Positions 1 to 64,000 of a stretch of 64,000 nt of DNA are shown here, piece after piece. The DNA lies in IMG/VR virus record IMGVR_UViG_3300050821_002540, positions 1 to 64,000 of that record; one strand, 5' to 3'. The translations under genes were made by a program, and so were the position numbers. Numbering within the stretch: the stretch's first letter is position 1; the number at the start of each line of letters is the position of its first letter. The stretch comes from a virus. A model generated the notes under the pieces. The model worked only from the letters and a program-made list of their open reading frames with translations, ran no database searches and had not been told where the DNA came from.

Positions 1-372
1 GCCCCTACCCCCGAGCGGAGCGTTAACGACGCTCCGGCCGCGTCGAAGCCGACCGCGTCGAAGCCGACCGCGTCGAAGCCGACCGCGACGAAGCCGACTC
101 CCCGGAAGCGCGCGCCGAAGCCGGTCGCCGCTCCGTTTACCCCTTCTGAGCTAGCGGCGCGCGCTCTCGCCGTAGCGCCTCCCGCGTCCGCTATCGTCGG
201 CTACGTCGCGTACCTTAACCGCGTCGTAGGCGACGGGACGCTCTCCTTCCCTGACGGGGAGCCGGTCGGAAAGCTCTCGCCCCGCGAACTCCGCCTACTC
301 GCGCTCTCGATTAAGGGGTACGGCGCGTACCAGAAGTCGCCGGAGCGGCTCGCGGCTCGCGGACTCGTCTAG
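1..372 (+). CDS. 5'-truncated Ala/Pro/Lys-rich protein, paralog of the 22409 gene; almost free of TG/CA dinucleotides
   Basis: Frame 1 is open from base 1 to TAG 370-372 (APTPERS...ELRLLALSIKGYGAYQKSPERLAARGLV*). It shares RLLAL-x4-Y-x2-(Y/F)QKSPE-x2-AAR with the 22409 protein. Absent from the ORF track because no start lies in the window. Confidence 0.75.
   Translation, partial: APTPERSVNDAPAASKPTASKPTASKPTATKPTPRKRAPKPVAAPFTPSELAARALAVAPPASAIVGYVAYLNRVVGDGTLSFPDGEPVGKLSPRELRLLALSIKGYGAYQKSPERLAARGLV
40..99 (+). repeat. 15-bp tandem repeat GCGTCGAAGCCGACC x4 encoding ASKPT
   Basis: Three exact copies and one variant copy, read directly. Confidence 0.9.
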
Positions 373-380
373 GCCCTACC

Positions 381-418
381 GCGTAGGCCCTACGGCTAGC
401 TAGCCGTAGGGCCTACGC
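381..418. repeat. Perfect 38-bp palindrome (terminator, cruciform or end-processing site)
   Basis: GCGTAGGCCCTACGGCTAG followed by its exact reverse complement, just after the stop at 372. Confidence 0.85.
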
Positions 419-444
419 CCTTCGTACGGAGCGCGCGACGAGAG

Positions 445-830
445 CTGAGCCTGAGGCCCTGCCCCTCTGGGGTGGGGCCTCCTGGCTGCCCAGCCTCAGG
501 GCAGGCAGACAGCTGCCTGGGACAGCCAGGCAATTTTCAGACAATAATGTCTGTCTGTTTTCCCAGACAGGCAGACAGCCAGGCAGACAATTGCCACAGG
601 CAATTTTCAGTGGGCAGTGCCCAATGCCGCGAGTTGCTCTGTTATCCTGTCTTGAGCCAAACTTGAGTTTGAGCTCAAATTCTCTTGATCCAGTTTGCTA
701 GCGGGCTTGAGTTTTCTCCTGGCTATCTAGTTCTCTGGCAACCAGCCAAAGAACTCCAGTCTAGTTCTCCTGGCTATCTAGTTAGCCTGGAATTTGGAAC
801 CCAAATTCCATCTAGTTCTCCTGTTTTTGT
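445..830. repeat. Non-coding region with short repeats (CAGACA; TCTAGTTCTC; TTCTCCTGGCTATCTAGTT x2)
   Basis: Repeats read directly; only low-quality ORFs; hairpin GGAATTTGG/CCAAATTCC near 789-809. Confidence 0.6.
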
Positions 831-849
831 TAACAAAAAGGCGCATTTT

Positions 850-1296
850 TCATGCAAAAAGCAGGCAGAAAATTGTCTGTATTTTCTCGCATGTACGGAC
901 GCGCAGGAGTGCACATAAGCGCAGGTCACCAACATCAAGGTCATCACCAGCATCAGCAGGCACATCCAGCTGCGCAGCATCAAACACAACATGAGGGTCC
1001 AGCCCACTCACATCCCGGTACCTCTCATAGCTATACTCCTCACATGCAGCACGCAACTGTACAAGAAGCACAGTAATGTCCACACACGTCGGCTGTGCTA
1101 TCTCCCCGTGCATCTTCCTCTCAGCAGCCAGCAGCTTATCAAAGGCATCAATCATCCTTGCCTCCTCACGCGAGTACGGGCCACGCCTCAGGTTTGTCCT
1201 TGGCCCACGCTTCTTCCTCACCCTCCCCTGTACCACATCCATGTACGTCTCGCCCTCATCATACGCATCCGCACCAGCACCCGCACTAGCAGTCAT
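850..1296 (-). CDS. Hypothetical protein; likely real end at in-frame TTA 916-918
   Basis: ATG at 1296 overlaps the upstream TGA (ATGA). Acidic C-terminus ...DDLDVGDLR is followed by TTA and a junk-like tail. Confidence 0.55.
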   Translation of the reverse strand: MTASAGAGADAYDEGETYMDVVQGRVRKKRGPRTNLRRGPYSREEARMIDAFDKLLAAERKMHGEIAQPTCVDITVLLVQLRAACEEYSYERYRDVSGLDPHVVFDAAQLDVPADAGDDLDVGDLRLCALLRVRTCEKIQTIFCLLFA

Positions 1297-1445
1297 GTCC
1301 GAACCCTCATTGCAGCTACTTCCCATTCAAGCCGCTCATCCTCACTGAGCAGCTCCCACCTATTCCACACACGCTGTCCCACACGCCACTCCCTAGCACA
1401 CCACTCAGCGTACAGCTCATGTCCAGTCACTACATCTCCCGACAT
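1293..1445 (-). CDS. Small hypothetical phage protein (MSGDVVTGHELYAEW...)
   Basis: 50-aa ORF read manually, coupled by ATGA to the next gene. Confidence 0.55.
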   Translation of the reverse strand: MSGDVVTGHELYAEWCAREWRVGQRVWNRWELLSEDERLEWEVAAMRVRT

Positions 1446-1512
1446 ACCCTGCTCCATCTTTTTGCAACATACCTCACCTGCTGCCTAGGCCCCTACGGGG
1501 CCGATAGGCGAG

Positions 1513-1613
1513 CAGGGTAGGATCATCCTACCCTCAGGGTAACCAGGGTAGGTATAGTCGACTACACATACCCTGCCTACCCTCATCCTACCCTGCCCGC
1601 GACCAGGGTAGGT
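1513..1613. repeat. CAGGGTAGG/CCTACCCT iteron-like cluster; candidate replication origin
   Basis: About eight copies in both orientations within 100 bp, directly after the primase-helicase stop. Confidence 0.6.
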
Positions 1614-3643
1614 CACTTTTCCATAGCCTCCCACCCCTTTTCAGTGACAGTATGCCACGTTGTCTTGCCCCGTACAGGCTCCGTACGTGCAACGAAACCG
1701 GCGTCAATTGCAGCCTTTCGGATAGCCGCGCGGCGGTTCTTGTCGCCACCAATCAGGGCATCAAACTCAACGCCAGAGTACCTACCATCCTCTCCACCAT
1801 CACCCTTTAGTGCAAGGGCACGAAGCCCCTTCATTGCGTCAGGCACCACTCGCGGCCGTACAATGCCATCAGCAGACACCTCTACAACAAGCGAGCCTGG
1901 CTCCGTTCCAGACGAGGTACATGACAGGATTCCAGCTGCGCGGGTACCTGGCAGCTCACCACCAGAGCACCCCATTCGCACGGAACCAGGGCGGTCTTTT
2001 GTCAATGTAAGGTTGCTCCATCCAGAGACTCCTACACCGATTGGCTCGACATTCTCAACAAGATATGACGCACCATTCACCACGTTGAGCTTCATGACGC
2101 CACCCATTGCGTACCTGGAGCCACCTACCGAGGCAGCCTCTTTTGTCACATGGTCAGTGGCAATTGTACACACACCCCGGCCAAGCAGTGGGCGCACTAG
2201 GGCAGACCGGAACGCCGTTGCTGAGTCATTGTCCTTGACAGCCCAGCCGAACACCCCATACGCAGCAGTGACCCCATTGTGTATGACAATATCGGGGCAC
2301 CATGACACACACGCTGCCATGACATCCATAGCAGACCCTCGCGAGTCGGGTGTGGCAAACATGAACAGGTCCTCATCACCAAGCAGCGAGGCATCAAGTC
2401 CTGCGTTAAGGAGGCGGTTGCCACAGTCACCACCGTCACCCTCTTCCCAGTCAATCCATATGACTGACCGGCCCCGCGACAGCGATTCCTTCACTAGCCA
2501 CACAAGCAGCATGTCCTTGCCAGACTCTGTCTCACCATAGACAGTATGCTCCTTGCCAGCGTAGAACAGGCACTGTCCATCACCACGCTCACCATACACG
2601 GGCACGGCACGCGTGTACGTGCCATCGATGACGCCACTGAAGTTGAACCACACCGACGACTCGTCGTCACCCAGCTCACTACCATTGTCGGCATCACCAT
2701 CGGCACCACCCAGCTCTGAGAGCCTGGCTCCGGGAGTGTGACGCCAGCCACCCGTTGGGATGGCAGCACCAGCAAGGCCAGCACGGTCCCATGGGTCCGT
2801 GCTATCCCATGAGCGGAGCTGTCCACGGAGCACAGCAAGCTCAAGACAGTCAACAACCTCCTTGTCGCGCATGCCACGGTCATGAGCATCACGTGCCCAG
2901 GCAAATATGGCACCCCTCTGAGCACCAGAGCCAGCCGAGAGCACCTCTGACCACAGCCCACCAGCATCCGCCACCTCACTACCACTAGCCACCCCAGCAG
3001 CGGACGGGTGGGAGGCACGGTACATGGACAGGACCTCAGCGAAATGTCCTACAGGAGACAGCTGGCGGTTGCTGCCTACCCACTGGTAAGCACGGCCAGA
3101 AGGGTGCCGTGAGGGGGCAACGCCAATGAAGCCATTGGACTTGACCTGGCCACCTGGTATGTCACCCTGGCGTGGCCAGCCTGATGCCTCCAGCCCCCTG
3201 GCGTCATACAGGTGGTGCTCACCACCATCCCGGCCAGTGCGTGAGGAAACGTACTCTGGCTCATCAACATCCCACTGTTCCCATACAGATGGGTGGTCGA
3301 TGTCGCACACGAGCAGGCCTGAGCGCGGAGAGGTGATGAGCCCAACACGAGACCCGGCCCTCCACTCGTCAATTGACCGGTGAGACTCACGCTCCACAGT
3401 CGCGTATGACCAGCCAGCCTCATAACAGGGCATCTTGTTGCCATTGTATGAGCGCCATGGGATGGGCCAGAAGCCAGCGTCCAGGTACTCATGGGCGGCA
3501 GAGCGACAGTCAAGTCCAGAGACATCTGGCACAATGAGCGGGGGCTTTACGCCGCGCCCGCGCGGGGGTATACTCGGTGGCATAGGTGCCTCCTGAATGG
3601 TCATGGCAGCCTTTCTGGGGTAGTGGGAGTGGGGCCGTGGCAT
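1613..3643 (-). CDS. Bifunctional primase-polymerase (Prim-Pol) fused to a RecA/AAA-type helicase
   Basis: N-terminal AHEYLDAGFWPIP, LVCDID, TGRDGGEHHLY and APSRHPSG.AYQW motifs; C-terminal Walker A GETESGKD and a DH motif. Confidence 0.85.
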   Translation of the reverse strand: MPRPHSHYPRKAAMTIQEAPMPPSIPPRGRGVKPPLIVPDVSGLDCRSAAHEYLDAGFWPIPWRSYNGNKMPCYEAGWSYATVERESHRSIDEWRAGSRVGLITSPRSGLLVCDIDHPSVWEQWDVDEPEYVSSRTGRDGGEHHLYDARGLEASGWPRQGDIPGGQVKSNGFIGVAPSRHPSGRAYQWVGSNRQLSPVGHFAEVLSMYRASHPSAAGVASGSEVADAGGLWSEVLSAGSGAQRGAIFAWARDAHDRGMRDKEVVDCLELAVLRGQLRSWDSTDPWDRAGLAGAAIPTGGWRHTPGARLSELGGADGDADNGSELGDDESSVWFNFSGVIDGTYTRAVPVYGERGDGQCLFYAGKEHTVYGETESGKDMLLVWLVKESLSRGRSVIWIDWEEGDGGDCGNRLLNAGLDASLLGDEDLFMFATPDSRGSAMDVMAACVSWCPDIVIHNGVTAAYGVFGWAVKDNDSATAFRSALVRPLLGRGVCTIATDHVTKEAASVGGSRYAMGGVMKLNVVNGASYLVENVEPIGVGVSGWSNLTLTKDRPGSVRMGCSGGELPGTRAAGILSCTSSGTEPGSLVVEVSADGIVRPRVVPDAMKGLRALALKGDGGEDGRYSGVEFDALIGGDKNRRAAIRKAAIDAGFVARTEPVRGKTTWHTVTEKGWEAMEK

Positions 3644-3655
3644 GGCCCCACTGCC

Positions 3656-3868
3656 TTAACCATGTGCGGAGCGTGGCCGGGAACGGCTGATGTGGTACTG
3701 AAGCTCTGCTATGGAGCAGAAGTCAGCACCGCACTTGCAATGAGTAATGGTGCCTACACGCCTTGCATAAGCAAGCCTGTTGCTTGCGCTAATCATGTCC
3801 TTTGTCTCCTGGGACAGCTTGTGGCCACGGGGACGGCCACGGGGACGGCCAGTTGGCTTGTACGGCAT
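3656..3868 (-). CDS. Small DNA-binding protein (AT-hook-like GRPRGRP, NUMOD3-like SQETKDMIS, Cys/His finger)
   Basis: Motifs in the translation; GGGAGG RBS and an upstream promoter. Confidence 0.65.
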   Translation of the reverse strand: MPYKPTGRPRGRPRGHKLSQETKDMISASNRLAYARRVGTITHCKCGADFCSIAELQYHISRSRPRSAHG

Positions 3869-3897
3869 GATGCCTCCCGGTGAGAGGTGAGGGTTTA

Positions 3898-3926
3898 ATC
3901 CTACCCTACCCGCGAGCGCGCGTCTA
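3898..3926 (-). promoter_or_regulatory. Leftward promoter TAGACG-N17-TAGGAT
   Basis: Matches the repeated phage promoter consensus; precedes the 3868 and primase genes. Confidence 0.65.
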
Positions 3927-3945
3927 CCCCAGAAATCAGCAGGAC

Positions 3946-3974
3946 TTTACGCAGCCCCGGCGGCCGGGTAGGCT
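3946..3974 (+). promoter_or_regulatory. Rightward promoter TTTACG-N17-TAGGCT, divergent from the leftward one
   Basis: Same GGG-TAGGCT-AG -10 context as the other copies. Confidence 0.6.
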
Positions 3975-3980
3975 AGGCGT

Positions 3981-4100
3981 AGCCCGGCCGGGACTCGCCT
4001 CCACGGCTGGGCTGGGGCTGAGGGCCAGTACCCTTGCATAGCCAGCTCCCCCCAGCAGGCTAGCCTGACGGGAATACCCTCAGCCCCACCCTGGAGGCGA
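3981..4100 (+). ncRNA. Structured leader or sRNA with anti-RBS loop ACTCGCCTCC
   Basis: Stem AGCCCGGCCG/CGGCTGGGCT; second stem GGGGCTGAGGG/CCCTCAGCCCC; alternative pairing with TGGAGGCGA at 4092-4100. Confidence 0.45.
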
Positions 4101-4318
4101 AGGAGGCGACATGCAGTCATACAGCAATGGCGCGGGACCAGCGTTCCACAATGGCCCATCACTACAGTCACCAGACACGCACTGGCATGCCCTGGCATGT
4201 GGGCCGGTGGTGTTCCAGTGAGGTCACCACATCTTAATAACAGTGTACCGGGTATGACCAGGCTGGTACACAGGCTCCAGTACATCGCAGGATTCGCGAT
4301 TGGCTTTGGGGGTGCAGT

Positions 4319-4492
4319 ATGGGTGCTCAGCCTAACTCTCCACTGACAGTAAACCTTGCCCATGAGACCCTGGAATTGTGGATCTGTGGAATCTGCAAGG
4401 CAATTACAGCCAAAGAGGACAGGCAGTTCCACATTGACTGGCACGATGCCCTGGTTAACACGATGGCAATGGTGGCACATGGGAACCCCTGA
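4319..4492 (+). CDS. Small CxxC...HxxWH zinc-binding protein
   Basis: Manual translation ...WICGICKAITAKEDRQFHIDWHDAL... Confidence 0.5.
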   Translation: MGAQPNSPLTVNLAHETLELWICGICKAITAKEDRQFHIDWHDALVNTMAMVAHGNP

Positions 4493-4706
4493 CCCACCCT
4501 ACCCTCAGGATGAGCTGACAGGAGTGCTCAACAGTGTACTGCCGCCTGAGGTGCAGGGACGTGACCGTACCGAGTACGTAGCAGTAGGCATTGCACTGAA
4601 CAAGTTCTTTGCGATAAAATATGAGGACCTGACAATGGATGACCTTGACAAAATCCTGCGTGAGGTGTTCGACAAGGGGTACAACTGTCACAAGCTCGGG
4701 CAATGA
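4479..4706 (+). CDS. Hypothetical protein
   Basis: 3' part of ORF 4356-4706; ATGA-coupled to the next gene. Confidence 0.55.
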   Translation: MGTPDPPYPQDELTGVLNSVLPPEVQGRDRTEYVAVGIALNKFFAIKYEDLTMDDLDKILREVFDKGYNCHKLGQ

Positions 4707-5248
4707 CAAGGGTGACTGGCATTGGCTTTGAGCTGATGGGAGGAAGTAGGCTGGTGAGGTTCCGGACAACATTCAGCGCACCTTACTGGATGGCTGACCA
4801 CCCAGGTGAGCGCACAACATTTGCTGTAGCTATGTGGAGACAGATGGCTGTAGATGCAGGTCTTGAGCCACAAGGACAGCCGGAATACACCTACACCTAT
4901 GATGTTGACTCAATCATGATTGCGGCTTCTGGTGAAGTTGAGCCTACAACACAGACAATTGTAAACAGCATACTGCCTCCTGACAATGCATGGACTTTTG
5001 ACTTGCCGGCGGTTATGCTGGATGGTCAGGAAGTACAATGGCACTACGATAATGAGCCGCTTGTACCTGAGCTGCCGATGCTCCAGGATGCCCAGGGCAG
5101 CTTTACTGGGTTCTTTGACCAGCCATTTGAGACAGTAGTAAGGACACTGTTCGGCATCCCGGAGGCAGCATATGAGGATTTTGATGATGGCTGGGAATAT
5201 GGTAATGACGCTGCTCATTCAGAGAACTACGGAGACAAGAAGCTGTGA
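4703..5248 (+). CDS. Hypothetical acidic protein
   Basis: 181-aa ORF in a coupled operon. Confidence 0.65.
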   Translation: MTRVTGIGFELMGGSRLVRFRTTFSAPYWMADHPGERTTFAVAMWRQMAVDAGLEPQGQPEYTYTYDVDSIMIAASGEVEPTTQTIVNSILPPDNAWTFDLPAVMLDGQEVQWHYDNEPLVPELPMLQDAQGSFTGFFDQPFETVVRTLFGIPEAAYEDFDDGWEYGNDAAHSENYGDKKL

Positions 5249-5341
5249 CGATTGAAGGGAGCTATGTGTCTGCTGTATGGGACATTGCCGGATTTGCGCT
5301 GCTGATTGTAGTCATTGCCATTTACCGGAAGGGACGCAAGC

Positions 5342-5863
5342 GTGACGACTCCTGAGCTCCACCTGATTGGTGTTGATCCTGGCGGCACAACAGGAGTGAC
5401 CAGGCTGACTGTGCCAAGGCTCTCCATCTTTGGCGATGAACCACCACAGATTATTGAGTGGGACTACTTTGCCCTCAATGGCCCGGAGGCCAAGCAGGCA
5501 ACAGAACTCGCGAGGTATACAAGGGAAACGCAGAGCCTCTCATACAAGATTGGGCCTGCAATCGTGAGTGAGCTGTGGACACAGGACCCACGGTTTAAGA
5601 GCACGGACCCTGAGGCACTCAGCCCAGCAAGAATTAACGCAATGCTTGAGCTACTGCTTTACCAGAACCTGCTTGGTGATGCAACGCTTACGTTCCAGCC
5701 GAGGGGCATACGCCTGTCCATTGACGAGGACAAGCTGCGCAAGATGCGTATGTATGTCAAGCACAAGGACATACGTGCATCAACTCAGCATGCTGTTATG
5801 GGGCTGCGAAGGGCACGACAGAGCCTTGAGTTCGCAACAAAACTATGGCCGGAGGCAGTATGA
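5342..5863 (+). CDS. RuvC-like Holliday junction resolvase
   Basis: LIGVDPGGTTG N-terminal motif, central Glu, C-terminal HKDIRASTQHA helix. Confidence 0.75.
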   Translation: MTTPELHLIGVDPGGTTGVTRLTVPRLSIFGDEPPQIIEWDYFALNGPEAKQATELARYTRETQSLSYKIGPAIVSELWTQDPRFKSTDPEALSPARINAMLELLLYQNLLGDATLTFQPRGIRLSIDEDKLRKMRMYVKHKDIRASTQHAVMGLRRARQSLEFATKLWPEAV

Positions 5864-6004
5864 TAAACTGGCGCAAGTCATCAAGGAGCATGTACACAGG
5901 GAACTGCATCGAGGTTTCCAGTACAGGCACAGTAAACATCCGTGACAGTGGAGATAGGAGAACAACAATAAGCATTACAGTGAAGGGATGGGTGAAGTTC
6001 ACCA

Positions 6005-6175
6005 ATGATCTGCGAGCCGTGTAGGGACATGGACCACCCGAACTGTCCAGAGCTTGAGCGACAGCTCAGGCAGGACCTGACCAAGGAAGACAAGGCAGGC
6101 AGCCACAGATGTACCTGCCAGCACCACCCAGGGAGAGGGAATGGGCAAGAGAGACCACACGTGCAGCTACCGTGA
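6005..6175 (+). CDS. Small Cys/His protein (CEPC...H..C...CTCQH)
   Basis: Manual translation, 56 aa. Confidence 0.55.
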   Translation: MICEPCRDMDHPNCPELERQLRQDLTKEDKAGSHRCTCQHHPGRGNGQERPHVQLP

Positions 6176-6260
6176 AGTGAGCAGATGGACCAGCGGTGGC
6201 AAGACGTACGTGAAGATGGAGTGCTACAACTGCAGTAACAGCTACACAAAGGAGGCATGA
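6141..6260 (+). CDS. Small Cys/His protein (H.C...CYNC)
   Basis: 39-aa ORF with GAGGG RBS, ATGA-coupled to the next gene. Confidence 0.45.
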   Translation: MGKRDHTCSYREVSRWTSGGKTYVKMECYNCSNSYTKEA

Positions 6261-6358
6261 TGAAGTGCGAACATGTCAGTGACCTGAACAGGCCGTGCGG
6301 TGGCTGTAACTGCGGTGACTGCACGACATGCTGCGAATGTAGCCAGTGTCTTCCGTAG
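6257..6358 (+). CDS. Cys-rich micropeptide (9 Cys in 33 aa)
   Basis: AAGGAGG RBS; MMKCEHVSDLNRPCGGCNCGDCTTCCECSQCLP. Confidence 0.55.
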   Translation: MMKCEHVSDLNRPCGGCNCGDCTTCCECSQCLP

Positions 6359-6387
6359 GAAAAACTTCCTGTATTGCCCCAATACAG

Positions 6388-6416
6388 TAGCTTTGTCCTC
6401 GCGTACGCGGTAGGCT
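6388..6416 (+). promoter_or_regulatory. Promoter TAGCTT-N17-TAGGCT
   Basis: Repeated consensus followed by a hairpin and GGAGGCGA RBS. Confidence 0.75.
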
Positions 6417-6455
6417 AGCCGTAGCGCCCCGCTACGGGGCGCGCAGGAGGCGAGA

Positions 6456-6845
6456 ATGAAAACGGCAGACGACCGGCTTAGCAGGGCCGCCAGCGCTATC
6501 TGGCGCTGGCGCACTGCCGACCCGGACCCGATGGGTGACCCAAGCGGTGACTGCGGCGGCCTGATCGCAGTATCAGACAGGAACCACGTACTGAAGGCCG
6601 TGGCTGCGGCGGGGTACGCTAACCCCGGCGCGTATAACGCGGACCTGAGGAGCAGGATGGTAGGTGCGGACGGGAAGATGTCCCAGAACGTCTACTACCT
6701 GCTCTGTACGCTGGAGATCGAGAGCGTCTGCCCGAAGTGCGGGGCGGCGCTGAACGTGACCAGCCACTACACCCGGTGCTACGGCGGTGGCTGGGACACA
6801 TTCGAGAAGTGCCCCGTCTGCGACTACGCGGAGGTTTACGTCTGA
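6456..6845 (+). CDS. Hypothetical protein with C-terminal zinc ribbon
   Basis: CPKC...CPVC; strong RBS. Confidence 0.7.
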   Translation: MKTADDRLSRAASAIWRWRTADPDPMGDPSGDCGGLIAVSDRNHVLKAVAAAGYANPGAYNADLRSRMVGADGKMSQNVYYLLCTLEIESVCPKCGAALNVTSHYTRCYGGGWDTFEKCPVCDYAEVYV

Positions 6846-7039
6846 TGCAGATCTCGAAAAGGTGCCCTTCATGCACGAAGACATTCGTGATTGAGGTGCC
6901 GGACAATGAGTTTGAGGCATGGCAGGGCGGTGTCCTCATCCAGAACGCAATGCCGAGCGTCCCAGCCGATGTTCGTGAGCAGCTCGTTTCCGGCATCGAC
7001 TCCAAGTGCTGGGATGAGATGTTTAGCGAGGCCGAGTAA
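6845..7039 (+). CDS. Small phage protein (CPSC...LIQNAMP...REQLVSG)
   Basis: TGATG coupling with the upstream gene. Confidence 0.7.
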   Translation: MQISKRCPSCTKTFVIEVPDNEFEAWQGGVLIQNAMPSVPADVREQLVSGIDSKCWDEMFSEAE

Positions 7040-7375
7040 ACAGCGGGGCGGCCGGGCAACCGGCCGCCCTCTGTCGTAGGGGCTGGAACCATCCAGCCCT
7101 GACGATGGAGGCGAAATGTTTATTGTCATCACCACCAGCCCAAGTGACTCACCGGAAGACATTGATGAGTACTACGGCCCGTTCGCAACCGCAACGGATA
7201 CAGGCGACAGCCTGACGGATGCCGTCACCTGGATGAACAAGTGGGTCCAGGCACCGGTAACCGCACGGGCAATCGATCTGTTCCAGCCCTCCAACTGAAC
7301 ACAGCGGGGCGGCCCTGCTCAAGGGCCGCCCTCTGTCCCGGTGGCTGGACTCCAGCCACCAGGATGGAGGCGAGA
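7040..7375 (+). repeat. Duplicated two-hairpin intergenic module (about 7040-7115 and 7301-7375)
   Basis: ACAGCGGGGCGGCC-loop-GGCCGCCCTCTGT, then GGCTGGA-loop-TCCAGCC, then TGGAGGCGA and ATG, in both copies. Confidence 0.8.
7116..7298 (+). CDS. Hypothetical protein
   Basis: GGAGGCGA RBS; 60 aa. Confidence 0.65.
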   Translation: MFIVITTSPSDSPEDIDEYYGPFATATDTGDSLTDAVTWMNKWVQAPVTARAIDLFQPSN

Positions 7376-7729
7376 ATGGGAACTGACCAGGGTGGATTCA
7401 CTGGCCGTACAAAGAGCGAGCCAGGATTCCACTACCACAACGGGAATGCGTACCTTGACCAGGAATGCGCTTGCGAGCTGCGCCCGGCAACCATAGACAA
7501 TGTGAAGGCACACGCCCTGAAGCACTACGATGAGGGCGGCTGGGACGTTGTCGTCGAGACAATGTCCGACAAGAGCATCCAGGAGACGCTCCTGATGATG
7601 GATGCGGGTGGCCACGACTTCACGGAGCCGTGCATCACCCTCAAGGACGCGACCGAGCACTCACTGCTCCGGGTGCTCGTAAGCATCTGGTCTGACCAGC
7701 AGGCCGACGCCAGAAACAGCGCGTTCTGA
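7376..7729 (+). CDS. Hypothetical protein
   Basis: GGAGGCGAG RBS; HALKHYDEGGWDVVVET motif. Confidence 0.7.
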   Translation: MGTDQGGFTGRTKSEPGFHYHNGNAYLDQECACELRPATIDNVKAHALKHYDEGGWDVVVETMSDKSIQETLLMMDAGGHDFTEPCITLKDATEHSLLRVLVSIWSDQQADARNSAF

Positions 7730-7962
7730 TGGCTGCTGTCAGGCAGAACCCGGTGCAGGAACCGGATGTGCCTGGGCGATGCGCTGGCGTGAAGACGCCA
7801 ACTGGGAGGGCACCGTGCTACCTGCCCTCAAAGTGGGCCATCTTCGACCAGGACACTCCGACAACTGACGCTCCTGCCCGCTGGGCATGCAACAAGCACC
7901 TTGCCGGGAACATCGGCCACCTGGGCAGCATGGTGCTCCCCGCAGACTGGAGGCGCCAGTAA
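7729..7962 (+). CDS. Small Cys-containing hypothetical protein
   Basis: TGATG and TAATG coupling on both sides. Confidence 0.6.
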   Translation: MAAVRQNPVQEPDVPGRCAGVKTPTGRAPCYLPSKWAIFDQDTPTTDAPARWACNKHLAGNIGHLGSMVLPADWRRQ

Positions 7963-8231
7963 TGGCTCTGGTTGGAGAGTACTGCGAAGACTACCCGTGC
8001 TGCGGGCACACCCCGCAGAACCCATGCGCTCGTCAGTGGTACGACGACCCACAGGCAGTACGCAGGCACCTCGGCTGCGACCATGAGGCTGGCTACTGCG
8101 AAGATGAGCAGTACGACGACAACGATGACGAGATTGAAGACTGGGACCCAGGACCAGAAGTCGATGACCAGGGCGGCATGTCAGAAGTTCAGGATGCCTG
8201 GCTCGATGACTGGTCAGTCTACGGTGAATGA
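7962..8231 (+). CDS. Small acidic Cys-rich protein (CEDYPCCGH)
   Basis: TAATG coupling; acidic tail. Confidence 0.65.
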   Translation: MALVGEYCEDYPCCGHTPQNPCARQWYDDPQAVRRHLGCDHEAGYCEDEQYDDNDDEIEDWDPGPEVDDQGGMSEVQDAWLDDWSVYGE

Positions 8232-8294
8232 CCAGTAGCGAATCTGGGGCCGAAAGGTCCCATTTTCGTGCCCGGACTGGGCGCAGTACAATGC

Positions 8295-8323
8295 TAGCTT
8301 TGTACCGCCCGCGCGGGTAGACT
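8295..8323 (+). promoter_or_regulatory. Promoter TAGCTT-N17-TAGACT
   Basis: Repeated consensus. Confidence 0.75.
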
Positions 8324-8364
8324 CGGGGGAGCGGCCGGTCCCGGCCGCAGTAGGAGGCGAGAAA

Positions 8365-8499
8365 ATGGGAAGGTATATCGCATACGACCCCAGCGGTGAA
8401 AGGCTGGAGGGCGTCAAGGAGCTTACTGACGCTGAGGTCAAGTGGCTTGAGGAGCTGGGGTTTACATTCACCCCATTCGAGGGGCCGGTGTGTGAGTAA
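8365..8499 (+). CDS. Small hypothetical protein
   Basis: GGAGGCGAG RBS; 44 aa. Confidence 0.6.
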   Translation: MGRYIAYDPSGERLEGVKELTDAEVKWLEELGFTFTPFEGPVCE

Positions 8500-8699
8500 T
8501 GGATATCGCACCCCCAAGAAGGGGCCCACTCTCCAGGACCCTGGAAGACCCCAAGGATGAGGCAATCCGGGAGCTGGCTCACGTCGCCAGGTGCCTCCTT
8601 GAGGCAGCAACAGCCGACGGGAATGCCACAGTACCGGGTGCATTCAAGATTGCCGTAAGCAATAAGATCGAGTACTACGCCAGTAAGGCGGAGTCGTGA
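8499..8699 (+). CDS. Hypothetical protein
   Basis: TAATG coupling; 66 aa. Confidence 0.6.
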   Translation: MDIAPPRRGPLSRTLEDPKDEAIRELAHVARCLLEAATADGNATVPGAFKIAVSNKIEYYASKAES

Positions 8700-8831
8700 T
8701 CACCTGCGCCAAGTGCGGCAACCAGACAATTACGTGCCACACCTTTTCGCTAGTTGGCGAGGCCAAGACGTGGATGGTATGCTGCCTGTGTACCATGGAG
8801 GTCATCGCGATGTTTAGCAAGGGGGCAGGAG

Positions 8832-9971
8832 ATGTCAGCCCTGACACACCCGCTGGATGACGTCAGCGACTACCTAGACGGCACCCTCTTCGCGACGCGA
8901 GAGCAGAAGGATGCCATTAACCTGGCGTGCGCTGCCAGTCACGGCATCGATGCATTCAACACGTTCTGCAGGCTTCTGATAACAAGCAGGACGAAGCGGT
9001 GCGGCAAGACCACCGCGATGGATGTGTCTAGCTACCTGTGCAACAATGCCTGGTGGACAGACCCGACACCCTTCGCACTCAGGTCCAAGTTCAATGAGCC
9101 TGAACGGCCATCACCATTCATCGATGAGATCTCCCTGATCTTTGGGGAGAATGGCATGCGCGGCTACGGACGCCCAGAGTACAAGCTCATGATTGAGAGC
9201 TACCGGCGCAGCGCAACTCTCTCACTCTCCATAGACAGGACAGCCGTCAAGGTCAAGAGCTACTGCTTCGTGGTTTGTGCTGGAATTGGGGCGGCTGTCC
9301 CTGAGGCACTGCGAGACCGTAGCATCATCATCGAGATGCGCGCCAAGCCAGCCAGCATTAAGCTGGAAGACACGCTTGATGCAGGCGTCGAGGCACGCGG
9401 GCTGGCGTACGGCGAGAAGCTGCACGCCTGGGTACGACAGCAGATGGAGCCTGAGAGGCGGGGCGAGGAAGGCAAGCTAACAAAGCTAGCCAGGAACCTG
9501 GAAAGGTTCCATCCTAAGCTCGACTCCAGACTCGCCCAGATCTGGGGCCCGCTGTTCGCGATCGCAGAGGCGGCTGGCGGCGAATGGCCCGCCCGATGCC
9601 TGCGGGCATTCATAGTGCTTGCGCTCGATGTGAGCGACAAGCCTGTTCTCTCACCTGAAGAGCAGATCCTGCTCGATGCCCTAGCGTGCCTGCGAGAGTT
9701 CGAGAGCACGCCAGATGTACTGACCAGCCGTGAGATGCTCGCATTCGCCCGTACACTTGACAACAAGGTGTATAGTGCGCAGACAGACCGCCAGATGGCC
9801 CTAATTATGAGCAAGGGCATAGGCAGCACAAGTGTGGTCAACCCCGATGGCGTCAATAAAAAGGGGTGGCACTCAGCCGAGATCATAACCAAGGGTGAGG
9901 AACTTGAGAAGATCCTCATGCCAGACATTATGGTGTCAGCACCAGACGAGCTGGACGACTTCTTCAGCTAA
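8832..9971 (+). CDS. P-loop NTPase with DUF3631-like C-terminus
   Basis: RLLITSRTKRCGKTT Walker A-like, FIDE Walker B, LRDRSIIIEM and WGPLFAIAEAAGGEWP motifs. Confidence 0.75.
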   Translation: MSALTHPLDDVSDYLDGTLFATREQKDAINLACAASHGIDAFNTFCRLLITSRTKRCGKTTAMDVSSYLCNNAWWTDPTPFALRSKFNEPERPSPFIDEISLIFGENGMRGYGRPEYKLMIESYRRSATLSLSIDRTAVKVKSYCFVVCAGIGAAVPEALRDRSIIIEMRAKPASIKLEDTLDAGVEARGLAYGEKLHAWVRQQMEPERRGEEGKLTKLARNLERFHPKLDSRLAQIWGPLFAIAEAAGGEWPARCLRAFIVLALDVSDKPVLSPEEQILLDALACLREFESTPDVLTSREMLAFARTLDNKVYSAQTDRQMALIMSKGIGSTSVVNPDGVNKKGWHSAEIITKGEELEKILMPDIMVSAPDELDDFFS

Positions 9972-10037
9972 CCGTGCCTACCGTGCCTACCGTTCCCCGG
10001 CCGCGCGCCGGGGAGCGGGGGCCAGAAAGGGAGCCTC

Positions 10038-10241
10038 ATGATCCTGATCACATGCCGCATTTGCGGACACGCAGACTATGCAAACACTCCTATGGAGATC
10101 TTTACAGTTGAGCTGGCACACTACATCAATGAACACTGGGATGTGCTTGTTGCTATACATGACTCGATTGGTAACCCAGCTATGTTCAAGGCAACGAAGG
10201 ATTACCTCAATATTATAGCAAGGCCCGGAGAGCTTCCCTAG
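10038..10241 (+). CDS. Small CxxC...H..H protein
   Basis: AAAGGGAG RBS; 67 aa. Confidence 0.6.
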   Translation: MILITCRICGHADYANTPMEIFTVELAHYINEHWDVLVAIHDSIGNPAMFKATKDYLNIIARPGELP

Positions 10242-10320
10242 CGGGGCGCAGGCCGGACCCTACCCGTACCCCGTCGGACTAAAAGCAGGCGCTTAGGGAG
10301 GCTCTCCGGGCCTTGCTATA
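10214..10320. repeat. 27-bp inverted repeat (one mismatch) around a 53-bp spacer
   Basis: TATAGCAAGGCCCGGAGAGCTTCCCTA ... TAGGGAGGCTCTCCGGGCCTTGCTATA. Confidence 0.85.
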
Positions 10321-10348
10321 GCCTTGCGGGGCCGGTAGCGGGTACGCT
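10319..10348 (+). promoter_or_regulatory. Promoter TAGCCT-N18-TACGCT
   Basis: Variant of the repeated consensus, upstream of 10388. Confidence 0.55.
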
Positions 10349-10387
10349 AGAGGGGTACCCCCGCGCGGGGGCAGAAGGAGGCGGAAA

Positions 10388-11104
10388 ATGACCAGGCCAA
10401 CAACAGAAGAGTTCAGAATCGAGGTTCCGGGCAAGTTCAGGAAGGGGACAGCCTACCTTGACCTTGAGACAGTAAAGGTGTCAACTTACAATGCCTCAAG
10501 AAATAGGGGCCTGAATAGCGACTTCATCATGCAGAATGGCGAGTCGCTGAAGAACCGCTGGTCCATCGCAATGTACGGCGTTGCCCTGGATGGCGGCATC
10601 GTGCTCAGCGACAACGGCCTGAATGAGCCGGCAAACATTCAGGGTCTCGGTAACATACTGACTGGATGGAATGGTGGTGCTGCCTCTGGCGGTTTCATGT
10701 CCGGGCCAATCAATGAGGTGGCGTACGCAGCGACTCGCGAGTTTGACGAGATGGTTGCCAAGGGGCGCTTTACCAATGCCCGCCGTGCTCATGAGCTAGA
10801 GCCATTCTTCCCGGCTGTTCCTGGGGCTGACAAGGTAGCATGGCGTAACCTTGGCGGCAAGATTCCTGATCACATAAGCAGGTACCGCAGCCTTGATACT
10901 CGTAGCGCTATGGTACCGCACCACATTTCAAGAGGCAGTTACGAGCTTGTAACGGTCCACCTGCTCCGTGATGTTGTCCAGCTCATTATGTGGGATGGAA
11001 TGCCAGACTGGAAATGCTGGGGATGGTGTGAGCGTGTAATGAATGATTTCGAGTTCGCAGAGAAGCAGGTCTTCGGTGATGAACAGGAGCGAAATGGGAA
11101 TTAG
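10388..11104 (+). CDS. Possible RNase H-fold (DxE) exonuclease-like protein
   Basis: AYLDLET N-terminal motif and C-terminal HLLRDV. Confidence 0.5.
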   Translation: MTRPTTEEFRIEVPGKFRKGTAYLDLETVKVSTYNASRNRGLNSDFIMQNGESLKNRWSIAMYGVALDGGIVLSDNGLNEPANIQGLGNILTGWNGGAASGGFMSGPINEVAYAATREFDEMVAKGRFTNARRAHELEPFFPAVPGADKVAWRNLGGKIPDHISRYRSLDTRSAMVPHHISRGSYELVTVHLLRDVVQLIMWDGMPDWKCWGWCERVMNDFEFAEKQVFGDEQERNGN

Positions 11105-11219
11105 GCCAGGAGCAGAAGAGACCAAGGACGGCAAGAAAGGTGAGAACAGCCCAGGTACCAAGCCGAAGGACCTGCCCCAGGTTCCACAGCCAAAGGGCAA
11201 GTTACGGGCGGAAAAATAA
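11094..11219 (+). CDS. Small basic peptide; in-frame TTA at 11202, four codons before TAA
   Basis: AGGAG RBS; manual translation. Confidence 0.4.
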   Translation: MGIRPGAEETKDGKKGENSPGTKPKDLPQVPQPKGKLRAEK

Positions 11220-11231
11220 CTCGGGCAATGC

Positions 11232-11260
11232 TAGCTTTGCGCCCGCGTACGCGGTAGGCT
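11232..11260 (+). promoter_or_regulatory. Promoter TAGCTT-N17-TAGGCT
   Basis: Near-identical to the 6388 copy. Confidence 0.75.
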
Positions 11261-11300
11261 AGGCGTAGGCCGCCTAGCGGCGGCCAGTCAGGAGGCGAAA

Positions 11301-11543
11301 ATGAGCGACCACACCAGCGTCATAGTGTCGGTACTGCCCGACTGTGACTTCACTCACGAGAAGCCGGTCAAGGCAAAGTACGACGGCAAGACCAAGATGG
11401 GGCCGTGGGCGAACATGTGCCAGTCCCACTTCGACCAGAACGGCATCGGCCTGGGTCTCGGCCGGGGCCAGAAGCTGATCATCAAGGACAAGGACAGCGA
11501 CGATGGCGCCAGGGCTGAGGAACTGGACGGCACTAACCCGTAG
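11301..11543 (+). CDS. Small phage protein (CDF...YDGKTKMGPWANMC..H...GLGLGRGQ)
   Basis: GGAGGCGA RBS; motif typical of small phage proteins. Confidence 0.75.
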   Translation: MSDHTSVIVSVLPDCDFTHEKPVKAKYDGKTKMGPWANMCQSHFDQNGIGLGLGRGQKLIIKDKDSDDGARAEELDGTNP

Positions 11544-11613
11544 CTGGTAGCTGCCCGACAGGCTGGGACTCCCCGCCCAGCCTGTCGGGGAACGTCCAGT
11601 ACAAGGAGGAAAG

Positions 11614-11820
11614 ATGCCACCCACCGGAATCTCGATTGCCATGAAGTTCTTCGGCAAGCGCACCATGCCTGACGGCAAGGAGCAGCGACTGTCCGAGTTC
11701 AAGGAGGAATGGGACGGACTGCTGGTGGACCACGTCCCCGGCACGCCGGTCCGGGATGAGCACCGGGTGGTGCAGCACGCGATCATTGCGGGCATCGAGG
11801 ATGGCAGCTTCACCTACTGA
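11614..11820 (+). CDS. Small phage protein (KFFG...LSEFKEEW)
   Basis: AAGGAGG RBS. Confidence 0.7.
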   Translation: MPPTGISIAMKFFGKRTMPDGKEQRLSEFKEEWDGLLVDHVPGTPVRDEHRVVQHAIIAGIEDGSFTY

Positions 11821-11895
11821 CCTGGCACGCGTGGTGGCCAGCCTCCTGTGAGGCGAAGGGCGCAGGTAGTGACGCCTGTGCCTGTCACGTTAAAG

Positions 11896-11968
11896 CAGAG
11901 GGTCGTATGAGGCAAGTACGGGTGGGCTGATCCCCCGCCAGGTGTGGGTTCGAATCCCACCCCTCTCA
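11896..11968 (+). tRNA. Degenerate tRNA-like gene, anticodon GAT (Ile)
   Basis: T arm GTGGG-TTCGAAT-CCCAC; D stem GTAT/GTAC; anticodon loop CTGATCC; acceptor AGAGGG/CCCTCT with a 1-72 mismatch and non-canonical C37. Confidence 0.5.
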
Positions 11969-11982
11969 CGAAAGGAGCAGTC

Positions 11983-12255
11983 ATGAGCAAGCCACAGGTA
12001 GTAATTGTCCGCAAGGACAAGAAGATCAGGCACAAGGTGCTGCACGCAGCAGCGTTCGCCGTAACCGGCGGGGCAAGCGGCATCGTCACGGCGGCCGAGG
12101 CAGCCAGTCACGCGCAGTACAATGCCAGGACTCGGCAGCTCCAGGAGCAGTCCAGTCCCCGTCCGGCCCAGGTTAGCAAGGCAAAGGCAGTAGTTGGCCT
12201 TGTCTGCCTCAGCATCATTGTGCTGTGCATCATCATCGCAATCGCGGTGGGCTGA
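11983..12255 (+). CDS. Small membrane protein
   Basis: AAAGGAG RBS; hydrophobic C-terminus. Confidence 0.65.
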   Translation: MSKPQVVIVRKDKKIRHKVLHAAAFAVTGGASGIVTAAEAASHAQYNARTRQLQEQSSPRPAQVSKAKAVVGLVCLSIIVLCIIIAIAVG

Positions 12256-12497
12256 TGCCTGCGATTCCACTAGTTATCTACCAGCTGGTGGAAGCTAGAA
12301 TCGCCTTGAAGTTCGAGATCAAGCACGGTCACGGGCCGACAAGAGCAGTCAACTCCAAGAGCATAATCCCATGGCTGTACAAGTACTACATTACCGAGGT
12401 GTGTCAGGCACGGTACAGCCAGGAGCACAAGATCAAGGCGTACAATGACCTTAACAAGTATATGACAGATCACGGGATGGATGATAGGCCACTATGA
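12255..12497 (+). CDS. Hypothetical protein
   Basis: TGATG coupling. Confidence 0.6.
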   Translation: MPAIPLVIYQLVEARIALKFEIKHGHGPTRAVNSKSIIPWLYKYYITEVCQARYSQEHKIKAYNDLNKYMTDHGMDDRPL

Positions 12498-12679
12498 CCG
12501 AGGGCAGGGGAACAGGCTACCAGGAACTGTACTACGAGATCATAGCACTAGTCAATGATGGCGTGCTTGGCAATGAAAGCCCGCCAACTCCAAATTACTG
12601 GCACTGGCCAATTCGTGAGCCGGAAAGGCTCCCGGAGAAGTTTCAGAAGTGGATACCACTAGGGGAGGTGCGATGGTAG
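12494..12679 (+). CDS. Hypothetical protein
   Basis: ATGA coupling. Confidence 0.55.
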   Translation: MTEGRGTGYQELYYEIIALVNDGVLGNESPPTPNYWHWPIREPERLPEKFQKWIPLGEVRW

Positions 12680-12770
12680 TGTCACTAGCAATAATTGGTA
12701 CTTTTCTCGTCGGCGTTGCTTTTGGCGCATTCATTGCAGTAATAGCAATCATGAATGCGGACAAGCGGCC

Positions 12771-13163
12771 ATGAGCTGGGATGTCACTCTGTACCAGGTA
12801 CACAAGATCACTAACTGTCCACACTGTGGTCTTCCACTTCCGGTTCCGCGCGAGGAAGAGGAAGAGGTAAACTGGTGGAACTACACACATAACACCAGCC
12901 CAATGATCTATGAAGCCCTGAAGCAGGAAGGCTTCGAGCTTCCTGAGGGCAAGAACTGGTGGCAACATCTTGACGGTATGAACGGTCATGCTGGCGTGGC
13001 ATACCTCAGTATTATCATCGGGCAGCTTGAGCTTAACCCACACCATTACAGACTCATGAACCCAGATAATGGCTGGGGTGACTATGACTCACTACTCGCC
13101 ACTCTCTGTTCAATGCGTGACGAGCCAGTCAATAAAGATTCCAGATGGCATGTGAGTGGGTGA
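12771..13163 (+). CDS. Phage protein (NYTHNTSPM...MNPDNGWGDY)
   Basis: Motif typical of phage hypothetical proteins. Confidence 0.7.
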   Translation: MSWDVTLYQVHKITNCPHCGLPLPVPREEEEEVNWWNYTHNTSPMIYEALKQEGFELPEGKNWWQHLDGMNGHAGVAYLSIIIGQLELNPHHYRLMNPDNGWGDYDSLLATLCSMRDEPVNKDSRWHVSG

Positions 13164-13166
13164 ATA

Positions 13167-13376
13167 ATGTACTGGCAGGTAAGGGCGAGCTTTGCCAATA
13201 GTGGCGGCATCATGACGTTTGGCCTGGAGGCAGACAATCGCATCGGGGCCGAGCTGCTAGCATTCGACAGGATGCCACCTGGCGTCTGTGTGCTTGACGT
13301 GACGGCGATAGATGCGACGAAACTCAGAGTAGCAAAAGTAGATAATGGCGACTCTGACCCGGTAGGCTTAGCGTAG
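13167..13376 (+). CDS. Hypothetical protein; in-frame TTA at 13368, one codon before TAG
   Basis: 69-aa ORF in an operon. Confidence 0.5.
   Translation: MYWQVRASFANSGGIMTFGLEADNRIGAELLAFDRMPPGVCVLDVTAIDATKLRVAKVDNGDSDPVGLA
13339..13368 (+). promoter_or_regulatory. Promoter TAGATA-N18-TAGGCT
   Basis: Variant consensus with a downstream GGAGGCGAG RBS. Confidence 0.55.
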
Positions 13377-13407
13377 CGTCGCGAACGCGGCGAAAGCAGG
13401 AGGCGAG

Positions 13408-13707
13408 ATGGGATTTATGTACCTTCACCTGAAGTCGGATGACCAGGGGAAGATTCACGCAACGGTACAGCCCGATGGCACGCTACCGTTTGTCACTCTA
13501 GGGTCGGAAAACACCCGTTGGTCTGGGCGGCCGTTCGCTGTCTTCCAGATCGAGAGCTTTCAAGGCCTGACGTCAATCGATACCAGGGACCTGGAGCTTG
13601 AGGTCATCAACAGGCTCGGGGAAGATGGCCTGCGCTCACGGCTGGCCAGCGAGCTTTCAACGAATGACCTGCTCGGGATGCTTCGTGACCGCATCCCTCC
13701 CGCGTAG
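13408..13707 (+). CDS. Hypothetical protein
   Basis: GGAGGCGAG RBS. Confidence 0.65.
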   Translation: MGFMYLHLKSDDQGKIHATVQPDGTLPFVTLGSENTRWSGRPFAVFQIESFQGLTSIDTRDLELEVINRLGEDGLRSRLASELSTNDLLGMLRDRIPPA

Positions 13708-13715
13708 GAGGCGAA

Positions 13716-14687
13716 ATGGACATCGACAGCGTACTGCGGAAAGTGCACGGTCTGATCGCAAAGGCTGAGCATCCGAGTACGCCACCCAAAGAGGCGGCTG
13801 AGGCTCAGCGTATGGCTGACGCCCTCATGTACAAGTACAAGGTTAACCGGGTCCAGGCTGACAAGGCGGTCCCTGTTGCCCAGCGGATGAAAGCGGACAA
13901 GGTCGAGATTCCGCTTGTTGAAGACCCATCTCTTGTCGGGTATATGGCAGCACTAGCCAGGTCCGTTGCCAGGCACTGCGACTGTCGTATCCGCGAGTAT
14001 TCAACCTTCCGCGCGGACGGCTGGCATTCCAGGATCTACGGGTACCAGTCTGACCTTAGTTATTACCAGATCCTCTATGCCGAGCTTCGCCTGCAGATGG
14101 TAGGGGCACTCCGTCCCAAGTATGATCCGGCGAAGTCCATCGACTTGAATGCCTACCTCATGCACAATGCCGGCATGAACTGGTTCGACATGGCCCAGAT
14201 GGAGGGCTGGAGGCAGGTTCCGCCGGAATTTGGCGAGCCAAAGGTCATGTACATCAATGACCACACTGGCCAGCGTCAAAAGTGGTCTGATGCCGTAGGT
14301 AAGTTCAAGGACGGGTACAAGCGCGAGATTGAGCTACGTGGCGAGCCTTGGATGCAGATCCCGCCTGGCGGTATGAACACGTTCAGGGTCAATGCTGCCA
14401 ATGGCTATGTTGTCCGCATAGAACAACGTCTCGCCAGGATTCGTGAGGGCCGGGAGGTAGGCACCACTATTGCCCTTCTCAATGACGCGGTTGATGCCCT
14501 GTTCAAGGAAGATAATCCTGAGCTATACAAGCCCATCGAGTCATCAGCACCGAAAGGCAGGCGCACTCGCGCCCCAAAGGTCAGGCATATTCCGTACAGC
14601 GCACAGGGCTATGAGTCTGGCGTGCGCCAGGCCAATGCCGCAGCCCTTGACCCATCCCCGTCGCACACCCCCAGGAAGGAGCTGTGA
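13716..14687 (+). CDS. DUF2786-domain protein
   Basis: N-terminal LRKVHGLIAKAE..TPPKEAAEAQRMADALMYKY and C-terminal YESGVRQA pattern. Confidence 0.8.
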   Translation: MDIDSVLRKVHGLIAKAEHPSTPPKEAAEAQRMADALMYKYKVNRVQADKAVPVAQRMKADKVEIPLVEDPSLVGYMAALARSVARHCDCRIREYSTFRADGWHSRIYGYQSDLSYYQILYAELRLQMVGALRPKYDPAKSIDLNAYLMHNAGMNWFDMAQMEGWRQVPPEFGEPKVMYINDHTGQRQKWSDAVGKFKDGYKREIELRGEPWMQIPPGGMNTFRVNAANGYVVRIEQRLARIREGREVGTTIALLNDAVDALFKEDNPELYKPIESSAPKGRRTRAPKVRHIPYSAQGYESGVRQANAAALDPSPSHTPRKEL

Positions 14688-14881
14688 TGGACCCTATCAA
14701 GGCAGCTATCGCAGCCAAGATCCAGACGTACCTGACGGATGATGTCAGTTACAAGTTTCCTCACCTTCCCATCGAGAAGATTGAGTTCAGTGCTGTCGAT
14801 AGCCTGAACACCCAGGTCCGCGTTGTCACCGTGGGCCAGGGAATCCGCTACTTCACGGTGCAGTTGCGGGAGAACCTCTAG
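14684..14881 (+). CDS. Small hypothetical protein
   Basis: AGGAG RBS; coupled. Confidence 0.6.
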   Translation: MMDPIKAAIAAKIQTYLTDDVSYKFPHLPIEKIEFSAVDSLNTQVRVVTVGQGIRYFTVQLRENL

Positions 14882-14919
14882 CCATCGTAGTGCCACAACA
14901 ACAACCAGAAGGGTCAGCC

Positions 14920-15570
14920 ATGACTGACGACACCTCCACAACCACCATCAACAGCGACGAGGCCGGCAGCGGCCCGCTCGACCTGTCCAGGCCGGTCAGC
15001 CGTGACCGGTACATGAACACCATCACGGGCCTGTACCAGTTCTTCGAGGGCGAGCTCAAGCCAAGGAATTCCTGGTGCAACGAGCGGTTCCGCTACTTCG
15101 AGGAGCTCATTCCAGAGCTGGTCGTTGACCGGAGCAACCGGCACTACACCGCCGAGCTGGACTTCACCAGTGTGCCCGAGGATGCCGACTACGTGGCCCG
15201 GCTGCGTGACACCAGGGGCAAGTTGCTCTGGTACGCCAGCTCCACAATCATCAGCCTATCTCAGACCAACGAGGCACTCCAGGCGGCCGGAATGCCTGGG
15301 TACAAGGCGGAGAATTCCGGAACCCGCATGTCCCTCGAACTCGACAACATCAGGATCACCGTCGCAGCCAGTACCTCGAACGAGGCAAGGGTGTGGATTC
15401 AGGACCACCTTACCGACTTCCTCACGCGCATGATCGATGGGAAGGGCCCAATGGACACCGACCTGTACGTCCCTGGCTCCATCACCTTCGGCGATCCCGA
15501 ATACATCCACACGGCTAGCCTGCCGTCTGTTGACGTCAAGGACACGATCCGTCCCGGCTTCATCGGCTGA
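14920..15570 (+). CDS. Hypothetical protein
   Basis: Long ORF with strong GC3 codon bias. Confidence 0.7.
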   Translation: MTDDTSTTTINSDEAGSGPLDLSRPVSRDRYMNTITGLYQFFEGELKPRNSWCNERFRYFEELIPELVVDRSNRHYTAELDFTSVPEDADYVARLRDTRGKLLWYASSTIISLSQTNEALQAAGMPGYKAENSGTRMSLELDNIRITVAASTSNEARVWIQDHLTDFLTRMIDGKGPMDTDLYVPGSITFGDPEYIHTASLPSVDVKDTIRPGFIG

Positions 15571-15583
15571 CCCCCGGCCCCTG

Positions 15584-15629
15584 AGCGTCACGTCTGGCTG
15601 GTACTCGCCTCCCGGCCAGGCGTGGCGCT
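15584..15629 (+). ncRNA. Long hairpin with anti-RBS loop ACTCGCCTCC
   Basis: Stem AGCGTCACGTCTGGCTGG/CCGGCCAGGCGTGGCGCT with G-U pairs; the 10-mer matches the 3993 copy. Confidence 0.45.
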
Positions 15630-15653
15630 GAAGGACCGACAAGAAAGGAAAAC

Positions 15654-15974
15654 ATGAAGTTCTCACCACGCAACAAGGGCCTTATTGGTGGCCTACTGGC
15701 CGGAGCAGCTCTTACTGCAACGCTCCTAACATCCTGTGGAAATGGAACACCGCAGCTCGATGACCTTCAGAACGTCCCGCCATCCTACCCCAACTACGTC
15801 GCCAACCTCATCAATGTCAGCGGCTTCCCGAACGTTACGATGCTCTGCTACGACGGCGCAGGCTTCGCGACAACCACACGCGACGCGGCGGGTGCTGTAA
15901 CCCTGGTGCCTGAGTGGAGTGCCTTCTGCGAGAAGCAGATCGGGAAGCAGGCAACTCAGGGAGGCCAGCCCTAA
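15654..15974 (+). CDS. Lipoprotein
   Basis: Basic N-terminus, hydrophobic stretch, lipobox LTSC. Confidence 0.75.
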   Translation: MKFSPRNKGLIGGLLAGAALTATLLTSCGNGTPQLDDLQNVPPSYPNYVANLINVSGFPNVTMLCYDGAGFATTTRDAAGAVTLVPEWSAFCEKQIGKQATQGGQP

Positions 15975-15993
15975 AACTCAGCTTTGCAAACCC

Positions 15994-16022
15994 TAGACTT
16001 CAGGCGCTTGCGCCGGTAGACT
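15994..16022 (+). promoter_or_regulatory. Promoter TAGACT-N17-TAGACT
   Basis: Repeated consensus. Confidence 0.7.
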
Positions 16023-16102
16023 AGGGGTAGCGCCCCGGCCGGGGGAATGATAGACTCCTGAAAAGTGAGGAACCCTGGCCGGGGCCAGTGCTAGGAGGCG
16101 AA

Positions 16103-16564
16103 ATGAAGTGTGGTAGCTGCAGGGACAGCCACAAGACTGTCGATGAGGTAAGAGACTGCTACAAGCAGAAGAACTTCGTGCCGCTCACGACTGTGCACGA
16201 TGGCAAGAACGGCCAGTATGAGCTGCTCCAGAAGCTCCTGGCTGAGCGCGACATGGCTCCGCTCCCTCCGTACGATCACGTCGCGAACACAATAAGCAAG
16301 AGCGACGCGGGTGAGGCAATCGCTCTCCTCATCGACAACGTGCCCAAGTCCGACGGCAAGTGCGATGACGACTGGGAGGGTGAGTTATGTCTGAGGGCAC
16401 TCTCAGGGAAAGGTACCTGGCCAGCCAGACAAAATACAACCGCAGCTACAAAGGGGCGGCTCGGTACAAGCGGTATGAGGCAAAGCATCCCGAGCGTGCT
16501 CAGGCATGGAGCGAGCTCATGCAGATCAAGGCGAGGCGGCGGTTATGCTTTATGTCGCATTTGA
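16103..16564 (+). CDS. Hypothetical protein (CGSC..H..VDEVRDC); likely real end at TTA 16385-16387
   Basis: GGAGGCGA RBS; sequence after TTA overlaps the next gene out of frame. Confidence 0.65.
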   Translation: MKCGSCRDSHKTVDEVRDCYKQKNFVPLTTVHDGKNGQYELLQKLLAERDMAPLPPYDHVANTISKSDAGEAIALLIDNVPKSDGKCDDDWEGELCLRALSGKGTWPARQNTTAATKGRLGTSGMRQSIPSVLRHGASSCRSRRGGGYALCRI

Positions 16565-16575
16565 ATGCGTCCTGA
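16387..16575 (+). CDS. Small basic protein (YNRSYKG...RYEAKHPER); likely real end at TTA 16543-16545
   Basis: GGAGGG RBS; its ATG overlaps the upstream TTA. Confidence 0.6.
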   Translation: MSEGTLRERYLASQTKYNRSYKGAARYKRYEAKHPERAQAWSELMQIKARRRLCFMSHLNAS

Positions 16576-16682
16576 TCATTATGACGGCGAATGAGCTTTG
16601 TGCGCCCTCATACATGGCCGAGTACACTGCAGCCAAGTTCGGTGTTGCAATGATACTCATCATGATCAGGGAGATGCAATGA
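16545..16682 (+). CDS. Small membrane peptide (MLYVAFECVLII...)
   Basis: ATG overlaps the upstream TTA; TGA overlaps the next ATG. Confidence 0.5.
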   Translation: MLYVAFECVLIIMTANELCAPSYMAEYTAAKFGVAMILIMIREMQ

Positions 16683-16906
16683 CAGTCGATGAAGCCATTG
16701 AGGAAATTACTCGTGCATCAGTAATCTGTACCGATGTAGACCTATGGCGTAGTGAGCTTGAAACTATCCTCAAGGCCGTCCGCTCGCGCGCAGTTCTCGA
16801 TGCACAGGCAAGCATGGTTGCCGCATTTACCTGTCCGGAACATCACGGCAGGCACGAAATTCCTACCGATCAGGTAGGGAATATCCAAGGACCCGTTTCA
16901 CCTTGA
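16679..16906 (+). CDS. Hypothetical protein
   Basis: ATGA coupling; GGGAG RBS. Confidence 0.6.
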   Translation: MTVDEAIEEITRASVICTDVDLWRSELETILKAVRSRAVLDAQASMVAAFTCPEHHGRHEIPTDQVGNIQGPVSP

Positions 16907-16916
16907 AGGGAATGCC

Positions 16917-17762
16917 ATGGAAACCACTCAGACAGTCCTGCTCAGCCATCTCCACCCGAACCCAGCCAACCCCCGCGTGGAAGCTGGGGATGTAACTGAT
17001 CTTGCCCTTTCAATCAGGGAACAGGGCATAGTACATGACATCCTTGTCCGTCCCTCTCCTGAATTTGGAGTGGGCCACTTCGTAATTGAGGATGGATTCC
17101 GGCGCTGGGTGGCGGCCGAGGGTAACGCGAGGATGGGGCTAGGTCCTGAGACAGTTCAGGTACGCATCCGGTCGCTGAAGCCAGGCGAGAATTATGCCGT
17201 GCGCGAGGTTGTTACATCACTCGTAACAACAATCCATCGTACTGACCTCAGGGCAATGGAGAAGGCACACGCATTCGAGGCCCTGATGAGGGAGACCGGC
17301 AAGAACCAGTCGGAAGTTGCCAGGATGATTGGCGTGAATTCCAGTACGGTAGGTCGGTACCTTTCACTTCTGGAGCTAGCGCCACAGGCACAGAAACGAG
17401 TGTCCGATGGAACACTCAGCGTAGAGGACGCAATAGATGCGGTTATTAAGCATCGAGCAAAGGCAAGGAAGGACAAGGGACAGGCTGCAGTTGACCCTGG
17501 CTGGGAGCCACTCTACCTCGCGAAGACGCACCCTCTTGCAAAGAAGGCTCGAACAATGTGCGATGCCAGGGAGCATAATAATCGCCGTCGCCTAGATGGC
17601 GTAGCCTGCGGGCAGTGCTTCGAGACTGTTATACGTCAGGACCAGAGCACAGTAGACAGGATGGAGTACAATGAGGCTTTCAAGAATGCCGGACTCAGCG
17701 TCCCATTCACCGCTCCAATCTTCCTGACCGGCGAGGATGCCAGCAAGAATGGACAGCCATGA
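16917..17762 (+). CDS. ParB/Srx-domain protein with HTH
   Basis: LHPNPANPR, LALSIREQGI, IEDGFRRWVAA; HTH NQSEVARMIGVNSSTVGRYL. Confidence 0.85.
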   Translation: METTQTVLLSHLHPNPANPRVEAGDVTDLALSIREQGIVHDILVRPSPEFGVGHFVIEDGFRRWVAAEGNARMGLGPETVQVRIRSLKPGENYAVREVVTSLVTTIHRTDLRAMEKAHAFEALMRETGKNQSEVARMIGVNSSTVGRYLSLLELAPQAQKRVSDGTLSVEDAIDAVIKHRAKARKDKGQAAVDPGWEPLYLAKTHPLAKKARTMCDAREHNNRRRLDGVACGQCFETVIRQDQSTVDRMEYNEAFKNAGLSVPFTAPIFLTGEDASKNGQP

Positions 17763-17889
17763 GGCCGCACAGGTTTAATCCTGACCAGCGCGTCTCGACT
17801 GGTGAGATTTGCGTGTGCGGAGGGTCAAGAAACTACCGGGCACATCAGCCTTGGTGGTGGCTCATTCTGAACAGGAAGAAGTGGTGGAG

Positions 17890-18696
17890 ATGAAGGACAA
17901 CGTATACATCGTGACGCGGGACCGGCTCGACAACCTGGAGAAGATCATACCACGCTGGCTGGAACAGTACTTCTATGTCACACTGGTAATCGAACATTCC
18001 GAGTACATGAAGCACGATGCCCTCATCCGTGGCATGGGCGTTTATGATGATATTGCAATAATCAGCCCAAAGGCGGAAAATAAGGGCATCGGTCATGCCC
18101 GGAAGTATGCAGTTACAAATGCCTGCCTTCGCGGGCTGCGGTCATTTATTATGTCTGATGATGATCTCCGTCCGCACAAGGACTCGGTGATGGCCGACCT
18201 GGTAAAAGAAGCTGAAAAGCCAAATGTCCTTGGCATCGGGGCGACAAGGCCGCTACATGACAGGTTCTCGCACAACATGACGAGGGACCGGGATGATGTC
18301 ATTATATGTCCTGGTGGCTGGGGCATGCAGGTCTTTGCGCTGAACGTCAGGAACACAGTCGATGTCGGCAACTTCAACCCTCGCCTTGACTGCTGGGGCG
18401 AGGATCACGAGCTGATGCGTGACGGGATTGTTTGTGGCTTCCCCTGGCTCGTACACTGTGGAGTGAAGTGTGAGCCTATCGGGGTGCGCTATGATCCTGG
18501 TGGCCTACACTCGTACATCGGCAAGGGTAACAGGTCAGAGCGCGAGTTGGAGTGTCGTAAGCTCATCTATGAGCGCTGGGGGAATTACGTAAGCAAGCCT
18601 GACAAGAGGCCGCGTACAGCATGGGCCAGAATGATGGATGAATACATTCCTAACTGGCGTAGCAAGTCAGCAATCCACGGCGGTGAATGGCAGTAG
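17890..18696 (+). CDS. GT-A glycosyltransferase, TAGT/GREB1/base-J glucosyltransferase-like (DNA base modification)
   Basis: VYIVTRDR, GIGHARKYA, MSDDD, GEDHEL, PGGL and C-terminal ERWG motifs. Confidence 0.7.
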   Translation: MKDNVYIVTRDRLDNLEKIIPRWLEQYFYVTLVIEHSEYMKHDALIRGMGVYDDIAIISPKAENKGIGHARKYAVTNACLRGLRSFIMSDDDLRPHKDSVMADLVKEAEKPNVLGIGATRPLHDRFSHNMTRDRDDVIICPGGWGMQVFALNVRNTVDVGNFNPRLDCWGEDHELMRDGIVCGFPWLVHCGVKCEPIGVRYDPGGLHSYIGKGNRSERELECRKLIYERWGNYVSKPDKRPRTAWARMMDEYIPNWRSKSAIHGGEWQ

Positions 18697-18722
18697 ACTC
18701 CAGCGATCCTGTAAGGTATACT
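18694..18722 (+). promoter_or_regulatory. Promoter TAGACT-N17-TATACT
   Basis: Repeated consensus with a GGAGGCGAG RBS downstream. Confidence 0.7.
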
Positions 18723-18761
18723 AGTTCTAGGGCCGTCCCCGGCCGCAGTAGGAGGCGAGAA

Positions 18762-18977
18762 ATGCCACAGTTCATTGTTACGGTTAAGCTCCATCGACTT
18801 CCTGAACACGATCCAAGGAGCAAGAAGACGGGGCCGTGCCCGGTAAGCGGCGGCAACTGCACTGACGTTACCGGGGAGCACCACAGCTACCTGCAGGAAG
18901 CCGTCACGTCTGATGATGCCGCAAGAATTGCTCGGGAGCAATGGACTCACGTCACCCGAGTCGAGCAGGTGTCATGA
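18762..18977 (+). CDS. Small Cys/His protein
   Basis: GGAGGCGAG RBS. Confidence 0.65.
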   Translation: MPQFIVTVKLHRLPEHDPRSKKTGPCPVSGGNCTDVTGEHHSYLQEAVTSDDAARIAREQWTHVTRVEQVS

Positions 18978-19183
18978 TGCCAACGTACGAATATCATTAC
19001 AATACGTACGAGGAAGCAATGAAGGCTGTCGATGTGGCGGTAGAGGAAACGCTCAGTGACAATCCACACCTAAAGGCACAGGAAGACGATATCTTCCATG
19101 ATGTAGTACAGGCCATAATGCCTGACTGCACTCCAGAGGTGGAGGCCGAGATATCAAGGGTGACAGGAGTTCCCCGGCTGTGA
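18974..19183 (+). CDS. Small acidic protein
   Basis: ATGA coupling. Confidence 0.6.
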   Translation: MMPTYEYHYNTYEEAMKAVDVAVEETLSDNPHLKAQEDDIFHDVVQAIMPDCTPEVEAEISRVTGVPRL

Positions 19184-19455
19184 AGATTGAAGTGTGGGTT
19201 AGTCCTGAAGGCGTACACCACCAGTATCAGGTCGGGTATCCGTGCTTCACGTGCGGTAATTCACATAGTGACCCGTCTGTTGAATTCATAGACCAGGTAG
19301 CCGAGGCCATCCTATCCGAGACAGAGGGGGATCTGGACAAGGCAATAATTATAGCCGACATGGTCAAGTATGCGCTCCAGCGTAGGAGCATACAGCAGCA
19401 CGTATGGCCATCTATACCTATACCACTGACACACGAATACAGAATAGATTGGTGA
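19180..19455 (+). CDS. Hypothetical protein
   Basis: GTGA coupling. Confidence 0.55.
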   Translation: MKIEVWVSPEGVHHQYQVGYPCFTCGNSHSDPSVEFIDQVAEAILSETEGDLDKAIIIADMVKYALQRRSIQQHVWPSIPIPLTHEYRIDW

Positions 19456-19616
19456 AGGGGCCGTAATGAGGAATGGTGCCAGGGGATGGAAGGTCGATGA
19501 GACCATCACTGAGATCCCTGAAGAGGATAAGGGCAATGTTATCAGCCGGGATGACCCGGAGCCATCACGCAAGGATGACCCCACCTACTACACAGGCCCG
19601 GCAGGCGGTGACTGAT

Positions 19617-19817
19617 GTGACACTCAAGGAAACAAAGCTAGAGATTGAGAATACAATAAGGGTGAGGATTAAGGACAGGATGCCAGTTGCAGACCTTGTT
19701 CTGCCACCCAACCCCATCAGCATCATAGTGGTAGGCAAGAGCGCCGACAACCTCCAGGCCCGCATAGTCTACCGGGACTGTGCCCCCTACTACATCAATG
19801 TGAGCAAGATACGTTGA
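19617..19817 (+). CDS. Hypothetical protein
   Basis: 3' part of ORF 19473-19817, coupled to the helicase. Confidence 0.45.
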   Translation: MTLKETKLEIENTIRVRIKDRMPVADLVLPPNPISIIVVGKSADNLQARIVYRDCAPYYINVSKIR

Positions 19818-21742
19818 CAGTACAGATAAGAATTGACGGCAAGAGGATTCTTGCTATTGTTCCGTACAGGGGCGGCCGAGGGTCCATACAGGCAAAGCAG
19901 GTGCCTGGCGTTAAGGCAAAGTGGGACAAAGAAAAGTTTGTCGGATGGACCTACCCGCTCAGCCTAAATTCTTGCTATGCCCTCCGTCGTGTCTTCGGTG
20001 AGGAACTTGAGATCTCAGATGGCCTTGCTAAATGGGCACGTGCCGAGATCATCAAGAATAATACGCTTGAGGATTTCAGGGAAGAGGCGATTGCCAGCCA
20101 GACATTTGACCAGCTTGCGGAAGAGGCTCCGCAACTGTACCTTGCGATGGCGTCGCGGGAGTATCAGCTAGCAGGGACAGCATTCCTGGTAGCGGGTGGT
20201 CAAACGATACTCGGTGATGAGCCGGGACTAGGCAAGACACTGCAGGCACTAGGTGCTATCATCCAGAATGACGCAAAGACAATCCTCGTGGTGTGTCCTC
20301 GTACCGCAACACGTACAGTATGGGAACGCGAGACTGGTCGCTGGACTCCTAGCATAGCGACGTTTGTTGCTCAGGGAACACATGCCCAGCGTGAGGCTGT
20401 CATGAGCCGATTCTCAGACCATTCTGTCCTGATACCGGGGACACGAAAGATGCTCATAGTCAATACTGAGATGATTAGGGCAAAGAAGAGGGAAGTATGC
20501 CCGGAAGGGCTTGACCCCAAGTGGTGTGATGACAGGCCATTCGAGGCACGCGGCGATCACAGGCACCACTATGAGGTAGAGCCTGAATGGCCATTCCTCA
20601 GCGAGCAGGCATGGGATGCAATAATACTTGACGAGTCCCACAACGCACTCGCGTCCACCGCCAACGTACAGAGCAAGAGGATTACCCTTGCCAGGCGCGG
20701 AGCCGTCAGGATCAGGAAGCGTCTCAGGAAGGGTGGACTAGCAGTAGCAGTCAGTGGGACGCCATTCCGGTCTGACCTAAGTAAGTCCTGGGGGACACTT
20801 AACTGGCTGAGGCCTGATGTGTTTAAGGGGTACTGGAGTTTTGCCGAACATCACTTCGGTGTTACATACAATGGCATCGCAAAAGTTGTTGGCAGGATCG
20901 AGGATGGCAGGCAGATTGTCGAGCCACTAGACCAGGAGGAATTTGACCGTGCGCTACGTCCATACTACCTCGCGCGGAGAAAAAGTGACGTGGTCCCTGA
21001 CCTACCACCAATCATATATGCGGGCACTCCACCAGAAGGATTCCCCGATGGGCCATGTTACGTACGGCTTGATATGGAATCCAAGCAAGCTAAGGCGTAT
21101 CGCCAGATGGAGGCTAACTCGGAGGCTGACCTCAATGGTGGTAGAGTACTTGCTAACGGAGTCCTTGCCGAGATCACTCGACTGAGGCAGTTTGCAAGCA
21201 GCTACGCACGGATAGCCGGGCCGGGTCACGTCATACCGGACACCCCAAGCAACAAGATCGACTGGATCTCTGACTTCATGTATGAGCGTGAGGGTGGAGA
21301 TGGCAAAGTTGTTATTGCCAGTAGCTTCACACAGCTAGTCGAGATGACAGCGGCTATGCTCCGTAAGGACAAGTGGGAAGTCCTCACGCTTACCGGGGCT
21401 ACCAGCGACAAGAACAGAGCCATCCTTCAGCGAAGGTTCAATGACCAGGATGATCCTCTCCGTGTAGTTGCCATAAATACCAAGGCTGGCGGTGAGGCAA
21501 TAACGCTCGACGCTGCCGATGACATGATAGTCATTGACATGCCCTGGACCAGCGATGAGTTCAAGCAGCTAGAGAACCGCATACACCGCGTCTCCCGCAT
21601 ACATCAGGTAACAGTCTACCGCCTGATAAGCAATGACACCATCGAGGAATGGATCGCTGACATGTCAGAGGAACAGCGAGCAATCCTTGAGGCTGCTAGC
21701 CCACGCAAGCTCAGCGAGATGATCAGAGAGGCACGAAGATGA
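19814..21742 (+). CDS. SNF2-family (SF2) DNA helicase
   Basis: GDEPGLGKT, ILDESH, SGTP, GGEAITL and QLENRIHR motifs. Confidence 0.92.
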   Translation: MTVQIRIDGKRILAIVPYRGGRGSIQAKQVPGVKAKWDKEKFVGWTYPLSLNSCYALRRVFGEELEISDGLAKWARAEIIKNNTLEDFREEAIASQTFDQLAEEAPQLYLAMASREYQLAGTAFLVAGGQTILGDEPGLGKTLQALGAIIQNDAKTILVVCPRTATRTVWERETGRWTPSIATFVAQGTHAQREAVMSRFSDHSVLIPGTRKMLIVNTEMIRAKKREVCPEGLDPKWCDDRPFEARGDHRHHYEVEPEWPFLSEQAWDAIILDESHNALASTANVQSKRITLARRGAVRIRKRLRKGGLAVAVSGTPFRSDLSKSWGTLNWLRPDVFKGYWSFAEHHFGVTYNGIAKVVGRIEDGRQIVEPLDQEEFDRALRPYYLARRKSDVVPDLPPIIYAGTPPEGFPDGPCYVRLDMESKQAKAYRQMEANSEADLNGGRVLANGVLAEITRLRQFASSYARIAGPGHVIPDTPSNKIDWISDFMYEREGGDGKVVIASSFTQLVEMTAAMLRKDKWEVLTLTGATSDKNRAILQRRFNDQDDPLRVVAINTKAGGEAITLDAADDMIVIDMPWTSDEFKQLENRIHRVSRIHQVTVYRLISNDTIEEWIADMSEEQRAILEAASPRKLSEMIREARR

Positions 21743-21954
21743 CCGATATGCGTAATGTCAGGAATGCTATCGCACGTGTGCGGTCAAACCTCAGGAACGT
21801 CGAGCATGAAGCCGTTCTTGGCAACAGTAATGGTGCGTTTGCCTCTGCCCAGGATGCCTGGCAGAATGCCTTTGACCTCATGCAGCTATTCGCCCTCACG
21901 GATGATGAGCTGGCAAAGGCAAAACCTGGAGCCAATGACCCGGAGACAAATTAA
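21739..21954 (+). CDS. Hypothetical protein
   Basis: ATGA coupling. Confidence 0.55.
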   Translation: MTDMRNVRNAIARVRSNLRNVEHEAVLGNSNGAFASAQDAWQNAFDLMQLFALTDDELAKAKPGANDPETN

Positions 21955-22322
21955 TGTCAGATAGTGACGATAAGTTCCGCGAGTGGTTTGGTGCCAATGA
22001 GGGGAAACTCAGGCTTCCATGGAACACAGACTCACTCCGTGCTGCCTGGGAGGCCGGCAGGAAGTCGAGGGATAAGGAGATTGAATTTCTCCGAACGGTC
22101 ACAGAACAGGGATGGGAATGACCTGGGAGACTGCTAATCCATGGGCCATTGTCGATATCGAGGCTCGGCCGCAGGTAGTTGTTACCAGGTATGAGAGCAA
22201 GGCAATGGCAACATGGTACCTCGGCTACCTACTTGCGCACGGGGCTGCGTCTACGCAGGCGAAACTCAGGCGCGGCGGGTACGGCATCGAGGAAAATTCT
22301 CGGAAGATGATGGCTGAAAAGG

Positions 22323-22351
22323 TAGCGTCAGCTCGCCGGATGGACTATACT
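22323..22351 (+). promoter_or_regulatory. Promoter TAGCGT-N17-TATACT
   Basis: Consensus spacing; lies inside ORF 22112 upstream of ATG 22409. Confidence 0.6.
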
Positions 22352-22408
22352 AAGGGTAACGCTAAGCCACGAACCACCAACGTAGAAAACAAGGGAAAGG
22401 TCACAACC

Positions 22409-22861
22409 ATGCCACCTCGCGGACGTAAGGGTGCTGCTGTTCCGGTCGAGCCAGAGGAAGTGCTTGAGGAAGAGAATGGTGCCGGCTTGTTCGATCATCA
22501 CCTGACCAAGGACCTCAGCCCTACGATGTCAACCTACGCGGACTGGTTCCACGCCAACGTAGCGGACATCGACCAGCTAGGCAAGGATGACCCGGCTCGA
22601 CTGCTTGCCCTAGGCAGCACGCTGTACCCGCACTTCCAGAAGTCCCCGGAGAACCAGGCTGCCCGTGCAGAGCGAAAGGCTGCGCGTGCCGTCGCTGTCG
22701 AGCCTGAGCCCGAGCCTGAGCCTGAGCCTGTTGCTCAGCCTGCGCGCCGGGGCCGTCCCTCCACCAAGGCTGCGGCTGCGGCACCGGCTGCTGCTCCTGC
22801 AGCCAAGGCCCCCGCTCGTCGGCGCGGTGCCGCCCCGGCTGCGGCCGAGGCACCCTACTAG
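22409..22861 (+). CDS. Ala/Pro/Arg-rich probable nucleic-acid-binding protein; paralog of gene 1-372
   Basis: Own promoter and AAGGGAAAGG RBS; in frame with an upstream ORF from 22118. Confidence 0.75.
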   Translation: MPPRGRKGAAVPVEPEEVLEEENGAGLFDHHLTKDLSPTMSTYADWFHANVADIDQLGKDDPARLLALGSTLYPHFQKSPENQAARAERKAARAVAVEPEPEPEPEPVAQPARRGRPSTKAAAAAPAAAPAAKAPARRRGAAPAAAEAPY

Positions 22862-22866
22862 AAAGC

Positions 22867-23171
22867 TCCTGTCCGGGGCGAAGTGACCGACCGGCTTGCC
22901 GCGTAGCCCGCAGGGGCATACGGTCTTCCCCGGACAGGACCAATGGTTGGAGCACCTGGATCACTGATCAGCTCCAGGTCCACGGAGGGCAGCATGCGAG
23001 AGCCGTGCTTCCGGCAGGGGTCAAACCCCAAGCCCTCCACGCAGGCCGTGGGATCCCAAGGGTGTAGCGAGAACGGCTCTGGGTATTGGCGGTTCGATTC
23101 CGCCCCGCTACACCCACCTAAACGTCCAGCCCCTGGTGGCAACCATGGTCGGGTGCCGGGGGCTGGACCCA
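22867..23171 (+). ncRNA. Array of five stem-loop or tRNA-fragment-like RNAs, each ending in CCA
   Basis: 7-13 bp closing stems; T-arm motifs GGCGG-TTCGATT-CCGCC and GGGG-TCAAA-CCCC. Confidence 0.55.
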
Positions 23172-23241
23172 GGGGCGTTGGTGTATGGGTAGCACGCTTA
23201 GGTTTGATCTAAGAGCACCAGGTTCGAGTCCTGCAGCCCCA
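23172..23241 (+). tRNA. tRNA-Gln(TTG)-like gene, imperfect
   Basis: D arm GTGT-ATGGGTA-GCAC; anticodon arm CTTAG-GTTTGAT-CTAAG; T loop TTCGAGT; only 5 acceptor pairs. Confidence 0.6.
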
Positions 23242-23262
23242 CGGCCAATAACTGGAGGAACA

Positions 23263-23535
23263 ATGATGACATGGGGCCGTACGTACTGGCCGATCTTCCT
23301 GGACATCTCCTCAATATGGGTGCTACTTGGCTTCGGAGTGCCCGAGGCAATAGCACTCATCAATCACAAGCTACATGTAGATGACACACTCTCCTACTAT
23401 GCCCGTACCGAGCTACATATCAGTGTAGCGACAGCGGCTACGGCGCACACACTTGCATGGTACCTCTCATTCATCGTGTGGATGTCATTCGTCATATTCA
23501 TCACAGCCCACATCTGGTTCGACCAGTTCGGATAA
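23263..23535 (+). CDS. Two-TM membrane protein
   Basis: GGAGG RBS; two hydrophobic segments. Confidence 0.7.
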   Translation: MMTWGRTYWPIFLDISSIWVLLGFGVPEAIALINHKLHVDDTLSYYARTELHISVATAATAHTLAWYLSFIVWMSFVIFITAHIWFDQFG

Positions 23536-23645
23536 TGAAAGAAACTCGCCCACAGGGACCACCGTGTGTGAGCGGTGCGGAAGAACGGCTAGCCAGGATG
23601 CGATCGGCCAGGCGTGCCTAACTCGCGGCACCATGAGGGAGACAA

Positions 23646-24626
23646 ATGACTGGACTGCCACTAGTAACTACAACGTCTCGCTCGACGTTCCGGCGCTGCC
23701 CACAGAAGTGGGTATGGCGATTTGAGGATGGCCTAACTCAAAAAGGTGAGACCGCTGATGCCCTGTGGTTTGGTACTGGAGTCCATGAAGCTCTTGCTAA
23801 GTGGTACCTGAGGGGTGCGCGACGCGGGCCGCGACCTGCTGATACATTTGACAACTGGTGCTCCAATGAGATGCGCGAGATTCGTGCATCCCGCGAGGAA
23901 TGGGAAGACCAGGCTAAGTATGAGGATGCTCTTGAACTTGGCATAGCTATGCTCGACAACTACATTCAAGAGTATGGTGCTGATGATAACTGGGACATAG
24001 TTGCGATCGAGCAGCCATTCAAGATTAGGGTGACCTGGCACGGTAAGCCGGTCGCCCTGTTCATGTCTACCTGGGATGGCGTCTACCGGGACAGGAAAGA
24101 TGGCAAGCTCTACCTCCTGGAACATAAGACAGCAAGCCAGATCACCCTCCCCTACCTTGCACTTGATGATCAGGCAGGAGTGTACCTGGCCGTTGCTGAA
24201 CAGTGGCTCAAGACCAAGAACATTATGAGGCAAAATGAGCACATCGCCGGAATCATGTACAACTTCCTCAGGAAGACAATGGGTGATGACCGGGATCGGA
24301 ATGAAGGTGGAGCCTACCTAAACAAAGATGGCTCGGTAAGCAAGAAGCAGCCGCCACCACCGTTTGTCCGGAACCTAGTTGAGCGTGGCCCCGGCGAGAG
24401 CAGGACTCAGATGGAGCGACTAGCCAATGAGGTAGCTGTCATGAATGCTGTCCGAGACGGTACCATCCCAGTAACTAAGAGCACCACCAAGGACTGCACA
24501 TGGTGCGAGTTCTTTTATGTATGCACTCTCCATGAGCGTGGCAGTACCACTGCCTTCAATGAGTACGTTCGTCACGGCTTCACAAAGAAAAATCCATTCG
24601 ACCGTTACCAGAAGAGCGCAGGATGA
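23646..24626 (+). CDS. Cas4-like PD-(D/E)XK exonuclease
   Basis: FRRCPQKW, FGTGVHEALA, WDGV...LEHKT, C-terminal CTWCEFFYVC. Confidence 0.88.
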   Translation: MTGLPLVTTTSRSTFRRCPQKWVWRFEDGLTQKGETADALWFGTGVHEALAKWYLRGARRGPRPADTFDNWCSNEMREIRASREEWEDQAKYEDALELGIAMLDNYIQEYGADDNWDIVAIEQPFKIRVTWHGKPVALFMSTWDGVYRDRKDGKLYLLEHKTASQITLPYLALDDQAGVYLAVAEQWLKTKNIMRQNEHIAGIMYNFLRKTMGDDRDRNEGGAYLNKDGSVSKKQPPPPFVRNLVERGPGESRTQMERLANEVAVMNAVRDGTIPVTKSTTKDCTWCEFFYVCTLHERGSTTAFNEYVRHGFTKKNPFDRYQKSAG

Positions 24627-24874
24627 ATGCTGACGAGTACGGAAACCCTGACTTTGAGCACCCTGAGCCACCCGCGCCGGGTCTCGGCCACAACCTCTAC
24701 CATCCAGTCCCGACCGACAAATGTATCTGTACCGACGGCCCTTGTATGCTTTTGTCTGAGGAACGTAAGGTACCGACACCTTGCTCTGAAACGCCAACTC
24801 AGGAAGACCTACTCTGTGACGAATGCAGGGATAGTGATGTAAGTGGCAAGAAACATTGTCATCCATGTATGTAA
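24623..24874 (+). CDS. Small Cys-rich protein
   Basis: ATGA coupling; many Cys. Confidence 0.55.
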   Translation: MNADEYGNPDFEHPEPPAPGLGHNLYHPVPTDKCICTDGPCMLLSEERKVPTPCSETPTQEDLLCDECRDSDVSGKKHCHPCM

Positions 24875-24892
24875 TATGAAGTGGAGTAAATA

Positions 24893-25729
24893 ATGCCACC
24901 AACACGCGGGGTACGAAAGCCACGACAGGCACGATCAGGCAATCAGGCCGAGAGCCCACTCGCCATAGATGCTGACGTTGTAGAAATCAAGATCGAGGAT
25001 ATTGCCAGCTTCAGGGAGAGCAAGAACATCTGCCTCTTTGGACCGTCGGGACACGGCAAGACGACCCTCGCGAGTGGCGCTCCAAGGTCAACATTCCTGA
25101 CAACAGAAAAGGGCCTGTCCTCAGCTCAGACCGCCGGGTCAAGGTCAGGTATTATGCGTGCCTATGACTGGGAGCATATAAAGGCCGGTCTAGACCTGGC
25201 TGACGAGAAGCTTGGCGAGGATGACTGGCTTATTGTAGACAGCGCCACAAAGATGCAGGTTCTCTACATGCGCTGGATCCTACGTATGCAGAACCAGGCT
25301 AACAGTAGCCGCAGTCTTGACATTCCTGCTCTCCAGGATCACCAGCAGTACCAGAATGGTTTTAAGCGCTTCATCGATCACATCATTGATGCCAAGTACA
25401 ACTCAATAGTCATCTTCGGAGAGATGGAGATCCCTGGTGAGGATGATGAGATGGAGCGCGTACCTCACATTGAGGGCGGCAAGACGTTCCAGGTATGCCG
25501 GTATGTCATAGGACAGTTTGACGTGGGCATCCGGTACTCCGTTAGCCGGAAGCTAAGCGGTCCAGGCGATACAAAGCGGATCGCCCTAACCCAGCCCACT
25601 GACCAGTACTGGGCCAAGGACCGATACAGTGCCCTCGGTGACTACCAGATAGTAGAGCCGGGTGAGTATGATGCCATGGCACAGTTCATCGAGATGATAT
25701 ATGAGTCACGAGGGGAGGTAGTCAAGTGA
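24893..25729 (+). CDS. AAA_24/Sak4-like RecA-fold ATPase (recombination)
   Basis: GPSGHGKTT, IVDSAT and AKDR; lies between the exonuclease and SSB. Confidence 0.85.
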   Translation: MPPTRGVRKPRQARSGNQAESPLAIDADVVEIKIEDIASFRESKNICLFGPSGHGKTTLASGAPRSTFLTTEKGLSSAQTAGSRSGIMRAYDWEHIKAGLDLADEKLGEDDWLIVDSATKMQVLYMRWILRMQNQANSSRSLDIPALQDHQQYQNGFKRFIDHIIDAKYNSIVIFGEMEIPGEDDEMERVPHIEGGKTFQVCRYVIGQFDVGIRYSVSRKLSGPGDTKRIALTQPTDQYWAKDRYSALGDYQIVEPGEYDAMAQFIEMIYESRGEVVK

Positions 25730-25892
25730 GGTATGACACGCTTATGCTGGCAATCGAACGTTTCCTTGACCGGAAGCAAGAACAGACCGGCGAGAAGTGC
25801 GAGAACCCAAAGTGCATGATATGTAATAGCACATATGCTAACCCGGCAGGGACAATGCACTGGTGGCCAGTAGGAAAGGTTAGGTCATACAT

Positions 25893-26105
25893 TTGACGCA
25901 CAGGTGTATGCTTGGATCGTGTGGATGGGCCAGTCCCGATGAGCCAGATCAGTTCTCGGGGTGTAGGGCAACCTGGCATATCTTCGAGGATCACCCAGAT
26001 GTTTGGCTCAGGACATTCGGTGACAGAAAGCCGGTGGACCCAGACCCACGCACCGATGAGGGCATGATGGCAATCAGGGTAAACATCATACTATCTGGAG
26101 GATAA
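25893..26105 (+). CDS. Small Cys/His protein
   Basis: C...C.W...WH...DHP; coupled. Confidence 0.5.
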   Translation: MTHRCMLGSCGWASPDEPDQFSGCRATWHIFEDHPDVWLRTFGDRKPVDPDPRTDEGMMAIRVNIILSGG

Positions 26106-26330
26106 GTGCCCCCTAGACGGCAGAAGCCCGAGTCCGGTAGGGTATCGATAGTCGATGCCGACACGATGCTCATGCAACAGTTTAGGCTCCACTGTCAGAA
26201 GCGCCACCCACAGATGAAGTTCTGGTCAATAGGCGAGCATATCGCAGACCACAGGCTTCATGATGACTCTCTTAACCATATCCACACCAAGGAAGCACCA
26301 ACAGAAGAGGAAGGCAGCACAGATGCCTAA
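26106..26330 (+). CDS. Small His-rich protein; paralog of 35590 gene
   Basis: DAD.M....F.LH...RH...H.RLH pattern shared with 35590-35808. Confidence 0.6.
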   Translation: MPPRRQKPESGRVSIVDADTMLMQQFRLHCQKRHPQMKFWSIGEHIADHRLHDDSLNHIHTKEAPTEEEGSTDA

Positions 26331-27147
26331 GCTCCGCAAGGAAGAGACAGAAGACATGGATGTAGCTGAGCTGGAGGCCGCTGAGTACAGCGACGAGCAG
26401 TTCAGCAAGTATGGCGGGGATGTCCCGCCGAACGACACGATCCTCAGGGCCAAGGTGTCCAAGATGTGGTGGTCCCGTACAAATGCAGGTGACCCCATGC
26501 TTGTCGCCCTCGTTGAGGCGGATGAGAATGAAGGTCTTCTCGGTGAGTACAACGGACTCCCCTGCTGGGAGCGGATGTCGCTAACTACAGGAGCCAAGTT
26601 CAAGTGGGCACCATTCCTGGAGCACTTCGGCCTCTCGATCAGGGACGTCAAGGGAAAGATCATCCTTGAATCTGATGAGGACGACAGCATTGGCGCCCCG
26701 ATCGTGAAGATCGACAAATTCGCACCAGGCTCGGAAGATGCATGGTGCCGGATTATCATCCAGCGCGAGAAGTACAATGACAACTGGCAGGCTCACGTAG
26801 CAGGCTGGCTCCCCTACGATGAGGATGAGGAGCCTCAGGATGCAGACGAGGAACTGGAAGATGAGGATGATGACCTGGAGGATGAGGATGATGCAGAGGA
26901 CGAGGAGGCTGAGGAGTCCGTCCCAGTGGTAGCGAAGCGGGGGAGGCAGCCCGCTAGGAGCGCTTCTAAGGCCGCCGCAGCCCCGGCCGCTACCCCTACC
27001 CGCGCGGCGGGTCGCAAGCCCGCTCCGGCCGCGTCCGCCCCGGCCAGGGCTAGGCAGTCCCGTACGGCTACCGCCGCGAAGCCCGCCCCGGCCCCTGCGC
27101 GGCGGGGACGCCGCCCCGCCACCGAGGACAATGAGCCTCCTTTCTAG
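26323..27147 (+). CDS. Single-stranded DNA-binding protein-like, with acidic and Ala/Pro/Arg tail
   Basis: Position after the Sak4-like ATPase; acidic tract; C-terminal EPPF. Confidence 0.7.
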   Translation: MPKLRKEETEDMDVAELEAAEYSDEQFSKYGGDVPPNDTILRAKVSKMWWSRTNAGDPMLVALVEADENEGLLGEYNGLPCWERMSLTTGAKFKWAPFLEHFGLSIRDVKGKIILESDEDDSIGAPIVKIDKFAPGSEDAWCRIIIQREKYNDNWQAHVAGWLPYDEDEEPQDADEELEDEDDDLEDEDDAEDEEAEESVPVVAKRGRQPARSASKAAAAPAATPTRAAGRKPAPAASAPARARQSRTATAAKPAPAPARRGRRPATEDNEPPF

Positions 27148-27319
27148 AACAGCCCTGGGGCCAGCTCATCAATGCCATCTTCGGTGAGTGTCTAGGCCAT
27201 ATCCAAGAAGCTGAGCAGGTCGGCCGCTGCGTCTACTGTAGACAATGCGGCCGACGGCTCTACCAGGGCACAAAAATGAACCCCATCGAGCTCTTCAATC
27301 TCAGGAAGGAATGGGGTAA

Positions 27320-27502
27320 GTGACTTACTTTGATGCTAAAGTTGAGCCTACAGATCACAGTAAGATCGGCGGGCACACCCTGATAATACATCATTACAAT
27401 CCGCAGCAAGGCCAGGCCTGGGTTGACCTCACAGACCACCAGCTCACTATGATAGCCCTGGCAATCCTAGGCCACCTAGCATCAGTCAAGGAGTTACGGT
27501 GA
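27320..27502 (+). CDS. Hypothetical protein; in-frame TTA at 27494, one codon before TGA
   Basis: 60-aa ORF coupled to the flavoprotein. Confidence 0.5.
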   Translation: MTYFDAKVEPTDHSKIGGHTLIIHHYNPQQGQAWVDLTDHQLTMIALAILGHLASVKELR

Positions 27503-28308
27503 AGGTAATCGTCATTGGGTGCGGACCCGCAGGACTCGCGGCTGCTCACGCTGCTGTAGGGCTGGGTGCAGAGGTACGTGTAATAGCACCAAAGAAGATG
27601 ACTCCGCAGAACGGTCCGGTAACGATACAGAATCCAATCCCTGGCATTTCAGTAGACCATCCTGACGGTTACATTCGCCAGCTAGTGGTCGGTGGCTCAA
27701 TACTTGACTACAGACTGAAATTGTATGGTGATGTTAACGTCAACATCAACGGTAACATCATGCGTCCCGGCTACGACGCATGGCAGGTCAGGGCTGCCTA
27801 CTACAAGATGTGGGACCTGTACTCCTGGATGGTCGAAGATGGAATGGTAGCGCCCGGAGACATTCAATGGCTAGTTCGTGATAGTGACCTGGTAGTCTGC
27901 TCAGCTCCAGCAAAAAGCCTGTGCTACCAGGATTGCGACAAGCTACTTGCCCGCGATCAGGAATGTCATGAGTTCCGGAGCGTGCCTATCGCCCTCAAGT
28001 TCAGCACAAGCTATCCGAACCAGCCGGAAAATACCGTAATATACAATGCCCGAAAGGATGAGCCATGGGTGAGGAGTAGCCTCATTTTTGGTGTGGGGGT
28101 AACCGACTACAAGGTTGAGGACTGTCCTAACCCTGACCTGATAATCCAGAAGCCACTAGGCACCGACTGTGACTGTCACCCAAAGGTGCTTCGGGTAGGC
28201 CGGTATGGCAAGTGGCACAACTTGTCATGGATCGACAGCGCATACTCAGAAACTCGCGAGTCTTTGTTGTCAATGATGCACCAGCAAGAATGGAGTTCTG
28301 TTGTCTAG
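27499..28308 (+). CDS. FAD-dependent oxidoreductase or mutase-like flavoprotein
   Basis: VIVIGCGPAGLAAA Rossmann motif; C-terminal VGRYGKW. Confidence 0.8.
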   Translation: MKVIVIGCGPAGLAAAHAAVGLGAEVRVIAPKKMTPQNGPVTIQNPIPGISVDHPDGYIRQLVVGGSILDYRLKLYGDVNVNINGNIMRPGYDAWQVRAAYYKMWDLYSWMVEDGMVAPGDIQWLVRDSDLVVCSAPAKSLCYQDCDKLLARDQECHEFRSVPIALKFSTSYPNQPENTVIYNARKDEPWVRSSLIFGVGVTDYKVEDCPNPDLIIQKPLGTDCDCHPKVLRVGRYGKWHNLSWIDSAYSETRESLLSMMHQQEWSSVV

Positions 28309-28474
28309 CCTGTATGAGGTAGAGACAATCGCAACAACAACGGAAATTGTCGAGGCTGAGTCAGAGAAGGAGGCAATAGACAAGGTAGAGGCTCGCGGCC
28401 TGACGGTAACAGGAGCCAGGAAGCTAGAGCCGCAGGACCCTGATACGCTATAATCGAGGTAGGAGGGAATCGTA

Positions 28475-29683
28475 ATGGCAACTCAGAAGCCCGATGGTAG
28501 CTGGGACATCAGCGATGAGGAAGCTCGCCAGATCAACGAAATCTCAGAAGCCGAGTCACAGCAACGTCACGATCAGTACGTGAGGAACAACATGGACGAT
28601 CCGCTCGACCTTGTATTCAGGTCGATAGTACACAACCACACGCGTAGTGATGGATGTGGCGTAAACTGCCCAATGTACCTGAAATTCAATCACGATAAGA
28701 CTCACGTCACGGGGTGCGGTCCTGGCTGTGTGTCATGGTTCTACCTATCGCCTCAAGTTGAAGAGGCAACCTTCCTGTCAGAACCTCCAGAAGAGCAGAC
28801 CAGGGAGGTGGTCAGGTGGGCGGATGAGGCAATGTTCGTTGCCAAGCCGCTTACACCAGACACAGATGGACAGCTTAGGCCGGAAGTTACAATCATTCAT
28901 ATGACGGCCGACCCGCTCCGGGTAATGGCGGCCGCAGCACAGATGTATGAGGGCGATCCCGTCTATAGCCCAAATGACATACCTCGCCGCCTAGCTGAAG
29001 AATGGCTCAGGAAGACTCTTGCCCATAATTATCCGGCACCTCTTGAATTTGTCGATATCCACTTCATGATCAGGAACGTTACCAGGGCATTTACACACCA
29101 GATGGTCCGACAGAGGCAGGCGGTGTACATTCAGGAATCGCTACGCTTCGCCGTCAAGGAGAATGCCGCAATGGAGGTTGTAATGCCTCCTAGCATCTCA
29201 CATCTGTCAATCGATGATCCACGGCGTGTAGAATGGGAGAAGGCAGTTAGGGAGATTGGTGACTCATACAATGCACTTATCAATACGGGTATTCCGGCCG
29301 AGGATGCCCGTGGCCTACTCCCTACCAACATTGGGACCAGTCTCCATTACAAGACAAACCTGCGCATGCTCCGGGAGCACTCAGGGAACCGGCTGTGCTC
29401 CCAGGCCCAGCACGAGTGGAAGCTAGTATGGGGCGAGTTCATCAAGGCCATACTCAGCTACGGCCCGGCCAGTCAGAGGTGGCAGCAGAAGCTCATCGCG
29501 AGTATGTTCAAGCCGATCTGCTACCAGACTGGCAAGTGTGAGTACCCGCTCCCAATGGGACGGTACTGCGCCATCCGTGACATGGTAGATGCCCACCACT
29601 ACGCCGGTGACACGCCTGAGTCATGGACTGACATCAACCCGCTCGTCCTCCTGCATCCAGAGGTGGCTCGTCGTGCCCAGTGA
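28475..29683 (+). CDS. thyX: ThyX-like flavin-dependent thymidylate synthase with N-terminal extension
   Basis: VTRAFTHQMVRQR...QESLRF, EDARGLLP and RLCSQAQHEW motifs. Confidence 0.8.
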   Translation: MATQKPDGSWDISDEEARQINEISEAESQQRHDQYVRNNMDDPLDLVFRSIVHNHTRSDGCGVNCPMYLKFNHDKTHVTGCGPGCVSWFYLSPQVEEATFLSEPPEEQTREVVRWADEAMFVAKPLTPDTDGQLRPEVTIIHMTADPLRVMAAAAQMYEGDPVYSPNDIPRRLAEEWLRKTLAHNYPAPLEFVDIHFMIRNVTRAFTHQMVRQRQAVYIQESLRFAVKENAAMEVVMPPSISHLSIDDPRRVEWEKAVREIGDSYNALINTGIPAEDARGLLPTNIGTSLHYKTNLRMLREHSGNRLCSQAQHEWKLVWGEFIKAILSYGPASQRWQQKLIASMFKPICYQTGKCEYPLPMGRYCAIRDMVDAHHYAGDTPESWTDINPLVLLHPEVARRAQ

Positions 29684-30398
29684 ATGTAGACTGTCATATC
29701 CACATCCATCACATACTGTTCTTGGCCCAAATCCATTTATGTGCCCTGGAATACCCTACCCGGACGCAACATCATCTAATATCCCAGTCTACTCGTGCGG
29801 CCAGGGTGCCACTCACGATAAGCACACTTACGAGAACGACGGCACCAAGTGGCTGTGTCTAGGTATTCATGAACACCCAGAACTAGATGACAGTATCATT
29901 AAGGCGCGACTCCATGTGAAGTTGTGCAATCTTGGCTATGGCCATAAGGCACACCGTTCCACCTTTGAGGGCCAGAATGTAATGTGTCCAGGTCGCGAGC
30001 ACACCATCGAGACAACGCCAGAATTCGATGAAGGAAAAATGAACACAACCCGAGATGCCGCGGCAGACTTCATGACTGAATGTGGCCTGGACCCCACTCC
30101 GGACGCTATAGGACAGCTCGCGGAAGTGTTCCTGCCATGCCTGAAGATTATGTGTGAGCGGGGGTATGACCCTGACGGCCTTACATGGAAAGCCGAGGGC
30201 TGGCGCGGCATGGTATGGAAGGCACGCGACAAGATGACGCGACTGTGGTTTCATGCCTGGGGGAATGGGAATGACCACCCAGACTCAGCAGTCGACTGCA
30301 TCAATTACCTCGGCTTCTACATAAGGCTGAGGAATGGAATCGGTAGTGAGTGGGGCGACCGTGGCGCCCCAGGAGGTGTTAGTGAAGATCTACATTGA
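29673..30398 (+). CDS. Nmad1/DUF1599-like all-alpha protein with three N-terminal Cys/His repeats
   Basis: W...GWRGM....DKMTRL...DSAVDCINY; C-x5-H-x2-H...C-x-G three times. Confidence 0.65.
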   Translation: MPSECRLSYPHPSHTVLGPNPFMCPGIPYPDATSSNIPVYSCGQGATHDKHTYENDGTKWLCLGIHEHPELDDSIIKARLHVKLCNLGYGHKAHRSTFEGQNVMCPGREHTIETTPEFDEGKMNTTRDAAADFMTECGLDPTPDAIGQLAEVFLPCLKIMCERGYDPDGLTWKAEGWRGMVWKARDKMTRLWFHAWGNGNDHPDSAVDCINYLGFYIRLRNGIGSEWGDRGAPGGVSEDLH

Positions 30399-30487
30399 CC
30401 TGGATGATCAGTGGGTCGGTAGGTACCGTGGGCCAAACCATAACTATGTATGTATTATACCGTGCATAGTCATAAGGTGGAAGAGGC

Positions 30488-31423
30488 GTGTCGACAAGAA
30501 TTAGGTTCGTCAACTTGCACCACCACACCACGTTCAGTACCGGTGATGGGTACCGTCTTCCTGTGATACATGTGGCCCGTGCAGCTGAGCTTGGGTACGG
30601 GGCGGCTACTGTCACCGAGCACGGAAATGTAAGCAGCTTCTTTCAGCACGAGAAGGCATGTCTGAAGGCAGGCATCAAGCCCATCTTTGGACTGGAGGCA
30701 TACTGTGGACCTGTTGATCTTGAACGACGGTCGGCCTGGAAATATCACCTCACCATCCTGGCCAGTGATCAGGAGGGATATCGAAGCCTCAATAAGATCG
30801 TCACACAGAGTTACAAGGACTTCTATAGCAAGCCTACGGTTTCAGGACAGTCGCTGGCAACAAACTCGCGAGGATTGGTTGCTCTTTCAGGATGTAGCGG
30901 CTCTCTGCTCGCGTGTACCCTCCTTGGAGGAAAGGGTATTCCTGAACCTGAAGAGCCTGATATGGGAGCTGCCGAGGATGTCGCCCGGAGATTCTCCGAT
31001 CTGTTCGGAGATCGTTATTTCCTTGAAATACAGCCCTTCTATGAGCTTGAGCGAACTATCGCAATCAACACTGCATACGATAAGCTCTCCAAGACCACCG
31101 GAGTCCGGCTCGTCGTTACGAATGACGTTCACTACCCACGGATGGAGGATGCTGAAATGCAGGCTGTACTTCACGCCACCCACCGAGGAAAGCATAGCGT
31201 GGATGACGTCATGCGCGAGTGGAACTACAAGGTGCCATGTACCCTACCCGAGTCAGACAAGGCACTGGCTGACCGACTCATCAAGACTGGCCTTACCAAG
31301 TACCAGGCTTATGCTGCTATCGAGACAAGCGCAGAGATAGCCGAGACCTGTAACGTAACTCTCCCAAAGGCAGAGCGCCTCCACTACCCAATATCAGAAG
31401 AGGATCAGGAGTCATGGACATAA
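30488..31423 (+). CDS. dnaE: DNA polymerase III alpha (DnaE) N-terminal PHP domain
   Basis: LHHHTTFSTGDG, TEHGN, IKPIFGLEAY, HLTILA, SGC and TNDVHY. Confidence 0.9.
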   Translation: MSTRIRFVNLHHHTTFSTGDGYRLPVIHVARAAELGYGAATVTEHGNVSSFFQHEKACLKAGIKPIFGLEAYCGPVDLERRSAWKYHLTILASDQEGYRSLNKIVTQSYKDFYSKPTVSGQSLATNSRGLVALSGCSGSLLACTLLGGKGIPEPEEPDMGAAEDVARRFSDLFGDRYFLEIQPFYELERTIAINTAYDKLSKTTGVRLVVTNDVHYPRMEDAEMQAVLHATHRGKHSVDDVMREWNYKVPCTLPESDKALADRLIKTGLTKYQAYAAIETSAEIAETCNVTLPKAERLHYPISEEDQESWT

Positions 31424-31764
31424 GCGGGATGATAGAGGCGATTAAGGAAATTGATGACTGGCTCGACAATGGAGCGAGTAGCGAGTATAAGGAACAGCCA
31501 CTAGCTCAGGACTGGGCCAGGATAAGTAAGCTGGCTGAAGAGGTAGGTGAGGCAATATCAGAATTTATACTGGCTACCGGACAGAACCCACGTAAGGGCA
31601 AGGACCTGCTAGCTGAGGAACGTATGCTTCTTGAGATGGCTGACGTTGTATGGGGAGGGGTACTGTGCATACAACACTTCACCAAGAACTGGTGGAGAAC
31701 AGAAGATATACTCAGGGGGAAGCTCGAAGCACTACATGCACGGGTGCCAGATGAAGAAGCCTGA
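31414..31764 (+). CDS. MazG-like nucleotide pyrophosphohydrolase
   Basis: KLAEEVGEA...GQNPRKG...EMADV. Confidence 0.8.
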   Translation: MDISGMIEAIKEIDDWLDNGASSEYKEQPLAQDWARISKLAEEVGEAISEFILATGQNPRKGKDLLAEERMLLEMADVVWGGVLCIQHFTKNWWRTEDILRGKLEALHARVPDEEA

Positions 31765-31900
31765 CTACCTTACCTGGCTAGAGATCAGGAATTTCCTCTT
31801 CTGGGCTGGACTACTGGCATTCATGTTTTCTGCTGCAGCCGTCGCTCTCCTGTTCATGGATGAGGTACTCTACGGGATAGCGAACTGGTACTATGGATAG
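31751..31900 (+). CDS. Small membrane protein
   Basis: Single hydrophobic helix; overlaps both neighbours. Confidence 0.5.
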   Translation: MKKPDYLTWLEIRNFLFWAGLLAFMFSAAAVALLFMDEVLYGIANWYYG

Positions 31901-34154
31901 CAAGGAGCTTCTATGGCACTGGTGCCGCGAGGGCTGGCGGTTCAGGAAGATCGCACAGCGCCCTAAGCAGCAACAAGACTGGTATGCTGAGCGGGTTAAG
32001 TATGAGATGAACCTCATACTTGAGAAGGGGTTTGCTGACTACTTCCTGATGGTGTCGGATGCTATCAGGTGGGGAAAGGACAATGGTGTTGCCTTCGGGC
32101 CGGGACGTGGTTCAGTTGCTGCCTCGAATGTCGCCTGGCTGATAAGGATCACGGAGATTGATCCGGAACGTCACCGTGATATGATTTTTGAAAGGTTCAT
32201 TGATGTCTCACGAGCAGACCCGCCAGACATCGACATCGACTGCTCCGATGAAGACCGATGGAAGATCAAGGAGTACCTTTCCGACAAGTACGGCGCAGCG
32301 TGTGTGGGTCAGATTGCGAACTACGTCAGGTACAGGGGGAAGAACAGCCTGGGTGACGTTGCGCGTGTTTATGGAATACCAATATCAGCAAAGGAGGTGG
32401 TGTCTAACCTGGTCATCGAAAGGTCGGGCGGTGACTCCCGGTTTGATGCCACGCTTGAGGACACATTTGAGTTCTTCCCGGCTGCGGCCGATATGCTCAA
32501 GGCTTACCCCAAATTCGCGCAGGCACCTCGTCTTGAAGGTGACATCCGGGGCATGTCAGTACACGCGGCTGGCCTCGTAATTTCCAGTACGCCACTAACT
32601 GATATCTGTGCTGTGTACGAGCGCGACGGCGTGCGCTGTGTTAGCTTCGACAAGTACGATGCTGAGTACCTCAATGTACTCAAGCTAGACTTCCTTGGCC
32701 TTACAACCATGGGTATGATTGCCCGCTGCCTGGAGCTAGCCGGGCTTACACTGGAGGATCTGTATGCTATTCCGGACACGGACCAGGAAACCATTGACCT
32801 CTTTCGACGAGGTGACGTCACTGGAGTGTTCCAGTTTGAGGGTCGAGCTACCCGAATTGTCAATAGAGATGTTTGTCCTGATAACTTCGCACACATTGCC
32901 GATATCAACGCTCTCTCCAGGCCTGGTCCTCTTTTCTCCGGCCAGACCGCTGAGTACGTCTCAGTGCGACACGGACGTGGACGGCCTACTCGAATGCACC
33001 CGCTGGTGGATGAGATCACGAATAGAACTTATGGCCAGATCATCTACCAGGAACAGATTCTGAGAATCCTTCGCGAGATGGGGGGATTTGACTGGTTCTC
33101 GGTAGGAGAGATCCGGCGAATCATATCCAAGAAACTCGGTGAGGCTGCCTTTCAGATGAGTTCCGAGAAGTTCGCGGAAGGGGCCGAGCGGCTTCACGGC
33201 ATCAATAGGGAGATGAGCGACAAGATATGGAAACGCCTTGTTACAAGTGGTACCTACTCGTTCAACATCGCCCATGCAATCTCCTACTCTACCCTAGCAT
33301 TCTGGACTGCGTGGCTAAAAACTCATCACCAGACGGAGTTCTATGCGGCCTCACTGGCGAAAGCCTCAGGGGATCAGGAGGCACAGTTCCGTCTGATGAA
33401 GGATGCCCTTGGGCACGGACATTCAGTGGTGCCGCCTATCCTAAACGCCAGTCACAGTACGTGGCATTCTGTTCCGCATCTGGGGATTGTTGCTGGCTGG
33501 CAGCAAGTACCGGGGATAGGAGCAAAGACAGCCGACCGGATTGATGAGCTTCGCTGGGGGCCGGATGGCAAAAAGTTTAACAGCTGGGATGACCTTCAGA
33601 AGGTACCAGGAATCGGCCCGAAGACAGTAGAGAGTATGGAGATGTTCGCTACGGCTCATGACCCGTTCGGACTGCTGAAGACCGGACAGAAGATGACCAA
33701 GGTAAAAAAGTGGATACGGTCGAGAGATAACATAACGCACTGCCCATTTCCAACTCATGATGGTGCTGGCCTGTCCGTCATCCAGATGCCGGAGATAGAC
33801 AGGACAAAGAAGTTCCAGAAGGGCCCAAGAGTCATATACTGCGGCATAGTAAAAGCTCGCGAGTATAAGGACATTGTTGAGGACACACGCTCGCGTACTG
33901 GCCAGGAGGTAGAGGAAATCCTGGCAAACCTGAAGCGTTCAGACCTTATCAAGACATGCTCAATCAGGTGTTTCGACACAACTGAGGAAGAGGTTTACGT
34001 CAGGGTCAACCGCTGGGTTTTCCCAAGGCTAAAGAGTAAGATAGACTCGATAGCGGTAGGACACGACGTTATCGTTGTCGAGGGGAACCGCATCTCAGGC
34101 TTCGGCACTCCAGTAATGGCCGAGAAGATATGGGTGATCAATCCAGATGACTGA
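31893..34154 (+). CDS. dnaE: DNA polymerase III alpha (DnaE) catalytic part
   Basis: GPGRGS, FERF...PPDIDID, HAAG, KLDFLGL, GVFQFEG, RPGP, YQEQ and YSFN.AHA.SY. Confidence 0.95.
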   Translation: MDSKELLWHWCREGWRFRKIAQRPKQQQDWYAERVKYEMNLILEKGFADYFLMVSDAIRWGKDNGVAFGPGRGSVAASNVAWLIRITEIDPERHRDMIFERFIDVSRADPPDIDIDCSDEDRWKIKEYLSDKYGAACVGQIANYVRYRGKNSLGDVARVYGIPISAKEVVSNLVIERSGGDSRFDATLEDTFEFFPAAADMLKAYPKFAQAPRLEGDIRGMSVHAAGLVISSTPLTDICAVYERDGVRCVSFDKYDAEYLNVLKLDFLGLTTMGMIARCLELAGLTLEDLYAIPDTDQETIDLFRRGDVTGVFQFEGRATRIVNRDVCPDNFAHIADINALSRPGPLFSGQTAEYVSVRHGRGRPTRMHPLVDEITNRTYGQIIYQEQILRILREMGGFDWFSVGEIRRIISKKLGEAAFQMSSEKFAEGAERLHGINREMSDKIWKRLVTSGTYSFNIAHAISYSTLAFWTAWLKTHHQTEFYAASLAKASGDQEAQFRLMKDALGHGHSVVPPILNASHSTWHSVPHLGIVAGWQQVPGIGAKTADRIDELRWGPDGKKFNSWDDLQKVPGIGPKTVESMEMFATAHDPFGLLKTGQKMTKVKKWIRSRDNITHCPFPTHDGAGLSVIQMPEIDRTKKFQKGPRVIYCGIVKAREYKDIVEDTRSRTGQEVEEILANLKRSDLIKTCSIRCFDTTEEEVYVRVNRWVFPRLKSKIDSIAVGHDVIVVEGNRISGFGTPVMAEKIWVINPDD

Positions 34155-34353
34155 TTCACTTATAATTCGCCGGGCTTTTCGGGCCGGTCTATGTCCATGC
34201 TGTTTCTCCCCTCTCTTTGGCTGGACAGCACAGGACGGTACCGAATATGAGCCAGCTCCAATAGCAGAGGGCGTCATGCTCTGCGGAAGATGCATCGGGA
34301 ACAGGCACCAGGATGAGGCAGCAGAGACAGTCCTCAAGGCACTAGCAGAGTAG
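34147..34353 (+). CDS. Small Cys-rich protein
   Basis: CPCC...CGRC; overlaps the dnaE end. Confidence 0.55.
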   Translation: MTDSLIIRRAFRAGLCPCCFSPLFGWTAQDGTEYEPAPIAEGVMLCGRCIGNRHQDEAAETVLKALAE

Positions 34354-34486
34354 GGGTAATGTGGTACAATATAGCATACTGGATGTGGTTCCAGGTTCAT
34401 TGGTGGACCATGATCATAGTACCGGCAGCCATATTCCTGTCAGCATTCACAGTAGCACTAGTCAAGGCACTAGCAAGGAGATTCAT

Positions 34487-34708
34487 GTGAAGATAGAAGT
34501 CAAGTTCACGTCAGAGCCTACGGACCCTCCAGAGTGGACTGGCCTTGATGGCAAGACACTTACGGCTGAGTGCGTTGATAGGCTTAACATAAACACATCG
34601 ACAGACTCAATCGAATGGGCAGAAAACACAGTATGTCACAGAGAGCCGCTCACTACCGGAGAAATGAAAGTTATATCTCACGGACTTAGAGCGGTATGGA
34701 GTGAATGA
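34487..34708 (+). CDS. Hypothetical protein
   Basis: AAGGAG RBS before GTG. Confidence 0.5.
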   Translation: MKIEVKFTSEPTDPPEWTGLDGKTLTAECVDRLNINTSTDSIEWAENTVCHREPLTTGEMKVISHGLRAVWSE

Positions 34709-34784
34709 TGATGACATCAGTATGTATTAAATGCGGGGCCGTCTACTGGACTAAAGACGGACACTCATGCAGCAAGGTGAAGTC

Positions 34785-35030
34785 ATGATTACGCCAGAGC
34801 AGATCAAGTCGGCGGAAGAGAAGTATGGCATCAAGGTTCCCGCCAGGGGCGAGCCAATCCTGGCTCGTCACAAGGACGGCGGGAACGTATTCTCAGGCAC
34901 AGTAGGCACTGTAGGGATGAGCTTTATCAGTTTGGGAATGGAAATATTCATCGAGATAGAGACAGCAAGCGGAACCAACACGGTAATCTTTCCGGCACTA
35001 GGCGACAAGTTCAAGATCTGGGAGTCATGA
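34785..35030 (+). CDS. Hypothetical protein
   Basis: AGGTGA RBS; coupled. Confidence 0.55.
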   Translation: MITPEQIKSAEEKYGIKVPARGEPILARHKDGGNVFSGTVGTVGMSFISLGMEIFIEIETASGTNTVIFPALGDKFKIWES

Positions 35031-35386
35031 TGAAGCTTTACCTGGCAGGACCGATGCGCGGCTACAAGAACCAGAACAGGGAGGCATTCGAGACAGCATG
35101 CGCAAAGCTTCGCGACATGCAGCATGAGGTGTTTAATCCGGTCGAGCTAGAAGACAGGCTTAGGTCGGTATGGTCAAAGAAGCCAATACTCCGCGAGCTC
35201 ATGGGCATGGACTGCAAGTACATCTGTGAGGAAGCGGAGGGGGTAGTGTGCCTACCAGGATGGCCAGGATCAAATGGAGCACTAGCCGAGGTTCATCTGG
35301 CATGGGCAATCGGCATACCAGTGTATGAGTATGAGATGTTCTCCACCAACAGGATCAGGGAAGTTAAGGGTGTCCCTAATGGCTGA
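35027..35386 (+). CDS. DUF4406 / nucleoside deoxyribosyltransferase-like protein
   Basis: YLAGPMRG...F...VFNP...LPGW..SNGALAE. Confidence 0.8.
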   Translation: MMKLYLAGPMRGYKNQNREAFETACAKLRDMQHEVFNPVELEDRLRSVWSKKPILRELMGMDCKYICEEAEGVVCLPGWPGSNGALAEVHLAWAIGIPVYEYEMFSTNRIREVKGVPNG

Positions 35387-35600
35387 CAGGAAAAGGCTAC
35401 TGGAGAACGGGGAATGGGCAACTCCCTTCTACTCCACCGGCCGCGTCGATGTGGTGTCAGGGGAAGTATACAATGATATGAAAGAGTCGGCCAGGTCAAT
35501 GAAGCTTGGTCTTACAGAACCAATAGTTGAGGAGGGCGAAAAGGACGGACACAGAGGCCGGATCATAACGGTGAGATGTGGGGTGCTTGATGATAGCTGA
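35379..35600 (+). CDS. Hypothetical protein
   Basis: Coupled ORF. Confidence 0.5.
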   Translation: MADRKRLLENGEWATPFYSTGRVDVVSGEVYNDMKESARSMKLGLTEPIVEEGEKDGHRGRIITVRCGVLDDS

Positions 35601-35808
35601 GAAGCAGCTTGTCGGCGATGCAGACTACATGGATGTGACAACCTTTGCCCTCCATATGACCCACCGGCACCTTGACTCACTTGGAGGGCTTACGCGACTT
35701 TCTGACAGGCTTGATGACTATATGGAAGAGTGCTGGCGAATCTTCCATGACCGGCTACACGCAACCCGAGTTGACCTGGAGCATGAGCATGCGCGTAATG
35801 ATAGCTAG
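35590..35808 (+). CDS. Small His-rich protein; paralog of 26106 gene
   Basis: DADYM..F.LHM.HRH...FHDRLH. Confidence 0.6.
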   Translation: MIAEKQLVGDADYMDVTTFALHMTHRHLDSLGGLTRLSDRLDDYMEECWRIFHDRLHATRVDLEHEHARNDS

Positions 35809-36046
35809 CGTTATACTGAACGTACCAAATGCAATGACCGAGTCAAATGTAATCGAGGAACTGTATGTATCGATTGCATTCGGGAACCCAAAGATAGTGA
35901 TTCAGTACGTCGGGGAGGATGACTCCGGTCCAGCGGTCTAGGATCGATTCTAAGGCTCTGTGCCCCCGGAGGGTATACCGGAGTACCCCCGACCCCCTTT
36001 CATGGCCTCTACGGCTCTCTCCGGGCCGTGCATAGGTTTGCACTAA

Positions 36047-36078
36047 GCTCCCCTACCGGCGAACCGGCCGGTAGGGAG
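36047..36078 (+). terminator. GC-rich hairpin ending the replication operon
   Basis: CCCTACCGGC/GCCGGTAGGG stem. Confidence 0.5.
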
Positions 36079-36083
36079 TGATT

Positions 36084-36145
36084 ATAACGGCCAGATAACG
36101 ATATTCGTTACCGTCTAGTAACCGGCCCCCTGCGGGGAGTAGCGT
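36084..36145 (+). promoter_or_regulatory. Tandem RTAAC/GTNAC repeats (MtrA/GlnR-type boxes) overlapping the Rpf operon promoter
   Basis: ATAAC-N6-ATAAC-N7-GTTAC-N6-GTAAC, then a candidate -10 TAGCGT at 36140-36145. Confidence 0.5.
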
Positions 36146-36217
36146 CGTTCGGGCTAGGCGACTACGGCCCCTCATGTACCAGCCGGGGCCGGTCGCACCT
36201 ACAATGTTAGGACACCA

Positions 36218-36994
36218 ATGGTTAGGAGCATTACCAGGGGCATTGTCCCTGCAGCGTGTATCCTGCTGCTTGCGTTCCTCAGTACATTCGCCGGAGTCCC
36301 GGCCAACGCAGCAAGAATTAGCCCCCAGCCTGTAACTCAGCAGAGGGCACTACGACTCGACATCCAGCGCATCACGGCGGACATCACCGCCCCGGACATC
36401 ATAGCGGCAGCCGCATCACGGCTCCTTGACGTCCAGCGCAAGTCGGCTCGTGCAGTCTCGACGGCAGCGTACACCGCTGCCCAGCTTAGCGCGTTCCATG
36501 CCTTCCACATGGGGCACCTCGCCCACCTAGCTCACGAGCGCGCCCGCAGGACACTCCTGCTGACATCGGCAGCCCAGAGCTCAGATAGCGAGGGCAGCGG
36601 CGACAGTGATGGCACCCCGGCCCCGGTCGTCAAGGCCCCTCCCGTATCACACGGTGATGGGGACAGCGACAGCGACGACGGTAGTTCCGCCCCGGTACCC
36701 ACAAGTAGCGACAGTGCGAGCCATAGTGCCCCTGTCAGCAATAGTGGCGGAGGGTACACTGTAGGAAGCTCATTCCAGGCGTGCGTGATCCGGGCCGAGT
36801 CCGGTGGTAACCCGAATATCTGGAATGCTTCTGGCCACTGGGGCCTGTACCAGTTCAGCGCGAGTACCTGGGCAATGCACGGCGGTGACCCGTCCCTCTT
36901 CGGGAACGCCTCAGCAGCCTACCAGACCCAGATCTTCTGGAACACGGTCAAGGCTGACGGAACCTCAGACTGGGCGCCGTACGATGGCTGCTAA
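36218..36994 (+). CDS. Secreted Rpf-like lytic transglycosylase
   Basis: Signal peptide (ANA site), Ser/Asp linker, C-terminal CVIRAESGGN...GLYQF..STW...GG...ASAAYQ...W....C. Confidence 0.8.
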   Translation: MVRSITRGIVPAACILLLAFLSTFAGVPANAARISPQPVTQQRALRLDIQRITADITAPDIIAAAASRLLDVQRKSARAVSTAAYTAAQLSAFHAFHMGHLAHLAHERARRTLLLTSAAQSSDSEGSGDSDGTPAPVVKAPPVSHGDGDSDSDDGSSAPVPTSSDSASHSAPVSNSGGGYTVGSSFQACVIRAESGGNPNIWNASGHWGLYQFSASTWAMHGGDPSLFGNASAAYQTQIFWNTVKADGTSDWAPYDGC

Positions 36995-37865
36995 GACAAT
37001 TGCGCTAATCCTCGCGCCACTAGCAGTCATCGCTGGCCTGTTCCTGGCGCCAGCTACTTCCGCACTCGCCTCGCCTGTTGTTCCGGCCACTGTGTCTGCC
37101 ATCCTCCCGGCTCCGCACGGCCTACATGTAACCCATCTTAGTGTGGGCCGGGCCGATCTAGCCTGGGATGCAGTACCGGGTGCTCGGGTGTATGAGCTAC
37201 GCATCGAGGGTGCCACACAATATGACCATGTACTCAGGCCAGGGCAGCGGTCGGCCTATGCACTACTCAGGCCGGGTAGGTACTGGGCGAATGTACGGGC
37301 CGGTAGCTCGTCACGTGATGTTCACGGACACTGGTCCACAACAATTCACTTCACGATGCCTAGCGCCTGTTCACGAGCATGCCGTGCCGTACACTACGCA
37401 TATGACCAGATCGGATGCCCGTACGTGTACGGCGCGACTGGCCCGTGCGGCAATGGCTTCGACTGTTCCGGCCTGGTAATGTCTGCCTGGTATTACGCTG
37501 GCGTGTCCCTCCCCCGCACTACATGGAGTATGTGGGCTGGCCTCCAGCATATCTCGCGAAGTTCTCTCCAGCCTGGAGACCTAGTGTTTGGTAATGGCTT
37601 CGGCCATGTGATGATCTACGTAGGCAGCGGCTACGTCATCCAGGCGGAACATACCGGAACCAACATCATGAAGTCCTCCCTGTCGTACGTCGGCACCATA
37701 GATGGATATGCGAGGGTGTTATGCGGACATACATGGAAGACTGCAGAGACTGTGGTGGAGCAGGACTGCAGCCGGGGGCATCAGGAATGGTGCCATGCCA
37801 GACGTGCCACGGCGTACCCAGGCCGACGAAAGCCTAGCTTTCAGCCGCCCGGTAGGGTAGGCTAG
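36984..37865 (+). CDS. Secreted FN3 + NlpC/P60 peptidoglycan hydrolase; likely real end at TTA 37719-37721
   Basis: Signal peptide, FN3-like segment, PYVYG..GP..FDCSGL, LPRT, PGDLVF, HV.IYVG; domain ends GYARV. Confidence 0.85.
   Translation: MAAKTIALILAPLAVIAGLFLAPATSALASPVVPATVSAILPAPHGLHVTHLSVGRADLAWDAVPGARVYELRIEGATQYDHVLRPGQRSAYALLRPGRYWANVRAGSSSRDVHGHWSTTIHFTMPSACSRACRAVHYAYDQIGCPYVYGATGPCGNGFDCSGLVMSAWYYAGVSLPRTTWSMWAGLQHISRSSLQPGDLVFGNGFGHVMIYVGSGYVIQAEHTGTNIMKSSLSYVGTIDGYARVLCGHTWKTAETVVEQDCSRGHQEWCHARRATAYPGRRKPSFQPPGRVG
37721..37837 (+). CDS. Small DnaJ-type zinc-finger peptide (CRDCGGAG...CQTCHG)
   Basis: Manual translation; GAGGG RBS; ATG overlaps the upstream TTA. Confidence 0.6.
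   Translation: MRTYMEDCRDCGGAGLQPGASGMVPCQTCHGVPRPTKA
37835..37863 (+). promoter_or_regulatory. Promoter TAGCTT-N17-TAGGCT
   Basis: Repeated consensus. Confidence 0.75.
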
Positions 37866-37917
37866 AAGCCTAGGGTACGAAACGTCCAGTCGCCTAGATG
37901 GAACGGAGGTGAGTTGC

Positions 37918-38019
37918 ATGAACAAGGGAGGAACGCTTCACGCAGAGGCGCACGGCCCGTCGCACGGAGTCACGGAGTTCCCGTGGATCACTCTGGTCGA
38001 GGGCGAGCTGCCCAAGTAA
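37918..38019 (+). CDS. 33-aa peptide
   Basis: GGAGGTGA RBS directly after the promoter. Confidence 0.45.
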   Translation: MNKGGTLHAEAHGPSHGVTEFPWITLVEGELPK

Positions 38020-38349
38020 AGTAACAAACTGTCCGGCGCCATCAACTACAACCATAATTAAATACTGGGGTTCCAGGCGAGCCAGGACTGGATGTAAAAT
38101 ACAGTGGCTTAATACCGTGCCCCTTCAAAATTAAATAACCGGCGGCCGATCCTCAGTGAGTTAGAGGTGGATACACCGTTTCACCGGGAGTAGAACTGGA
38201 GAGCTACTCAGTCCGGAAGCAGAGTGAGGATGGACGGGCCACCCGCCGCCGTCGGGGCCAGGTAAAGCACTACCTGGCCCCCGGCCCCAGGGAGTGCGTG
38301 AGACTCCCTGGGGCCTAAGCCCCCAGGAGGAACAAAGCCTCCTGGGGGC
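38020..38349 (+). ncRNA. Putative structured non-coding RNA ending in three tandem hairpins
   Basis: No credible ORF; stems ATCCTCA/TGAGGAT and GAGTAG/CTACTC; three perfect 11-13 bp hairpins at 38254-38349. Confidence 0.4.
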
Positions 38350-38371
38350 CTCTCCATTTACAGGAGGAATC

Positions 38372-38560
38372 ATGATGACAAACGGTGCTCTCATTGAAGA
38401 GCTCAAGAAGCGTAATCCAATGGGTAACGCTCAGATCTTCATCAGGGGCTTTGATCCTGATGGCAACTCAGCCTACTTCGAGATAACAAATGTAAATGGG
38501 TTCATTGATGGCCCGGATACTGTCATTGAGGCAGGCGAGGTTATCTGCACCGGCCCCTAG
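38372..38560 (+). CDS. Small hypothetical protein
   Basis: AGGAGG RBS. Confidence 0.6.
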   Translation: MMTNGALIEELKKRNPMGNAQIFIRGFDPDGNSAYFEITNVNGFIDGPDTVIEAGEVICTGP

Positions 38561-38586
38561 CTTTGCACGGCTCGCGCGGGTAGGCT
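38558..38586 (+). promoter_or_regulatory. Promoter TAGCTT-N17-TAGGCT
   Basis: Repeated consensus. Confidence 0.75.
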
Positions 38587-38609
38587 AGTAGGAGCGCTAG
38601 GAGGCGAGA

Positions 38610-38873
38610 ATGAAGAAGTCAGAGCTGAAGAGGAAGCTTCGCCAGGTGCAATGGCAGCTCGAGGAACTACAAACCAGGAATCAGGTAGTGAAGAGGGCAG
38701 CACTCAGGGAGCGAATCATCCAGCTACTGAATGATGCCAAGCTCAATACCAACGACGAGACAAAGCTGTGCCAGCTTCAGTGCGAGATCGACAATCTTGC
38801 CGAGGGACGATGGGATGGCCCGGTACCGGCAGATCACCCGGACATAATGGGAGGCGAGAATGAAAGACAATGA
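38610..38873 (+). CDS. Coiled-coil hypothetical protein
   Basis: GGAGGCGAG RBS. Confidence 0.65.
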   Translation: MKKSELKRKLRQVQWQLEELQTRNQVVKRAALRERIIQLLNDAKLNTNDETKLCQLQCEIDNLAEGRWDGPVPADHPDIMGGENERQ

Positions 38874-39471
38874 TAGAGAGCCCAAGGTCGCAGAATGCGC
38901 CGACCAGCTCACACACAAGACTAATGCCATAGCCCACCTAATCGGTGAAGGCTATCAGTACAAGGATCGTGAATGGCTGACCGAGGCACTAGGCCTGATC
39001 CCAATACTAATCACAGACGCAAGAGAGCTCAGCGAGATGCTCGATGACGTCATCTACGGCGACATGCTGGAGGCGAAGAAAGTGAAGAACAAGCGCAAGA
39101 AGAGGACACGCAAGATGGAGGCAAGGCTCAGGGGATGCCTAGCAGTCATCGCGACGGGATCCACTGACAGGACCGAGAGGTACAGGCTCATAGCCGAGCT
39201 GGAAGACCTGGATGGCGACATTACGAATGGCACCAGTCACTGGAATGGTGTGCGCTTCGACTTCCCTCCGGACGACTGGGACCGCCAGGCCGACTGGTCC
39301 GCTACAATCAATGAGGCGACGGCTAGCCAGCTCGTAAACCTCACCGGTGAGTACATTGACACCTGCTCGGTATGTGGCATGGATGTTCCCGGCCCGCACC
39401 CACCAGTAGGCACTCCGCAAGCCAATACTCCGCACTACGTCGGCCCTCTTACAGTGAAGGACATCTTATAG
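38860..39471 (+). CDS. Hypothetical protein ending TTA TAG
   Basis: GGAGGCGAG RBS; last gene of the plus-strand arm. Confidence 0.65.
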   Translation: MKDNDREPKVAECADQLTHKTNAIAHLIGEGYQYKDREWLTEALGLIPILITDARELSEMLDDVIYGDMLEAKKVKNKRKKRTRKMEARLRGCLAVIATGSTDRTERYRLIAELEDLDGDITNGTSHWNGVRFDFPPDDWDRQADWSATINEATASQLVNLTGEYIDTCSVCGMDVPGPHPPVGTPQANTPHYVGPLTVKDIL

Positions 39472-39756
39472 GGCCGGGGCTGTAACCCCGAAGTAGTCGT
39501 CATCGATGGCGACAACGGCCCCGGTGCCCTGCCACTGACAAGTGACCAGCTGGGTATCGGGGCCTGCCCATCCCGTGGTATCAATGTCGTAATGGTATGC
39601 TCCGGGCCCATCATTAGTTGGTCCTACAATTGTATTGACTGAACCGGCTCCAGCCCGGTACTTGAATGTTATTGTTGTTGGGTTAGTCGGCACTCCAGCC
39701 GTGTTAACAAATGCGGCCGACGACCTAACCATTGAGCCGCTCGTGTACAGGTTCAT
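39466..39756 (-). CDS. Small Ig-like virion protein
   Basis: Beta-rich; G.YHYDIDTTG motif; last gene of the late operon. Confidence 0.65.
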   Translation of the reverse strand: MNLYTSGSMVRSSAAFVNTAGVPTNPTTITFKYRAGAGSVNTIVGPTNDGPGAYHYDIDTTGWAGPDTQLVTCQWQGTGAVVAIDDDYFGVTAPAL

Positions 39757-41726
39757 TCCGAGTTCCTTATCGTCACCGGGCTGATGTTCCTATTGCTGAC
39801 CGATACAGACGCAGATGAATTGCTCACTTCGACTGATCCTGCTAGTGACTGAGTTACCGTCACCTGTCCAGGGAACTGCGATGCCCCGAGTGTAAAGACA
39901 AATACGTCAGCCCCAGCTCCGCTATCCAGGAACGCCACCGGCATGCTGTATGTCAGCAGTTCAGTGCCTGAGCCACTATCAGACAGAACTACTGGGATGT
40001 TGAATAGCAGGGACTCGGTACTGACACCAGAGTCAGTCAGGGCAACCAGTGAGGACAGGCCAAGTACGTCTGTCCCAGCACCAGAGTCAGCTAGCAGTAC
40101 AGAGCTAGTGATCTTCAGGCTATCGGTGCCTGTGCCAGAGTCAGCTAGGACAATTGGTGTTACCGACAGTACTGAGAGTGTGTCAGTACCAGAGCCAGAG
40201 TCAGTGAGCGCAACTGGCTGGGCAGATACAATTGTAAGTACGTCAGTGCCAGTGCCGGAGTCCGCTAGCCCTGGGATCATGCCGAGCGCGTCGGTACCCG
40301 TTCCGGCGTCCGCGAACGGTACCCCCGCCAGGACGCCTAGAACGTCCGTAGCCGCGCCGGAATCCCCTAGGGAGGGGAGGATACCTAGCGCGTCCGTTCC
40401 CGTCCCTACGTCGCTTATAGAGACGCCTACGGCTACTGCGAAAACGTCCGTCCCCGCCCCGGTATCGGACATGGTGACCGGGGTAACACTGAGCACGGCC
40501 AGGCTGTCAGTACCAGTACCTGAGTCAGTGAGGCCAGGCATAACACCGAGCGTATCGGTACCAGCACCAGTATCCGTCAGGGCCGTCGGCTGGACAACAG
40601 CCAGCACATCTGTGCCAGCCCCAGAATCAGCTAGTGACACTACAGAGGTGACCGCAAATGTCTCTGTGCCAGAGCCAGAGTCGGTGAGCGGCGTCGGCTG
40701 AACAATCGCGAGGGCTTCTGTGCCTGACCCGGAGTCAGTAAGTGCTACTGGTGTGACTGACAGCACAGCCAGGGAGTCGGTGCCTGTACCCGAGTCTGTT
40801 AGCCCTGGCATGACGCCCAGGGCATCTGTCCCAGAACCAGAGTCCGTAAGCGCTGTCGGCTGGGTTATAGCCAGGACTTCTGTCCCGGTACCGGAGTCAG
40901 CTAGCGGTACTGTTGAGGTTACTGCCAGTGTCTCGGTACCGGATCCAGAGTCGGAAAGCTGTATCGCCGAGGAAGCAGCCGTTACCTGAACCGGAAGGAA
41001 CTGCTGGTGATGGAACTTTTCAGTCCATGTCCTACCAGGCATTACCTGCTGTGGCAACTGGATTGTTACAGGACCACTAGATAGCTTGAACGCTACAAGT
41101 AGCAGGCCCCATGTAGCGGCGCCAGAGATGGCCCATGACAGGGACTCAGTCCCACCCGTACTATTGCCATAGGCAGTAGCTAGCTGGGCAGCACTATTTG
41201 AACCTGAGTTCTTTAGTGGTGTGTATCCAGTCTCTGTATATGTAGTGGAGTAACCGGCATCACCAACAGAGGCAAGCAGGAACTCATTTGCTGCCGTAGA
41301 GCTGTATGCTGTACCGCCAGTTATGGTAGCCGGGGAGGCAGTACCAGTATTGTGTCCGGGAGACCCATCAAGCATTGACGTTGTATTACCAGCAAGCAGT
41401 CCTGACACTTCAAGCAGTACCGGGACCGACCCAAAGTTTGTCCCATTAGTGCAAGTTATTAGTGGTCCAGTTCCGACATCACCTGATGGGGTATCCATTG
41501 CCCAGATCGAGATACCGCCCTGAGCCGACTGGTAGGCAAGCAGCCCTACCTGCGTAAAGCTATTGAGCGCTGCATCCTTAACTGACGTTGGGGCGGTAGA
41601 GCTGCTTGAGTCCAGGGACACTATGGCAATAAGCTTGGACCCGGATGTAAGCGTGCCATATGTAGCCGTACAGTTTCCCGATCCCTGTACTGTACCCAGG
41701 ACAGACTGGAGGACCGTGTAGGCCAT
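39753..41726 (-). CDS. Virion-associated repeat protein with about 20 (L)xDSGxGT(D/E) repeats
   Basis: 16-20 aa repeats in the translation; Ser/Thr/Gly-rich. Confidence 0.75.
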   Translation of the reverse strand: MAYTVLQSVLGTVQGSGNCTATYGTLTSGSKLIAIVSLDSSSSTAPTSVKDAALNSFTQVGLLAYQSAQGGISIWAMDTPSGDVGTGPLITCTNGTNFGSVPVLLEVSGLLAGNTTSMLDGSPGHNTGTASPATITGGTAYSSTAANEFLLASVGDAGYSTTYTETGYTPLKNSGSNSAAQLATAYGNSTGGTESLSWAISGAATWGLLLVAFKLSSGPVTIQLPQQVMPGRTWTEKFHHQQFLPVQVTAASSAIQLSDSGSGTETLAVTSTVPLADSGTGTEVLAITQPTALTDSGSGTDALGVMPGLTDSGTGTDSLAVLSVTPVALTDSGSGTEALAIVQPTPLTDSGSGTETFAVTSVVSLADSGAGTDVLAVVQPTALTDTGAGTDTLGVMPGLTDSGTGTDSLAVLSVTPVTMSDTGAGTDVFAVAVGVSISDVGTGTDALGILPSLGDSGAATDVLGVLAGVPFADAGTGTDALGMIPGLADSGTGTDVLTIVSAQPVALTDSGSGTDTLSVLSVTPIVLADSGTGTDSLKITSSVLLADSGAGTDVLGLSSLVALTDSGVSTESLLFNIPVVLSDSGSGTELLTYSMPVAFLDSGAGADVFVFTLGASQFPGQVTVTQSLAGSVEVSNSSASVSVSNRNISPVTIRNSE

Positions 41727-41757
41727 CCACGGCCTCCCTCCCAGCTAGTGTATGGCG

Positions 41758-42078
41758 TCAGGTAAGGGGGCCGATGATAACCCGCTGACTCGCGGCATAC
41801 ACGTACGGGCCGGTGACCTGCGGGTACGTTCCGGGTGCCTGGCCAGTCATGTAGATCTGGTACAATGCATTAGCATCTGCGTACGCCGTAAAGAGTGCGT
41901 TGGCCGAGGGGACATCCATGTTGATTGGTGCTGCCTCCAGGTCGGTGGCAGAGTAGGCGATTAGCCACTGGTAGAACTGCTCGCACTGCGTAATAGCATC
42001 GCGGAGGGCCGCGAGCTTAGACTGTGCATTGTTGACTACATATGCTGACGTGATCCCAGCAGGGAACCCGATTGCCAT
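41758..42078 (-). CDS. Small late protein; distant paralog of 45365 gene
   Basis: M(A/S)(I/V)G...LRD... pattern. Confidence 0.65.
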   Translation of the reverse strand: MAIGFPAGITSAYVVNNAQSKLAALRDAITQCEQFYQWLIAYSATDLEAAPINMDVPSANALFTAYADANALYQIYMTGQAPGTYPQVTGPYVYAASQRVIIGPLT

Positions 42079-42090
42079 GACACTCTCCTG

Positions 42091-42681
42091 TCAGTTACAT
42101 CCGAAGACCATGAAGTTGGTGCACGTAATGGTCGGTGCGCCAGTAGTCAGCGACCATGATGAGAACAGCTCGACGTAGTAAGCTGACGTTGAGTTGAATG
42201 TCACCGGAGTCTGTGGGGCACCAAGCATGAACGACTGTGGTGATGCCGTAGCCGCGTTGTTGCCTGTACCCCACAGCAGGCTGCCGACACAGTTGAGCGT
42301 GGCGGAAGTGCTTACGCCGATGGTGGCGCACGTCACCATAAGCTCAAGTGCCCATGCACCGTTTGTTACCGATGCTGTCGGTGTAAAGGCACCAGTCTTC
42401 CCGAGTACCTGACCGGACTGGGTGCCTGCCGCGGCATCCAGGGAGGCAGAGATTGTCTGCGTCATGGCAGTTGATGAGGTAGTGAACCAGCCACCAGCCT
42501 TGATAAGCAGCGACCGGCCGATCCCAACGTTGGGGCCAAAGAAGTTACCCTGCAGCTGGTAGGCAGGCATTGTCGTTGTGTTCGGTGCAGTCATCACCGT
42601 GTTAGCTGCTGCAGTGACCGCCGTAGCGGCAGCCGGCATCGAGTACAGCAGCTCTGTCTGCGTACCTGTGAGGAAGCTCAT
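42091..42681 (-). CDS. Virion beta-rich protein; paralog of the 45706 C-terminal domain
   Basis: Shared W.xTTGAPTITC. Confidence 0.65.
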   Translation of the reverse strand: MSFLTGTQTELLYSMPAAATAVTAAANTVMTAPNTTTMPAYQLQGNFFGPNVGIGRSLLIKAGGWFTTSSTAMTQTISASLDAAAGTQSGQVLGKTGAFTPTASVTNGAWALELMVTCATIGVSTSATLNCVGSLLWGTGNNAATASPQSFMLGAPQTPVTFNSTSAYYVELFSSWSLTTGAPTITCTNFMVFGCN

Positions 42682-42682
42682 C

Positions 42683-43333
42683 TCACGCCCATGTAATCGT
42701 AACGGTTGCGTTCCAGGTCTGGGCCGAAGTCTTTGTGCCTGGGGTAGCGTTGCCGTGCTCGAAGAACACTGCGGTCGGGGTAACGGTGAGGGCAGCGGCT
42801 GTGCCGGCATCCACGCCAAACTCCTGGATGGCAACGTTGTTCGCGTCACCAGTCGGGAAGGTTGCCGAGAAGATGATGCCTGCAGCGCCAGTACCGCCGA
42901 CCGTCGGGGCGCCAGAAACTAGCTCCCAGTTGTGTACGGTAAGGGCACCGATAGCATTGAGTGCTGTGTCCGCATGAGTAACGGCAGTGGCGCTAGTCCC
43001 GAGTCCGATACGGCCAACGGTTGCCGAGAACTTTGTGACAGCGCTACCGGCGATGCCGTTCATCATCATAACCCAGCCGGTGTCTAGCACAAACTGGTTG
43101 CCCTCATGGATGTACGTCTCGAACGGAGGGACATGGTACTCATTGAACCAGAACTGGTCAGGCTCGTCCGCAGGATTGAAGATACGGTCCCATGATGCCC
43201 TCTTCCTGGTCCAGTCGATCTGATCTACATCCCACTTCTCAACCTGGAAGGTTGTGTGGTGTATGCCAGTCTCGCTAAATCCAGTCCCGGCCATAATGCC
43301 TAGGCTGTCGCGAGCTGTCCCGAAGTCTGTCAT
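42683..43333 (-). CDS. Minor tail or virion protein
   Basis: IGLGTSATA...DTAL...ATFPTGDAN...QEFG...GTKTS..TW pattern. Confidence 0.7.
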   Translation of the reverse strand: MTDFGTARDSLGIMAGTGFSETGIHHTTFQVEKWDVDQIDWTRKRASWDRIFNPADEPDQFWFNEYHVPPFETYIHEGNQFVLDTGWVMMMNGIAGSAVTKFSATVGRIGLGTSATAVTHADTALNAIGALTVHNWELVSGAPTVGGTGAAGIIFSATFPTGDANNVAIQEFGVDAGTAAALTVTPTAVFFEHGNATPGTKTSAQTWNATVTITWA

Positions 43334-43344
43334 GACTCTCCTTG

Positions 43345-44268
43345 TTAAACGGTGAACTTCTTGAATGTGCTGAACGGCGAGTTACCGGCCGACTGTGCCT
43401 GTACCCAGTAGGTGCCAGGGCCGGGAACCGGAATTGTCGCACTGTTGGTGTACACCACGACCGAGCCGCCGGGGATAATGGCACCTGGCTTGCCACCAGA
43501 GTCGGCGGCAACCATCACTCTGTAGTGAGGCGACTTGGTGTCGGTCAGATTGAACGTTACGCTGATCGGATGTACCGACACCGTAACAACGGGCACTGCG
43601 TACTGTCCAGACGGTGGCTTGACTACCGATGCCGGACGGGGCCACTGTCCAAAGTCAGGGTCGGTGACGGCGTTCTCACGGACATCGGTGTCCGAGCCGC
43701 CGATCGGTGCCGGGGCGTTGTTCTGGTACAGGACCGCACGGTGGTCGAGCAGGCCACCGGACCAGGCAATTGTCTGCCATGCCTTGGTGGCGAGCTTGGC
43801 ATCCATGACACGCTTAACGGTCCAGTACCCGCCGTACACGCCAACCTCATACGGGTACTTGAGGTTGTTGATTGCCTTGAAGTACTGACCGACCGGGCCG
43901 AGCTTGGCCATGGCGTTCGCCGGGGTGTCCGCAAGGGAGGGAGCATAGTCGGGCATGTCGTAGTCTACCGCAAAGTAGACTGCCATGCTCGGCGGGGCAT
44001 CCAGCTCGGCTAGCTGAGCCTTTGCCAGCTGTCCGTCGCTTGTTCCCTGAGAGGTGCCGTGCGCCGCCGCGTCCGGGGCATACTCGAATGACAGGAAGAT
44101 ACTAATTCCTGCCGCGAGGAGCGCCTTTGACTCTGGTGCTGACAGGTTCTTCCCGATAGAGCTGTACCCGGCTACCGAGTCCCAGCCGATGTACCTACCG
44201 ACAGCAGTCACCCCTGCCGAACGTAGCGTCTGGACTGACGGCCTCGCTACACTGTAGTCGATAATCAT
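43345..44268 (-). CDS. Endolysin, DUF1906 (Rv2525c-like) glycoside hydrolase
   Basis: IDYS...GRY...KNL...FE...YFAVDYD...GVYGG...WQT.AWS...LYQ...D.D; next to membrane genes. Confidence 0.85.
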   Translation of the reverse strand: MIIDYSVARPSVQTLRSAGVTAVGRYIGWDSVAGYSSIGKNLSAPESKALLAAGISIFLSFEYAPDAAAHGTSQGTSDGQLAKAQLAELDAPPSMAVYFAVDYDMPDYAPSLADTPANAMAKLGPVGQYFKAINNLKYPYEVGVYGGYWTVKRVMDAKLATKAWQTIAWSGGLLDHRAVLYQNNAPAPIGGSDTDVRENAVTDPDFGQWPRPASVVKPPSGQYAVPVVTVSVHPISVTFNLTDTKSPHYRVMVAADSGGKPGAIIPGGSVVVYTNSATIPVPGPGTYWVQAQSAGNSPFSTFKKFTV

Positions 44269-44270
44269 GA

Positions 44271-44708
44271 CTACCTCTCCTTTGGTATTTCAGTTGCGTC
44301 TGGGCCTAGTTCCGATACTATTGCCTTTGCGACTTTCATCCGCTCGGCAAGCTCAAGAGTGAGCCGGCTTATCTTTGCCCTTGCGGTATCCATAGCAGCT
44401 ACCGTTTCCGGTCGTGCTGGTGCCCCATCCCTCTCGTGAAGTGCTACCATTTCAGCCATGGTGCCGAGGGCTAGCTGCGTCCCTTCCAGGTCCGACTGTA
44501 GCGACTCGGTAAGGGTGTGGTTCACAAGATCATGAATAACCGTGAGCCTGCGATTGGTGTCATTTGCCTGGCCCCGGAGCCGCCTTACCTGCCACAGCCC
44601 GAGGACGGCCGTGATGAGAAGGATGATAGCAGTGATGATGCCAGTTGTAGCGGAGATCTCACCAGCACTAGTCGATTGCGCAGCGGCATCTATAATGTTC
44701 ACGGGCAC
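44271..44708 (-). CDS. Membrane protein (lysis cassette)
   Basis: N-terminal TM followed by IHDLVN. Confidence 0.65.
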   Translation of the reverse strand: MPVNIIDAAAQSTSAGEISATTGIITAIILLITAVLGLWQVRRLRGQANDTNRRLTVIHDLVNHTLTESLQSDLEGTQLALGTMAEMVALHERDGAPARPETVAAMDTARAKISRLTLELAERMKVAKAIVSELGPDATEIPKER

Positions 44709-44992
44709 TCCAGGTCATTGTACACGGAAGCTAGAGCTGCGTGTAGCTGCTGATCATACGCGCGAGCTGGATTTGTTGCTGGGTTTCCAGGAGGCGGCCT
44801 GAGTATTGCGATCTTATGGAATGACCCACAAATCCTCGCAACTTCCTGCTGGCTTGAGGCCCTCTGCTGGGACTGCTGCTGAGCGAACTGCTGCTTGAAC
44901 TGGCTTACCGAGTTGCGAGTTGACCATAGGTTGCCGATCCCTACAACCACCATGAGGGCAAGCAGTATTGAGATTATTACCTTTCCAATCAC
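44699..44992 (-). CDS. Membrane protein (lysis cassette)
   Basis: N-terminal TM; paired Cys; ends LECP. Confidence 0.65.
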   Translation of the reverse strand: MIGKVIISILLALMVVVGIGNLWSTRNSVSQFKQQFAQQQSQQRASSQQEVARICGSFHKIAILRPPPGNPATNPARAYDQQLHAALASVYNDLECP

Positions 44993-45354
44993 GGGCCGTT
45001 CCTCCCGTTCGCTATCTGTTCCGAGATTATCTTGACTGATGTCTGAAGTTCACGGACAGTCATTTCCGTCCTTTGCACTGAATCCCTAAGCGAGGCCCCG
45101 GAATTGAGATGTACCTGGCTTGATATTTCCGAGGTTATCTTCTCAAGCCTGGCATTGCTGTCCTCGACTCTACTCAGCCTTTGCATAACCCCTGGACGTT
45201 CAGGCCTACCAGGGGCAGCTGCCTCCCCGTTGTAGTCATCGATGAAGTGCATCAGCGCCGACACTCCCTTCCACACCTTCCTTATGATCCATCCGATGAC
45301 GATGAACATAAACGTCGCGAGGGCTACTGCGGCTGAAATCCATTGTGGGTCCAC
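44989..45354 (-). CDS. Membrane protein, holin-associated type
   Basis: TM followed by GE...PG...PGVMQRL...NSGASLRD. Confidence 0.7.
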   Translation of the reverse strand: MDPQWISAAVALATFMFIVIGWIIRKVWKGVSALMHFIDDYNGEAAAPGRPERPGVMQRLSRVEDSNARLEKITSEISSQVHLNSGASLRDSVQRTEMTVRELQTSVKIISEQIANGRNGP

Positions 45355-45364
45355 ATCAGCCTAT

Positions 45365-45709
45365 CTACTGGCCGGCCCATAGCGGGCTAAGTGCATTGTC
45401 GAAGTTGAACAAGATGGCACCAGTACCACCTGTCCCGCCTTGCTGGACTGTACCGAAGTAGGCACCAGCGATCGTGTTGAGGTAAGCAAGAGCATTTAGG
45501 GCCCACTGTGAGTCACTAATTCCACCAGGATTCTGTGGGTTAGCGGCACTGCTATACCCGAGTGCCTGCATAGCTGCTAGGCCCTGGCCCTGATTGTTAA
45601 TCTCGGTGTTCAGGTTCTTGATCTTGACGCATAGGTCCCTCAAAGAATGCGAGAAGTTTGTAAGATTCTGATCCATCGTGGCCGTACTTGCCTGGCTTCC
45701 TACACTCAC
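45365..45709 (-). CDS. Small late protein following a tail protein
   Basis: Coupled ORF. Confidence 0.65.
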   Translation of the reverse strand: MSVGSQASTATMDQNLTNFSHSLRDLCVKIKNLNTEINNQGQGLAAMQALGYSSAANPQNPGGISDSQWALNALAYLNTIAGAYFGTVQQGGTGGTGAILFNFDNALSPLWAGQ

Positions 45710-46389
45710 GGGCCTATCCTTTCAAGCATGCTTCCGGAACACGTTATTGTTGGAGCGCCTGTTGTAGATGCCCAGGCCGCCATTATGTAGGCATTCGTTG
45801 ACACGGTAGTGTTTACCGTTATGGCATCATTATGCCCGTACGTAGGGACGGCAGTGCCAGAGTTCTGCTTGATATCCATATCGAGCGTATACTGAGCCGA
45901 GCCGCTAGATCCAGGAGTTGTTGCCTGGAATATCCCCCTTACCATCCAGCCAAAGCCAGCTGTTATTGAGCAGAAAGAAGAGGCGTAGGCTGCTGATGCC
46001 TGTTGCGAGTTGAAGCCGAACAGTGAGAATGTTATCCCCTGGGCTGTGCTGCCCTGTGACCCATTGCCCCATGCGCTAAGCCGGTAGATAGTATTCGTCT
46101 TCGCGTCATTTGCAGGTATTGTGTATGAGTTAGTGAGCCTTGTCGCAGTTGCCTGTGTTACGGTTACTGGAGAGCCGTCAGTGAGTGCGCATATCGCGTA
46201 TCCCTCAAACGCGAAGGATGGGATTAGCTGCGTCTCAGCGAAAACCTCAAGACCAAATCCAACCTGGACGTTGCCTGAGAATACTGCATTGCCGCCCTGG
46301 AAATTCTGCTGCATATGGGCTATCTGGCCACGAATATCGGCTATGTCGGCAAGAATCTGACTTGGGGTGTATGACTTTGCATTTACCAT
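45706..46389 (-). CDS. Minor tail protein
   Basis: Follows the large tail gene; beta-rich. Confidence 0.65.
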   Translation of the reverse strand: MVNAKSYTPSQILADIADIRGQIAHMQQNFQGGNAVFSGNVQVGFGLEVFAETQLIPSFAFEGYAICALTDGSPVTVTQATATRLTNSYTIPANDAKTNTIYRLSAWGNGSQGSTAQGITFSLFGFNSQQASAAYASSFCSITAGFGWMVRGIFQATTPGSSGSAQYTLDMDIKQNSGTAVPTYGHNDAITVNTTVSTNAYIMAAWASTTGAPTITCSGSMLERIGP

Positions 46390-49300
46390 GATAGAGCCTC
46401 AGTAACTGGAACGCATATAAAGTAACCAATCTGGAATGTAACCGGGAACGTCCCGGTTGGCGTAGCTGTCAGGTACATAGTTGTCTGGAATGCTGTTGTA
46501 GTTACGCCAAGCGAGCCGAAGGACCATCCAGGACCAGCTAGCGTAATGTTTGTTCCAAAGAATCCACTTCCTCCGTCAGCACCCATATTGATAACAGCAC
46601 CAGGCGTGCCATTTATCGCCCAGTATATCATGTAGTTCGGATTACCAACACCAGGACCAGGAAGTACCGGGAATGTTGCCCCGGTAGCGTAGCCTCCATT
46701 AGCACTAGTTGTACACTGTAGGTAGTAGTTGTAAGGGGAGGCTATAGTACTTGTAACCAGGACAGAGCAGTTAGTTCCGGACCATGATCCGATAAGACCT
46801 GTATTCCAGAAATCACCAGATGTATCTATGTTTGTGGCGTACGGGACATACGGCACACCAGTCACATCAATCTCCCACTTGAATGCGTTCAATGACTCGT
46901 CAAGAGAGGACACTATCTGGTCTATATTACTTGACGGCATGAATGATGGGACATTGAATATATTGATCCTCTGCCCGTCATCAAGATTTGCCTGCTGGGC
47001 GAATAGTGAGGAAACCTCCGGCCTTGTCTGGTCAAGAGCAATTGACTTGTACCTGAAGTCATTAACTGTTCCAACGTCAAGCTTCCATGCAGCGCATTGT
47101 GCGAGCTGTGAGTCCGCATAAAAGTTTCCCGACAGCGAGTATGGGTAGTTACCTACACCGGCCGGTGGGGTAGCTACCGAGAGAGGGCCATTCTGTAGCT
47201 GTACATTAACCGAGCTGCCATTTATCCTTGAGAGAGTTATATTGTTTCTTAGCTGCTGCTGATCAAATACCGGCTGGATATTCTGCGCTACCTGGGCCGA
47301 CGTATAGTTGAGTGCTAGAGATGGGTCATTGTCAATCATTGCAACACGACTTACAAATTCAATACCACAGAACCATCTCGGCTCTACAAGAACACCACAG
47401 TCAACATCCTGTATCTGCTGCATTATACTCATAAAGGTATCGTCGGGCTGTGGACCCATCCTCACACCAATGCCTATTGAGACATTTCCAATAGCAAACT
47501 GCTGACCGGAGAACGTAGGCGTAGCGGTATTGTATACAGCAAGGTTCATAGATGTTGTGTTAGCGGGCACCAGACATTGCGTTATTGATATGGTGCCCGT
47601 AGAGAATGGTGATGGGAATGATACTGCTGACAAAAGCGTAGCGGTACCGTTTGTTGCACCATTGTTCTTGAAGTATGTAATTATTACATTGTAGTTGCCT
47701 GCCTGTCCGAGGGTGTTCAGGTCGATGTATGCACTAACGTACTGTCCGGCCGGGACGGGTATCTGAGGACTTGTCGCTATTGCACCTGACGCCGTACCGC
47801 TGTTGGCAATAAGAATGAAGTTACTCTCATACTCGCCATAGTCTTCACAGCTTGACAGGGTCGAGTTGCTACTAGTCCACCCACCAAGAGCAATTGTTGA
47901 GTACGTATTCTGGTACGGAAGGATACTATTCCAGTTCCAGTAACCATCCCCCTGATACGCACATCTTATGCCCTCTTCAGAGCATATCCTCTTGAACCTG
48001 TCTATTGCAAGTTCGCCGGCAAATCCTCCAAATGCCGGTGAAACTATCGCGACATATTCAAGTGCACCCTGAAGGACAATATGCCCTACAGCCGTATCCT
48101 GGATGTTCCCGTTCGGGTTGATGACAACTGAACTTATAGCACCAATAGATCCGGTGTACGGTATGATAATACCAATTGGAACAGCTGAATTAGGCGCAAC
48201 GGTAAAGATAGTACAGTTAACACTAGAGCCATTAACAGCAAGCTCCATACTGACAAGCCATGGCCCTGTGCCGTTAACTGGAGGCATAGCGCCAGTGCCG
48301 GTATCAAATATCAGCGAGCTTCCTGAATTGTACCCCCGAAGTCCGAACAGCCCACCACCAGACGACACGTAGTAGCACTCAATACGAGCAAGTGTCCCGC
48401 TTGCAACTATCCCCCTCGCGAGTACAGCTCCGTTTGGCATACCAGTAGCAGGAACGTTAGTTACAAATCTTAGGATAACATTGTTTGGCGTACTTACGCC
48501 AGCAAAGTTGATCGTTACCTGTCCTGATGCACCCTGTGCGCCGGGGCCATACTTGGGTGCATACTTATTCTGGTTGGAGCCAGATCCCCCACCGCCACCG
48601 GGAAATCCGCCAATACCTGCAAGGTTAGCTGTGTATGTCTTCAGGGCCGTCTGGAATGTCTCGCCCTTGCCGCCCTTACCACCACCGCTTACAGCCGTAG
48701 CCCCGGCACCACCACTATTGCCAGATGTACTACCGCCTGTCAGTCCGCCAGTAAAGGTACCGCCTGAGCCACCGCCTCCACCACCCCCACCGATTACATT
48801 GCCGATACCGCCATTGCCGCCATTATGGTGAACAGCAGACTGACTTCCTGTACCGCCATTAGTGGCGCTAACGCCGCTAGTCCCAGCCCCATGAGCGAGT
48901 GTGGTGACAGAGTCAGCCTGAAAGAAAGAGTTACCACCAGCTGCGCCCGAGTAGGCTGTTGTACCACTCGCCCTACCGCCCCCACCGCCAGCACCAACGG
49001 TCAGGTTGTAGTAGTTGCCAGGAGTTACCGCAACACTAGAGTCAGCAGCAGACTCTCCACCACCTCCAGCAATTACGTGAACGCCATTGCTGCCTCCTGC
49101 GCCACCTCCGGTTGCACTTACCGATGTAAGTGTTGTCGTCCCTCCTGGACATAGCCACTGGTAGTTCCCCGGAGTGTTCCATGTTACGGGGCCTCCCCAG
49201 CTTTGACTACCAGTATTGCCAGTCCATACACTACCATTCAGCTGCGGTATTGGATCGCTACCGGGAACACCACTATCAGATGAAAGGCCAGGAGTACCTG

Positions 49301-50537
49301 TCCATGTCATCGTTGAACCTCCAGATTCAATATTCTGGAAGTTAGTTGCCCCAGTTAGCTCCTCGCAAGGCCAGTATGCTATCGGAGTTGTTACATCAGT
49401 CTTCCTTGTATAGAACCTCTTCAGCGGAGATCCAATATTATTGCCCTGGATGTACCTGGTAAGAATCCCACTCGCGATTACATTGACGTATATGTAATTG
49501 CCAGTTGGGTCCCAGGAAGGTGGCCAGTTACTAACCTCACCTATAAACCTGTAGCCCGAGTATACAACTCCAGTAATAGACTGTGAATTGACACTGACGA
49601 ATATCCTGGTGTTGCCTGTGATATACGGGTAGAATGGACTACCTGAATTGTTCGGCGTAAATGCTCCGCCAGTATTGTTGAGCGTTAGCGTCATTGTTAC
49701 TGGGTTTATTGACTCCGTCTCACTTGGGCTTCCCCGCCCAGTAATTTGTATGTCGTTAGTCTGGTATACAAGTCCTGTTATGTCTGCCAGGGAACCATTG
49801 AGGAGAAGCTGTACCGTTACGCCAAGTGGATTAAGCGGGAATACTGGGTAGGTAGGAGCCACATACCAAGGGCCTACAAACCCAGAATCGAGTAGGGCAA
49901 GGTCATCAAAGTATAGCGATGGCTGGTTTATATTTGACGTGTTCCAGCCAAAAGTAATCTGGTTTACACTTCCGGAAACTCCAAAGGCACTCGCCGTATC
50001 GGTAAGCGTGTATGAAATTGTAGTGGTGTCAAATGCGGCAGCCTGGTAAACATTCACGGCAAGGGAAGCCGAGCCAGAACTACCACAGACAAGCTGCCAT
50101 TCAACTCTTGCCCAGCTATTAAGGGTCAGGGCTGATGCAGCCGTCTGCGTTACGGTCCCTCCAGGATTTACAATTGAAAGCTTTCCTGCAGTGTCATACC
50201 GTATGCCGCCGCCCGCCGTACCGGAGCTAGCAAACTTGACAATAAGATCTGATGTTGTGGCAACTGCTGTTGGATTTATGTAGAACCGGCCGTAAATAGT
50301 AGATACGGTACCGAGAGAGGTTGACCATCCAAAGTTACAAATACCACCGGAACCGCTTGTACTAACCTGCCCACTTAGCTCTCCATGAGCCTGCCTTGCT
50401 CCGGAGAACCTGTTATTTGTACCGCCAGCCACCGGGTTAATGATGTCAAATAGATCGTCAGTTCCGCTCCCGGAATTAACGCTTGATATAGCCAGGCCGT
50501 TAAAGCCATTCTCGAAGCCATTCTGAAGGTAGACCAT
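46383..50537 (-). CDS. Large minor tail protein (lectin-like N-terminus, Gly-rich insert)
   Basis: 1384 aa directly after tape measure; RFIGEV..W...WD, AYWPCEE and RNNITL motifs. Confidence 0.8.
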   Translation of the reverse strand: MVYLQNGFENGFNGLAISSVNSGSGTDDLFDIINPVAGGTNNRFSGARQAHGELSGQVSTSGSGGICNFGWSTSLGTVSTIYGRFYINPTAVATTSDLIVKFASSGTAGGGIRYDTAGKLSIVNPGGTVTQTAASALTLNSWARVEWQLVCGSSGSASLAVNVYQAAAFDTTTISYTLTDTASAFGVSGSVNQITFGWNTSNINQPSLYFDDLALLDSGFVGPWYVAPTYPVFPLNPLGVTVQLLLNGSLADITGLVYQTNDIQITGRGSPSETESINPVTMTLTLNNTGGAFTPNNSGSPFYPYITGNTRIFVSVNSQSITGVVYSGYRFIGEVSNWPPSWDPTGNYIYVNVIASGILTRYIQGNNIGSPLKRFYTRKTDVTTPIAYWPCEELTGATNFQNIESGGSTMTWTGTPGLSSDSGVPGSDPIPQLNGSVWTGNTGSQSWGGPVTWNTPGNYQWLCPGGTTTLTSVSATGGGAGGSNGVHVIAGGGGESAADSSVAVTPGNYYNLTVGAGGGGGRASGTTAYSGAAGGNSFFQADSVTTLAHGAGTSGVSATNGGTGSQSAVHHNGGNGGIGNVIGGGGGGGGSGGTFTGGLTGGSTSGNSGGAGATAVSGGGKGGKGETFQTALKTYTANLAGIGGFPGGGGGSGSNQNKYAPKYGPGAQGASGQVTINFAGVSTPNNVILRFVTNVPATGMPNGAVLARGIVASGTLARIECYYVSSGGGLFGLRGYNSGSSLIFDTGTGAMPPVNGTGPWLVSMELAVNGSSVNCTIFTVAPNSAVPIGIIIPYTGSIGAISSVVINPNGNIQDTAVGHIVLQGALEYVAIVSPAFGGFAGELAIDRFKRICSEEGIRCAYQGDGYWNWNSILPYQNTYSTIALGGWTSSNSTLSSCEDYGEYESNFILIANSGTASGAIATSPQIPVPAGQYVSAYIDLNTLGQAGNYNVIITYFKNNGATNGTATLLSAVSFPSPFSTGTISITQCLVPANTTSMNLAVYNTATPTFSGQQFAIGNVSIGIGVRMGPQPDDTFMSIMQQIQDVDCGVLVEPRWFCGIEFVSRVAMIDNDPSLALNYTSAQVAQNIQPVFDQQQLRNNITLSRINGSSVNVQLQNGPLSVATPPAGVGNYPYSLSGNFYADSQLAQCAAWKLDVGTVNDFRYKSIALDQTRPEVSSLFAQQANLDDGQRINIFNVPSFMPSSNIDQIVSSLDESLNAFKWEIDVTGVPYVPYATNIDTSGDFWNTGLIGSWSGTNCSVLVTSTIASPYNYYLQCTTSANGGYATGATFPVLPGPGVGNPNYMIYWAINGTPGAVINMGADGGSGFFGTNITLAGPGWSFGSLGVTTTAFQTTMYLTATPTGTFPVTFQIGYFICVPVTEALSW

Positions 50538-53500
50538 TACTTGTTCCTACTTCCGAATGCCCTCTGTACGCTTCCGCCACCCTTATACCTAACAAAGTTT
50601 CTTATGAACTCGGCCATAAACTTCTCAAACTCGCTACTCCCGCCAACAACTTCAAATGTACCTCCGCCACTACCAGGACCAGAGTCGCGAGTTAGGTGCT
50701 CATACCCTCCGGTACCATTCATCATAATGTTAAGGCCAGGCTTGAGCCACCCGCCATTATCATACCAGTTCATAGCAGCCTCGTGCGCCGCCGCCCCGAT
50801 CGGGCCTCCATAAGTGGATGCCATATAGTTCCACATCCAGGCTATCTGTGTACGAGGGTCGGACTGTCCACCTGCCCATGCAGGCCAGGCAGCTACTGGC
50901 ATCTTGGAGAACGGGAGGGCCTGCGGAATACCATACGCCCCGGATGACGGGTTGGTGGCGAACTGGTTCCATCCAGACTCACGCATGGCCACATAGTTCC
51001 ATGCATTCCATACCGGACCTGATGCGTACTGCGGGTACATTGACTGTGCTAGGCGCGCGTTCTGATTCGGGGCCGCCGCTGGCGGGCCGCCGACAGTAGG
51101 ACCAGTAACCTGCTTTGTCGCAACCAGAGTGTTTGCGTATGACACAGCATCCTGGAGGAACTGACCGGCTGCGGAATTCCCAAATGACGGCCATGCACTA
51201 TTAATGAATGAGCTCTCATTATTTCCGGCCCAGTCAGTAAGACCGCTCATACCACCGATAACTCCGCCACTCGCGAAGCCGGGCACCCCCATCTGCTTGA
51301 ACAGCCATGCATACTTCTTTGTCTTGTCCTTATCAATAACGGCCTCACCACGCTCAAGCATAGCGGGCCATTCATCCCCTCCACCAAAGCCAGGTACCTT
51401 ACCGCCTCCTGAGTAGAAGCTCAGGGCACCAAGCTTCTTCAGAACTGAGCCAAGACTCTCGCGAGCCTGGACGGTACCGGAGCCGCTGGCATGAACACCT
51501 ACATTGACCGTCTTGCCATGTAGCCTATCGACCGAACCTTGAAGATTGTTGACAAAGTTCTTTGCATCAGTAGCTGAAAGCCCTGTCTTCTCAAGATCCG
51601 CTATCAGCTGATCACGAGCCGACTTAAAGGCATTGCTATTTATGCCCTGATGGATAATTGCATCCGTCATATTGCTTATGGCTGTCTGTGCTCCGGATGC
51701 CTTAAACAATGACGCCTGGAACGCTGCAACAAGATCGTTGTTAAGTACTCCAGCCAGGCCACCGACCTTAATCGTTGACTTATCGACAATAGCATTCATC
51801 CCTGTCAGGGACGTACCGTTCTGTCCCACCCACTTGTTTAGATTCTGAAGACTTACGGTACCGGGACCGAGAGCATTATTGATGAATGCAATAATGGTGT
51901 CCCTGGCGGTGAGGTTGCTGCCAGCATACGTCAGCATCTCTGCAGACTGGGTGGCAATTACGGTCGTTAGGTCCTTCTGACTTATTCCCTGCTGCGTAAG
52001 CGAGTCGGAAAGCTTCTGTGCTGCAGGTATAACTGTCGTGTATAGGTCACTGGCAAGCGTTAGGCTCTGTGAGTTGAATCCAGTCAGTGATGCACCGGAT
52101 ACCTGAGCATCCTTACCCATTTGCAGAATACCCTGCTGGAATGAGATGAATGCCTGCTGACCGCCAAGCAGCACATTTATGAGGTTGTCTTCGGCCGTAG
52201 TTACGTTCTGGAGGGCAGGAAGAGTCTCCTGCATAAATTCATTACGCTGGGCATTGGCAGCAGCAGCCTGTCGCCCAGTACCGATCGCGAGGGCGTTCTG
52301 GGCATCCGCCGCTGCCTTGGCCTGAATGATAAGGCCAGGTAGTGTCTGCGCAGTAGCGTTCAGGATGTCATTGGATGTTATGCCGGCAGCAGCTAGGAGC
52401 GAAGTGTTACCGCCCGCCGCCTTCAGTACCTGGCTGTAATTGCTCATGTCCTTCTGAAGGACAGGAAGGAGAGCATGGTTGTCATTGAGGACGGTGCCAA
52501 GCCTCTGTGCATTTGCCACGTAGGTGAATGTACCGATAAGCTCCTTAGCTTGCGCTACGGTTAGCTGGCCGTGACTTGCTGCCGCCTCCTTTACGGCAGC
52601 CGCCTGGTCATTAAGTGTCTTGACGTACGTACCGCCACCAACATCAAGAGCATTTTGCGCTGAATTTACTGCTGCTACAGCATCCCTGTACTGAATTAGG
52701 AGGTTGATACCAAGCTGATTTACAGGAACCTGTCCAAGGAACTTCTGTGTAGCAGTGACCATTTCATTAGTGGCATCCTTGCTCCTTACAAGCCAGTAAA
52801 CAAGAGCACCGATACCGGCTGCGGCAAGGGCCGCCCACCCAACAATACTAAGTGCACTTATTGAGGTGAATGCCCCTTCAAGTGCCCAGCTCGAAGCTGC
52901 GGCATAGTCGGCTGCGGCACCAAGAGTGAACAGCACACGGATAAGCTGAACAACACCCTGTCCGATCATCTGAAGGCCGGTAAAGAACTGTGCTGCATCA
53001 AATAGGAGGAAGTTAGCATTTACAAGGCCAAGCGGGATGAGGAGCCTAGCGAATGCGTTTGTTGTGTACAGAACTGCGCTTGCCGCGAGTCCGAGCCATA
53101 GTGCGGCGCCATGGAAAACAAGGAAGCCGTTAAGTATGTCCTGGAATATATGACTTGCACTTAGCGCCTCAAGTGCACCAGTAACGCCAACTACAGCATG
53201 AAGAAGGATCTGTGCATATCCAGGAACAACCTTCAGCAAGTTGCCTACGGTGCCAAAGATGTTAGCGACTACCTCGCCAATCATGGCAACGTCCTTTGGA
53301 CCATCCTTGAGGAATGTCCCAAGTCCGCCACTAACAAGGGCACTCGTTGCCCTAGCCCCGAGGATTTCCAGCTGCCGTCCGGTTGCATCAATGATCGGCG
53401 GGAGCTTGCCGGTATTAGCGCCAACAACAGCAAGAGCATCACCAAATAGCTGGATGGTATACGGCTTTGCTGCATCCTCAAGCTTGTGCATGCCATCGGT

Positions 53501-54559
53501 TAGCGGGTAGACGCTCTGCCCAAAAGCAGTAGTGTCATTGAATGCGGTGCGCATTGCCCTTGATATGTCATTTACCGTTGGTGCGGCACCAAGACCGAAC
53601 GCAGCTAGCGCAACCGTAGCGGGAACAATGACAGCAACGAATTCAGCAACGGTGTCAGCAAGAACGTGCCATGCAGCTACCTGGCCAATTAGCGGAAGCC
53701 TGCCAAGAGCACCACCAAACAGGGTTACCTTTGCTGTAGCCGCAGCACCCCAGAAACCGAACTGAGCAAGCCACCCAGTTCCTGCCTCGAAGAGTGGGAT
53801 CTGATCCCTTATGACCGCATTGTTTGCGATAGCACCAGCTACAGCATCAGCAAATGCTGTCCTGGCGAGTCCGCCATACCTCGCAGCCGCAGTACCGATA
53901 GCGCCCCAGAACCCATAAGTCATCGAGGCAACTCCGGCAAAGCCTCCCATAACCTGCCAGAGCCGGACGATATCATCGTGCGTCATTCCAAAGGCAGAGT
54001 GAAGCTTATAGGAGTCAGCAACTAGGGCATCCATAGCGGCCGTAGTACCACTGCTAATGCCGACATTGAACTTCTGGTCTAGGCCGCTGCCAATCCCTCC
54101 CGTTGGCGTCCCGTAGCTTACAGGAATAACCTCGCTCTGGACTACATGGGGAAGCTTCAGTGGTGCTACATCAAAGCTTACCGGAATCTCTGCACTCAGG
54201 CTGGAGATCTTCTCCATCTGGGTCGCGAGCTGTTCCGGATTAACGTTGATGTCAAGAAGGTCGGAAATACCCTGCTGCTGTATAAGCCTCTTTAGCAACA
54301 TTAGCTGGGTGGTAATCCGGCCGGGGGATATATTGACATCAGCAAGGTCGGCAATTCCCAGGGCCTGTAGCTTTGCCTTGAGCATTGACAACGCAGACAT
54401 CATCTTGTTGGTGTCAATAGAGATCCCGCCGATGTTCTGGAAGTCCTTGCCTAGATCCTTAGCTACCTTCCTGAGTGCCTCCATCTTCAGTAGTGCTGAT
54501 GCGAAGGATGGCCCGGTGAGATCCTTTGCGGTAATCGTGATATTTACTTCATTCGCCAT
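50537..54559 (-). CDS. Tape measure protein with C-terminal lytic transglycosylase-like motif
   Basis: MANEVNITITAKD start; Ala/Leu-rich helices; RESGWN..ATNPSSGAYGIPQALP; WYDNGG. Confidence 0.9.
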   Translation of the reverse strand: MANEVNITITAKDLTGPSFASALLKMEALRKVAKDLGKDFQNIGGISIDTNKMMSALSMLKAKLQALGIADLADVNISPGRITTQLMLLKRLIQQQGISDLLDINVNPEQLATQMEKISSLSAEIPVSFDVAPLKLPHVVQSEVIPVSYGTPTGGIGSGLDQKFNVGISSGTTAAMDALVADSYKLHSAFGMTHDDIVRLWQVMGGFAGVASMTYGFWGAIGTAAARYGGLARTAFADAVAGAIANNAVIRDQIPLFEAGTGWLAQFGFWGAAATAKVTLFGGALGRLPLIGQVAAWHVLADTVAEFVAVIVPATVALAAFGLGAAPTVNDISRAMRTAFNDTTAFGQSVYPLTDGMHKLEDAAKPYTIQLFGDALAVVGANTGKLPPIIDATGRQLEILGARATSALVSGGLGTFLKDGPKDVAMIGEVVANIFGTVGNLLKVVPGYAQILLHAVVGVTGALEALSASHIFQDILNGFLVFHGAALWLGLAASAVLYTTNAFARLLIPLGLVNANFLLFDAAQFFTGLQMIGQGVVQLIRVLFTLGAAADYAAASSWALEGAFTSISALSIVGWAALAAAGIGALVYWLVRSKDATNEMVTATQKFLGQVPVNQLGINLLIQYRDAVAAVNSAQNALDVGGGTYVKTLNDQAAAVKEAAASHGQLTVAQAKELIGTFTYVANAQRLGTVLNDNHALLPVLQKDMSNYSQVLKAAGGNTSLLAAAGITSNDILNATAQTLPGLIIQAKAAADAQNALAIGTGRQAAAANAQRNEFMQETLPALQNVTTAEDNLINVLLGGQQAFISFQQGILQMGKDAQVSGASLTGFNSQSLTLASDLYTTVIPAAQKLSDSLTQQGISQKDLTTVIATQSAEMLTYAGSNLTARDTIIAFINNALGPGTVSLQNLNKWVGQNGTSLTGMNAIVDKSTIKVGGLAGVLNNDLVAAFQASLFKASGAQTAISNMTDAIIHQGINSNAFKSARDQLIADLEKTGLSATDAKNFVNNLQGSVDRLHGKTVNVGVHASGSGTVQARESLGSVLKKLGALSFYSGGGKVPGFGGGDEWPAMLERGEAVIDKDKTKKYAWLFKQMGVPGFASGGVIGGMSGLTDWAGNNESSFINSAWPSFGNSAAGQFLQDAVSYANTLVATKQVTGPTVGGPPAAAPNQNARLAQSMYPQYASGPVWNAWNYVAMRESGWNQFATNPSSGAYGIPQALPFSKMPVAAWPAWAGGQSDPRTQIAWMWNYMASTYGGPIGAAAHEAAMNWYDNGGWLKPGLNIMMNGTGGYEHLTRDSGPGSGGGTFEVVGGSSEFEKFMAEFIRNFVRYKGGGSVQRAFGSRNK

Positions 54560-54794
54560 AGAAATCACCTACCTCTTCTTCCTGAGGATGAGCCATCGCA
54601 ACGATATTAAGCATCCGGATGATACCTGCCTCTTCCTGCAAGATCTGACTTGGCAGGCAGTGAAACCTCTCACACAATCCGATTATGTTCTCGGCCTCTG
54701 CAAGTTCTACAGGCTTTCCGATGCACTCCCCAGTCCTAGTGATTGCTCCACCGAAGTCGAGCCATCGCTGGATTCGGTCTTCGAGGGATTTGGG
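54549..54794 (-). CDS. Tail assembly chaperone, -1 frameshift extension
   Basis: -1 frame gives ...GLCERFHCLPSQI..E...IRML, directly upstream of tape measure. Confidence 0.65.
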   Translation of the reverse strand, partial: PKSLEDRIQRWLDFGGAITRTGECIGKPVELAEAENIIGLCERFHCLPSQILQEEAGIIRMLNIVAMAHPQEEEVGDFYGE

Positions 54795-55141
54795 ACAGCC
54801 ACCATCGCCGTCTGCCATGCCATCATGAGCTGGGTGATAATAGTACGTTCCTGGGAGTCGATACCGTCCTGATCAGTTGGGACTGGCTGCCCTGCCAGAT
54901 CCTCCAGGTCCCATGACACCAGGTGATTCCTGAACAGCTCCAGGATTCGGTCATTGTCCTTGAGAAGGTCCGGGCTAATCTTGATGTTGCCCTCATCGTC
55001 AGGTTCCGGACTTGAAACTGCAGCCATGAGCATCTCATTGTACTCGCCTAGCGAGCAGCAGCTCATCTTCACGTGAAGGCCATCAAGGGCAGTTCCCTCA
55101 AAGGTAAGGTTGTAGATCGTTGGCTGCGGGCGGAATCCCAT
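54707..55141 (-). CDS. Tail assembly chaperone
   Basis: Between tail tube and tape measure; LVSWDLED motif; slippery C CCA AAT at 54788-54794. Confidence 0.8.
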   Translation of the reverse strand: MGFRPQPTIYNLTFEGTALDGLHVKMSCCSLGEYNEMLMAAVSSPEPDDEGNIKISPDLLKDNDRILELFRNHLVSWDLEDLAGQPVPTDQDGIDSQERTIITQLMMAWQTAMVAVPNPSKTESSDGSTSVEQSLGLGSASESL

Positions 55142-55150
55142 AACTTCTCC

Positions 55151-55567
55151 TTATGCCCAGGTGGGAACGGTACCGTCCGCGAGCGAGCCTGGCACCTGCC
55201 AGGTCAGCTCTGCGGTATTGGCACGTGTGATCTGGTAGTCGGTAATGAGGCAGTTGACGGTGATGATCGGCGTAGTAGTGACAGGGGTAGGGGCGATGGA
55301 CACCGAGCGGGTAACCGAGGTGCCAGTAACAGTCGAGAAAACCGAGTGGCTGAGGTTGGCGCCGTTGTCGAAGATGCCGTTGAGGGTAACGGTGAAGTCC
55401 GTGAGTAGCAGAAGCCGCTCATTCGCGAACTTGTTCATGCCGGTCGTGTCCTCAAGACCACGTGGCGTAGTGAAGGTGTAGTTGGTGATGTCTGTGCCGA
55501 TGTTCTGTAGCGTTGCACTTGCATCCGCCACCTGTAGTGTGCCCGAGAGTCCGGTGAGCTTAGGCAT
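55151..55567 (-). CDS. Major tail (tube) protein
   Basis: EDTTG...ERLLLL.D...W..PGSLADGTVPTW; position before the chaperone. Confidence 0.75.
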   Translation of the reverse strand: MPKLTGLSGTLQVADASATLQNIGTDITNYTFTTPRGLEDTTGMNKFANERLLLLTDFTVTLNGIFDNGANLSHSVFSTVTGTSVTRSVSIAPTPVTTTPIITVNCLITDYQITRANTAELTWQVPGSLADGTVPTWA

Positions 55568-55568
55568 C

Positions 55569-56033
55569 TCAGCCCCTTCCAACTATTGTTGCTATCTTGT
55601 CCTGATGGTTCCTGCTGTCATCCACCCAGTCATCTACCCTGCTGTGGATTCTTACTTCCCTGCGCGGGTTGCCACGCCAGTCACCGCCTACCACGAGAAG
55701 CCGTGGAGGCTTGCCGATCGGCACCCTGTGCTCGTCACTCTTAAAGCACCTGTTTCCAGGCCCATAGATGAACTGGATTAGCTCCATACTTATCCGGTTA
55801 GTTGCGTAGGCCCTCGACTTGTCATGAGTCAGGTAGTGGTACTGCTTCTGGCCCAGTTTCGATGTAAGGTCTACCGTAGTCACGAAGCCCTTGAGGTAAC
55901 CATCACACTCATACTCTTCGCACGTGGCCCTGCGCCAGTGCGTAACGAGCGGGGCACGCATCGAATAGCTCTTGTAGTACTGTGGGCCAGCGACCGGCTG
56001 AATCCTGCCATTACTGAGAAGTGCGCCACGCAT
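55569..56033 (-). CDS. Tail-region protein (ATCEEYEC...CF..H)
   Basis: Coupled ORF in the tail operon. Confidence 0.65.
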   Translation of the reverse strand: MRGALLSNGRIQPVAGPQYYKSYSMRAPLVTHWRRATCEEYECDGYLKGFVTTVDLTSKLGQKQYHYLTHDKSRAYATNRISMELIQFIYGPGNRCFKSDEHRVPIGKPPRLLVVGGDWRGNPRREVRIHSRVDDWVDDSRNHQDKIATIVGRG

Positions 56034-56986
56034 CAGAACGACACCCCAGCAGTCAGGTTCTGTACGAATGTAACCGCGAAGATTGCCTGTGTGAACGTCC
56101 CGGCCGAGACTATCTTGAGGAACTCGTTCACGGTGGCTGTGTTAGCTGTCTGTACACGGTACCCGCCGATAGCTGTCTGACTACCGAAGTCAAGGAGGGT
56201 TGTGTATGAACCTCCTGATGTCGTAGCGTGAGTTACAGTGATATCGATGTTTGTCCCCACTAGCTCTACAATCTGCAGGTACGCCTGACACCCGAACGCA
56301 GTACCTGCACCCTGGTCATAGAACGCACCAGTCGTCGGGCCATTGTCAGTCCTGAGCCCTGCTGTTACCTGACGTCCCCACTCAACACCGAATGCATTAG
56401 CCGCCCAGTCAGCCTTTATGGTGAGGTTCCCGGTATTGTCGCGGTTGGGAGCATAACTGCTTTCCTTAGCAATCATACACGCCGAAGGATTCCCTAGCGC
56501 ATTGCCCTGAAGGTACGAAACGACAACGTCAGCCGACGGCATATTCGCGAGGGCGTTTTGTACTGTTCCGAGCGCGAACCAGTTCCAGGTAGGAGCTGAT
56601 GAGTATGTGATCGAGATCGTTCCGCTGATTGGTACAGAGTACGTACCGGCAGTAGTACCGACCGACACACTGTTAACGAGCACGTTGGTGATAGTACCGC
56701 CAGTGATAGTCACCTTGATCGGGAAGCCGGTCGTATTGGTGACAGGAACGGTAGTAAGCGGTACGCCAGGAGTCGTGATGGTTGGCGTTACCTCAAAGAA
56801 TGAGGTAGCGCTAATCTGTCCATCACGCTGACCATACAGACGAGAGTGCCCCTTCTGTGTAAGAGTGGTAACGTCAAGCAGTGCGATAGCCCCGCTGATC
56901 GTATCGACCGATGCGATGTCGCCGCTCAGGTCGTACCCGCCGACGTAGAAGTTGTCTCCTAGTCCACTTGTCTTATTAGCCACCAT
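56033..56986 (-). CDS. Tail-tube-like structural protein with inserted beta domain
   Basis: YVGGYDLSGD...LDVT...RL.G.RDG. Confidence 0.65.
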   Translation of the reverse strand: MVANKTSGLGDNFYVGGYDLSGDIASVDTISGAIALLDVTTLTQKGHSRLYGQRDGQISATSFFEVTPTITTPGVPLTTVPVTNTTGFPIKVTITGGTITNVLVNSVSVGTTAGTYSVPISGTISITYSSAPTWNWFALGTVQNALANMPSADVVVSYLQGNALGNPSACMIAKESSYAPNRDNTGNLTIKADWAANAFGVEWGRQVTAGLRTDNGPTTGAFYDQGAGTAFGCQAYLQIVELVGTNIDITVTHATTSGGSYTTLLDFGSQTAIGGYRVQTANTATVNEFLKIVSAGTFTQAIFAVTFVQNLTAGVSF

Positions 56987-56987
56987 C

Positions 56988-57185
56988 TTAAAGCATTCCC
57001 TTCAGCATCGGGGCGAGCTTTGCTAGAGCGTCCCCTTGCCCGAACTCCTGTACATATATCATAACCGCACCGTTATAAGTATCAGCATCAATGACTATGC
57101 GAGCTGTTTTGTTTAGCCGTTCCTGGGTAAGAACGCCAGCCTCAACTAGCATCTTCCCGAAGTGCTGGATAGTTATTGCCGTCAT
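56988..57185 (-). CDS. Small hypothetical protein
   Basis: Coupled ORF. Confidence 0.55.
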   Translation of the reverse strand: MTAITIQHFGKMLVEAGVLTQERLNKTARIVIDADTYNGAVMIYVQEFGQGDALAKLAPMLKGML

Positions 57186-57832
57186 CAGGTAACCTCTCCT
57201 AGCATTGCTGACTTAATGTGCCCTACCTGGACCCCAGTATGCAGGTAGATCCTCGCAGACACCCCAGCACACCGCAGGCAGAATGAGATGTCCTCACCGT
57301 GATCCCTACCGCCAATAACACTTTCACGGAACCAGGCAGGCTGCCCACTTGCCCTTTTCTGAATGTTCTCAAATACTGACCGATGCACCATCATGAACCC
57401 AGCTCCGACAGCATCAACCCTCATTACTGATGATTCCGGTACCGGGTCAATGTAGTTCATTGTCATGCTACCTTCACTATCAATGGTAGCCTTGTATGCA
57501 GCCGGGATCTTCTTTCCGTCCCAGAACACATGGTACAATGCGCTGACGACCGGAAGGTCTACTGGGTCAGCAACCTCAAGGAGTCGGCTGACGGAATCCG
57601 TAGAGAACACTATATCAGTATCCACACAACATAGCCACTCATGATCCTTGCCCAGGAACTGCTGAACCAGTAGGTTCCGGCCAAGCGCGAGTAGAGGGCC
57701 TGCAGAGCTTGAGATGACGCCGCCGATAGCCGGGTCAGCATCCGGGCCAGCCACGGCGTTTAGGACAGAGTTCATGAACTCTGCCCGGATTGTACCAGCA
57801 CTCACAAAACCAATAAGAACCTCGCCGCTCAT
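57185..57832 (-). CDS. GT2-like glycosyltransferase in the virion operon
   Basis: RN, VDTD, GAGFMMVHRSVF, GEDISFC and GH.K. Confidence 0.8.
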   Translation of the reverse strand: MSGEVLIGFVSAGTIRAEFMNSVLNAVAGPDADPAIGGVISSSAGPLLALGRNLLVQQFLGKDHEWLCCVDTDIVFSTDSVSRLLEVADPVDLPVVSALYHVFWDGKKIPAAYKATIDSEGSMTMNYIDPVPESSVMRVDAVGAGFMMVHRSVFENIQKRASGQPAWFRESVIGGRDHGEDISFCLRCAGVSARIYLHTGVQVGHIKSAMLGEVT

Positions 57833-58311
57833 GTCGTACTCCCCTGGATAAACATGTCATCGATAATGATTGGGATAGTGATTGTCATCACCCGGAACAT
57901 CTGCCTGTCAATCTCAACGTAACCGGCCTGGGCGCTGAGTGGAACCGAGGCAAACATCCCGAGCAGGTCAACGGACCTAACGCCAGCATCACCGCCGAAG
58001 TTAAAGTCTGCCGACATTGCGCCCATAAGGTCAATGGCGGCCGAGAGGACGCTAGGGTCAATATAGTCAAAAGGCTGCTGCCTGAAGTTTGTGTATATCC
58101 GGGCATATAGCACAACGATACCGCTCGTGGAGTTTAGGCCTGACCCCTTGATCGGCACAACGCTGTTCACCCACACAGAACACTCAAGGCCGTTACCCGG
58201 AGCGTTCTTTGGCTCGTGCTGGTTGACATGCTGAAATCTACCAGTAGCAAGACCATAGCTGACTACTTTGTCAAAGACGGTTGTTACGGCAACATCATTG
58301 AAGTTTGGCAT
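57829..58311 (-). CDS. Tail terminator-like protein
   Basis: Position; HEPK..P...DLLG...FRVM.I.IP.I..D. Confidence 0.65.
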   Translation of the reverse strand: MPNFNDVAVTTVFDKVVSYGLATGRFQHVNQHEPKNAPGNGLECSVWVNSVVPIKGSGLNSTSGIVVLYARIYTNFRQQPFDYIDPSVLSAAIDLMGAMSADFNFGGDAGVRSVDLLGMFASVPLSAQAGYVEIDRQMFRVMTITIPIIIDDMFIQGSTT

Positions 58312-58312
58312 G

Positions 58313-58780
58313 TCATGCCCCATTCATAATTCGGAGGAATGGGGGAAGCTCACGGTAGGCAATAGGCCGGGATATGGCCTCAAGACTTGCCGATATCTTC
58401 CGGAATGCATGATAGCCAGTAAACCGGCGGGGCGGCGGATTCCTCTTGTGTGGCCACACAATAAGGTTCATCTCCGATACGCCCTCGATCCAGTCCCCAT
58501 ACGTGACGGGATCGTCAGATATGACAACCGCATCGGGTACCTGAACGTCATGTATAGCAGCCTGTAGGAAGCCAGCATTTGCCGGCACTGGATTGAACCT
58601 TGGAGTGCCGCCGTGATGGCCAAGGTACATATACTGCGTCTCAAGGTACGCCCTGATCATGGACACGCCCATATCACCAAGAGTTCGCTCAACATGTTCC
58701 TTGAAGCGACCTACCTCACTCTCAGCTAGGCCGGTAACGATCGGGCCGCTAAGGTCAACGGTTATCTCAAGACCTGCCAT
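58313..58780 (-). CDS. Neck/tail-completion protein
   Basis: YGDWIEG...RFTGYHAFR. Confidence 0.65.
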   Translation of the reverse strand: MAGLEITVDLSGPIVTGLAESEVGRFKEHVERTLGDMGVSMIRAYLETQYMYLGHHGGTPRFNPVPANAGFLQAAIHDVQVPDAVVISDDPVTYGDWIEGVSEMNLIVWPHKRNPPPRRFTGYHAFRKISASLEAISRPIAYRELPPFLRIMNGA

Positions 58781-58991
58781 CGGTACCGCCTACATTATGA
58801 CGATGCTTGTGACATACAACATGTCCCTTGTAGAAGAGGCCGAATCGCCAGCAGCCCTTTTCATGACAGTTAACCATACGAACAAGTGCACCGGCAATAG
58901 CAAGCTCGCCAAGGTCACTTCCGAACCCTGACCAGAATCCATAGTAAGGGCCTGTACCATTAACACCGAGGTGGATATAGAGCCAGTTCAT
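58767..58991 (-). CDS. Small protein (YGFWSGFGSD...CH..GCWR.G...CHKH)
   Basis: Coupled ORF. Confidence 0.55.
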   Translation of the reverse strand: MNWLYIHLGVNGTGPYYGFWSGFGSDLGELAIAGALVRMVNCHEKGCWRFGLFYKGHVVCHKHRHNVGGTDGRS

Positions 58992-60091
58992 ATTACTCGC
59001 GTCCTTGCCTTGCGGGTAATCTTGTTGTTCTCCACCCTCTGCCTCAGGTCAGAGATACCGGCTCCGGCCGGTGGGTCACTAACACCATACCCGCCACGGT
59101 TCTGTGTTACTGCCTTCTGCGGGGCCGCCTGACCACCATATGCATTAGGCTCCTGGGTAAGCCACACAACGGCCTCTGCAATAGCTAGCTGCCTTGCGAG
59201 GGATGGCACATCATTGACCACTATTGGGGCGTTGTTGGAGTGTATGGCGGCCGCAGTACCGAGCTGGCCACGGAGGACGTTTATCTGCCTTCGGGCATAG
59301 AGGGTGCCGCTTCCGTGAGATGTCAGGATTGATGCATCCCAGGCCCTCTTGACGACCATTGTATTCCCGACAATACTTTGTATTAGTATCCATTCTGAGT
59401 CTACCTGGAGAACCTCTCCCTGGGTGAACTTCGTGCCATCAGCCACCATGACAATATTGTCTGCAGCGCTAGCGGATGAAAGCCCAGAGTAAGAAATTGT
59501 TGTGTCTATAAATCGTGTTCCTGTTATTATCATCCTCTCCGAGTCAACAATTATGACGTCGCCAACCCCGGTAGACACGCCATCGCTGACGGTTAGGGTA
59601 AGGTCAGTAGCAAGAGCGGAGCTAGCGAGGGTACCGGCCGCCCGCGTCTGCATCCAGTAGCCAAACGTACCCGTTATGGCAATGTCAAGCTGTGGAGTGT
59701 TATTATAGCCAAAGGCAAAGTTCATATCCCGGCGAAGCTCAATCCTGGTAAACGGAGGCCCCTCATTGATCGGATGGCAGATAACAGCCGATACCGGGAT
59801 TACAACAGGATTAGGAAGCAGGCTGCCGGTAGTTACCTGGGTTGGTATTGCAGCCAGCTCGTACTGGTCTAGCCATACCTTCCAGGGGTATGAGTACTGG
59901 TAGTTTGGCCAGTCCCATCGCCGCGTAGCGTCGAGCGGGTAGAACTTCCTGCCGGTCAGGGACTCAACAGCATCGGTAGCGGAACAGATGGCACGGTCAA
60001 CCTGATTGTCGGTGTACGCAGCCTGCTTGACATCGAGTGCCCGGCGTACCTGCTCCCGAGTCGTATAGCATGGCTGATTAACTATAGCCAT
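58988..60091 (-). CDS. Head-to-tail adaptor with duplicated inserted beta repeats
   Basis: YTTREQV...A...VE.LTGRKFYP; GTFGY; two VDSE repeats. Confidence 0.7.
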   Translation of the reverse strand: MAIVNQPCYTTREQVRRALDVKQAAYTDNQVDRAICSATDAVESLTGRKFYPLDATRRWDWPNYQYSYPWKVWLDQYELAAIPTQVTTGSLLPNPVVIPVSAVICHPINEGPPFTRIELRRDMNFAFGYNNTPQLDIAITGTFGYWMQTRAAGTLASSALATDLTLTVSDGVSTGVGDVIIVDSERMIITGTRFIDTTISYSGLSSASAADNIVMVADGTKFTQGEVLQVDSEWILIQSIVGNTMVVKRAWDASILTSHGSGTLYARRQINVLRGQLGTAAAIHSNNAPIVVNDVPSLARQLAIAEAVVWLTQEPNAYGGQAAPQKAVTQNRGGYGVSDPPAGAGISDLRQRVENNKITRKARTRVI

Positions 60092-60158
60092 TCCGTGCCA
60101 TCCCTTACCCTTGCTGTCTTGGCGCCTCTGTCGAGGGGGATTGCTTATTCAGTTAGGG

Positions 60159-60192
60159 GCCGCTAGGTGGGCGGGGGTCCCCACCTAGCGGC
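60159..60192 (-). terminator. 13-bp hairpin after the head genes
   Basis: GCCGCTAGGTGGG/CCCACCTAGCGGC. Confidence 0.6.
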
Positions 60193-60216
60193 GTCTATGG
60201 GACCAGGAAGCCACCA

Positions 60217-60675
60217 CTAGCTGGCACTTCCTCGCTTGCTCCCTTTAGTCACCCGGAGAGTAGCTGCCGCCCCTGCTGGAGCTGAGTCCGCCGAAGAGTC
60301 CTGCTGGCTCTGCTGGCCGGATGTAGTCTCTTGGCCACTGCCATCCGTCGAATGGGCAGAAGAGGATTCCGGGTTCTGAGGCTGGTCCTTGGAGTAGGGG
60401 CTGTCCGTCGTGCGGGCAGGCGACCGGGGGTCGGTCATGGAAGAAGTGCCACTCTTGTCTGGCCTGCTTCCGGATGTCGAGGAGCTGGTACCAGGAGATA
60501 CGTAATCCTCCCTGTCTTCCTGAATGTCTGCTTCCGCTGACCTTGCCGTTGCTAGTCCGAGCTGTTCCTCCTCAGTCTCTGCATTGAAAGCAATCTCTTC
60601 TGTCGACGGATTGTAGTAAGAGACCTTCTCACCGGCAGCACCATTGCTGTATCCGGCATCACTTGCTCTTGGCAT
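60217..60675 (-). CDS. Low-complexity Ser-rich late protein
   Basis: MPRASDAGYSN start; SPGTSSSTS...PARTT motif. Confidence 0.55.
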   Translation of the reverse strand: MPRASDAGYSNGAAGEKVSYYNPSTEEIAFNAETEEEQLGLATARSAEADIQEDREDYVSPGTSSSTSGSRPDKSGTSSMTDPRSPARTTDSPYSKDQPQNPESSSAHSTDGSGQETTSGQQSQQDSSADSAPAGAAATLRVTKGSKRGSAS

Positions 60676-60886
60676 CAGACTTCCTTCCGCCAGTCTTGAC
60701 CTGCGGCTCCGGGGAGACCGTCCCCACCGCCTCATCCTCCTGAGTGCCACTCTCAGGGTCCAGAGCCGCAGGGGCTTCAGTGACCGCGTCCTCGGGCGGA
60801 CGCGGCTTCCTACATTGCGGACATGCATCCAGGCCCATGATGTTTTTGGTGCCGCACTCAATGCAGTCCCAGAAACTTGCCATCAT
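60659..60886 (-). CDS. Zinc-ribbon protein (CIECG...CPQC)
   Basis: Motif; coupled. Confidence 0.6.
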   Translation of the reverse strand: MMASFWDCIECGTKNIMGLDACPQCRKPRPPEDAVTEAPAALDPESGTQEDEAVGTVSPEPQVKTGGRKSDAKSK

Positions 60887-61025
60887 GAAACCTTCCAGGG
60901 TCCCCACTCATTAAGCTTGCTGGTTGCCGGGGATGCCTTCCCGACCTTGATAAGCGTTGCAATCTCGGTTGTGACATCGGCGCTACTCGGCCCGGCTGTT
61001 CCTGAGATCCTTGCCATGATTCCTC

Positions 61026-61550
61026 CTATACTGCGGTTACGCTTGCACCGACAACTAGCGGGACATAGGAGCACGTCCAGCTCATCGCGCCGGTATTGGT
61101 GGCTGATGTAGTTATGGTGATAACGCCCGGCGATACAACCGCAATGCCACCATTAGCAAGCGGTGCTCCAGCCGCCGTATAGGCTGCAATACCGCCACCC
61201 ATCACACCGCTCGCCGGACTCTGCAGCAAGACGGCTGGGGTAGCGGTCCCGGTAAACGGGGCAACAGCAACATATGCACCAACCGGGAGGCTAGCAACCC
61301 CAGTTCCTGCAGTGGCAAGTACGGCCGGTGCCGACGACCCGCCAGTAGGTGTAGCGCCAATTGTAATGGTCGTTGCCGTTGCGGAGCATGCAGTTGTGAC
61401 CAGGCCGGTCAGGCTGGTGATTAGAACAGGACCGACATTGACCGTGAATATGGAAGCCAGTCCCGTCGCCGGGAGAACCTTTGCAGGTTCAAGAACCATT
61501 AGCCCATACTCGCCCTCACGAGCCTGGACGGCCTGATCATATACTGACAT
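61026..61550 (-). CDS. Head-associated structural protein; paralog of 61559 gene
   Basis: FTV...G.V.TA and TGA..W...V.L shared. Confidence 0.65.
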   Translation of the reverse strand: MSVYDQAVQAREGEYGLMVLEPAKVLPATGLASIFTVNVGPVLITSLTGLVTTACSATATTITIGATPTGGSSAPAVLATAGTGVASLPVGAYVAVAPFTGTATPAVLLQSPASGVMGGGIAAYTAAGAPLANGGIAVVSPGVITITTSATNTGAMSWTCSYVPLVVGASVTAV

Positions 61551-61558
61551 TGCCCCTC

Positions 61559-62041
61559 CTAGTTCGTCGTGACCGTTGCAGCCTGGTTGGCACCAAGACC
61601 CACCCAGTGTAGGATCCAGGTAATGGCACCAGTTGTCGAGGCATCAGAGGTGCAGGTAATGATGGTGTTCGCACACTCAAACATTACGAGCGATGAAGGT
61701 GCGCCCGTAGCCACAACCGGGGCCGGAAGTGCAGCCCCAATCTTCTGTGGTAGCACGATCACGGACCCGGCCGCCTGGGCATTCAGGGCTACGGTAGAGC
61801 CAGCCGCAAGTAGGGCAGCACTTCCAGTAATCCCGATTGTCAGGTGCTGGGCAACAGCACCAAGTGCAGTCGAGACAACACCGCATAGTGTCGCCTGGAT
61901 CGAGCCGACCACCGTGAACAGGCTGATCGTGTTTGACTGCGGGTTCGTCTTCCCGAAGCTAACCTGGCATACACCAGGATCGGCATACCCATGGGGCATG
62001 TCGATTGGCCGGATGGCGTACCCGCGAGCAAGGTCAGCCAT
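61559..62041 (-). CDS. Head-associated structural protein
   Basis: Paralog of the 61026 gene. Confidence 0.65.
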   Translation of the reverse strand: MADLARGYAIRPIDMPHGYADPGVCQVSFGKTNPQSNTISLFTVVGSIQATLCGVVSTALGAVAQHLTIGITGSAALLAAGSTVALNAQAAGSVIVLPQKIGAALPAPVVATGAPSSLVMFECANTIITCTSDASTTGAITWILHWVGLGANQAATVTTN

Positions 62042-62044
62042 GGC

Positions 62045-62539
62045 TCACGCTGCCAGGATCGGAAGGTTGGCCGGGCCGCGCTGGTGAACCAGGTCGGACA
62101 GGATCACTGAGCAGGTAACGCCGCCAGACCCACCCATCGTCACGTTGAGGTAGTTGAACGGGTCCGACAGCTCAGTGGTGAAGAGCGTGAACGCTACCTG
62201 CGTAATGGTGAGTGAGGTATAGGTGTTGAGCGCGCTGAACAGGAACGTCTGCGCGGGCAGGCCTGTGAGATACAGACCGGCAATCGTAACGCCGGGGACA
62301 TAGGTAATCTTGCCCCATGCCGCCGTACCGTTGACTGCGGTGCTGTAGTAAAGGTTCTTGATGCACGCCAGGTTCGTGTCACCACCACCGAAGCTGCTAC
62401 GCTCCGTGATGGACACCGACGTGGTAGAGACTCCGGTCACGACAACGAGAGCCGAGCTGGCCTCACGCATCTTGAACGGCTGTCCAGATGCGACCGGGAT
62501 CACATTACAGTTCCGGCCGAGTACTTCCATTCCTGCCAT
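62045..62539 (-). CDS. Head-associated (decoration-like) protein
   Basis: MAGMEVLGR...LSDPF.Y...DL..QR.PANL; AGGAGG RBS; close after the capsid gene. Confidence 0.7.
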   Translation of the reverse strand: MAGMEVLGRNCNVIPVASGQPFKMREASSALVVVTGVSTTSVSITERSSFGGGDTNLACIKNLYYSTAVNGTAAWGKITYVPGVTIAGLYLTGLPAQTFLFSALNTYTSLTITQVAFTLFTTELSDPFNYLNVTMGGSGGVTCSVILSDLVHQRGPANLPILAA

Positions 62540-62598
62540 TTGACTTCCTCCTTGGAAGTGGGTGTCACTGCACTTCTGCTAACTCGGGGCCGGGGGTT

Positions 62599-62895
62599 TT
62601 AATGCCCGGCCCCTACCTGTAAAGCCGGGGCGGGTGCCGCAGGCTTTGGCGCGAATGATGCCTGGATCGACATGCTCAGGAAGCCAGCCGACCCTACACC
62701 CCCATCCGAGTGTCCGCTGACGCCGACCGTATACCGGACATTATGCGTTGCATCCGGCTCGGTCTGGTCCTCAGTAACCACGGTGGTGGCAAAGTCCCTG
62801 GCAAGATCGCCAAGACTATTGCCATTGGTCTGGGCACTCGCGAGTGCTGCAAGGGTCTCGCCCCTGTCACCGGCGGCCGTGAATGAGAAGCTCAC
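62599..62895 (-). CDS. Small protein; likely real end at TTA 62620-62622
   Basis: MSFSF.AAG...SGH; TTA is followed by a hairpin at 62586-62613. Confidence 0.6.
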   Translation of the reverse strand: MSFSFTAAGDRGETLAALASAQTNGNSLGDLARDFATTVVTEDQTEPDATHNVRYTVGVSGHSDGGVGSAGFLSMSIQASFAPKPAAPAPALQVGAGH

Positions 62896-63113
62896 TTGGG
62901 ACTCTCCTTGTAGTGCGTGCCCTCGGCATGGATGACCGGGAAGTCATTGACATTCCTTGTCACCTTGATGTGCTCAGCCTGCCAGGTACCCTCGACCGGA
63001 ACGTGCCCATTGACCACGTACCTGCCATCTGCACTCTTGTCGATAGCGGTACCGACCGGGTCAAGCTCTGCCTTGCCGTCCTTGACCACGACGACGAACG
63101 AGTAGCTCATCAA
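62892..63113 (-). CDS. Small hypothetical protein
   Basis: Coupled to the capsid gene. Confidence 0.55.
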   Translation of the reverse strand: MMSYSFVVVVKDGKAELDPVGTAIDKSADGRYVVNGHVPVEGTWQAEHIKVTRNVNDFPVIHAEGTHYKESPK

Positions 63114-64000
63114 CGGCTCGCAAGCTGAACGAAGGGGGTAAGGGTGTTGGCCGAGTTGTTGTGCGGGGTGATCGGTGACTGGATCCAGGGACGGCCATCC
63201 AGCCGCTCGATGACCCGGAAGGCAGTCTTGTCGTTCTGGAACTTGTAGTGCTCAGAAGACATCGACTGCATCATCTGGCGGTCACCGATGAGGTAGTAGC
63301 CGAAGTCAACGAAGCTGATGTCACCAGTGGTGCCAAGGGCTGGCGTCTTCTCGGTGAAGAACACCGGACGGCCCAGGATGGTAACGGGAGGGGTTGCGGT
63401 GCCGGGGTTAGTGTAGTTACCCATCCAGACCGGGCCACCACCAGTACCGACAGACAGCGCCATCGTCGCGAGTTCTGGGAAGGTGTCGATGGAGCAGATC
63501 CAGACGGCCCGTCCGAGCGCCGTGGGGAGCATCCGGGCGTACATGCCCACGACGTTCTCCCAGACGATCGTCTTGGTTGCCTGGCCCGCCTGAGCGGCCA
63601 CCTGAATGCTGGCCGGGCAGTTTACGAAGCCAAGAGGCTCGCCAACGCCGGTCCCGGTCATGAACGCAATGTCCTCGAACCAGGCAATTGCGCGGGGGAA
63701 GATCGTGTCAAAGAAGCTGCCGAACGCAGGAGCGTCCGCAAGCAGCTCATTGGGAACTTCCGCGTACCCGGTCAGCTTCTTGGCGTCAAGTACGACACGG
63801 CCGAAGCTTGCCTGGCTCTCAACGAGCTGGGCCGCCTCTTCTGTCCAGTAGCAGACAACCCCACCGAAGACCGAGCTCACATTGCTCGTCACGTCGATCA
63901 TGGGGATAGGCACCCGGAGGGAGTCCATCGGGATGACCTGGGCACGAGGCCGCACGATTGCGTCTTCCAGGGCTACCTGGAGGATCTCAGAACGCAGGAC
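63110..64000 (-). CDS. HK97-fold major capsid protein (5' end outside window)
   Basis: WTEE, F..V.L.AKKL.G...VPNELL.D, GTGVGEPLG, ILGRPV, F..D.TAFR...R.DG.PW. Confidence 0.92.
   Translation of the reverse strand, partial: VLRSEILQVALEDAIVRPRAQVIPMDSLRVPIPMIDVTSNVSSVFGGVVCYWTEEAAQLVESQASFGRVVLDAKKLTGYAEVPNELLADAPAFGSFFDTIFPRAIAWFEDIAFMTGTGVGEPLGFVNCPASIQVAAQAGQATKTIVWENVVGMYARMLPTALGRAVWICSIDTFPELATMALSVGTGGGPVWMGNYTNPGTATPPVTILGRPVFFTEKTPALGTTGDISFVDFGYYLIGDRQMMQSMSSEHYKFQNDKTAFRVIERLDGRPWIQSPITPHNNSANTLTPFVQLASR

Follow-up and report, generated by a model that had tools for sequence, protein, structure and literature searches.

Local avoidance of sequence motifs by phages is known for restriction sites. 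Motif-poor regions have been recognized in the first-step-transfer DNA of T5, the early region of T7, and the leading regions of plasmids, and mRNAs devoid of ACA resist the endoribonuclease MazF. Among modified genomes, TG-context thymidine hypermodification has been described in the Pbunavirus phages F8 and 14-1 (PMC12191111), and 5mYOX176, a ParB-dependent phage T-dioxygenase, prefers NTG (PMC13229309). In the locus presented here, it is a dinucleotide that has been purged, to the point that a gene gives up its ATG and five amino acids; no description of such dinucleotide purging was found in the literature searched.

The TG/CA-poor island belongs to a soil phage known only from metagenomes and covers 847 bp across the join of its circular contig (genome 73195-73596 together with positions 1-445 of the window, the whole 64,000-nucleotide stretch that was analysed). 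It contains 5 TG/CA steps against about 127 expected, and its edges are sharp. The contig measures 73,693 bp and carries a 97-bp end overlap, corresponding to a circular genome of 73.6 kb. Because the depleted zone goes on at the contig's far end, the island is larger than bases 1-445, in which a preliminary description, made from the sequence alone, had counted three TG/CA steps. That count is exact, at 147 (TG), 252 (TG), and 331 (CA), and the sliding-window comparison sets the depletion of these bases apart from every other 400-bp window of the 64 kb, each of which holds 38-81 steps. Odds ratios within bases 1-445 are 0.04 for CA, 0.10 for TG, 1.53 for CG, and 2.39 for TA, at a GC content of 0.71. 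Over the entire island GC is 0.70 versus 0.55 elsewhere, and the remaining ~72 kb of the genome are rich in TG/CA (odds ratios 1.2-1.7). The word depth of the island's contig relative to the flanks is 2.8x in run X1 and 1.5x in run X2, which hints only weakly at a physical genome end or a terminal repeat. The island and its immediate surroundings contain the following features.

Genome 73195-73437: upstream GC-rich part with short repeats.
Genome 73462-73491: phage-type promoter, TAGGTT-N18-TAGGCT.
Genome 73549-73551, plus strand: ATC start codon, 48 nt before window base 1, with the ribosome-binding-site spacing of the homologues.
Window 1..372, plus strand: 3' 372 nt of the island gene's coding sequence, an open frame with a TAG stop at 370-372; full product 139 aa.
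Window 34..108, plus strand: a 15-bp unit repeated in tandem four to five times, which encodes the (A/T)SKPT repeats in the Lys/Pro/Ala-rich tail; the 97-bp overlap ends inside them.
Window 331..333, plus strand: CAG codon with the gene's only CA, encoding the family-invariant Gln of the motif GAYQxSP.
Window 381..418, plus strand: terminator hairpin of the island gene, a perfect, TG/CA-free 38-bp palindrome with 19/19 arms (-37.4 kcal/mol, z -5.0).
Window 445..446: end of the island on the right; TG/CA recurs every 4-8 bp from base 446 on.
Window 446..850: non-coding region, TG/CA-dense and CG-poor, with iteron-like repeats CAGGCAGACAGC, TTCTCCTGGCTATCTAGTT, and CAGGCAATTTTCAG, beside a PrimPol-helicase gene.
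Window 453..481: second strong hairpin, containing TG, just outside the island (-34.1 kcal/mol).

The purge covers an entire transcription unit, non-coding control DNA included, in the order upstream repeats, promoter, leader hairpin, ribosome-binding site AAGGAGGCGAG, ATC, 139-aa coding sequence, and hairpin terminator. It is equally strong in the 354 bp 5' of the gene (2 steps) and the 73 bp 3' of it (0 steps), and upstream of the gene the odds ratios are 0.05 for TG/CA, 1.09 for CG, and 2.99 for TA. The ribosome-binding site is followed by 4 nt and ATC, a spacing equal to GGAGGCGAG-N4-ATG in the homologues L006 and L008 (N3 in L007); this ATC aligns with the ATG of relatives, and the relatives' Q aligns with R here. 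Both the promoter and the ribosome-binding site belong to the family used throughout the genome, in which about eleven other promoters are alike, and a consensus sigma-70 promoter scan of the island gave no match. Searches of the island region with Rfam and for tRNAs revealed no RNA gene, and none of the sequencing runs listed as containing the sequence is an RNA dataset. Beyond the right edge, the hairpin at 453..481 probably terminates the PrimPol operon, which converges on the island from the minus strand, and the repeat-bearing region 446..850 may be an origin or operator array; close relatives of the PrimPol protein were not found in IMG/VR.

The raised GC content, the sharp edges, and the contig join lying within the island would suit recently acquired foreign DNA of different composition, or an assembly artefact. 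Such an origin is scarcely credible, as it is refuted by the native promoter and ribosome-binding-site family, by restriction-site avoidance matching the rest of the genome, by a second metagenome, and by the same cassette position in the relative L009; to our knowledge, moreover, no genome lacks TG/CA. A soil metagenome produced independently by a different study contains bases 75-414 assembled with 0 differences, so the island is not an assembly artefact. The 97-bp end overlap, which stops inside the tandem repeat, does resemble an assembler effect. Ordinary site avoidance is present besides the purge: CCCGGG occurs 0 times against 31 expected, others are avoided too, and eight 6-mer palindromes avoided genome-wide have 0 copies in the island against ~8.7 expected. 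None of the eight most avoided 6-mer palindromes contains TG/CA, and CATG (0.71) and TGCA (0.73) are the most under-represented 4-mer palindromes. Read as a test of TG-site protection, the palindromes give a mixed result, consistent with protection for the 6-mers but not for the 4-mers. Avoidance of a specific 4-8 bp restriction site was rejected as the nature of the purge itself, the avoided unit being the dinucleotide in all contexts.

Two null models were applied to the coding sequence. In the first, the protein was kept and codons were drawn from genome usage in 20,000 draws, and in the second, the gene's own synonymous codons were permuted. The 3 TG/CA steps of the 139-aa gene stand against 47.3±5.0 (minimum 28) under the first null and 18.0±3.0 (minimum 6) under the second, so codon shuffling, which the preliminary description had named as a possible refutation, fails to reproduce the depletion. 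Its observations on the gene's spelling were likewise borne out. The absence of Met, Trp, Cys, and His from the visible part extends to the full 139 aa, the CAG at 331 that encodes the single Gln is the sole CA, and Leu and Val are written CTC/CTA/CTT and GTC/GTT/GTA in a genome that spells 26% of Leu as CTG and 20% of Val as GTG. The cost of the purge is thus the loss of four amino acids, of all Gln but one, and of the ATG. Codon junctions are affected as well, with C-ending codons before an A-initial codon at 0/28 and T-ending codons before a G-initial codon at 2/54. A tRNA-level cause, in which codons of cleaved tRNAs would be avoided, was rejected because the purge extends to these junctions and to non-coding DNA. 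Within the gene TG and CA are about equally rare (2 TG, 1 CA), and their equal loss is consistent with a reader that acts on the duplex.

The protein itself combines a tail rich in Lys, Pro, and Ala with a C-terminal domain that is helical and conserved. AlphaFold models reach a mean pLDDT of 60-63, with ~70-76 for the C-terminal domain. Pfam and PHROGs searches with the 139-aa protein assigned no family, a PDB profile search returned only a low-complexity histone-tail match (E 0.23), Foldseek against the PDB gave no match at E<=0.001, and no lead from the ESM Atlas reached 0.9, those below this value pointing to winged-helix and Rep-like clusters.

Relatives of the cassette show partial depletion. 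In L009, a syntenic relative (amino-acid identity 75% for portal and 64% for TerL) with the cassette at the same place, TG/CA is found 9 times in the homologous gene (null 36.1±4.3) and 17 times in the gene that follows (null 34.1±4.1), the purge beginning near the -10 element. In the more distant homologues L006-L008, TG/CA odds ratios range over 0.25-0.82 within the cassette and 1.1-1.4 in the flanks, and the depletion is graded, at 0.35-0.51 in L008, 0.25 upstream in L007, and 0.68-0.76 in L006; the upstream control region of L007 and L008 is purged more than the coding sequence. Trp, Met, and Gln all occur in the homologues L006-L009, and the relatives start with ATG, while in five further homologues (P0001-P0005), judged from their amino-acid alphabet as a proxy, Met, Trp, Cys, and His are absent from internal positions. 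No DNA match was obtained in a cultured-phage database, and the first scans of metagenome and genome collections with two sequences gave none either. An internal control is provided by a paralogue in the same genome that uses the normal alphabet (Met, Trp, His, Gln).

Window 22112..22861, plus strand: paralogue with the same C-terminal domain (hhalign probability 89.6%, E 1.9e-6).

Since this paralogue and L006-L009 use Trp, Met, and Gln, the amino-acid loss is not intrinsic to the fold. The relatives' partial depletion, their ATG, and the full-alphabet paralogue together support selection on the DNA itself well, and purifying selection on double-stranded DNA very probably holds the island nearly free of the TG:CA step. 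Such a purge implies a reader of this step in infected cells.

Composition also bears on a local mutational process, such as context-specific hypermutation or biased mismatch repair, that would turn TG/CA into CG or TA in patches. Converting ~60 TG/CA per 400 bp to CG would lift GC from 0.55 to 0.70 and CG from ~22 to ~80, near what is observed, and a second, smaller purged patch sits within a structural gene. This process is nonetheless improbable, as the domain has stayed intact and is conserved in homologues of 41-57% identity, the invariant Gln keeps its CAG, the island edges match the ends of a transcription unit, ATG to ATC is a transversion, further transversions (such as CTC and GTC) are found among the synonymous replacements, and the upstream gain is in TA rather than CG. 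A CpG-island reading, with CpG gain as the driver, was rejected on the same upstream CG odds ratio, and RIP-like or deaminase hypermutation was rejected given the rise in GC and the intact frame and conserved domain.

The coincidence with a transcription unit also raises a constraint on RNA, in which a transcript without UG and CA would escape one or more endoribonucleases during infection. The purged zone stops at a transcription terminator and the L009 purge starts near the -10 element, as such a constraint would have it, but loss of both UG and CA needs two specificities on one strand. Furthermore, the ~300 bp upstream of the island promoter, ahead of which no promoter was recognizable, are purged equally, and in L007 and L008 the purge of the control region exceeds that of the coding sequence. 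An RNA-level cause is accordingly quite improbable. ACA-less mRNAs that resist MazF are similar in that an entire gene has been cleared of a short motif, permitting expression while a sequence-specific activity is on; that case is RNA-level, single-stranded, and three bases long, whereas in the island both complementary forms are gone, from apparently untranscribed DNA too.

Under selection on duplex DNA, a factor acting on T in the TG context would be the most likely cause, and its best candidate would be a phage-made, post-replicative thymine hypermodification (oxidation and glycosylation) from which the cassette must remain free. Proteins may need to bind and transcribe the cassette on the marked incoming genome, or the cassette may lie in a late-copied terminal repeat. 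The published Pbunavirus and 5mYOX pathways are close to this scheme, in that a factor reads the same dinucleotide in duplex phage DNA after replication (PMC12191111, PMC13229309). Glycosyltransferases and ParB-like genes accompany pathways of the 5mYOX type, and the island phage has a ParB-like gene beside a candidate glycosyltransferase gene. Its candidate modification genes are listed below; a DUF4406 gene is likewise present in the genome.

Window 16917..17762, plus strand: ParB-like protein with ParB_N and HTH_ParB domains (E 4e-12).
Window 17809..18696, plus strand: candidate DNA glycosyltransferase, with weak matches to the TET-associated glycosyltransferase (E 3.7e-4, below the curated Pfam cut-off) and to phrog_842 (E 4.1e-5).
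Window 27499..29683, plus strand: flavoprotein (phrog_8720), then a 402-aa ThyX-like protein.

The ParB-like protein differs from published 5mYOX partners in its HTH domain, and, unlike the 5mYOX pathways, the island phage has no detectable dioxygenase: a search of six frames of the whole contig for the TET/JBP dioxygenase (PF12851) gave no match at E<=10. Divergent dioxygenase members do escape the PF12851 model (PMC13229309). No C5-methyltransferase was detected in six frames. Restriction avoidance counts for the mark, since the most avoided 6-mer palindromes are without TG/CA. Counted against it are the under-representation of CATG and TGCA, unexpected if TG sites were protected, and the sister promoters, which work with TG/CA after the -35 element. 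In Pbunavirus F8, the best-evidenced TG-modified phage, no gene is purged, in contrast to the island phage; amino-acid composition accounts for the single dip in F8 (76 observed versus 76.2). Selection on the duplex combined with TG-context thymine hypermodification is therefore proposed tentatively as a complete reading. That many unrelated phages TG-mark their genomes, each with one unmarkable "blank" transcription unit as a general device, is rather doubtful; such a cassette could be an entry, switch, or terminal-repeat module needing mark-free protein-DNA contacts or copying.

The same evidence of selection on DNA applies if the reader of TG/CA is not the mark made by the phage but another factor, of host or phage, which could be a nuclease, glycosylase, deaminase, or silencer. 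The cassette would then have to survive or stay active under its action, for example because it encodes a counter-measure needed even if the rest of the genome is attacked. A factor of this kind needs no modification genes, which are weak here, and a similar purged block occurs in ECML-117, an unrelated phage of a different host. It is considered unlikely, since sparing 847 bp would leave the other 72 kb, TG/CA-rich as they are, exposed, and the literature searches found no nuclease or defence system with plain TG/CA dinucleotide specificity; none is known to us.

Modification of a base in TG/CA context had been coupled in the preliminary description to the claim that the island gene is probably the first to be expressed, kept free of modification for host RNA polymerase. 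The claim is unsupported, as the promoter shares its family with about eleven others and a second purged patch lies in a late tail-fibre-like gene.

Window 40254..40469, minus strand: second, smaller purged patch, in the repeat region of a 657-aa tail-fibre-like gene (216 bp, 5 TG/CA).

In the 72-codon window 40251-40466, 6 TG/CA are observed against a null of 29.5 (z -6.0), and a patch in a late gene is not explained by a role limited to entering or early DNA. Host RNA polymerase transcribes the fully modified DNA of T4 and SPO1. The idea that promoters are fully TG/CA-free footprints was not upheld, because most of the sister promoters have TG or CA directly 3' of the -35 element. TG/CA-free runs of at least 40 bp are in excess outside the island (14 versus 2.65±1.5). 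Strand-specific avoidance in neighbouring genes was also discarded, the CA/TG asymmetry at 600-2700 tracking base skew with both odds ratios above 1.

Comparison with the leading regions of T5, T7, and plasmids shows a common form: each is a short segment, complete in itself and with its own promoter, and what first meets the DNA shapes its sequence composition. Those regions avoid specific restriction sites of 4-8 bp and keep ATG and all amino acids, whereas the island avoids a dinucleotide; a place at a physical genome end is conceivable for the island. If the reader is a TG-context thymine mark, cassettes of this kind would predict the mark and its context in uncultured phages directly from their genomes and would point to a function intolerant of the mark.

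A parallel in a cultured phage comes from ECML-117 (Wifcevirus, NC_025441), an E. coli phage that is restriction-resistant and distantly related to Pbunavirus and in which three adjoining genes are purged (z -5.4 to -7.4); no published description of this TG/CA-depleted block was found. Its TG/CA counts are 8 against a null of 37.9 in gp17, 10 against 33.4 in gp18, and 13 against 30.2 in gp19. ECML-117 differs in being a myovirus of a Gram-negative host unrelated to the island phage, and in a depletion of 3-5 fold, against ~25 fold in the island, with ATG starts kept. The two loci are alike in that the ECML-117 block (~6.6-8.3 kb, gp16-gp19) is short, made of small genes, depleted at the synonymous level between normal flanks, and raised in CG and TA, and since Wifcevirus is available in culture, in the BASEL collection, this parallel opens the question to direct bench testing.

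Exactly three TG/CA steps occur in bases 1-445 (at 147, 252 and 331), as the preliminary description had counted, and all other 400-bp windows of the 64-kb window hold 38-81. Odds ratios in this stretch are 0.04 for CA, 0.10 for TG, 1.53 for CG and 2.39 for TA, with a GC content of 0.71 versus about 0.55 elsewhere. The zone proved larger than first described: the virus contig, of which the window is the opening 64 kb, measures 73,693 bp, its first 97 bp recur as its last 97 bp to give a circle of 73,596 bp, and the low density continues at the contig's far end, forming an island of 847 bp on the circle (73195 to 445). The 97-bp overlap, a direct terminal repeat according to IMG/VR, stops within 15-bp tandem repeats and seems to have been produced by the assembler. 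Five TG/CA steps (73438, 73440, 147, 252 and 331) lie in the island against about 127 predicted from genome density; its boundaries are sharp on both sides, and it scored 845 versus 176 for the runner-up in a scan for low-density segments.

Codon shuffling, named in the preliminary description as a possible refutation, does not account for the depletion. With the protein fixed and codons drawn from genome usage (20,000 draws), the island gene should contain 47.3±5.0 steps (minimum 28); permutation of its own synonymous codons, which tests codon junctions only, gives 18.0±3.0 (minimum 6). Neither null reaches the observed 3, so that refutation fails. C-ending codons stand ahead of A-initial codons in 0 of 28 cases, and T-ending codons ahead of G-initial codons in 2 of 54. 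The non-coding parts of the island comprise 354 bp with two steps and 73 bp with none. CpG enrichment was rejected as the cause, the odds ratio upstream of the gene being only 1.09 for CG, with 0.05 for TG/CA and 2.99 for TA.

Features of the island and its right edge (genome coordinates)
73195-73437: GC-rich DNA with short direct and inverted repeats, 243 bp
Between 73437 and the promoter: AT-rich stretch with the sole non-coding TGs (ACTGTGTAG)
73462-73491: promoter TAGGTT-N18-TAGGCT
Between promoter and ribosome-binding site: leader hairpin
4-nt spacer ahead of ATC: ribosome-binding site AAGGAGGCGAG
73549: predicted start codon ATC, from alignment to homologues
370-372: stop TAG of the open frame of 139 codons
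381-418: perfect 38-bp palindrome, -37 kcal/mol
453-481: second hairpin, TG-containing, just beyond the island end at 445

The hairpin at 453-481 probably terminates the converging PrimPol operon. Since each of ATG, GTG and TTG contains TG, none can occur in the island frame. In two relatives' loci, L006 and L008, ATG lies 4 nt past GGAGGCGAG, the same spacing as that of the island's ATC, and the spacer in a third, L007, is 3 nt; the N-terminus MSETQT of the homologues aligns with IETR of the island protein. Because ATC sits at the position of the homologues' ATG, the alignment assigns it as the start codon.

The island promoter is one of about twelve sites of a genome-wide family with the consensus TAGCTT or TAGACT, N17-18, (cgg)TAGGCT, GC hairpin, GGAGGCGA, ATG, and conservation is strong across the promoter-leader cassettes of this family. 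As a member of so common a family, the promoter gives no sign that this is the first-expressed gene proposed in the preliminary description.

Other sites of the promoter family
3967, 6409, 8316, 10341, 11253: window, plus strand
13361, 16015, 18715, 37856, 38579: window, plus strand
73084: genome, minus strand

TG/CA-free runs of at least 40 bp outside the island number 14 versus 2.65 expected, a five-fold excess, and lie mostly at family promoters. TG or CA directly follows the -35 element in many of these promoters.

An assembly artefact was rejected, as the soil metagenome of a different study assembles 75-414 together with three flanking pieces with zero differences. The eight most avoided 6-mer palindromes in the genome outside the island are CCCGGG (0 versus 31 expected), CTCGAG (1 versus 19), CCGCGG (2 versus 14), ACCGGT (7 versus 28), GCCGGC, GGGCCC, GTCGAC and GAGCTC. 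Their absence from the island too (0 copies versus about 8.7 expected) indicates that it has been shaped by the pressures acting on the phage genome as a whole. Foreign origin was dismissed on this absence and on the promoter and ribosome-binding site of the island, which are of the family used elsewhere in the genome. One-off hypermutation is at odds with the intact conserved domain, the kept invariant Gln codon and the relatives' data.

In two sequencing runs whose Logan contigs hold the island, word depth over the unitig spanning 58-410 reaches 23.3 versus 8.4 in the flank (2.8x) in one and 4.64 versus about 3.05 (1.5x) in the other. In addition, depth averages 9.62 over a 4872-nt contig that takes in the leftmost 469 nt of the island, where 9.8 is predicted for the whole island at 23.3. 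These figures, given per contig, are a poor measure and serve as a lead only; the extra depth could reflect a terminal repeat of ~850 bp, unmarked DNA being sequenced more efficiently, or the presence of the island in other genomes as well.

The source is a soil phage with genes for a PrimPol-helicase, DnaE-type polymerase, SNF2 helicase, NlpC/P60 lysin, Terminase_3 and portal. From its TAnnnT -10 elements, its GGAGG ribosome-binding sites and the sites it avoids, a Gram-positive host of high GC content is probable. Hardly any Leu codon is TTA (0.00), as is commonly seen in high-GC phages. Adjoining the island, the ~400 bp at 446-850 are non-coding and TG/CA-saturated (60 per 400 bp, with only 11 CG), contain iteron-like repeats of several families, both direct and inverted, and are followed by the PrimPol-helicase operon. 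This region could serve as an origin or operator array, and the island protein, whose Atlas leads stay under 0.9, may bind to its repeats. The flanking genes (850-5863) show the genome's highest TG/CA odds ratios (1.4-1.7) and lowest CG (0.41-0.70), the opposite compositional extreme to the island.

A search of 1.8 billion representative proteins yielded five homologues, 142-187 aa long and built like the island protein, that all lack internal Met, Trp, Cys and His and in which Gln is almost confined to the invariant GAYQxSP position. Four homologues were found together with their DNA (L006-L009), and Trp, Met and Gln occur in the proteins of all four. Within this phage, the paralogue of the C-terminal domain at 22112-22861 contains Met, Trp, His and Gln. 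The restricted alphabet is thus not a property of the fold.

TG/CA content of the relatives' cassettes
L009, syntenic (portal 75%, TerL 64% aa identity): gene with ATG start, 9 versus null 36.1±4.3; next gene, 17 versus 34.1±4.1; flanks, odds ratio 1.0-1.6
L008, more distant: odds ratio 0.35 upstream, 0.51 coding, 1.3 flanks
L007, more distant: odds ratio 0.25 upstream (214-bp run with zero), 0.82 coding, 1.13 flanks
L006, more distant: odds ratio 0.68 upstream, 0.76 coding, 1.09 flanks

In L009 the cassette has the same position, ahead of the terminase operon, which runs leftward. Purging of the cassette is graded and lineage-specific; it is most marked in the control region and, in the present phage, almost complete. 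L007 (1-250) and L009 (6260-6350) carry arrays of TTAGC-N3-GCTAA palindromes and share the motif CGTTACCGTTTCGTTA immediately ahead of their copy of the cassette; these look like operator sites.

The removal of both TG and CA, complementary forms of one step, and the purging of codon junctions and of DNA upstream of the promoter point to a reader that acts on the TG:CA step of double-stranded DNA. The junction and non-coding depletion excludes a tRNA- or codon-level cause. An RNA-level cause is unlikely, as it needs two specificities as well as transcription of the upstream region, where about 300 bp ahead of the island promoter are purged and no recognisable promoter precedes that stretch. 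It can be concluded with high confidence that the island is a native, conserved and complete transcription unit kept TG:CA-free by selection on duplex DNA.

A second patch of 216 bp (40254-40469), purged at the level of synonymous codons, lies in the repeat region of a 657-aa tail-fibre-like gene (39753-41726, minus strand), where 72 codons (40251-40466) contain 6 TG/CA versus 29.5 expected (z -6.0) and the remainder of the gene has as many steps as expected or more. Purging is therefore not confined to an early cassette. Neither the preliminary proposal, an early gene kept free of modification for host RNA polymerase, nor the present reading accommodates the patch unless something more is assumed, for example a landing site left unmarked or import of the patch by recombination.

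The best candidate cause, advanced tentatively, is hypermodification of thymine in TG context, from which the cassette would have to stay free; a TG/CA-reading factor of another kind ranks next. In virion DNA of Pbunavirus F8 and 14-1, sugar-derivatised thymidine replaces about a quarter of T, and this DNA resists exactly the restriction enzymes with TG in their site (PMC12191111). Phage T-dioxygenases act post-replicatively and depend on sequence context, the ParB-dependent 5mYOX176 preferring NTG; of the contigs with such dioxygenase genes, 31% also encode glycosyltransferases and 27% encode ParB (PMC13229309). Here, a ParB-like gene (16917-17762) lies directly beside a glycosyltransferase-like gene (17809-18696) with a weak TET-associated-glycosyltransferase/phrog_842 match below the Pfam cut-off, and the phage also encodes a flavoprotein, a 402-aa ThyX-like protein and DUF4406. 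Three short overlapping reading frames (16088-16906) lie upstream of the ParB-like gene. TG/CA is absent from all eight avoided 6-mer palindromes, a pattern that fits protection of TG-containing sites; counting against such protection, no other 4-mer palindromes are as under-represented as CATG and TGCA. The hypermodification reading is weakened by these low counts, by the sub-cut-off glycosyltransferase, by a six-frame search that found no TET/JBP dioxygenase or C5-methyltransferase, and by Pbunavirus F8, which lacks a purged gene, its single dip (76 observed versus 76.2) being explained by amino-acid composition.

Full-text literature searches returned no published description of such TG/CA-free islands. 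The genus Wifcevirus is restriction-resistant and distantly related to Pbunavirus (PMC11990801). Its member ECML-117 shares the purge, with 8 TG/CA versus 37.9 in gp17, 10 versus 33.4 in gp18 and 13 versus 30.2 in gp19, between flanks of normal TG/CA content.

Follow-up and report, generated by a model that had tools for sequence, protein, structure and literature searches.

A start-associated ribosome-binding tag and two hairpins with a complementary loop in a soil phage genome

Background

Control of translation by RNAs that pair with the Shine-Dalgarno (SD) sequence is as such already known. The C-rich hairpin loops of RNAIII, RsaE/RoxS and the actinobacterial 6C RNA pair with the G-rich ribosome-binding sites (RBSs) of several mRNAs, and in phage T4 the RegB endoribonuclease and the RegA repressor, both made by the phage, shut down many early mRNAs through an RBS motif. 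The c4 antisense RNA of phages P1 and P7 exposes loops that pair with downstream mRNA, including its RBS, and block its expression. c4 RNA (RF01695) is encoded upstream in the operon of its target (PMC8198154), and in icaR of Staphylococcus aureus a C-rich anti-SD in the UTR pairs with the SD, blocks the initiation complex and yields an RNase III substrate (PMC3868564). Start-associated motifs that extend the SD past the part legible to rRNA have been unexplained in mycobacteriophages since 2011. The SAS/ESAS elements of Cluster K mycobacteriophages follow a 13-bp consensus, GGGATAGGAGCCC, with at most 2 deviations (PMC3203893), and the function of SAS is still unexplained (PMC3203893; PMC12699233).

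Here we describe a tag of comparable kind, GGAGGCGA, and two hairpins (HP1 and HP2) with loops complementary to it in an uncultured soil phage from IMG/VR. The record has a total length of 73,693 bp and its first 64 kb (64,000 nucleotides) are the stretch of DNA analysed here, referred to as the window; features past its end are given as genome positions.

The tag resembles SAS in being a short asymmetric motif made of an SD core plus positions unable to pair with 16S rRNA, in lying a few nucleotides ahead of the starts, almost always ATG, of 11-19 non-structural genes, and in keeping one orientation, with rare opposite copies and often with inverted repeats upstream. The two motifs differ in sequence (GGGATAGGAGCCC versus GGAGGCGA) and the tag fails the SAS consensus. 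The 17-bp inverted repeats of Cluster K ESAS are conserved in sequence and were judged not to be RNA hairpins, whereas this phage has varied GC-rich stems and compensating changes between HP1 and HP2. The single reverse SAS copy in phage Anaya, in the 385-bp gap from gp96 to gp97, does lie in a 10-nt loop between GCGCGG and CCGCGC (L104 39857-39890; Anaya 59856-59889). The 11 Cluster K phages that were aligned share this stem; their loops, however, are anti-SAS in 5 cases only, C/U-rich in 3 and unrelated in 3, and some Cluster K records annotate a CDS at the hairpin, so the parallel is weak.

The c4 RNA controls one operon, icd-ant, for immunity, whereas the tag of this phage is common to about a dozen genes, and Rfam searches of the window at the gathering score and of 3850-4330 at E up to 10 returned no match to c4 (RF01695). 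What likens HP2 to icaR is its late position in an operon where the tag is borne by the first genes; icaR, however, belongs to the host, involves only one mRNA and uses a UCCCCUG motif, as against two paralogous hairpins and a multi-gene tag. RNAIII, RsaE/RoxS and 6C are host-encoded, carry their own terminators and act on generic SD-like targets, unlike the private extension described here, and RegB and RegA are proteins where the candidate factor in this phage is an RNA.

Results

Genome layout and promoter cassettes

The non-structural genes are read rightward from about 4.1 to 39.5 kb and the structural genes leftward past that, with a 97-bp repeat common to both ends of the record. Diverging from the region of HP1 and its predicted promoter P1 are a 70-aa ORF (3656-3868, - strand) and the gene for a Prim-Pol (1613-3643, - strand). 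The 70-aa ORF contains a tandem 12-nt repeat (3826-3850) encoding GRPRGRPRG, an AT-hook-like basic motif, and has a promoter of its own (TAGACG, 17 nt, TAGGAT; about 3898-3930, - strand). The DnaE polymerase has 49% identity to DnaE of Cluster D mycobacteriophages and promoters of the TAGGCT type are typical of actinobacteria, and on these two grounds the host of the phage is probably an actinobacterium. Ten tagged or neighbouring genes gave no useful match in Pfam. A second DNA run was identical in sequence over 4297-4800, and the one RNA sequencing run contributed two 151-nt contigs only (3427-3577 and 3610-3760), which leave the hairpin uncovered.

Nine promoters on the + strand form a family consisting of TAGCTT, about 17 nt and GGTAGGCTAG(G/C)CGTAG. 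The tag comes after 8 of the 9 and thus marks the promoter-proximal genes of the non-structural arm. The order within a cassette is TAGCTT, about 17 nt, GGTAGGCTAG, a GC-rich hairpin at the predicted 5' end that differs from copy to copy, and the tag. These cassette hairpins, which have loops of 3-5 nt, look like 5' end stabilisers; loops of 10-13 nt are found only in HP1 and HP2.

3946..3974, + strand: predicted promoter P1 (TTTACG, 17 nt, TAGGCT), start expected near 3981
3969, 6411, 8318, 11255, 13363, 16017, 37858, 38581 and 73485, + strand: starts of the -10 boxes of the promoter family

The -10 box of P1 ends at 3974, which would place the start of the transcript at the first base of the HP1 stem. 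A promoter at 3946 had been proposed in an initial annotation of this DNA and is retained as a prediction, with a -10/start region, GGTAGGCTAGGCGTAG, that belongs to the nine-copy + strand family but a -35 that differs from TAGCTT.

A tag ahead of non-structural genes

We counted 14 copies of GGAGGCGA on the + strand of the 64-kb window and 2 on the - strand, against an expectation of 2.58 for both strands (shuffle mean), and none of 100 shuffles reached 16. Twelve + strand copies, all in the 4-39 kb arm, lie 1-4 nt ahead of an ORF-opening ATG. These are the 12 sites that the initial annotation had listed ahead of start codons, and every one is present as described:

4102..4109, + strand: tag SD2, serves ATG 4111
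6446..6453, + strand: tag RBS, with promoter 6411 plus a 5' hairpin upstream
7107..7114, + strand: tag RBS behind an intergenic hairpin
7366..7373, + strand: tag RBS behind an intergenic hairpin
8353..8360, + strand: tag RBS, with promoter 8318 plus a 5' hairpin upstream
11291..11298, + strand: tag RBS, with promoter 11255 plus a 5' hairpin upstream
13399..13406, + strand: tag RBS, with promoter 13363 plus a 5' hairpin upstream
13707..13714, + strand: tag RBS at a gene junction, DUF2786 gene
16094..16101, + strand: tag RBS behind promoter 16017
18751..18758, + strand: tag RBS in a cassette 94% identical over 32 nt to 8333-8364
38600..38607, + strand: tag RBS behind promoter 38581
38850..38857, + strand: tag RBS, GGGAGGCGAG, a 10-nt match to the HP2 loop

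The remaining two + strand copies are a spare at 4093 and one at 39069 inside an ORF. The latter (39069-39076, within ORF 38860-39471) is followed after 5 nt by GTG and may either mark an internal start or be due to chance. Reading the tag copy at 4002 as a - strand RBS was rejected, as no ATG, GTG or TTG comes after it on that strand.

What is constant across the tagged sites is the 8-mer and a purine run after it; upstream there is usually a GC hairpin whose sequence differs per cassette. The proposal that the tag is used in place of the canonical GGAGGTGA was borne out, with 14 + strand copies against a single GGAGGTGA in the window, at 37905-37914 as GGAGGTGA(GT). Since this sole canonical copy lies behind a promoter of the same TAGCTT family, it can be regarded as a natural one-base variant of the tag (GGAGGTGAG versus the tag form GGAGGCGAG), one expected to form a mismatch with the hairpin loops.

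Opposite the canonical 16S tail, which is complementary to GGAGGTGA, the C of the tag meets an A, and the hairpin loop carries the matching G. We also considered that the tag might be an extended SD suited to a variant 16S tail in the host. A search for the corresponding 16S end, GGAUCGCCUCCUU, in one genome for each of 185,579 species returned 45 exact matches, 4 of which are 16S ends, in unrelated taxa, and this candidate was rejected because no lineage with a matching tail was found among these species. One cluster of matches in Acidobacteriota encodes GWIASFWG, which on our own reading we take to belong to a PadR-type regulator, and an Rfam scan of four GGAUCGCCUCCUU match loci gave no rRNA, the matches falling in a protein gene.

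No sister phage with the tag/hairpin element was found among GenBank phages, IMG/VR or the JGI metagenomes. Neither blastn of 3600-4700 against GenBank phages nor the Prim-Pol protein and a 3-sequence profile against IMG/VR returned a relative; the Prim-Pol homologs P0002, P0003 and P0011 have 42-45% identity. The matches in JGI metagenomes have unrelated upstream DNA, and IMG/VR pattern scans with the promoter box and with the hairpin core gave unrelated or chance matches only. Relatives by DnaE (62-65% identity; L001-L009, records G001-G005) are without the Prim-Pol, the tag class and the anti-tag hairpins, and the copies of GGAGGCGA in G003 lie inside coding sequence. Since the tag is a perfect SD for no lineage in this search and the DnaE relatives are without it, it is private to this phage.

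Two hairpins with a shared loop

Exact + strand copies of the anti-tag occur only twice in the window, in both cases in the loop of an intergenic hairpin.

3981..4013, + strand: HP1, 10-bp stem, loop GGACUCGCCUCCA; the best fold leaves a hexaloop CUCGCC
3993..4002, + strand: anti-tag core ACTCGCCTCC, complement of GGAGGCGAGT
15584..15629, + strand: HP2, 18-bp stem (3 G.U), open 10-nt loop UACUCGCCUC

The stem of HP1 (3981-3990/4004-4013) has nine Watson-Crick pairs and one G.U and encloses a 13-nt loop, GGACTCGCCTCCA. The 10-bp stem with a tag-complementary loop that had been annotated is therefore present, but the minimum-energy fold shuts three extra pairs (GGA/UCC) with a bulged A, so that CUCGCC stays open and the UCC of the anti-tag is hidden in the hairpin's own best fold. 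HP2, with its anti-tag copy at 15605, occupies an 83-nt gap, 14 nt past the stop at 15570 and 25 nt ahead of ATG 15654; the small gene that begins there has a signal-peptide-like N-terminus ending LLTSC, which we take to be a lipoprotein signal. The HP2 stem is the longest in the genome-wide hairpin list, and HP1 and HP2 (11 and 18 bp) are the two longest-stemmed hairpins that carry the tag complement. Predicted folding energies are -24.2 kcal/mol for HP1 (z -3.9, with 0 of 200 shuffles as good) and -34.3 kcal/mol for HP2 (z -7.0), compared with -21.1 and -22.8 for the respective - strands, and this better folding on the + strand argues that both act as RNA.

HP1 and HP2 are collinear for some 50 nt, starting shortly ahead of the stem and ending beyond it at a common GG(G/C)GCTGA(G/A)GG, and on this alignment they are paralogs. 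The loop core ACUCGCCUCC is common to both (10/10 nt identical). Pairs were tabulated by rank from the loop, the bulged A of HP1 shifting its 3' arm by one base; among the 11 stem ranks in common, 6 pairs are unchanged, 3 differ on one side and stay paired via G.U, 2 are compensatory (C-G to U-A and A-U to C-G) and none is broken. With a stem divergence of about 32%, the 10 unchanged loop positions have p of about 0.02 by our own estimate from these two copies only, a weak statistical basis for stronger conservation in the loop than in the stems. Judged by the shared loop core, this pattern of substitution and the better + strand folding, HP1 and HP2 are selected RNA structures with a conserved loop, and neither DNA palindromes nor chance.

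No U-run or terminator follows HP1 or HP2, which continue into GGGGCTGAGG and GAAGGACCGA respectively, and HP1 was absent from the list given by a terminator scan of 3600-8600. Accordingly no discrete small RNA can be defined, and any free sRNA would need processing. Of the own promoter and own terminator that identify an independent sRNA, HP1 has a predicted promoter and HP2 lacks one.

The leader downstream of HP1

Three further features lie between HP1 and the first gene or form that gene.

4014..4087, + strand: central leader hairpin GGGGCUGAGGG / CCCUCAGCCCC, encloses a second promoter-like site
4093..4100, + strand: spare tag SD1, GGAGG to ATG 13 nt, pairable with the HP1 loop
4111..4221, + strand: putative 36-aa ORF, first gene past the leader, read from sequence

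The central hairpin is built from an inverted repeat, I3 (14/15 complementary), appears in every leader fold and has the promoter-like site inside it (TTGCAT 4034-4039, AGGCTA 4057-4062). A spare site at 4092 with which the loop could pair had also been annotated, and we find it as the copy at 4093-4100 (TGGAGGCGA from 4092); its pairing with the loop belongs to an extended inverted repeat (3995-4017 with 4078-4100), and the anti-tag plus the 15 nt after it complements 4077-4100. HP1 lies 90-100 nt upstream of the two tag copies on the predicted P1 transcript and the predicted pairing varies with transcript length. In folds ending at 4101, 4110 or 4125 the anti-tag is paired with SD1 or SD2, and in those ending at 4101 or 4125 SD1 is paired with the anti-tag, whereas the 170-nt fold of 3981-4150 keeps HP1 and leaves the anti-tag 85% unpaired. 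Opening the true RBS in the longest leader is predicted to cost 6.2 kcal/mol on the transcript from P1 versus 5.2 kcal/mol from the inner promoter-like site. Given that the longest fold keeps HP1 and that these costs are similar, a local leader switch is possible but not robustly predicted.

Predicted pairing of the loops with the tag

Predicted duplexes between loop and tag at the tagged sites of the window range from -16.5 to -21.7 kcal/mol, compared with a mean of about -13 kcal/mol for the loop against 18 other GGAGG sites and about -12 kcal/mol for the 16S tail on the same tagged sites. The expectation of the initial annotation that host RBSs would be matched less well agrees with these models, in which untagged GGAGG sites reach about -13 against -17 to -20 kcal/mol, and with there being no lineage with the matching G among the species searched.

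The best match to the loop lies outside the window at genome 73536, behind a family promoter and a 5' hairpin, where GGAGGCGAGTCC complements 12 of the 13 HP1 loop bases (predicted -28.4 kcal/mol). In this leader CGAGUC of the tag pairs locally with a downstream GACUCG. The site precedes a 139-codon frame without ATG, GTG or TTG, whose start would be ATC 73549; the 97-bp end repeat falls inside this frame and may therefore reflect overlap in the assembly of a genome that is circular or permuted. The surrounding 742 nt (genome 73300-73596 plus window 1-445) are poor in TG/CA, with 0.007 per base versus 0.148 genome-wide. At 381-418, at the edge of the TG/CA-free stretch, there is a 38-bp palindrome, made of a perfect 17-bp stem on either side of AGCT.

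Discussion

RNA-RNA pairing between loop and tag is the simplest account of a private tag, a matched non-canonical base, a loop kept while the stems drift and the + strand signatures of the hairpins. The sequence itself shows the tag class, the two hairpins with their paralogy and strand bias, and the complementarity of loop and tag. That the phage controls translation through pairing of this loop with the tag is a proposition that we hold to have about an even chance of being right, on the strength of sequence comparison and modelled folding; from these we infer transcription, where the RNAs end, intracellular pairing and which way the effect goes.

Under this proposal the private tag, GGAGGCGA(G), marks the first genes in most transcription units of the non-structural kind; HP1 would form the 5' end of the first transcript to run rightward, and HP2 would lie within the 13363 operon or at its end. 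The conserved loop ACUCGCCUCC would base-pair with the tag in competition with the 30S subunit, lowering translation of the tagged genes, and the pairing could also yield double-stranded RNA for cleavage. Within the HP1 leader the spare tag may occupy the loop in cis and the true RBS would then be free until the leader is cut or decays, while HP2 would reach other tags, either in trans or at long range. As an alternative to a freed sRNA, the elements may act within their mRNAs, as in the 5'/3' UTR pairing of icaR. What stands of the initial reading of HP1 as an anti-RBS hairpin is a selected loop that is kept in a paralog with compensating stems; its purely local form is opposed by HP2.

A more far-reaching version is that, with a private tag of 8-9 nt on the first gene in every non-structural unit, two stable hairpin RNAs from the phage's own early transcripts accumulate, titrate the tags and shut the whole class off without a protein, the TG/CA-free gene with its start at ATC 73549 being the target with the best match (12 nt). 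We regard such an RNA-only class switch as tentative and would sooner expect it to be wrong.

It is unlikely that HP1 and HP2 are ordinary structural elements (a 5' stabiliser, a U-less terminator or 3' protector, a processing site) derived by duplication of one 50-nt segment, with the complementarity to the tag a relic. A 5' GC hairpin does stand at the place of HP1 after nearly every family promoter, HP2 lies just past a stop codon and, the two being paralogs, the letters of the loop could be inherited. However, the other cassette hairpins have loops of 3-5 nt where HP1 and HP2 alone have 10-13, the loop core is identical at 10/10 positions with about 1/3 of the stem positions changed, and the loop fits the non-canonical C of the tag and has the 12-nt match at 73536.

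The leader folds bear on a second explanation, a switch acting only in cis in which pairing of the HP1 loop with the tag at 4093/4102 sets translation of the 36-aa ORF, with different outcomes for transcripts from P1 and from the inner site. The long inverted repeat (3995-4017 versus 4078-4100) and the folds ending at 4101, 4110 and 4125, which pair the anti-tag with SD1 or SD2, are as such a switch would have them, and a transcript from the inner site would be without the anti-tag. With 40 nt more of coding sequence, however, HP1 is kept and the anti-tag is 85% unpaired, and the RBS opening costs are alike (6.2 versus 5.2 kcal/mol). The second copy is also left unexplained: the tag nearest to HP2 is at 16094 and none lies within 480 nt, so a purely local leader switch is not the whole story, and we consider it rather improbable as a complete explanation.

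The authors of the Cluster K study left open whether SAS has an RNA or a protein as its ligand (PMC3203893), and a protein could likewise read the elements described here, either an RNA-binding one (a phage or host repressor, a nuclease, an antiterminator) at the tag or the loops or at both, or a DNA-binding one with GGAGGCGAGT in either orientation as an operator shortly past the promoters. A -10 box is found some 20-55 bp ahead of the copies at 4002 (- strand) and 73536, and the divergent 70-aa gene encodes the basic motif GRPRGRPRG. Against this, the fixed spacing to ATG and near-uniform orientation of the tag point to RNA, as do the G.U pairs in the stems and the strand bias; HP2 is not close to a promoter and no candidate protein family was recognised. 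We consider a protein reader distinctly improbable. Chance complementarity in GC-rich DNA is very unlikely because, although the + strand count of the 8-mer complement (2) is about the one-strand shuffle value, both copies are intergenic, in the loops of exceptional hairpins, and share a 10-mer within a collinear 50-nt paralog.

Our preferred reading, loop-tag pairing, would supply a candidate reader for a start-associated motif of this type, namely a phage-made complementary hairpin loop of which two copies are kept, their stems compensating. Provided that the pairing is real, the phage would address its own mRNAs as a class with host mRNAs less affected, and the tag and loop would lend themselves to synthetic control in actinobacteria as an RBS/anti-RBS pair that is both compact and orthogonal. 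Should the RNA-only class switch also be true, it would be an RNA counterpart of T4 RegB/RegA and the same logic could explain the start-associated sequences of mycobacteriophages.

Additional features of the genome

Two tRNA genes were observed on the + strand, a tRNA-Ile(GAT) at 11896-11969 and a tRNA-Gln(TTG) at 23171-23242. Outside the window a 9-bp hairpin at 65958-65990 (- strand, the sense strand of the late genes) has a loop, GGCCUCCUCAGGUGA, that includes the generic anti-SD GCCUCCU. In the structural arm about 12 diverged copies of a 48-60-nt repeat (40027-40964) lie inside a 657-aa ORF (39753-41726, - strand), which is probably a repetitive tail/fibre protein.

Follow-up and report, generated by a model that had tools for sequence, protein, structure and literature searches.

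Known Roles of UUA at Gene Ends and Gene Starts

The mitochondrial code of Thraustochytrium is NCBI table 23. UUA is a stop codon in labyrinthulean (Thraustochytrium) mitochondria, UUA and UCA are stops in peDinoflagellate plastids, and UUA and UUG are stops in the mitochondria of Marsupiomonadales and Pseudoscourfieldia (PMC12574857). The release factor of organelles with UUA stops is altered, either by substitution of Ser204 in RF2 or in the form of an altered mtRF1a (PMC12574857). The phage sequences described below resemble these organelles in the codon concerned and in the direction of the change (sense to stop), and also in that UUA lies at the stop positions of homologs, that none is internal, and that no cognate tRNA is found in the genome. 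They differ in that a phage clade is concerned, one in which TTA would close only 4–8% of genes and prefers an overlap with the next ATG.

In Streptomyces, the reading of UUA depends on the bldA tRNA, with UUA codons biased to gene starts; ribosomes are documented to pause at a UUA that lies 5–6 nt upstream of the adpA start; and in phage Hau3, UUA has been proposed both as a phage sensor and as a bypass trigger in the terminase (PMC10732093). Likenesses to the present case include the rarity of UUA, an actinophage-like setting, a position beside a start codon, and the stalling expected when the tRNA is scarce. In Streptomyces and Hau3, however, the UUA lies within a gene or a few nucleotides before a start, is read as leucine or bypassed, and splits one gene, whereas in the clade studied here it stands at gene ends only, aligned with the stops of relatives.

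Unassigned codons are also known at gene ends—that is, AGA and AGG in human mitochondria, AGA and AUA in Micrococcus luteus, and CGG in Mycoplasma capricolum—and share with the present case the principle that translation can in practice end at a sense codon for which no usable tRNA exists. The human mitochondrial case involves a −1 shift that brings UAG into the A site, whereas at the TTAs of this clade a shift to the −1 or the +1 frame yields no stop. Stop-codon-recoded phages read TAG or TGA as an amino acid and usually carry suppressor tRNAs or release factors; there, too, table 11 miscalls the genes of a phage lineage, but the change runs in the opposite direction (stop to sense), and in our material no release-factor domain (six genomes) and no suppressor tRNA was found. 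Finally, the overlaps of the UGAUG and UAAUG type that couple neighboring genes have an identical geometry, with the Shine-Dalgarno sequence within the end of the upstream gene, the difference being that the shared codon here is UUA, not a standard stop. Our literature search returned sense-to-stop code changes for organelles only, with no UUA terminator reported in a bacterium or phage.

The Phage Genome and Its Relatives

The DNA analyzed here (the window) is a stretch of 64,000 nucleotides, bases 1–64000 of IMG/VR virus record IMGVR_UViG_3300050821_002540 (73,693 bp; hereafter G000), the genome of an uncultured 73.7-kb soil phage with 97-bp terminal repeats. Its portal protein has >2,000 homologs with 60–83% identity, and an alignment of 30 of them, used as the query, yielded 67 related loci from IMG/VR and a few new ones from JGI metagenomes. 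In addition, the contigs of five larger relatives were taken whole and added to G000 and the 67 loci. The related loci have GC contents of 55–66% and the same codon usage as G000. A ParB relative (G001; 67% GC, 101 kb) was set aside as too distant and too GC-rich to inform.

When cultured phages were searched at the nucleotide level with G000, zero matches were obtained. At the protein level, the nearest cultured phage is Streptomyces phage Dagobah (portal 39.5%, capsid 46.5%), and DnaE of cluster-D mycobacteriophages gives a 49.5% match to G000. Dagobah was tried as a comparison and proved uninformative, since none of five hand-checked TTAs was in frame against the annotation and no TTATG is present. 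Pfam matches in G000 comprise Prim-Pol, DUF3631, DUF2786, and an Rv2525c-like hydrolase, and a ThyX gene at window positions 28475–29683 was also confirmed by Pfam.

The Three-Gene Stretch at 16093–16682

The first-pass annotation of this DNA had described two consecutive TTATG junctions, at 16385 and 16543, followed by an ATGA overlap, and had likened them to TGATG/TAATG overlaps elsewhere in the window (6843, 7727, 7960, 8497, and 12253); all of the coordinates check out, and all five of the cited overlaps are present in the gene list. The features of the stretch are as follows.

16093–16098, + strand: Shine-Dalgarno sequence AGGAGG of gene 1, read from the sequence, 4 nt before ATG16103
16103–16384, + strand: gene 1, 94 codons, ending ...DDDWEGE, a protein with a CxxC...C N-terminal domain; coding score 44.9–48.7
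16374–16379, + strand: Shine-Dalgarno sequence GGGAGG of gene 2, within the end of gene 1, 7 nt before ATG16387
16385–16387, + strand: in-frame TTA, putative end of gene 1, its A beginning ATG16387 (TTATG)
16387–16542, + strand: gene 2, 52 codons, ending ...KARRR, a basic, helical-looking protein with homologs in two related phage contigs (G004 and G003)
16388–16564, + strand: table-11 tail of gene 1, 58 codons, spanning all of gene 2 out of frame; negative coding score
16533–16536, + strand: Shine-Dalgarno sequence GAGG of gene 3, 8 nt before ATG16545
16543–16545, + strand: in-frame TTA, putative end of gene 2, its A beginning ATG16545 (TTATG)
16545–16682, + strand: gene 3, 45 codons, hydrophobic, with TGA at 16680–16682 in an ATGA overlap with the next gene's ATG16679

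Read with table 11, gene 1 reaches 16564 and encodes 153 aa, the last 59 residues being a tail of exactly the length given earlier for TTA read as leucine, and gene 2 reaches 16575 with a 10-residue tail. The coding score changes sharply at the first junction: upstream of 16385 the in-frame score is 18.7–19.3, and downstream, in the same frame, it falls to −1.9 (30 codons) or −11.4 (35 codons), with the frame of the ATG positive. Nothing aligns to the gene 1 tail in HMMER and tblastn comparisons with homologs and relatives. The tail is judged from these sequence comparisons not to be translated.

We favor, and consider probable, a reading in which the host does not decode UUA productively and translation of the upstream gene ends there, in most cases at a stop/start overlap. 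During infection, UUA would then not be read as leucine and would work as a terminator; gene 1 would end at 16385 and gene 2 at 16543; and, since the last A of each TTA is shared with the next ATG, the three small genes would be translationally coupled as at TGATG/TAATG overlaps. Gene 3 may alternatively start in frame at ATG16581; no homolog of it was found among the relatives.

Homologs of the two upstream genes bear on the focal sites to different degrees. For gene 1, those detected with HMMER are distant and align only to residues 1–87, one of them being a 90-aa protein that stands alone. When gene 1 homologs were placed on G000 with tblastn, the matches stopped at 16348–16360, short of 16385, and no gene 1 homolog has a canonical stop exactly at the position of 16385. 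Close relatives of gene 1 were found neither in IMG/VR nor in JGI metagenomes, and a word-index search returned the gene 1 protein alone. Most relatives carry an additional C-terminal domain that G000 is without; in the family members P0003–P0010 and L081 (219–294 aa), the C-terminal part is conserved (...TGNNDxDF...CxxCGxxLT...GIGPxC), and a search throughout G000 gave no copy of it. For gene 2, homologs with 57% identity in G004 and 44% in G003 end with TAG and TTATG, respectively, both four codons past the position in G000; the support from stop alignment is partial for this gene. Overall, the sequence support at the focal gene 1 and gene 2 sites is less direct than the clade-wide pattern described below.

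A sequencing or assembly error, in which TAA or TGA was misread as TTA, has a next to negligible probability. Elsewhere in G000, TAATG and TGATG appear without misreading, and dozens of independent assemblies have TTATG at a variety of genes. Furthermore, Logan contigs from two soil metagenome runs belonging to different studies cover 10800–30799 with zero letter differences, the focal region included, so that no alternative letter is seen at either site; the identity of contigs from two runs indicates that these TTAs are not assembly errors. None of the public runs listed as holders of this sequence is an RNA run.

A second alternative is recoding, in which a hungry UUA triggers a frameshift or short bypass and a single chain is made from genes 1, 2, and 3. 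UUA-triggered bypassing in phage Hau3 has experimental support (PMC10732093), and at the first junction a GAG at 16382 could serve as the take-off codon for a matching GAG at 16393 in the frame of gene 2, 8 nt on. The latter is the third codon of gene 2, and such a GAG pair is present only at the 16385 junction, probably by chance. Against recoding, the codon before TTA varies freely, the other junctions are without a slippery or matched landing codon, and in relatives an ordinary stop lies between the same two genes. The distance to the next stop in the +1 frame is not below the chance expectation (p = 0.83), and a −1 shift is also unsupported. In view of the lack of slippery sequences, of matched codons other than the GAG pair, and of near +1 stops, a frameshift or bypass is thus highly improbable.

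Exclusion of TTA From Gene Interiors

In the window, split-box codons with a final A (AAA, CAA, AGA, and TTA) and the TTR box as a whole are avoided: AAA is used 37 times vs. 352 for AAG, CAA 32 vs. 413 for CAG, and AGA 31 vs. 178 for AGG, and TTG is rare (25), leucine being carried by CTN. CTA, GTA, and ATA (140 for ATA) are freely used, A-ending four-fold codons being common.

The behavior of TTA in the clade was assessed by counting codons within tblastn matches of the portal, protease, major capsid, and terminase proteins of G000, in G000 and the 67 loci. Not one of the 93,066 homology-defined codons is an in-frame TTA, with 16–77 expected from the TTG count multiplied by the A/G ratio found in the remaining split boxes. 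Comparably rare codons do occur in the same set: TTG 291 times, AAA 176, CAA 242, and AGA 176. The same DNA contains 700 out-of-frame TTAs, and the counts by frame (0, 496, and 204) follow a pattern like those of TAA (0, 230, and 613), TAG (0, 390, and 363), and TGA. A stricter scan returned two apparent internal TTAs, both of which reflect, in antisense, TAA stops of genes on the opposite strand. TTA is kept out of gene interiors as fully as the three stop codons.

These counts bear directly on a third alternative, in which the code is standard and UUA is read as leucine by a very scarce, bldA-like tRNA. The codon would then have been purged from gene bodies, TTATG would be a programmed pause acting as a sensor of host physiology, and the tailed proteins would be made. 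The nearest cultured relatives are actinophages, and Streptomyces and Mycobacterium have a UUA-reading tRNA; the bldA dependence, the adpA pause site, and the sensor proposal for Hau3 are precedents for such a role (PMC10732093). Nevertheless, exclusion of TTA is absolute in 93,066 codons in which the other rare split-box codons are each present 176–291 times, and UUA in Streptomyces is biased to gene starts (PMC10732093), whereas here it is confined to gene ends. The internal, 5′-biased, leucine-read UUA of bldA-type genes was not observed, all TTAs being terminal. We regard decoding by a scarce tRNA as unlikely, though it is the strongest of the alternatives.

TTA at the Stop Positions of Homologs

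Whether homologs have TAA or TGA where a TTA is found had been put forward as a check on termination at UUA, and across the clade the answer is positive, with the terminase and the families ending ...RKARSRV[IV], ...FEWKVS[DE], and ...VWRQV as examples. The terminase ends ...YRSF[IV]A followed by TTA (as TTATG) in two loci (L021 and L067), and TGA, TAG, or TAA is found at the corresponding position in ~40 relatives, including G000. Among the new loci from JGI metagenomes, one in-frame TTA was found, again at the terminase C-terminus (...FRSV, then TTATG, in L142). The ending ...RKARSRV[IV] precedes TTA in L012 and L032 (33% mutual identity) and TGA or TAA in 15 relatives. A small membrane protein encoded before the portal gene has the C-terminus ...FEWKVS[DE]; the next codon is TAA in 7 cases, TGA in 7, TAG in 8, and TTA in 7, the G000 TTA at genome position 67735 being one of the last seven. 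Also just before the portal gene, ...VWRQV is followed by TTATG in L021 and L058, vs. ...VWRQI followed by TAATG in L067, and in the ...NLRGVR family TTA likewise lines up with the canonical stops of homologs.

TTA sits at the stop position in homolog alignments repeatedly and in independent lineages. The earlier proposal that UUA ends translation is therefore supported both by these stop-position alignments across the clade and by an exclusion from reading frames like that of stops. As judged from sequence comparison, TTA probably acts as a fourth stop signal in G000 and ~70 relatives, the focal TTAs being part of a clade-wide rule.

Preference for Stop/Start Overlaps

From G000, the 67 related loci, and the contigs of the five relatives, 41 non-redundant, confident in-frame TTAs were obtained, of which 21 (51%) overlap an ATG by one base; the corresponding share among 981 canonical stops is 13%. 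When NNATG junctions flanked by coding sequence were tallied, TTA (20) came third after TGA (53) and TAA (34), though it is the rarest codon, and TTATG makes up 18 of 110 non-redundant 1-nt stop/start overlaps. The excess of TTATG overlaps is far beyond chance. This preference suggests that UUA terminates slowly or weakly, which would be tolerable or of use chiefly where one and the same ribosome can restart on the overlapping AUG.

The tails that follow TTATG have a median of 18 codons, indistinguishable from virtual tails after TAATG/TGATG (Mann-Whitney p = 0.83). Since the tail lengths are at chance level, nothing selects for short tails. Between L060 and L076, 5 of the 18 tail residues differ, with no difference in the overlapped part of the downstream protein, and the tail in L065 holds another in-frame TTA. 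If a scarce tRNA read these codons as leucine, small proteins would be given tails of up to 58–77 codons, of chance length and unconserved, which argues against that reading.

The non-overlapping TTAs tend to be followed soon by a canonical stop, with a median distance of 13 codons vs. ~30 (p = 0.03). Together with the overlap bias, this means that TTA is not used as a stop independently of context, a dependence that favors leucine insertion by a scarce tRNA. The nearby stops would be explained if a stop arose by mutation within dispensable C-terminal residues; they would also be accounted for by a leucine codon that is hardly decodable and acceptable only at the extreme C-terminus.

Translation Machinery and the Host

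The tRNA scan of G000 returned two tRNAs only, none of them for TTA, AAA, or AGA.

11896–11969 of the window: tRNA-Ile(GAU)
23171–23242 of the window: tRNA-Gln(UUG), reading CAA, an avoided split-box codon

In the 67 loci and the contigs of the five relatives, the scan gave only a tRNA-Met and one unassigned call, with no TTA reader and no suppressor tRNA. Release-factor domains were searched for in G000 and the five relatives, three of which are 93–100% complete, and none was detected. Because neither a phage-encoded release factor nor a TTA-reading tRNA was found, the host machinery would have to do the work. Release of the nascent chain at UUA would then be effected by that machinery in one of two ways: by a release factor that accepts UUA, or by rescue or slow near-cognate release where the codon has no charged tRNA.

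The host is probably actinobacterial, as may reasonably be inferred because the closest cultured phages are Streptomyces and Mycobacterium phages. A search of the ESM Atlas with the lysin gave no usable taxon for the host. A search of genome contigs returned one match, a contig of 6.5 kb from a fragmented soil MAG of the Planctomycetota (G007), which was rejected as a host link owing to probable mis-binning. This MAG encodes ordinary RF1 (PxT) and RF2 (SPF), and TTA is present in its long ORFs. One of its contigs (C776; L119, L122, L126, and L127) carries an array of ~18 tRNAs and looks viral or foreign, which casts further doubt on the bin.

More specifically, a soil host, perhaps an actinomycete, could have a four-stop code, in which tRNA-Leu(UAA) has been lost and a release factor has changed to accept UUA. 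We put this forward tentatively, as a possible but rather doubtful form of the preferred reading. If it is true, the clade is the visible trace of the first sense-to-stop reassignment in free-living bacteria. In either case, the finding makes the routes from sense codon to terminator testable, namely tRNA loss with slow near-cognate release vs. a release-factor change, and the TTATG bias hints at a tie between weak termination and re-initiation.

Other In-Frame TTAs of G000 and Consequences for Annotation

If UUA terminates, standard gene callers mis-annotate 4–8% of the genes in a large soil-phage clade, adding false C-terminal tails and hiding small downstream genes. Code-inference tools that assign only amino acids would miss a sense-to-stop change. 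Gene calling in G000 that treats TTA as a stop gives 130 predicted genes, 11 of them ending in TTA. A codon-usage scan of all in-frame TTAs with coding upstream gave none after which coding continues in the same frame. The coding signal shifts to the frame of the ATG at five TTATG sites, the two focal ones and 37719 on the + strand and 67553 and 67735 on the − strand, and five further TTAs (11202, 13368, 27494, 39466, and 62622) lie 0–6 codons ahead of a canonical stop. The TTATG at 918 was grouped with the five TTATG sites on its form alone, its ATG frame scoring −1.8. The sites in the window outside the focal stretch are as follows.

916–918, − strand: TTA (in TTATG), putative end of a 136-codon gene at 919–1326; tail 21 codons
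11202–11204, + strand: in-frame TTA 4 codons ahead of TAA
13368–13370, + strand: in-frame TTA, then GCG TAG
27494–27496, + strand: in-frame TTA, then CGG TGA
37719–37721, + strand: TTATG joining the end of an NlpC/P60 peptidase gene (...GYARV) to a 38-aa CxxCxGxG gene
39466–39468, + strand: in-frame TTA with TAG immediately next
62620–62622, − strand: TTA, putative end of a 91-codon gene at 62623–62895; canonical stop 6 codons on

Homologs of the gene at 62623–62895 end 2–5 codons from its TTA. The Pfam NLPC_P60 match would end close to 37719, and the table-11 tail there is 47 codons long; a search of IMG/VR for relatives of this NlpC/P60 gene gave none. The 38-aa CxxCxGxG gene that follows (37721–37837) resembles a DnaJ-type zinc finger, with a Pfam E-value of 0.003, below the cut-off. 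At the 67553 site, three TTATG in the same frame occur within 23 nt (L003 5533–5555, genome 67531–67553, − strand; TTATGGTTATGGAGTACTTTATG), after a gene ending ...HASRAGL.

Follow-up and report, generated by a model that had tools for sequence, protein, structure and literature searches.

An in-frame TTA at the family stop position of a phage NlpC/P60 gene suggests that UUA may act as a translation stop signal

Where does the cell-wall endopeptidase gene at 36984..37721 of this phage genome end? The window analysed here spans 64,000 nucleotides at the start of an IMG/VR phage record that is 73,693 bp long and has a G+C content of 56%. On its plus strand, the frame that opens with the ATG at 36984 reads ...GTIDGYARV up to a GTG codon at 37716-37718 and then meets an in-frame TTA (codon 246, 37719-37721). 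Under table 11 this TTA is a leucine codon and the frame continues through a tail at 37722..37865 (plus strand), made of 47 codons and a TAG at 37863-37865, so that the product has 293 aa instead of the 245 aa obtained if the TTA ends the gene. The earlier note had described the same junction, with the A of the TTA opening a 38-aa CxxCxGxG ORF, and this can indeed be read off the sequence. Its figure of 48 residues appended by the standard code is also right when the leucine of the TTA is counted with the 47 residues behind it. The proposal examined here is that the TTA is the terminator and that the tail would remain untranslated in the NlpC/P60 frame.

The protein starts with a signal peptide, continues with a middle part that appears FN3-like in our reading of its sequence, and carries the NlpC/P60 domain behind it. 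Residues 144-234 match Pfam PF00877 over profile positions 1-92 of 105, with an E-value of 2e-18 and 66.7 bits against a cut-off of 23. In the alignment with homologues, D160-C161-S162-G163 and H208 are invariant, and the domain match together with the invariant catalytic pair C161 and H208 identifies the product as an NlpC/P60 peptidase. The start of the gene is overlapped by 11 nt by an Rpf-like/SLT transglycosylase gene (window positions 36218-36994), whose product has a low-complexity linker rich in Ser and Asp.

A search of 5.8 billion proteins with the 293-aa product returned 4,182 matches, none of which covers the tail (query coverage of at most 78%). We aligned nine homologues, namely five phage-like proteins (P0002-P0005 and P0029) and four cellular proteins of the Trebonia/Streptosporangiaceae type. 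The phage-like relatives are about 45-67% identical to the phage protein (66% for P0002 and 51-55% for P0003-P0005). All nine end at the column of the TTA, with ...GYAR[AV], ...AARP, ...AAEP or ...FYRV, and the tail is absent from the alignment of these nine. The stop of the NlpC/P60 family therefore belongs exactly where the phage has TTA. Aligning the homologue ends was the check put forward in the earlier note, and it came out as foreseen there, every homologue stopping at the TTA column; the (A/G)R(R/V)-like C-terminus that the note attributed to the family also holds, given the ...AR[AVP] or ...YRV ends of the nine proteins. Loci homologous to this gene were found in no viral contig and only as two distant cases, with 44-48% identity, in metagenomes, and the gene was not found in five long relatives of the phage.

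The second half of the junction is the ORF that begins inside the TTA. This 38-aa ORF, MRTYMEDCRDCGGAGLQPGASGMVPCQTCHGVPRPTKA, occupies 37721..37837 on the plus strand, from the ATG at 37721-37723, which shares its A with the TTA at 37719-37721, to a TAG at 37835-37837. It encodes a putative small zinc-finger protein, an assignment based on its CxxCxGxG and CxxCxG motifs. Its match to the Pfam DnaJ_CXXCXGXG family is weak and below the cut-off (E 0.0027), and an exhaustive search found no orthologue, only weak matches to repetitive CxxCxGxG proteins. At 37712..37716 (plus strand), inside the upstream gene, a GAGGG that may be Shine-Dalgarno-like lies 4 nt before the ATG, a short spacing. The site thus combines a one-base stop/start geometry and a GAGGG with a downstream ORF that is itself putative; at other TTATG sites, in families of the relatives and at a 104-aa gene described below, the downstream genes are conserved. 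A promoter beneath the tail, also claimed by the earlier note, did not emerge from a sigma-70 scan of 37500-38400.

The codon score of the tail (37722..37865) in the NlpC/P60 frame is -0.19, and over 37721-37865 the phage codon score gives no choice between the two frames, this 61% G+C segment being poor in every frame. The transglycosylase and NlpC/P60 genes both lie in such a 61% G+C segment, and its poor scores in the phage codon model suggest that they were recently acquired from a host.

Within this genome, TTA is by far the rarest sense codon of the long ORFs, with 11 occurrences in 14,490 codons. The next rarest codons in the same set are TTG (35), CAA (40), AGA (44) and AAA (50), and other codons ending in A or T are common (CTA 154, ATA 171, GTA 284, CTT 307). 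The 16 longest genes, about 13,400 codons, hold no TTA at all and use CTA, ATA, GTA and CTT commonly. Long ORFs that do bear TTA were considered as genes and rejected as spurious; their codon scores are negative, they match neither Pfam nor PHROG, and one is antisense to the terminase gene. This last frame, of 583 aa, lies opposite the large terminase gene at 68642-70393 of G000 (this genome) on the plus strand (L003 8642-10393), and greedy picking of ORFs prefers it to the real gene.

The credible genes contain 12 in-frame TTAs, which fall into two groups of six: TTATG sites with an ORF starting at that ATG, and TTAs followed by a standard stop 0-7 codons on. The TTATG sites are at 16385, 16543, 37719, (-)918, (-)67735 and (-)67553. 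At 16385..16389 on the plus strand, the gene 16103-16384 (...DDDWEGE) ends and an ORF starts at 16387 (MSEGTLRERYL...) behind a GGGAGGG ribosome-binding site; the frame past this TTA has a codon score of about -0.3 for 58 codons (-0.39 and -0.23). The ORF 16387-16542 ends in turn at a second TTATG (16543..16547, plus strand), where a 45-aa hydrophobic ORF (16545-16682) begins, itself ending in a normal ATGA overlap. On the minus strand, the TTATG at 914..918 closes a 136-aa ORF (1326-919) with a score of +0.28 upstream and about 0 over a 21-codon tail, a weak case, as the ORF after the junction has only 28 codons. The second group includes, on the plus strand, TTAs at 11202..11204 (4 codons before a standard stop), 13368..13370 (1 codon before TAG), 27494..27496 (1 codon before a TGA that lies inside a GTGA overlap) and 39466..39468 (directly followed by TAG, at the end of the 203-aa ORF 38860-39471) and, on the minus strand, one at 62620..62622, 6 codons before the standard stop of a 98-aa ORF. 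Since a standard stop follows within 7 codons, these six terminal TTAs do not discriminate between the readings of the codon.

Two of these sites call for a remark. No database homologue was found for the gene at 16103. Its 94-aa CxxC protein corresponds to the N-terminal domain of two-domain proteins of 257 and 263 aa in the relatives G004 and G001, whose second domain (...TGNNDxDFF...KRVxGGH...NCxKCNxHLTKYASR) is missing from this genome. The G004 homologue aligns weakly beyond the TTA at 16385 (4 of 12 residues), which is weak counter-evidence, and in our reading this stretch may be a remnant of the deleted second domain. Beyond the window, on the minus strand, G000 67553-67531 holds three in-frame TTATG within seven codons (TTATGGTTATGGAGTACTTTATG). 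They look like tandem TTA terminators, each overlapped by an in-frame ATG of the ORF that follows, and they lie shortly before the portal gene.

Using the portal protein of the phage (65779-67212, minus strand, identified by Pfam), we retrieved 50 related IMG/VR loci from many metagenomes, with portals mostly 60-79% identical and a few more distant. Together with this genome they contain 783 credible ORFs and 173,550 codons, in which 86 in-frame TTAs occur, most of them either ahead of the true start or at the ORF end. That the apparent 5' TTAs lie upstream of true starts follows from homologues that begin after them. No close relative was found among cultured phages by blastn or tblastn.

For a quantitative comparison, this phage and four long relatives of 70-95 kb (G001-G004) were scored with one self-trained codon model per genome, over 125,318 codons in all. 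TTA occurs in frame 57 times in these five genomes, nearly always at an ORF end or ahead of a true start, compared to 1,451 occurrences of CTA, 1,623 of ATA and 355 of TTG. Nearly half of the TTAs (47%) lie at most 20 codons from a standard stop, against 10-21% for control codons. Over the next up to 60 codons, the mean codon score is -0.10 after TTA and +0.25 to +0.30 after the controls CTA, TTG, ATA, CAA, AAA and AGA (Mann-Whitney p from 1e-10 to 1e-13). The two bases that follow TTA are TG in 39% of cases, against 4-6% for the controls (p 2e-9). The tails behind TTA contain 3 further TTAs in 266 codons, which is the non-coding rate (p 3e-4); whatever keeps TTA out of translated sequence therefore does not act on them. 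As a control of the method, a distant contig (L053; portal 35% identical, 51% G+C) has TTA throughout a 418-aa ORF. An interior TTA aligned with leucine, of the kind that bldA-type regulatory use would give, was not found in the ORFs of the clade, and the few TTAs of G003 that lie mid-ORF are in ORFs without homologues.

The position of TTA relative to the ends of homologous proteins can also be followed in families other than NlpC/P60. The gene for the probable capsid protein (367 aa in this phage) ends with ...RVI-TGA here, with ...RVI-TTA-TG in the related locus L006 and, at the site of the L006 TTA, with ...RVI-TAA-TG in L011, and 17 of 17 homologues stop at this site. The probable capsid gene of L026/G004, only 49% identical to that of L006, also has TTATG at the consensus stop, shared by 20 of 21 homologues. 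In the large terminase family, 27 of 36 relatives stop where the genes of L015/G001 and L043/G002 have ...RSFIA-TTA-TG. In the present genome, the 104-aa gene at 68047-67736 on the minus strand ends with ...AVSD-TTA-TG, and its relatives have ...KVS[DE]-TAA-TG or -TGA-TG. A 124-aa gene of G001 likewise has TTA at its consensus stop. As a control, we collected every ORF that reads on past a stop position common to its homologues. Where 17 or more homologues support the position and the read-on is 7 codons or longer, TTA is the only codon that occurs at the consensus stop; the remaining read-ons are length variations of 1-5 residues and three weak cases with 3 homologues each. TTA outside the TG context is represented by two orthologous genes that are 60% identical, G003 26595-27527 and G004 55336-56223, in which it is kept in the same C-terminal column; their other relatives end within 3 residues of this column or are unalignable there.

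The immediate context of these TTAs is strongly biased. Although T[AG]ATG makes up only 14% of the standard stops, the homology-anchored TTA ends are all TTATG. In this genome, TTATG represents 9.2% of all TTA and 6 of the 12 in-frame TTAs of credible genes (p 3e-4). An excess of TTATG is partly expected, because TAG needs more than one step to become TTA and because the corresponding change in an ATGA overlap destroys the next start. A context-free stop codon does not explain the preference; one idea is that it comes from a need for U at position +4.

Which molecules could read or release UUA? No tRNA-Leu(UAA) was found in the five genomes or among the 50 loci, and a search of all frames of the five genomes gave neither an RF-1/GGQ nor a peptidyl-tRNA hydrolase domain. 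As the phages encode neither a reader nor a releaser of UUA, termination at this codon must rest on the host. The phages do have tRNAs that could help with codons rarely used by a high-G+C host. Those carried by this phage are Gln-UUG, which reads CAA, and Ile-GAU. The relatives have one or two CAT-anticodon tRNA genes each (G001 25115-26289, G002 52377-54197, G003 18078-18153). The corresponding CAU-anticodon tRNAs may read ATA, and the heavy use of ATA in these phages suggests that some of them may be tRNA-Ile2 rather than tRNA-Met. A tRNA called by ARAGORN at G004 51179-51257 has a four-base anticodon (gccc) and no assigned identity, and is possibly frameshift-suppressor-like.

The host is probably an actinomycete, judging from the affinities of a few proteins. 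The cellular proteins nearest to the NlpC/P60 protein are those of Trebonia and of Streptosporangiaceae MAGs, an Rpf-type transglycosylase gene adjoins the NlpC/P60 gene, and the nearest portal of a cultured phage is that of Streptomyces phage Dagobah (39.5% identity). TTA is missing from the CDSs of the Dagobah genome (69% G+C), but CTA and ATA are nearly absent as well. A prophage search gave a single genome match, a 6.5-kb contig in a Planctomycetota MAG whose RF1 and RF2 motifs are normal (PxT, SPF); this contig is probably a binning error and thus uninformative for the host.

Taken together, these observations suggest that in this phage and its host UUA probably ends translation, so that the NlpC/P60 protein would end at Val245 and TTATG would form a one-base stop/start overlap. 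The earlier note's central claim, a TTA stop that overlaps the next start, is thus supported by the ends of the homologues, the exclusion of TTA across the clade, four further families and the loss of coding signal. At the NlpC/P60 junction, TTATG would hand ribosomes over to the small zinc-finger ORF in the way that TAATG or TGATG would. The host would have no working tRNA-Leu(UAA), and one of its class-I release factors would read U-U-A; by analogy with organelles, an RF2 whose SPF motif has a changed serine is a candidate. TTA would then close about 10% of the genes of this phage (11-12 of about 120). A more specific version, in which UUA is a true fourth stop of a soil actinomycete lineage or another uncultured host and its phages, read by an RF2-type factor after the loss of tRNA-Leu(UAA), is a tentative proposal to which we give slightly less than an even chance. 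Such a fourth stop would be visible mainly in phages, as their lower G+C content lets TTA arise, and together with the loss of the tRNA it would explain everything except the TTATG preference.

The effects seen here could also arise if UUA were hungry or unassigned in an actinomycete host, the bldA-type tRNA being absent or uncharged during vegetative growth. Ribosomes would stall at the codon, and release of the peptide would be left to a rescue factor or to slow near-cognate events; the tail would be added only when the tRNA is present. The TTATG junction would then be conditional and would also block or time initiation at the downstream start. An actinomycete is the likely host, and the UUA tRNA of Streptomyces is non-functional early, with pausing ribosomes and a UUA in the uORF of adpA (PMC10732093). 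Some actinomycete genera also show a weak enrichment of UUA at 3' ends (PMC13072593), and the preference for sites that overlap a start is better accounted for by a conditional stall than by a plain stop. However, in the relatives TTA ends such genes as those for the large terminase and the probable capsid protein, whose products are needed in high yield, and a stall that does enough harm to keep TTA out of 125,000 interior codons would be equally costly at the last codon unless release were fast. For these two reasons we prefer a true stop over a hungry codon. Rescue by tmRNA would, moreover, tag the proteins for degradation, and the phages encode no rescue factor. We therefore regard a conditional stall as unlikely.

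The other explanations appear considerably less probable than a stall. UUA could be an ordinary, very rare leucine codon that replaced TAA or TGA by stop loss, leaving the protein with 48 extra, functionless residues whose codons overlap the small ORF. A single base change indeed turns TAATG or TGATG into TTATG, L011 has TAATG where L006 has TTATG, and the table 11 frame is open to 37865. Such losses would nevertheless have had to yield TTA only, since no TCA, CAA, GGA, TGG or other codon occurs at a well-supported stop followed by a long tail; they would also have arisen separately in five or more families and in several genomes, and the tails lack coding signal and contain further TTAs, which makes stop loss improbable. 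A frameshift or bypass at a hungry UUA, as proposed for the terminase of phage Hau3, would instead fuse the NlpC/P60 protein to the zinc-finger ORF, the ATG of which is in the -1 frame of the hydrolase gene. Bypassing triggered by UUA was put forward for a Streptomyces phage and in part tested there (PMC10732093). None of the junctions, however, has a slippery heptamer or a matching landing codon, the RNA structure is not notable (z -0.96), and the homologues simply end at the TTA, with nothing that resumes or needs rejoining behind it. We consider such recoding somewhat less credible still than stop loss. An error of sequencing or assembly at base 37720 would involve only one base of a metagenome assembly, but the 293-aa product is on record from 2 contigs and the pattern is seen again at 11 other sites of this genome and, in independent metagenomes, on dozens of contigs, so that an error is the least probable explanation.

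The mitochondrial code of Thraustochytrium is NCBI table 23. UUA is a stop codon in the mitochondria of labyrinthuleans (Thraustochytrium) and in peDinoflagellate plastids, and where it terminates, the organellar RF2 has lost the conserved Ser204 and the tRNA has been lost (PMC12574857). In labyrinthulean mtRF2a and peDinoflagellate pRF2, Ala, Gly or Cys replaces this serine of the SPF motif. The phage codon resembles the organellar one in being absent from the interiors of coding sequences and present only where homologues have their stops, and comparison with homologues, by which the organelle authors set 3'-end codons, gives the same result here. In contrast to the organelles, which have a few dozen genes and in which the Ser204 substitution of RF2 can be seen, the present case is that of a tailed phage with no release factor in hand, in which TAA, TAG and TGA all stay in use.

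In its geometry, TTATG is comparable to the TAATG and TGATG overlaps that couple genes, with a shared A and a Shine-Dalgarno-like element inside the upstream gene. The same junctions of the relatives read TAATG or TGATG; TTATG differs from them in that the standard code counts its proposed stop among the sense codons. Contrary to this clade, some phages read TAG or TGA as an amino acid. Both would depart from table 11, but the change proposed here runs in the opposite direction, and no phage-encoded suppressor tRNA or release factor accompanies it. In Streptomyces, the sole UUA tRNA is not functional in vegetative growth, ribosomes pause at UUA, and the upstream ORF of adpA has a UUA 5-6 nt before the main start (PMC10732093). 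UUA is enriched there at the 5' ends of genes (PMC13072593). The likely actinomycete host, the special status of UUA and its location beside a start codon are thus common to bldA control and to the phage. However, UUA still means leucine and is 5'-enriched in Streptomyces, whereas in the phages it aligns with stops at the 3' ends of genes, structural genes included.

The literature that we searched contains no report of a sense-to-stop change of UUA in bacteria or phages. If the proposed stop is real, it would provide the first case outside organelles of a sense codon turned into a stop. Table 11 calls would then be wrong for about 1 in 10 genes of the clade, adding false tails and masking or merging small downstream genes, and the host would be predicted to lack tRNA-Leu(UAA) and to have an RF2 in which the SPF serine is altered. 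To our knowledge, code-inference tools that use amino-acid alignments are not built for a sense-to-stop change, and such codes may be widely overlooked.

A separate feature of this genome concerns the ends of the record. The 73,693-bp record has a 97-bp terminal repeat. The intervals 1-250 and G000 73251-73500 contain only 1 and 2 CA+TG dinucleotides, respectively, compared to a genome median of 37 per 250 bp. This zone free of CA/TG is contiguous across the record ends, includes the 97-bp terminal repeat and holds GCGTCGAAGCCGACC repeats.
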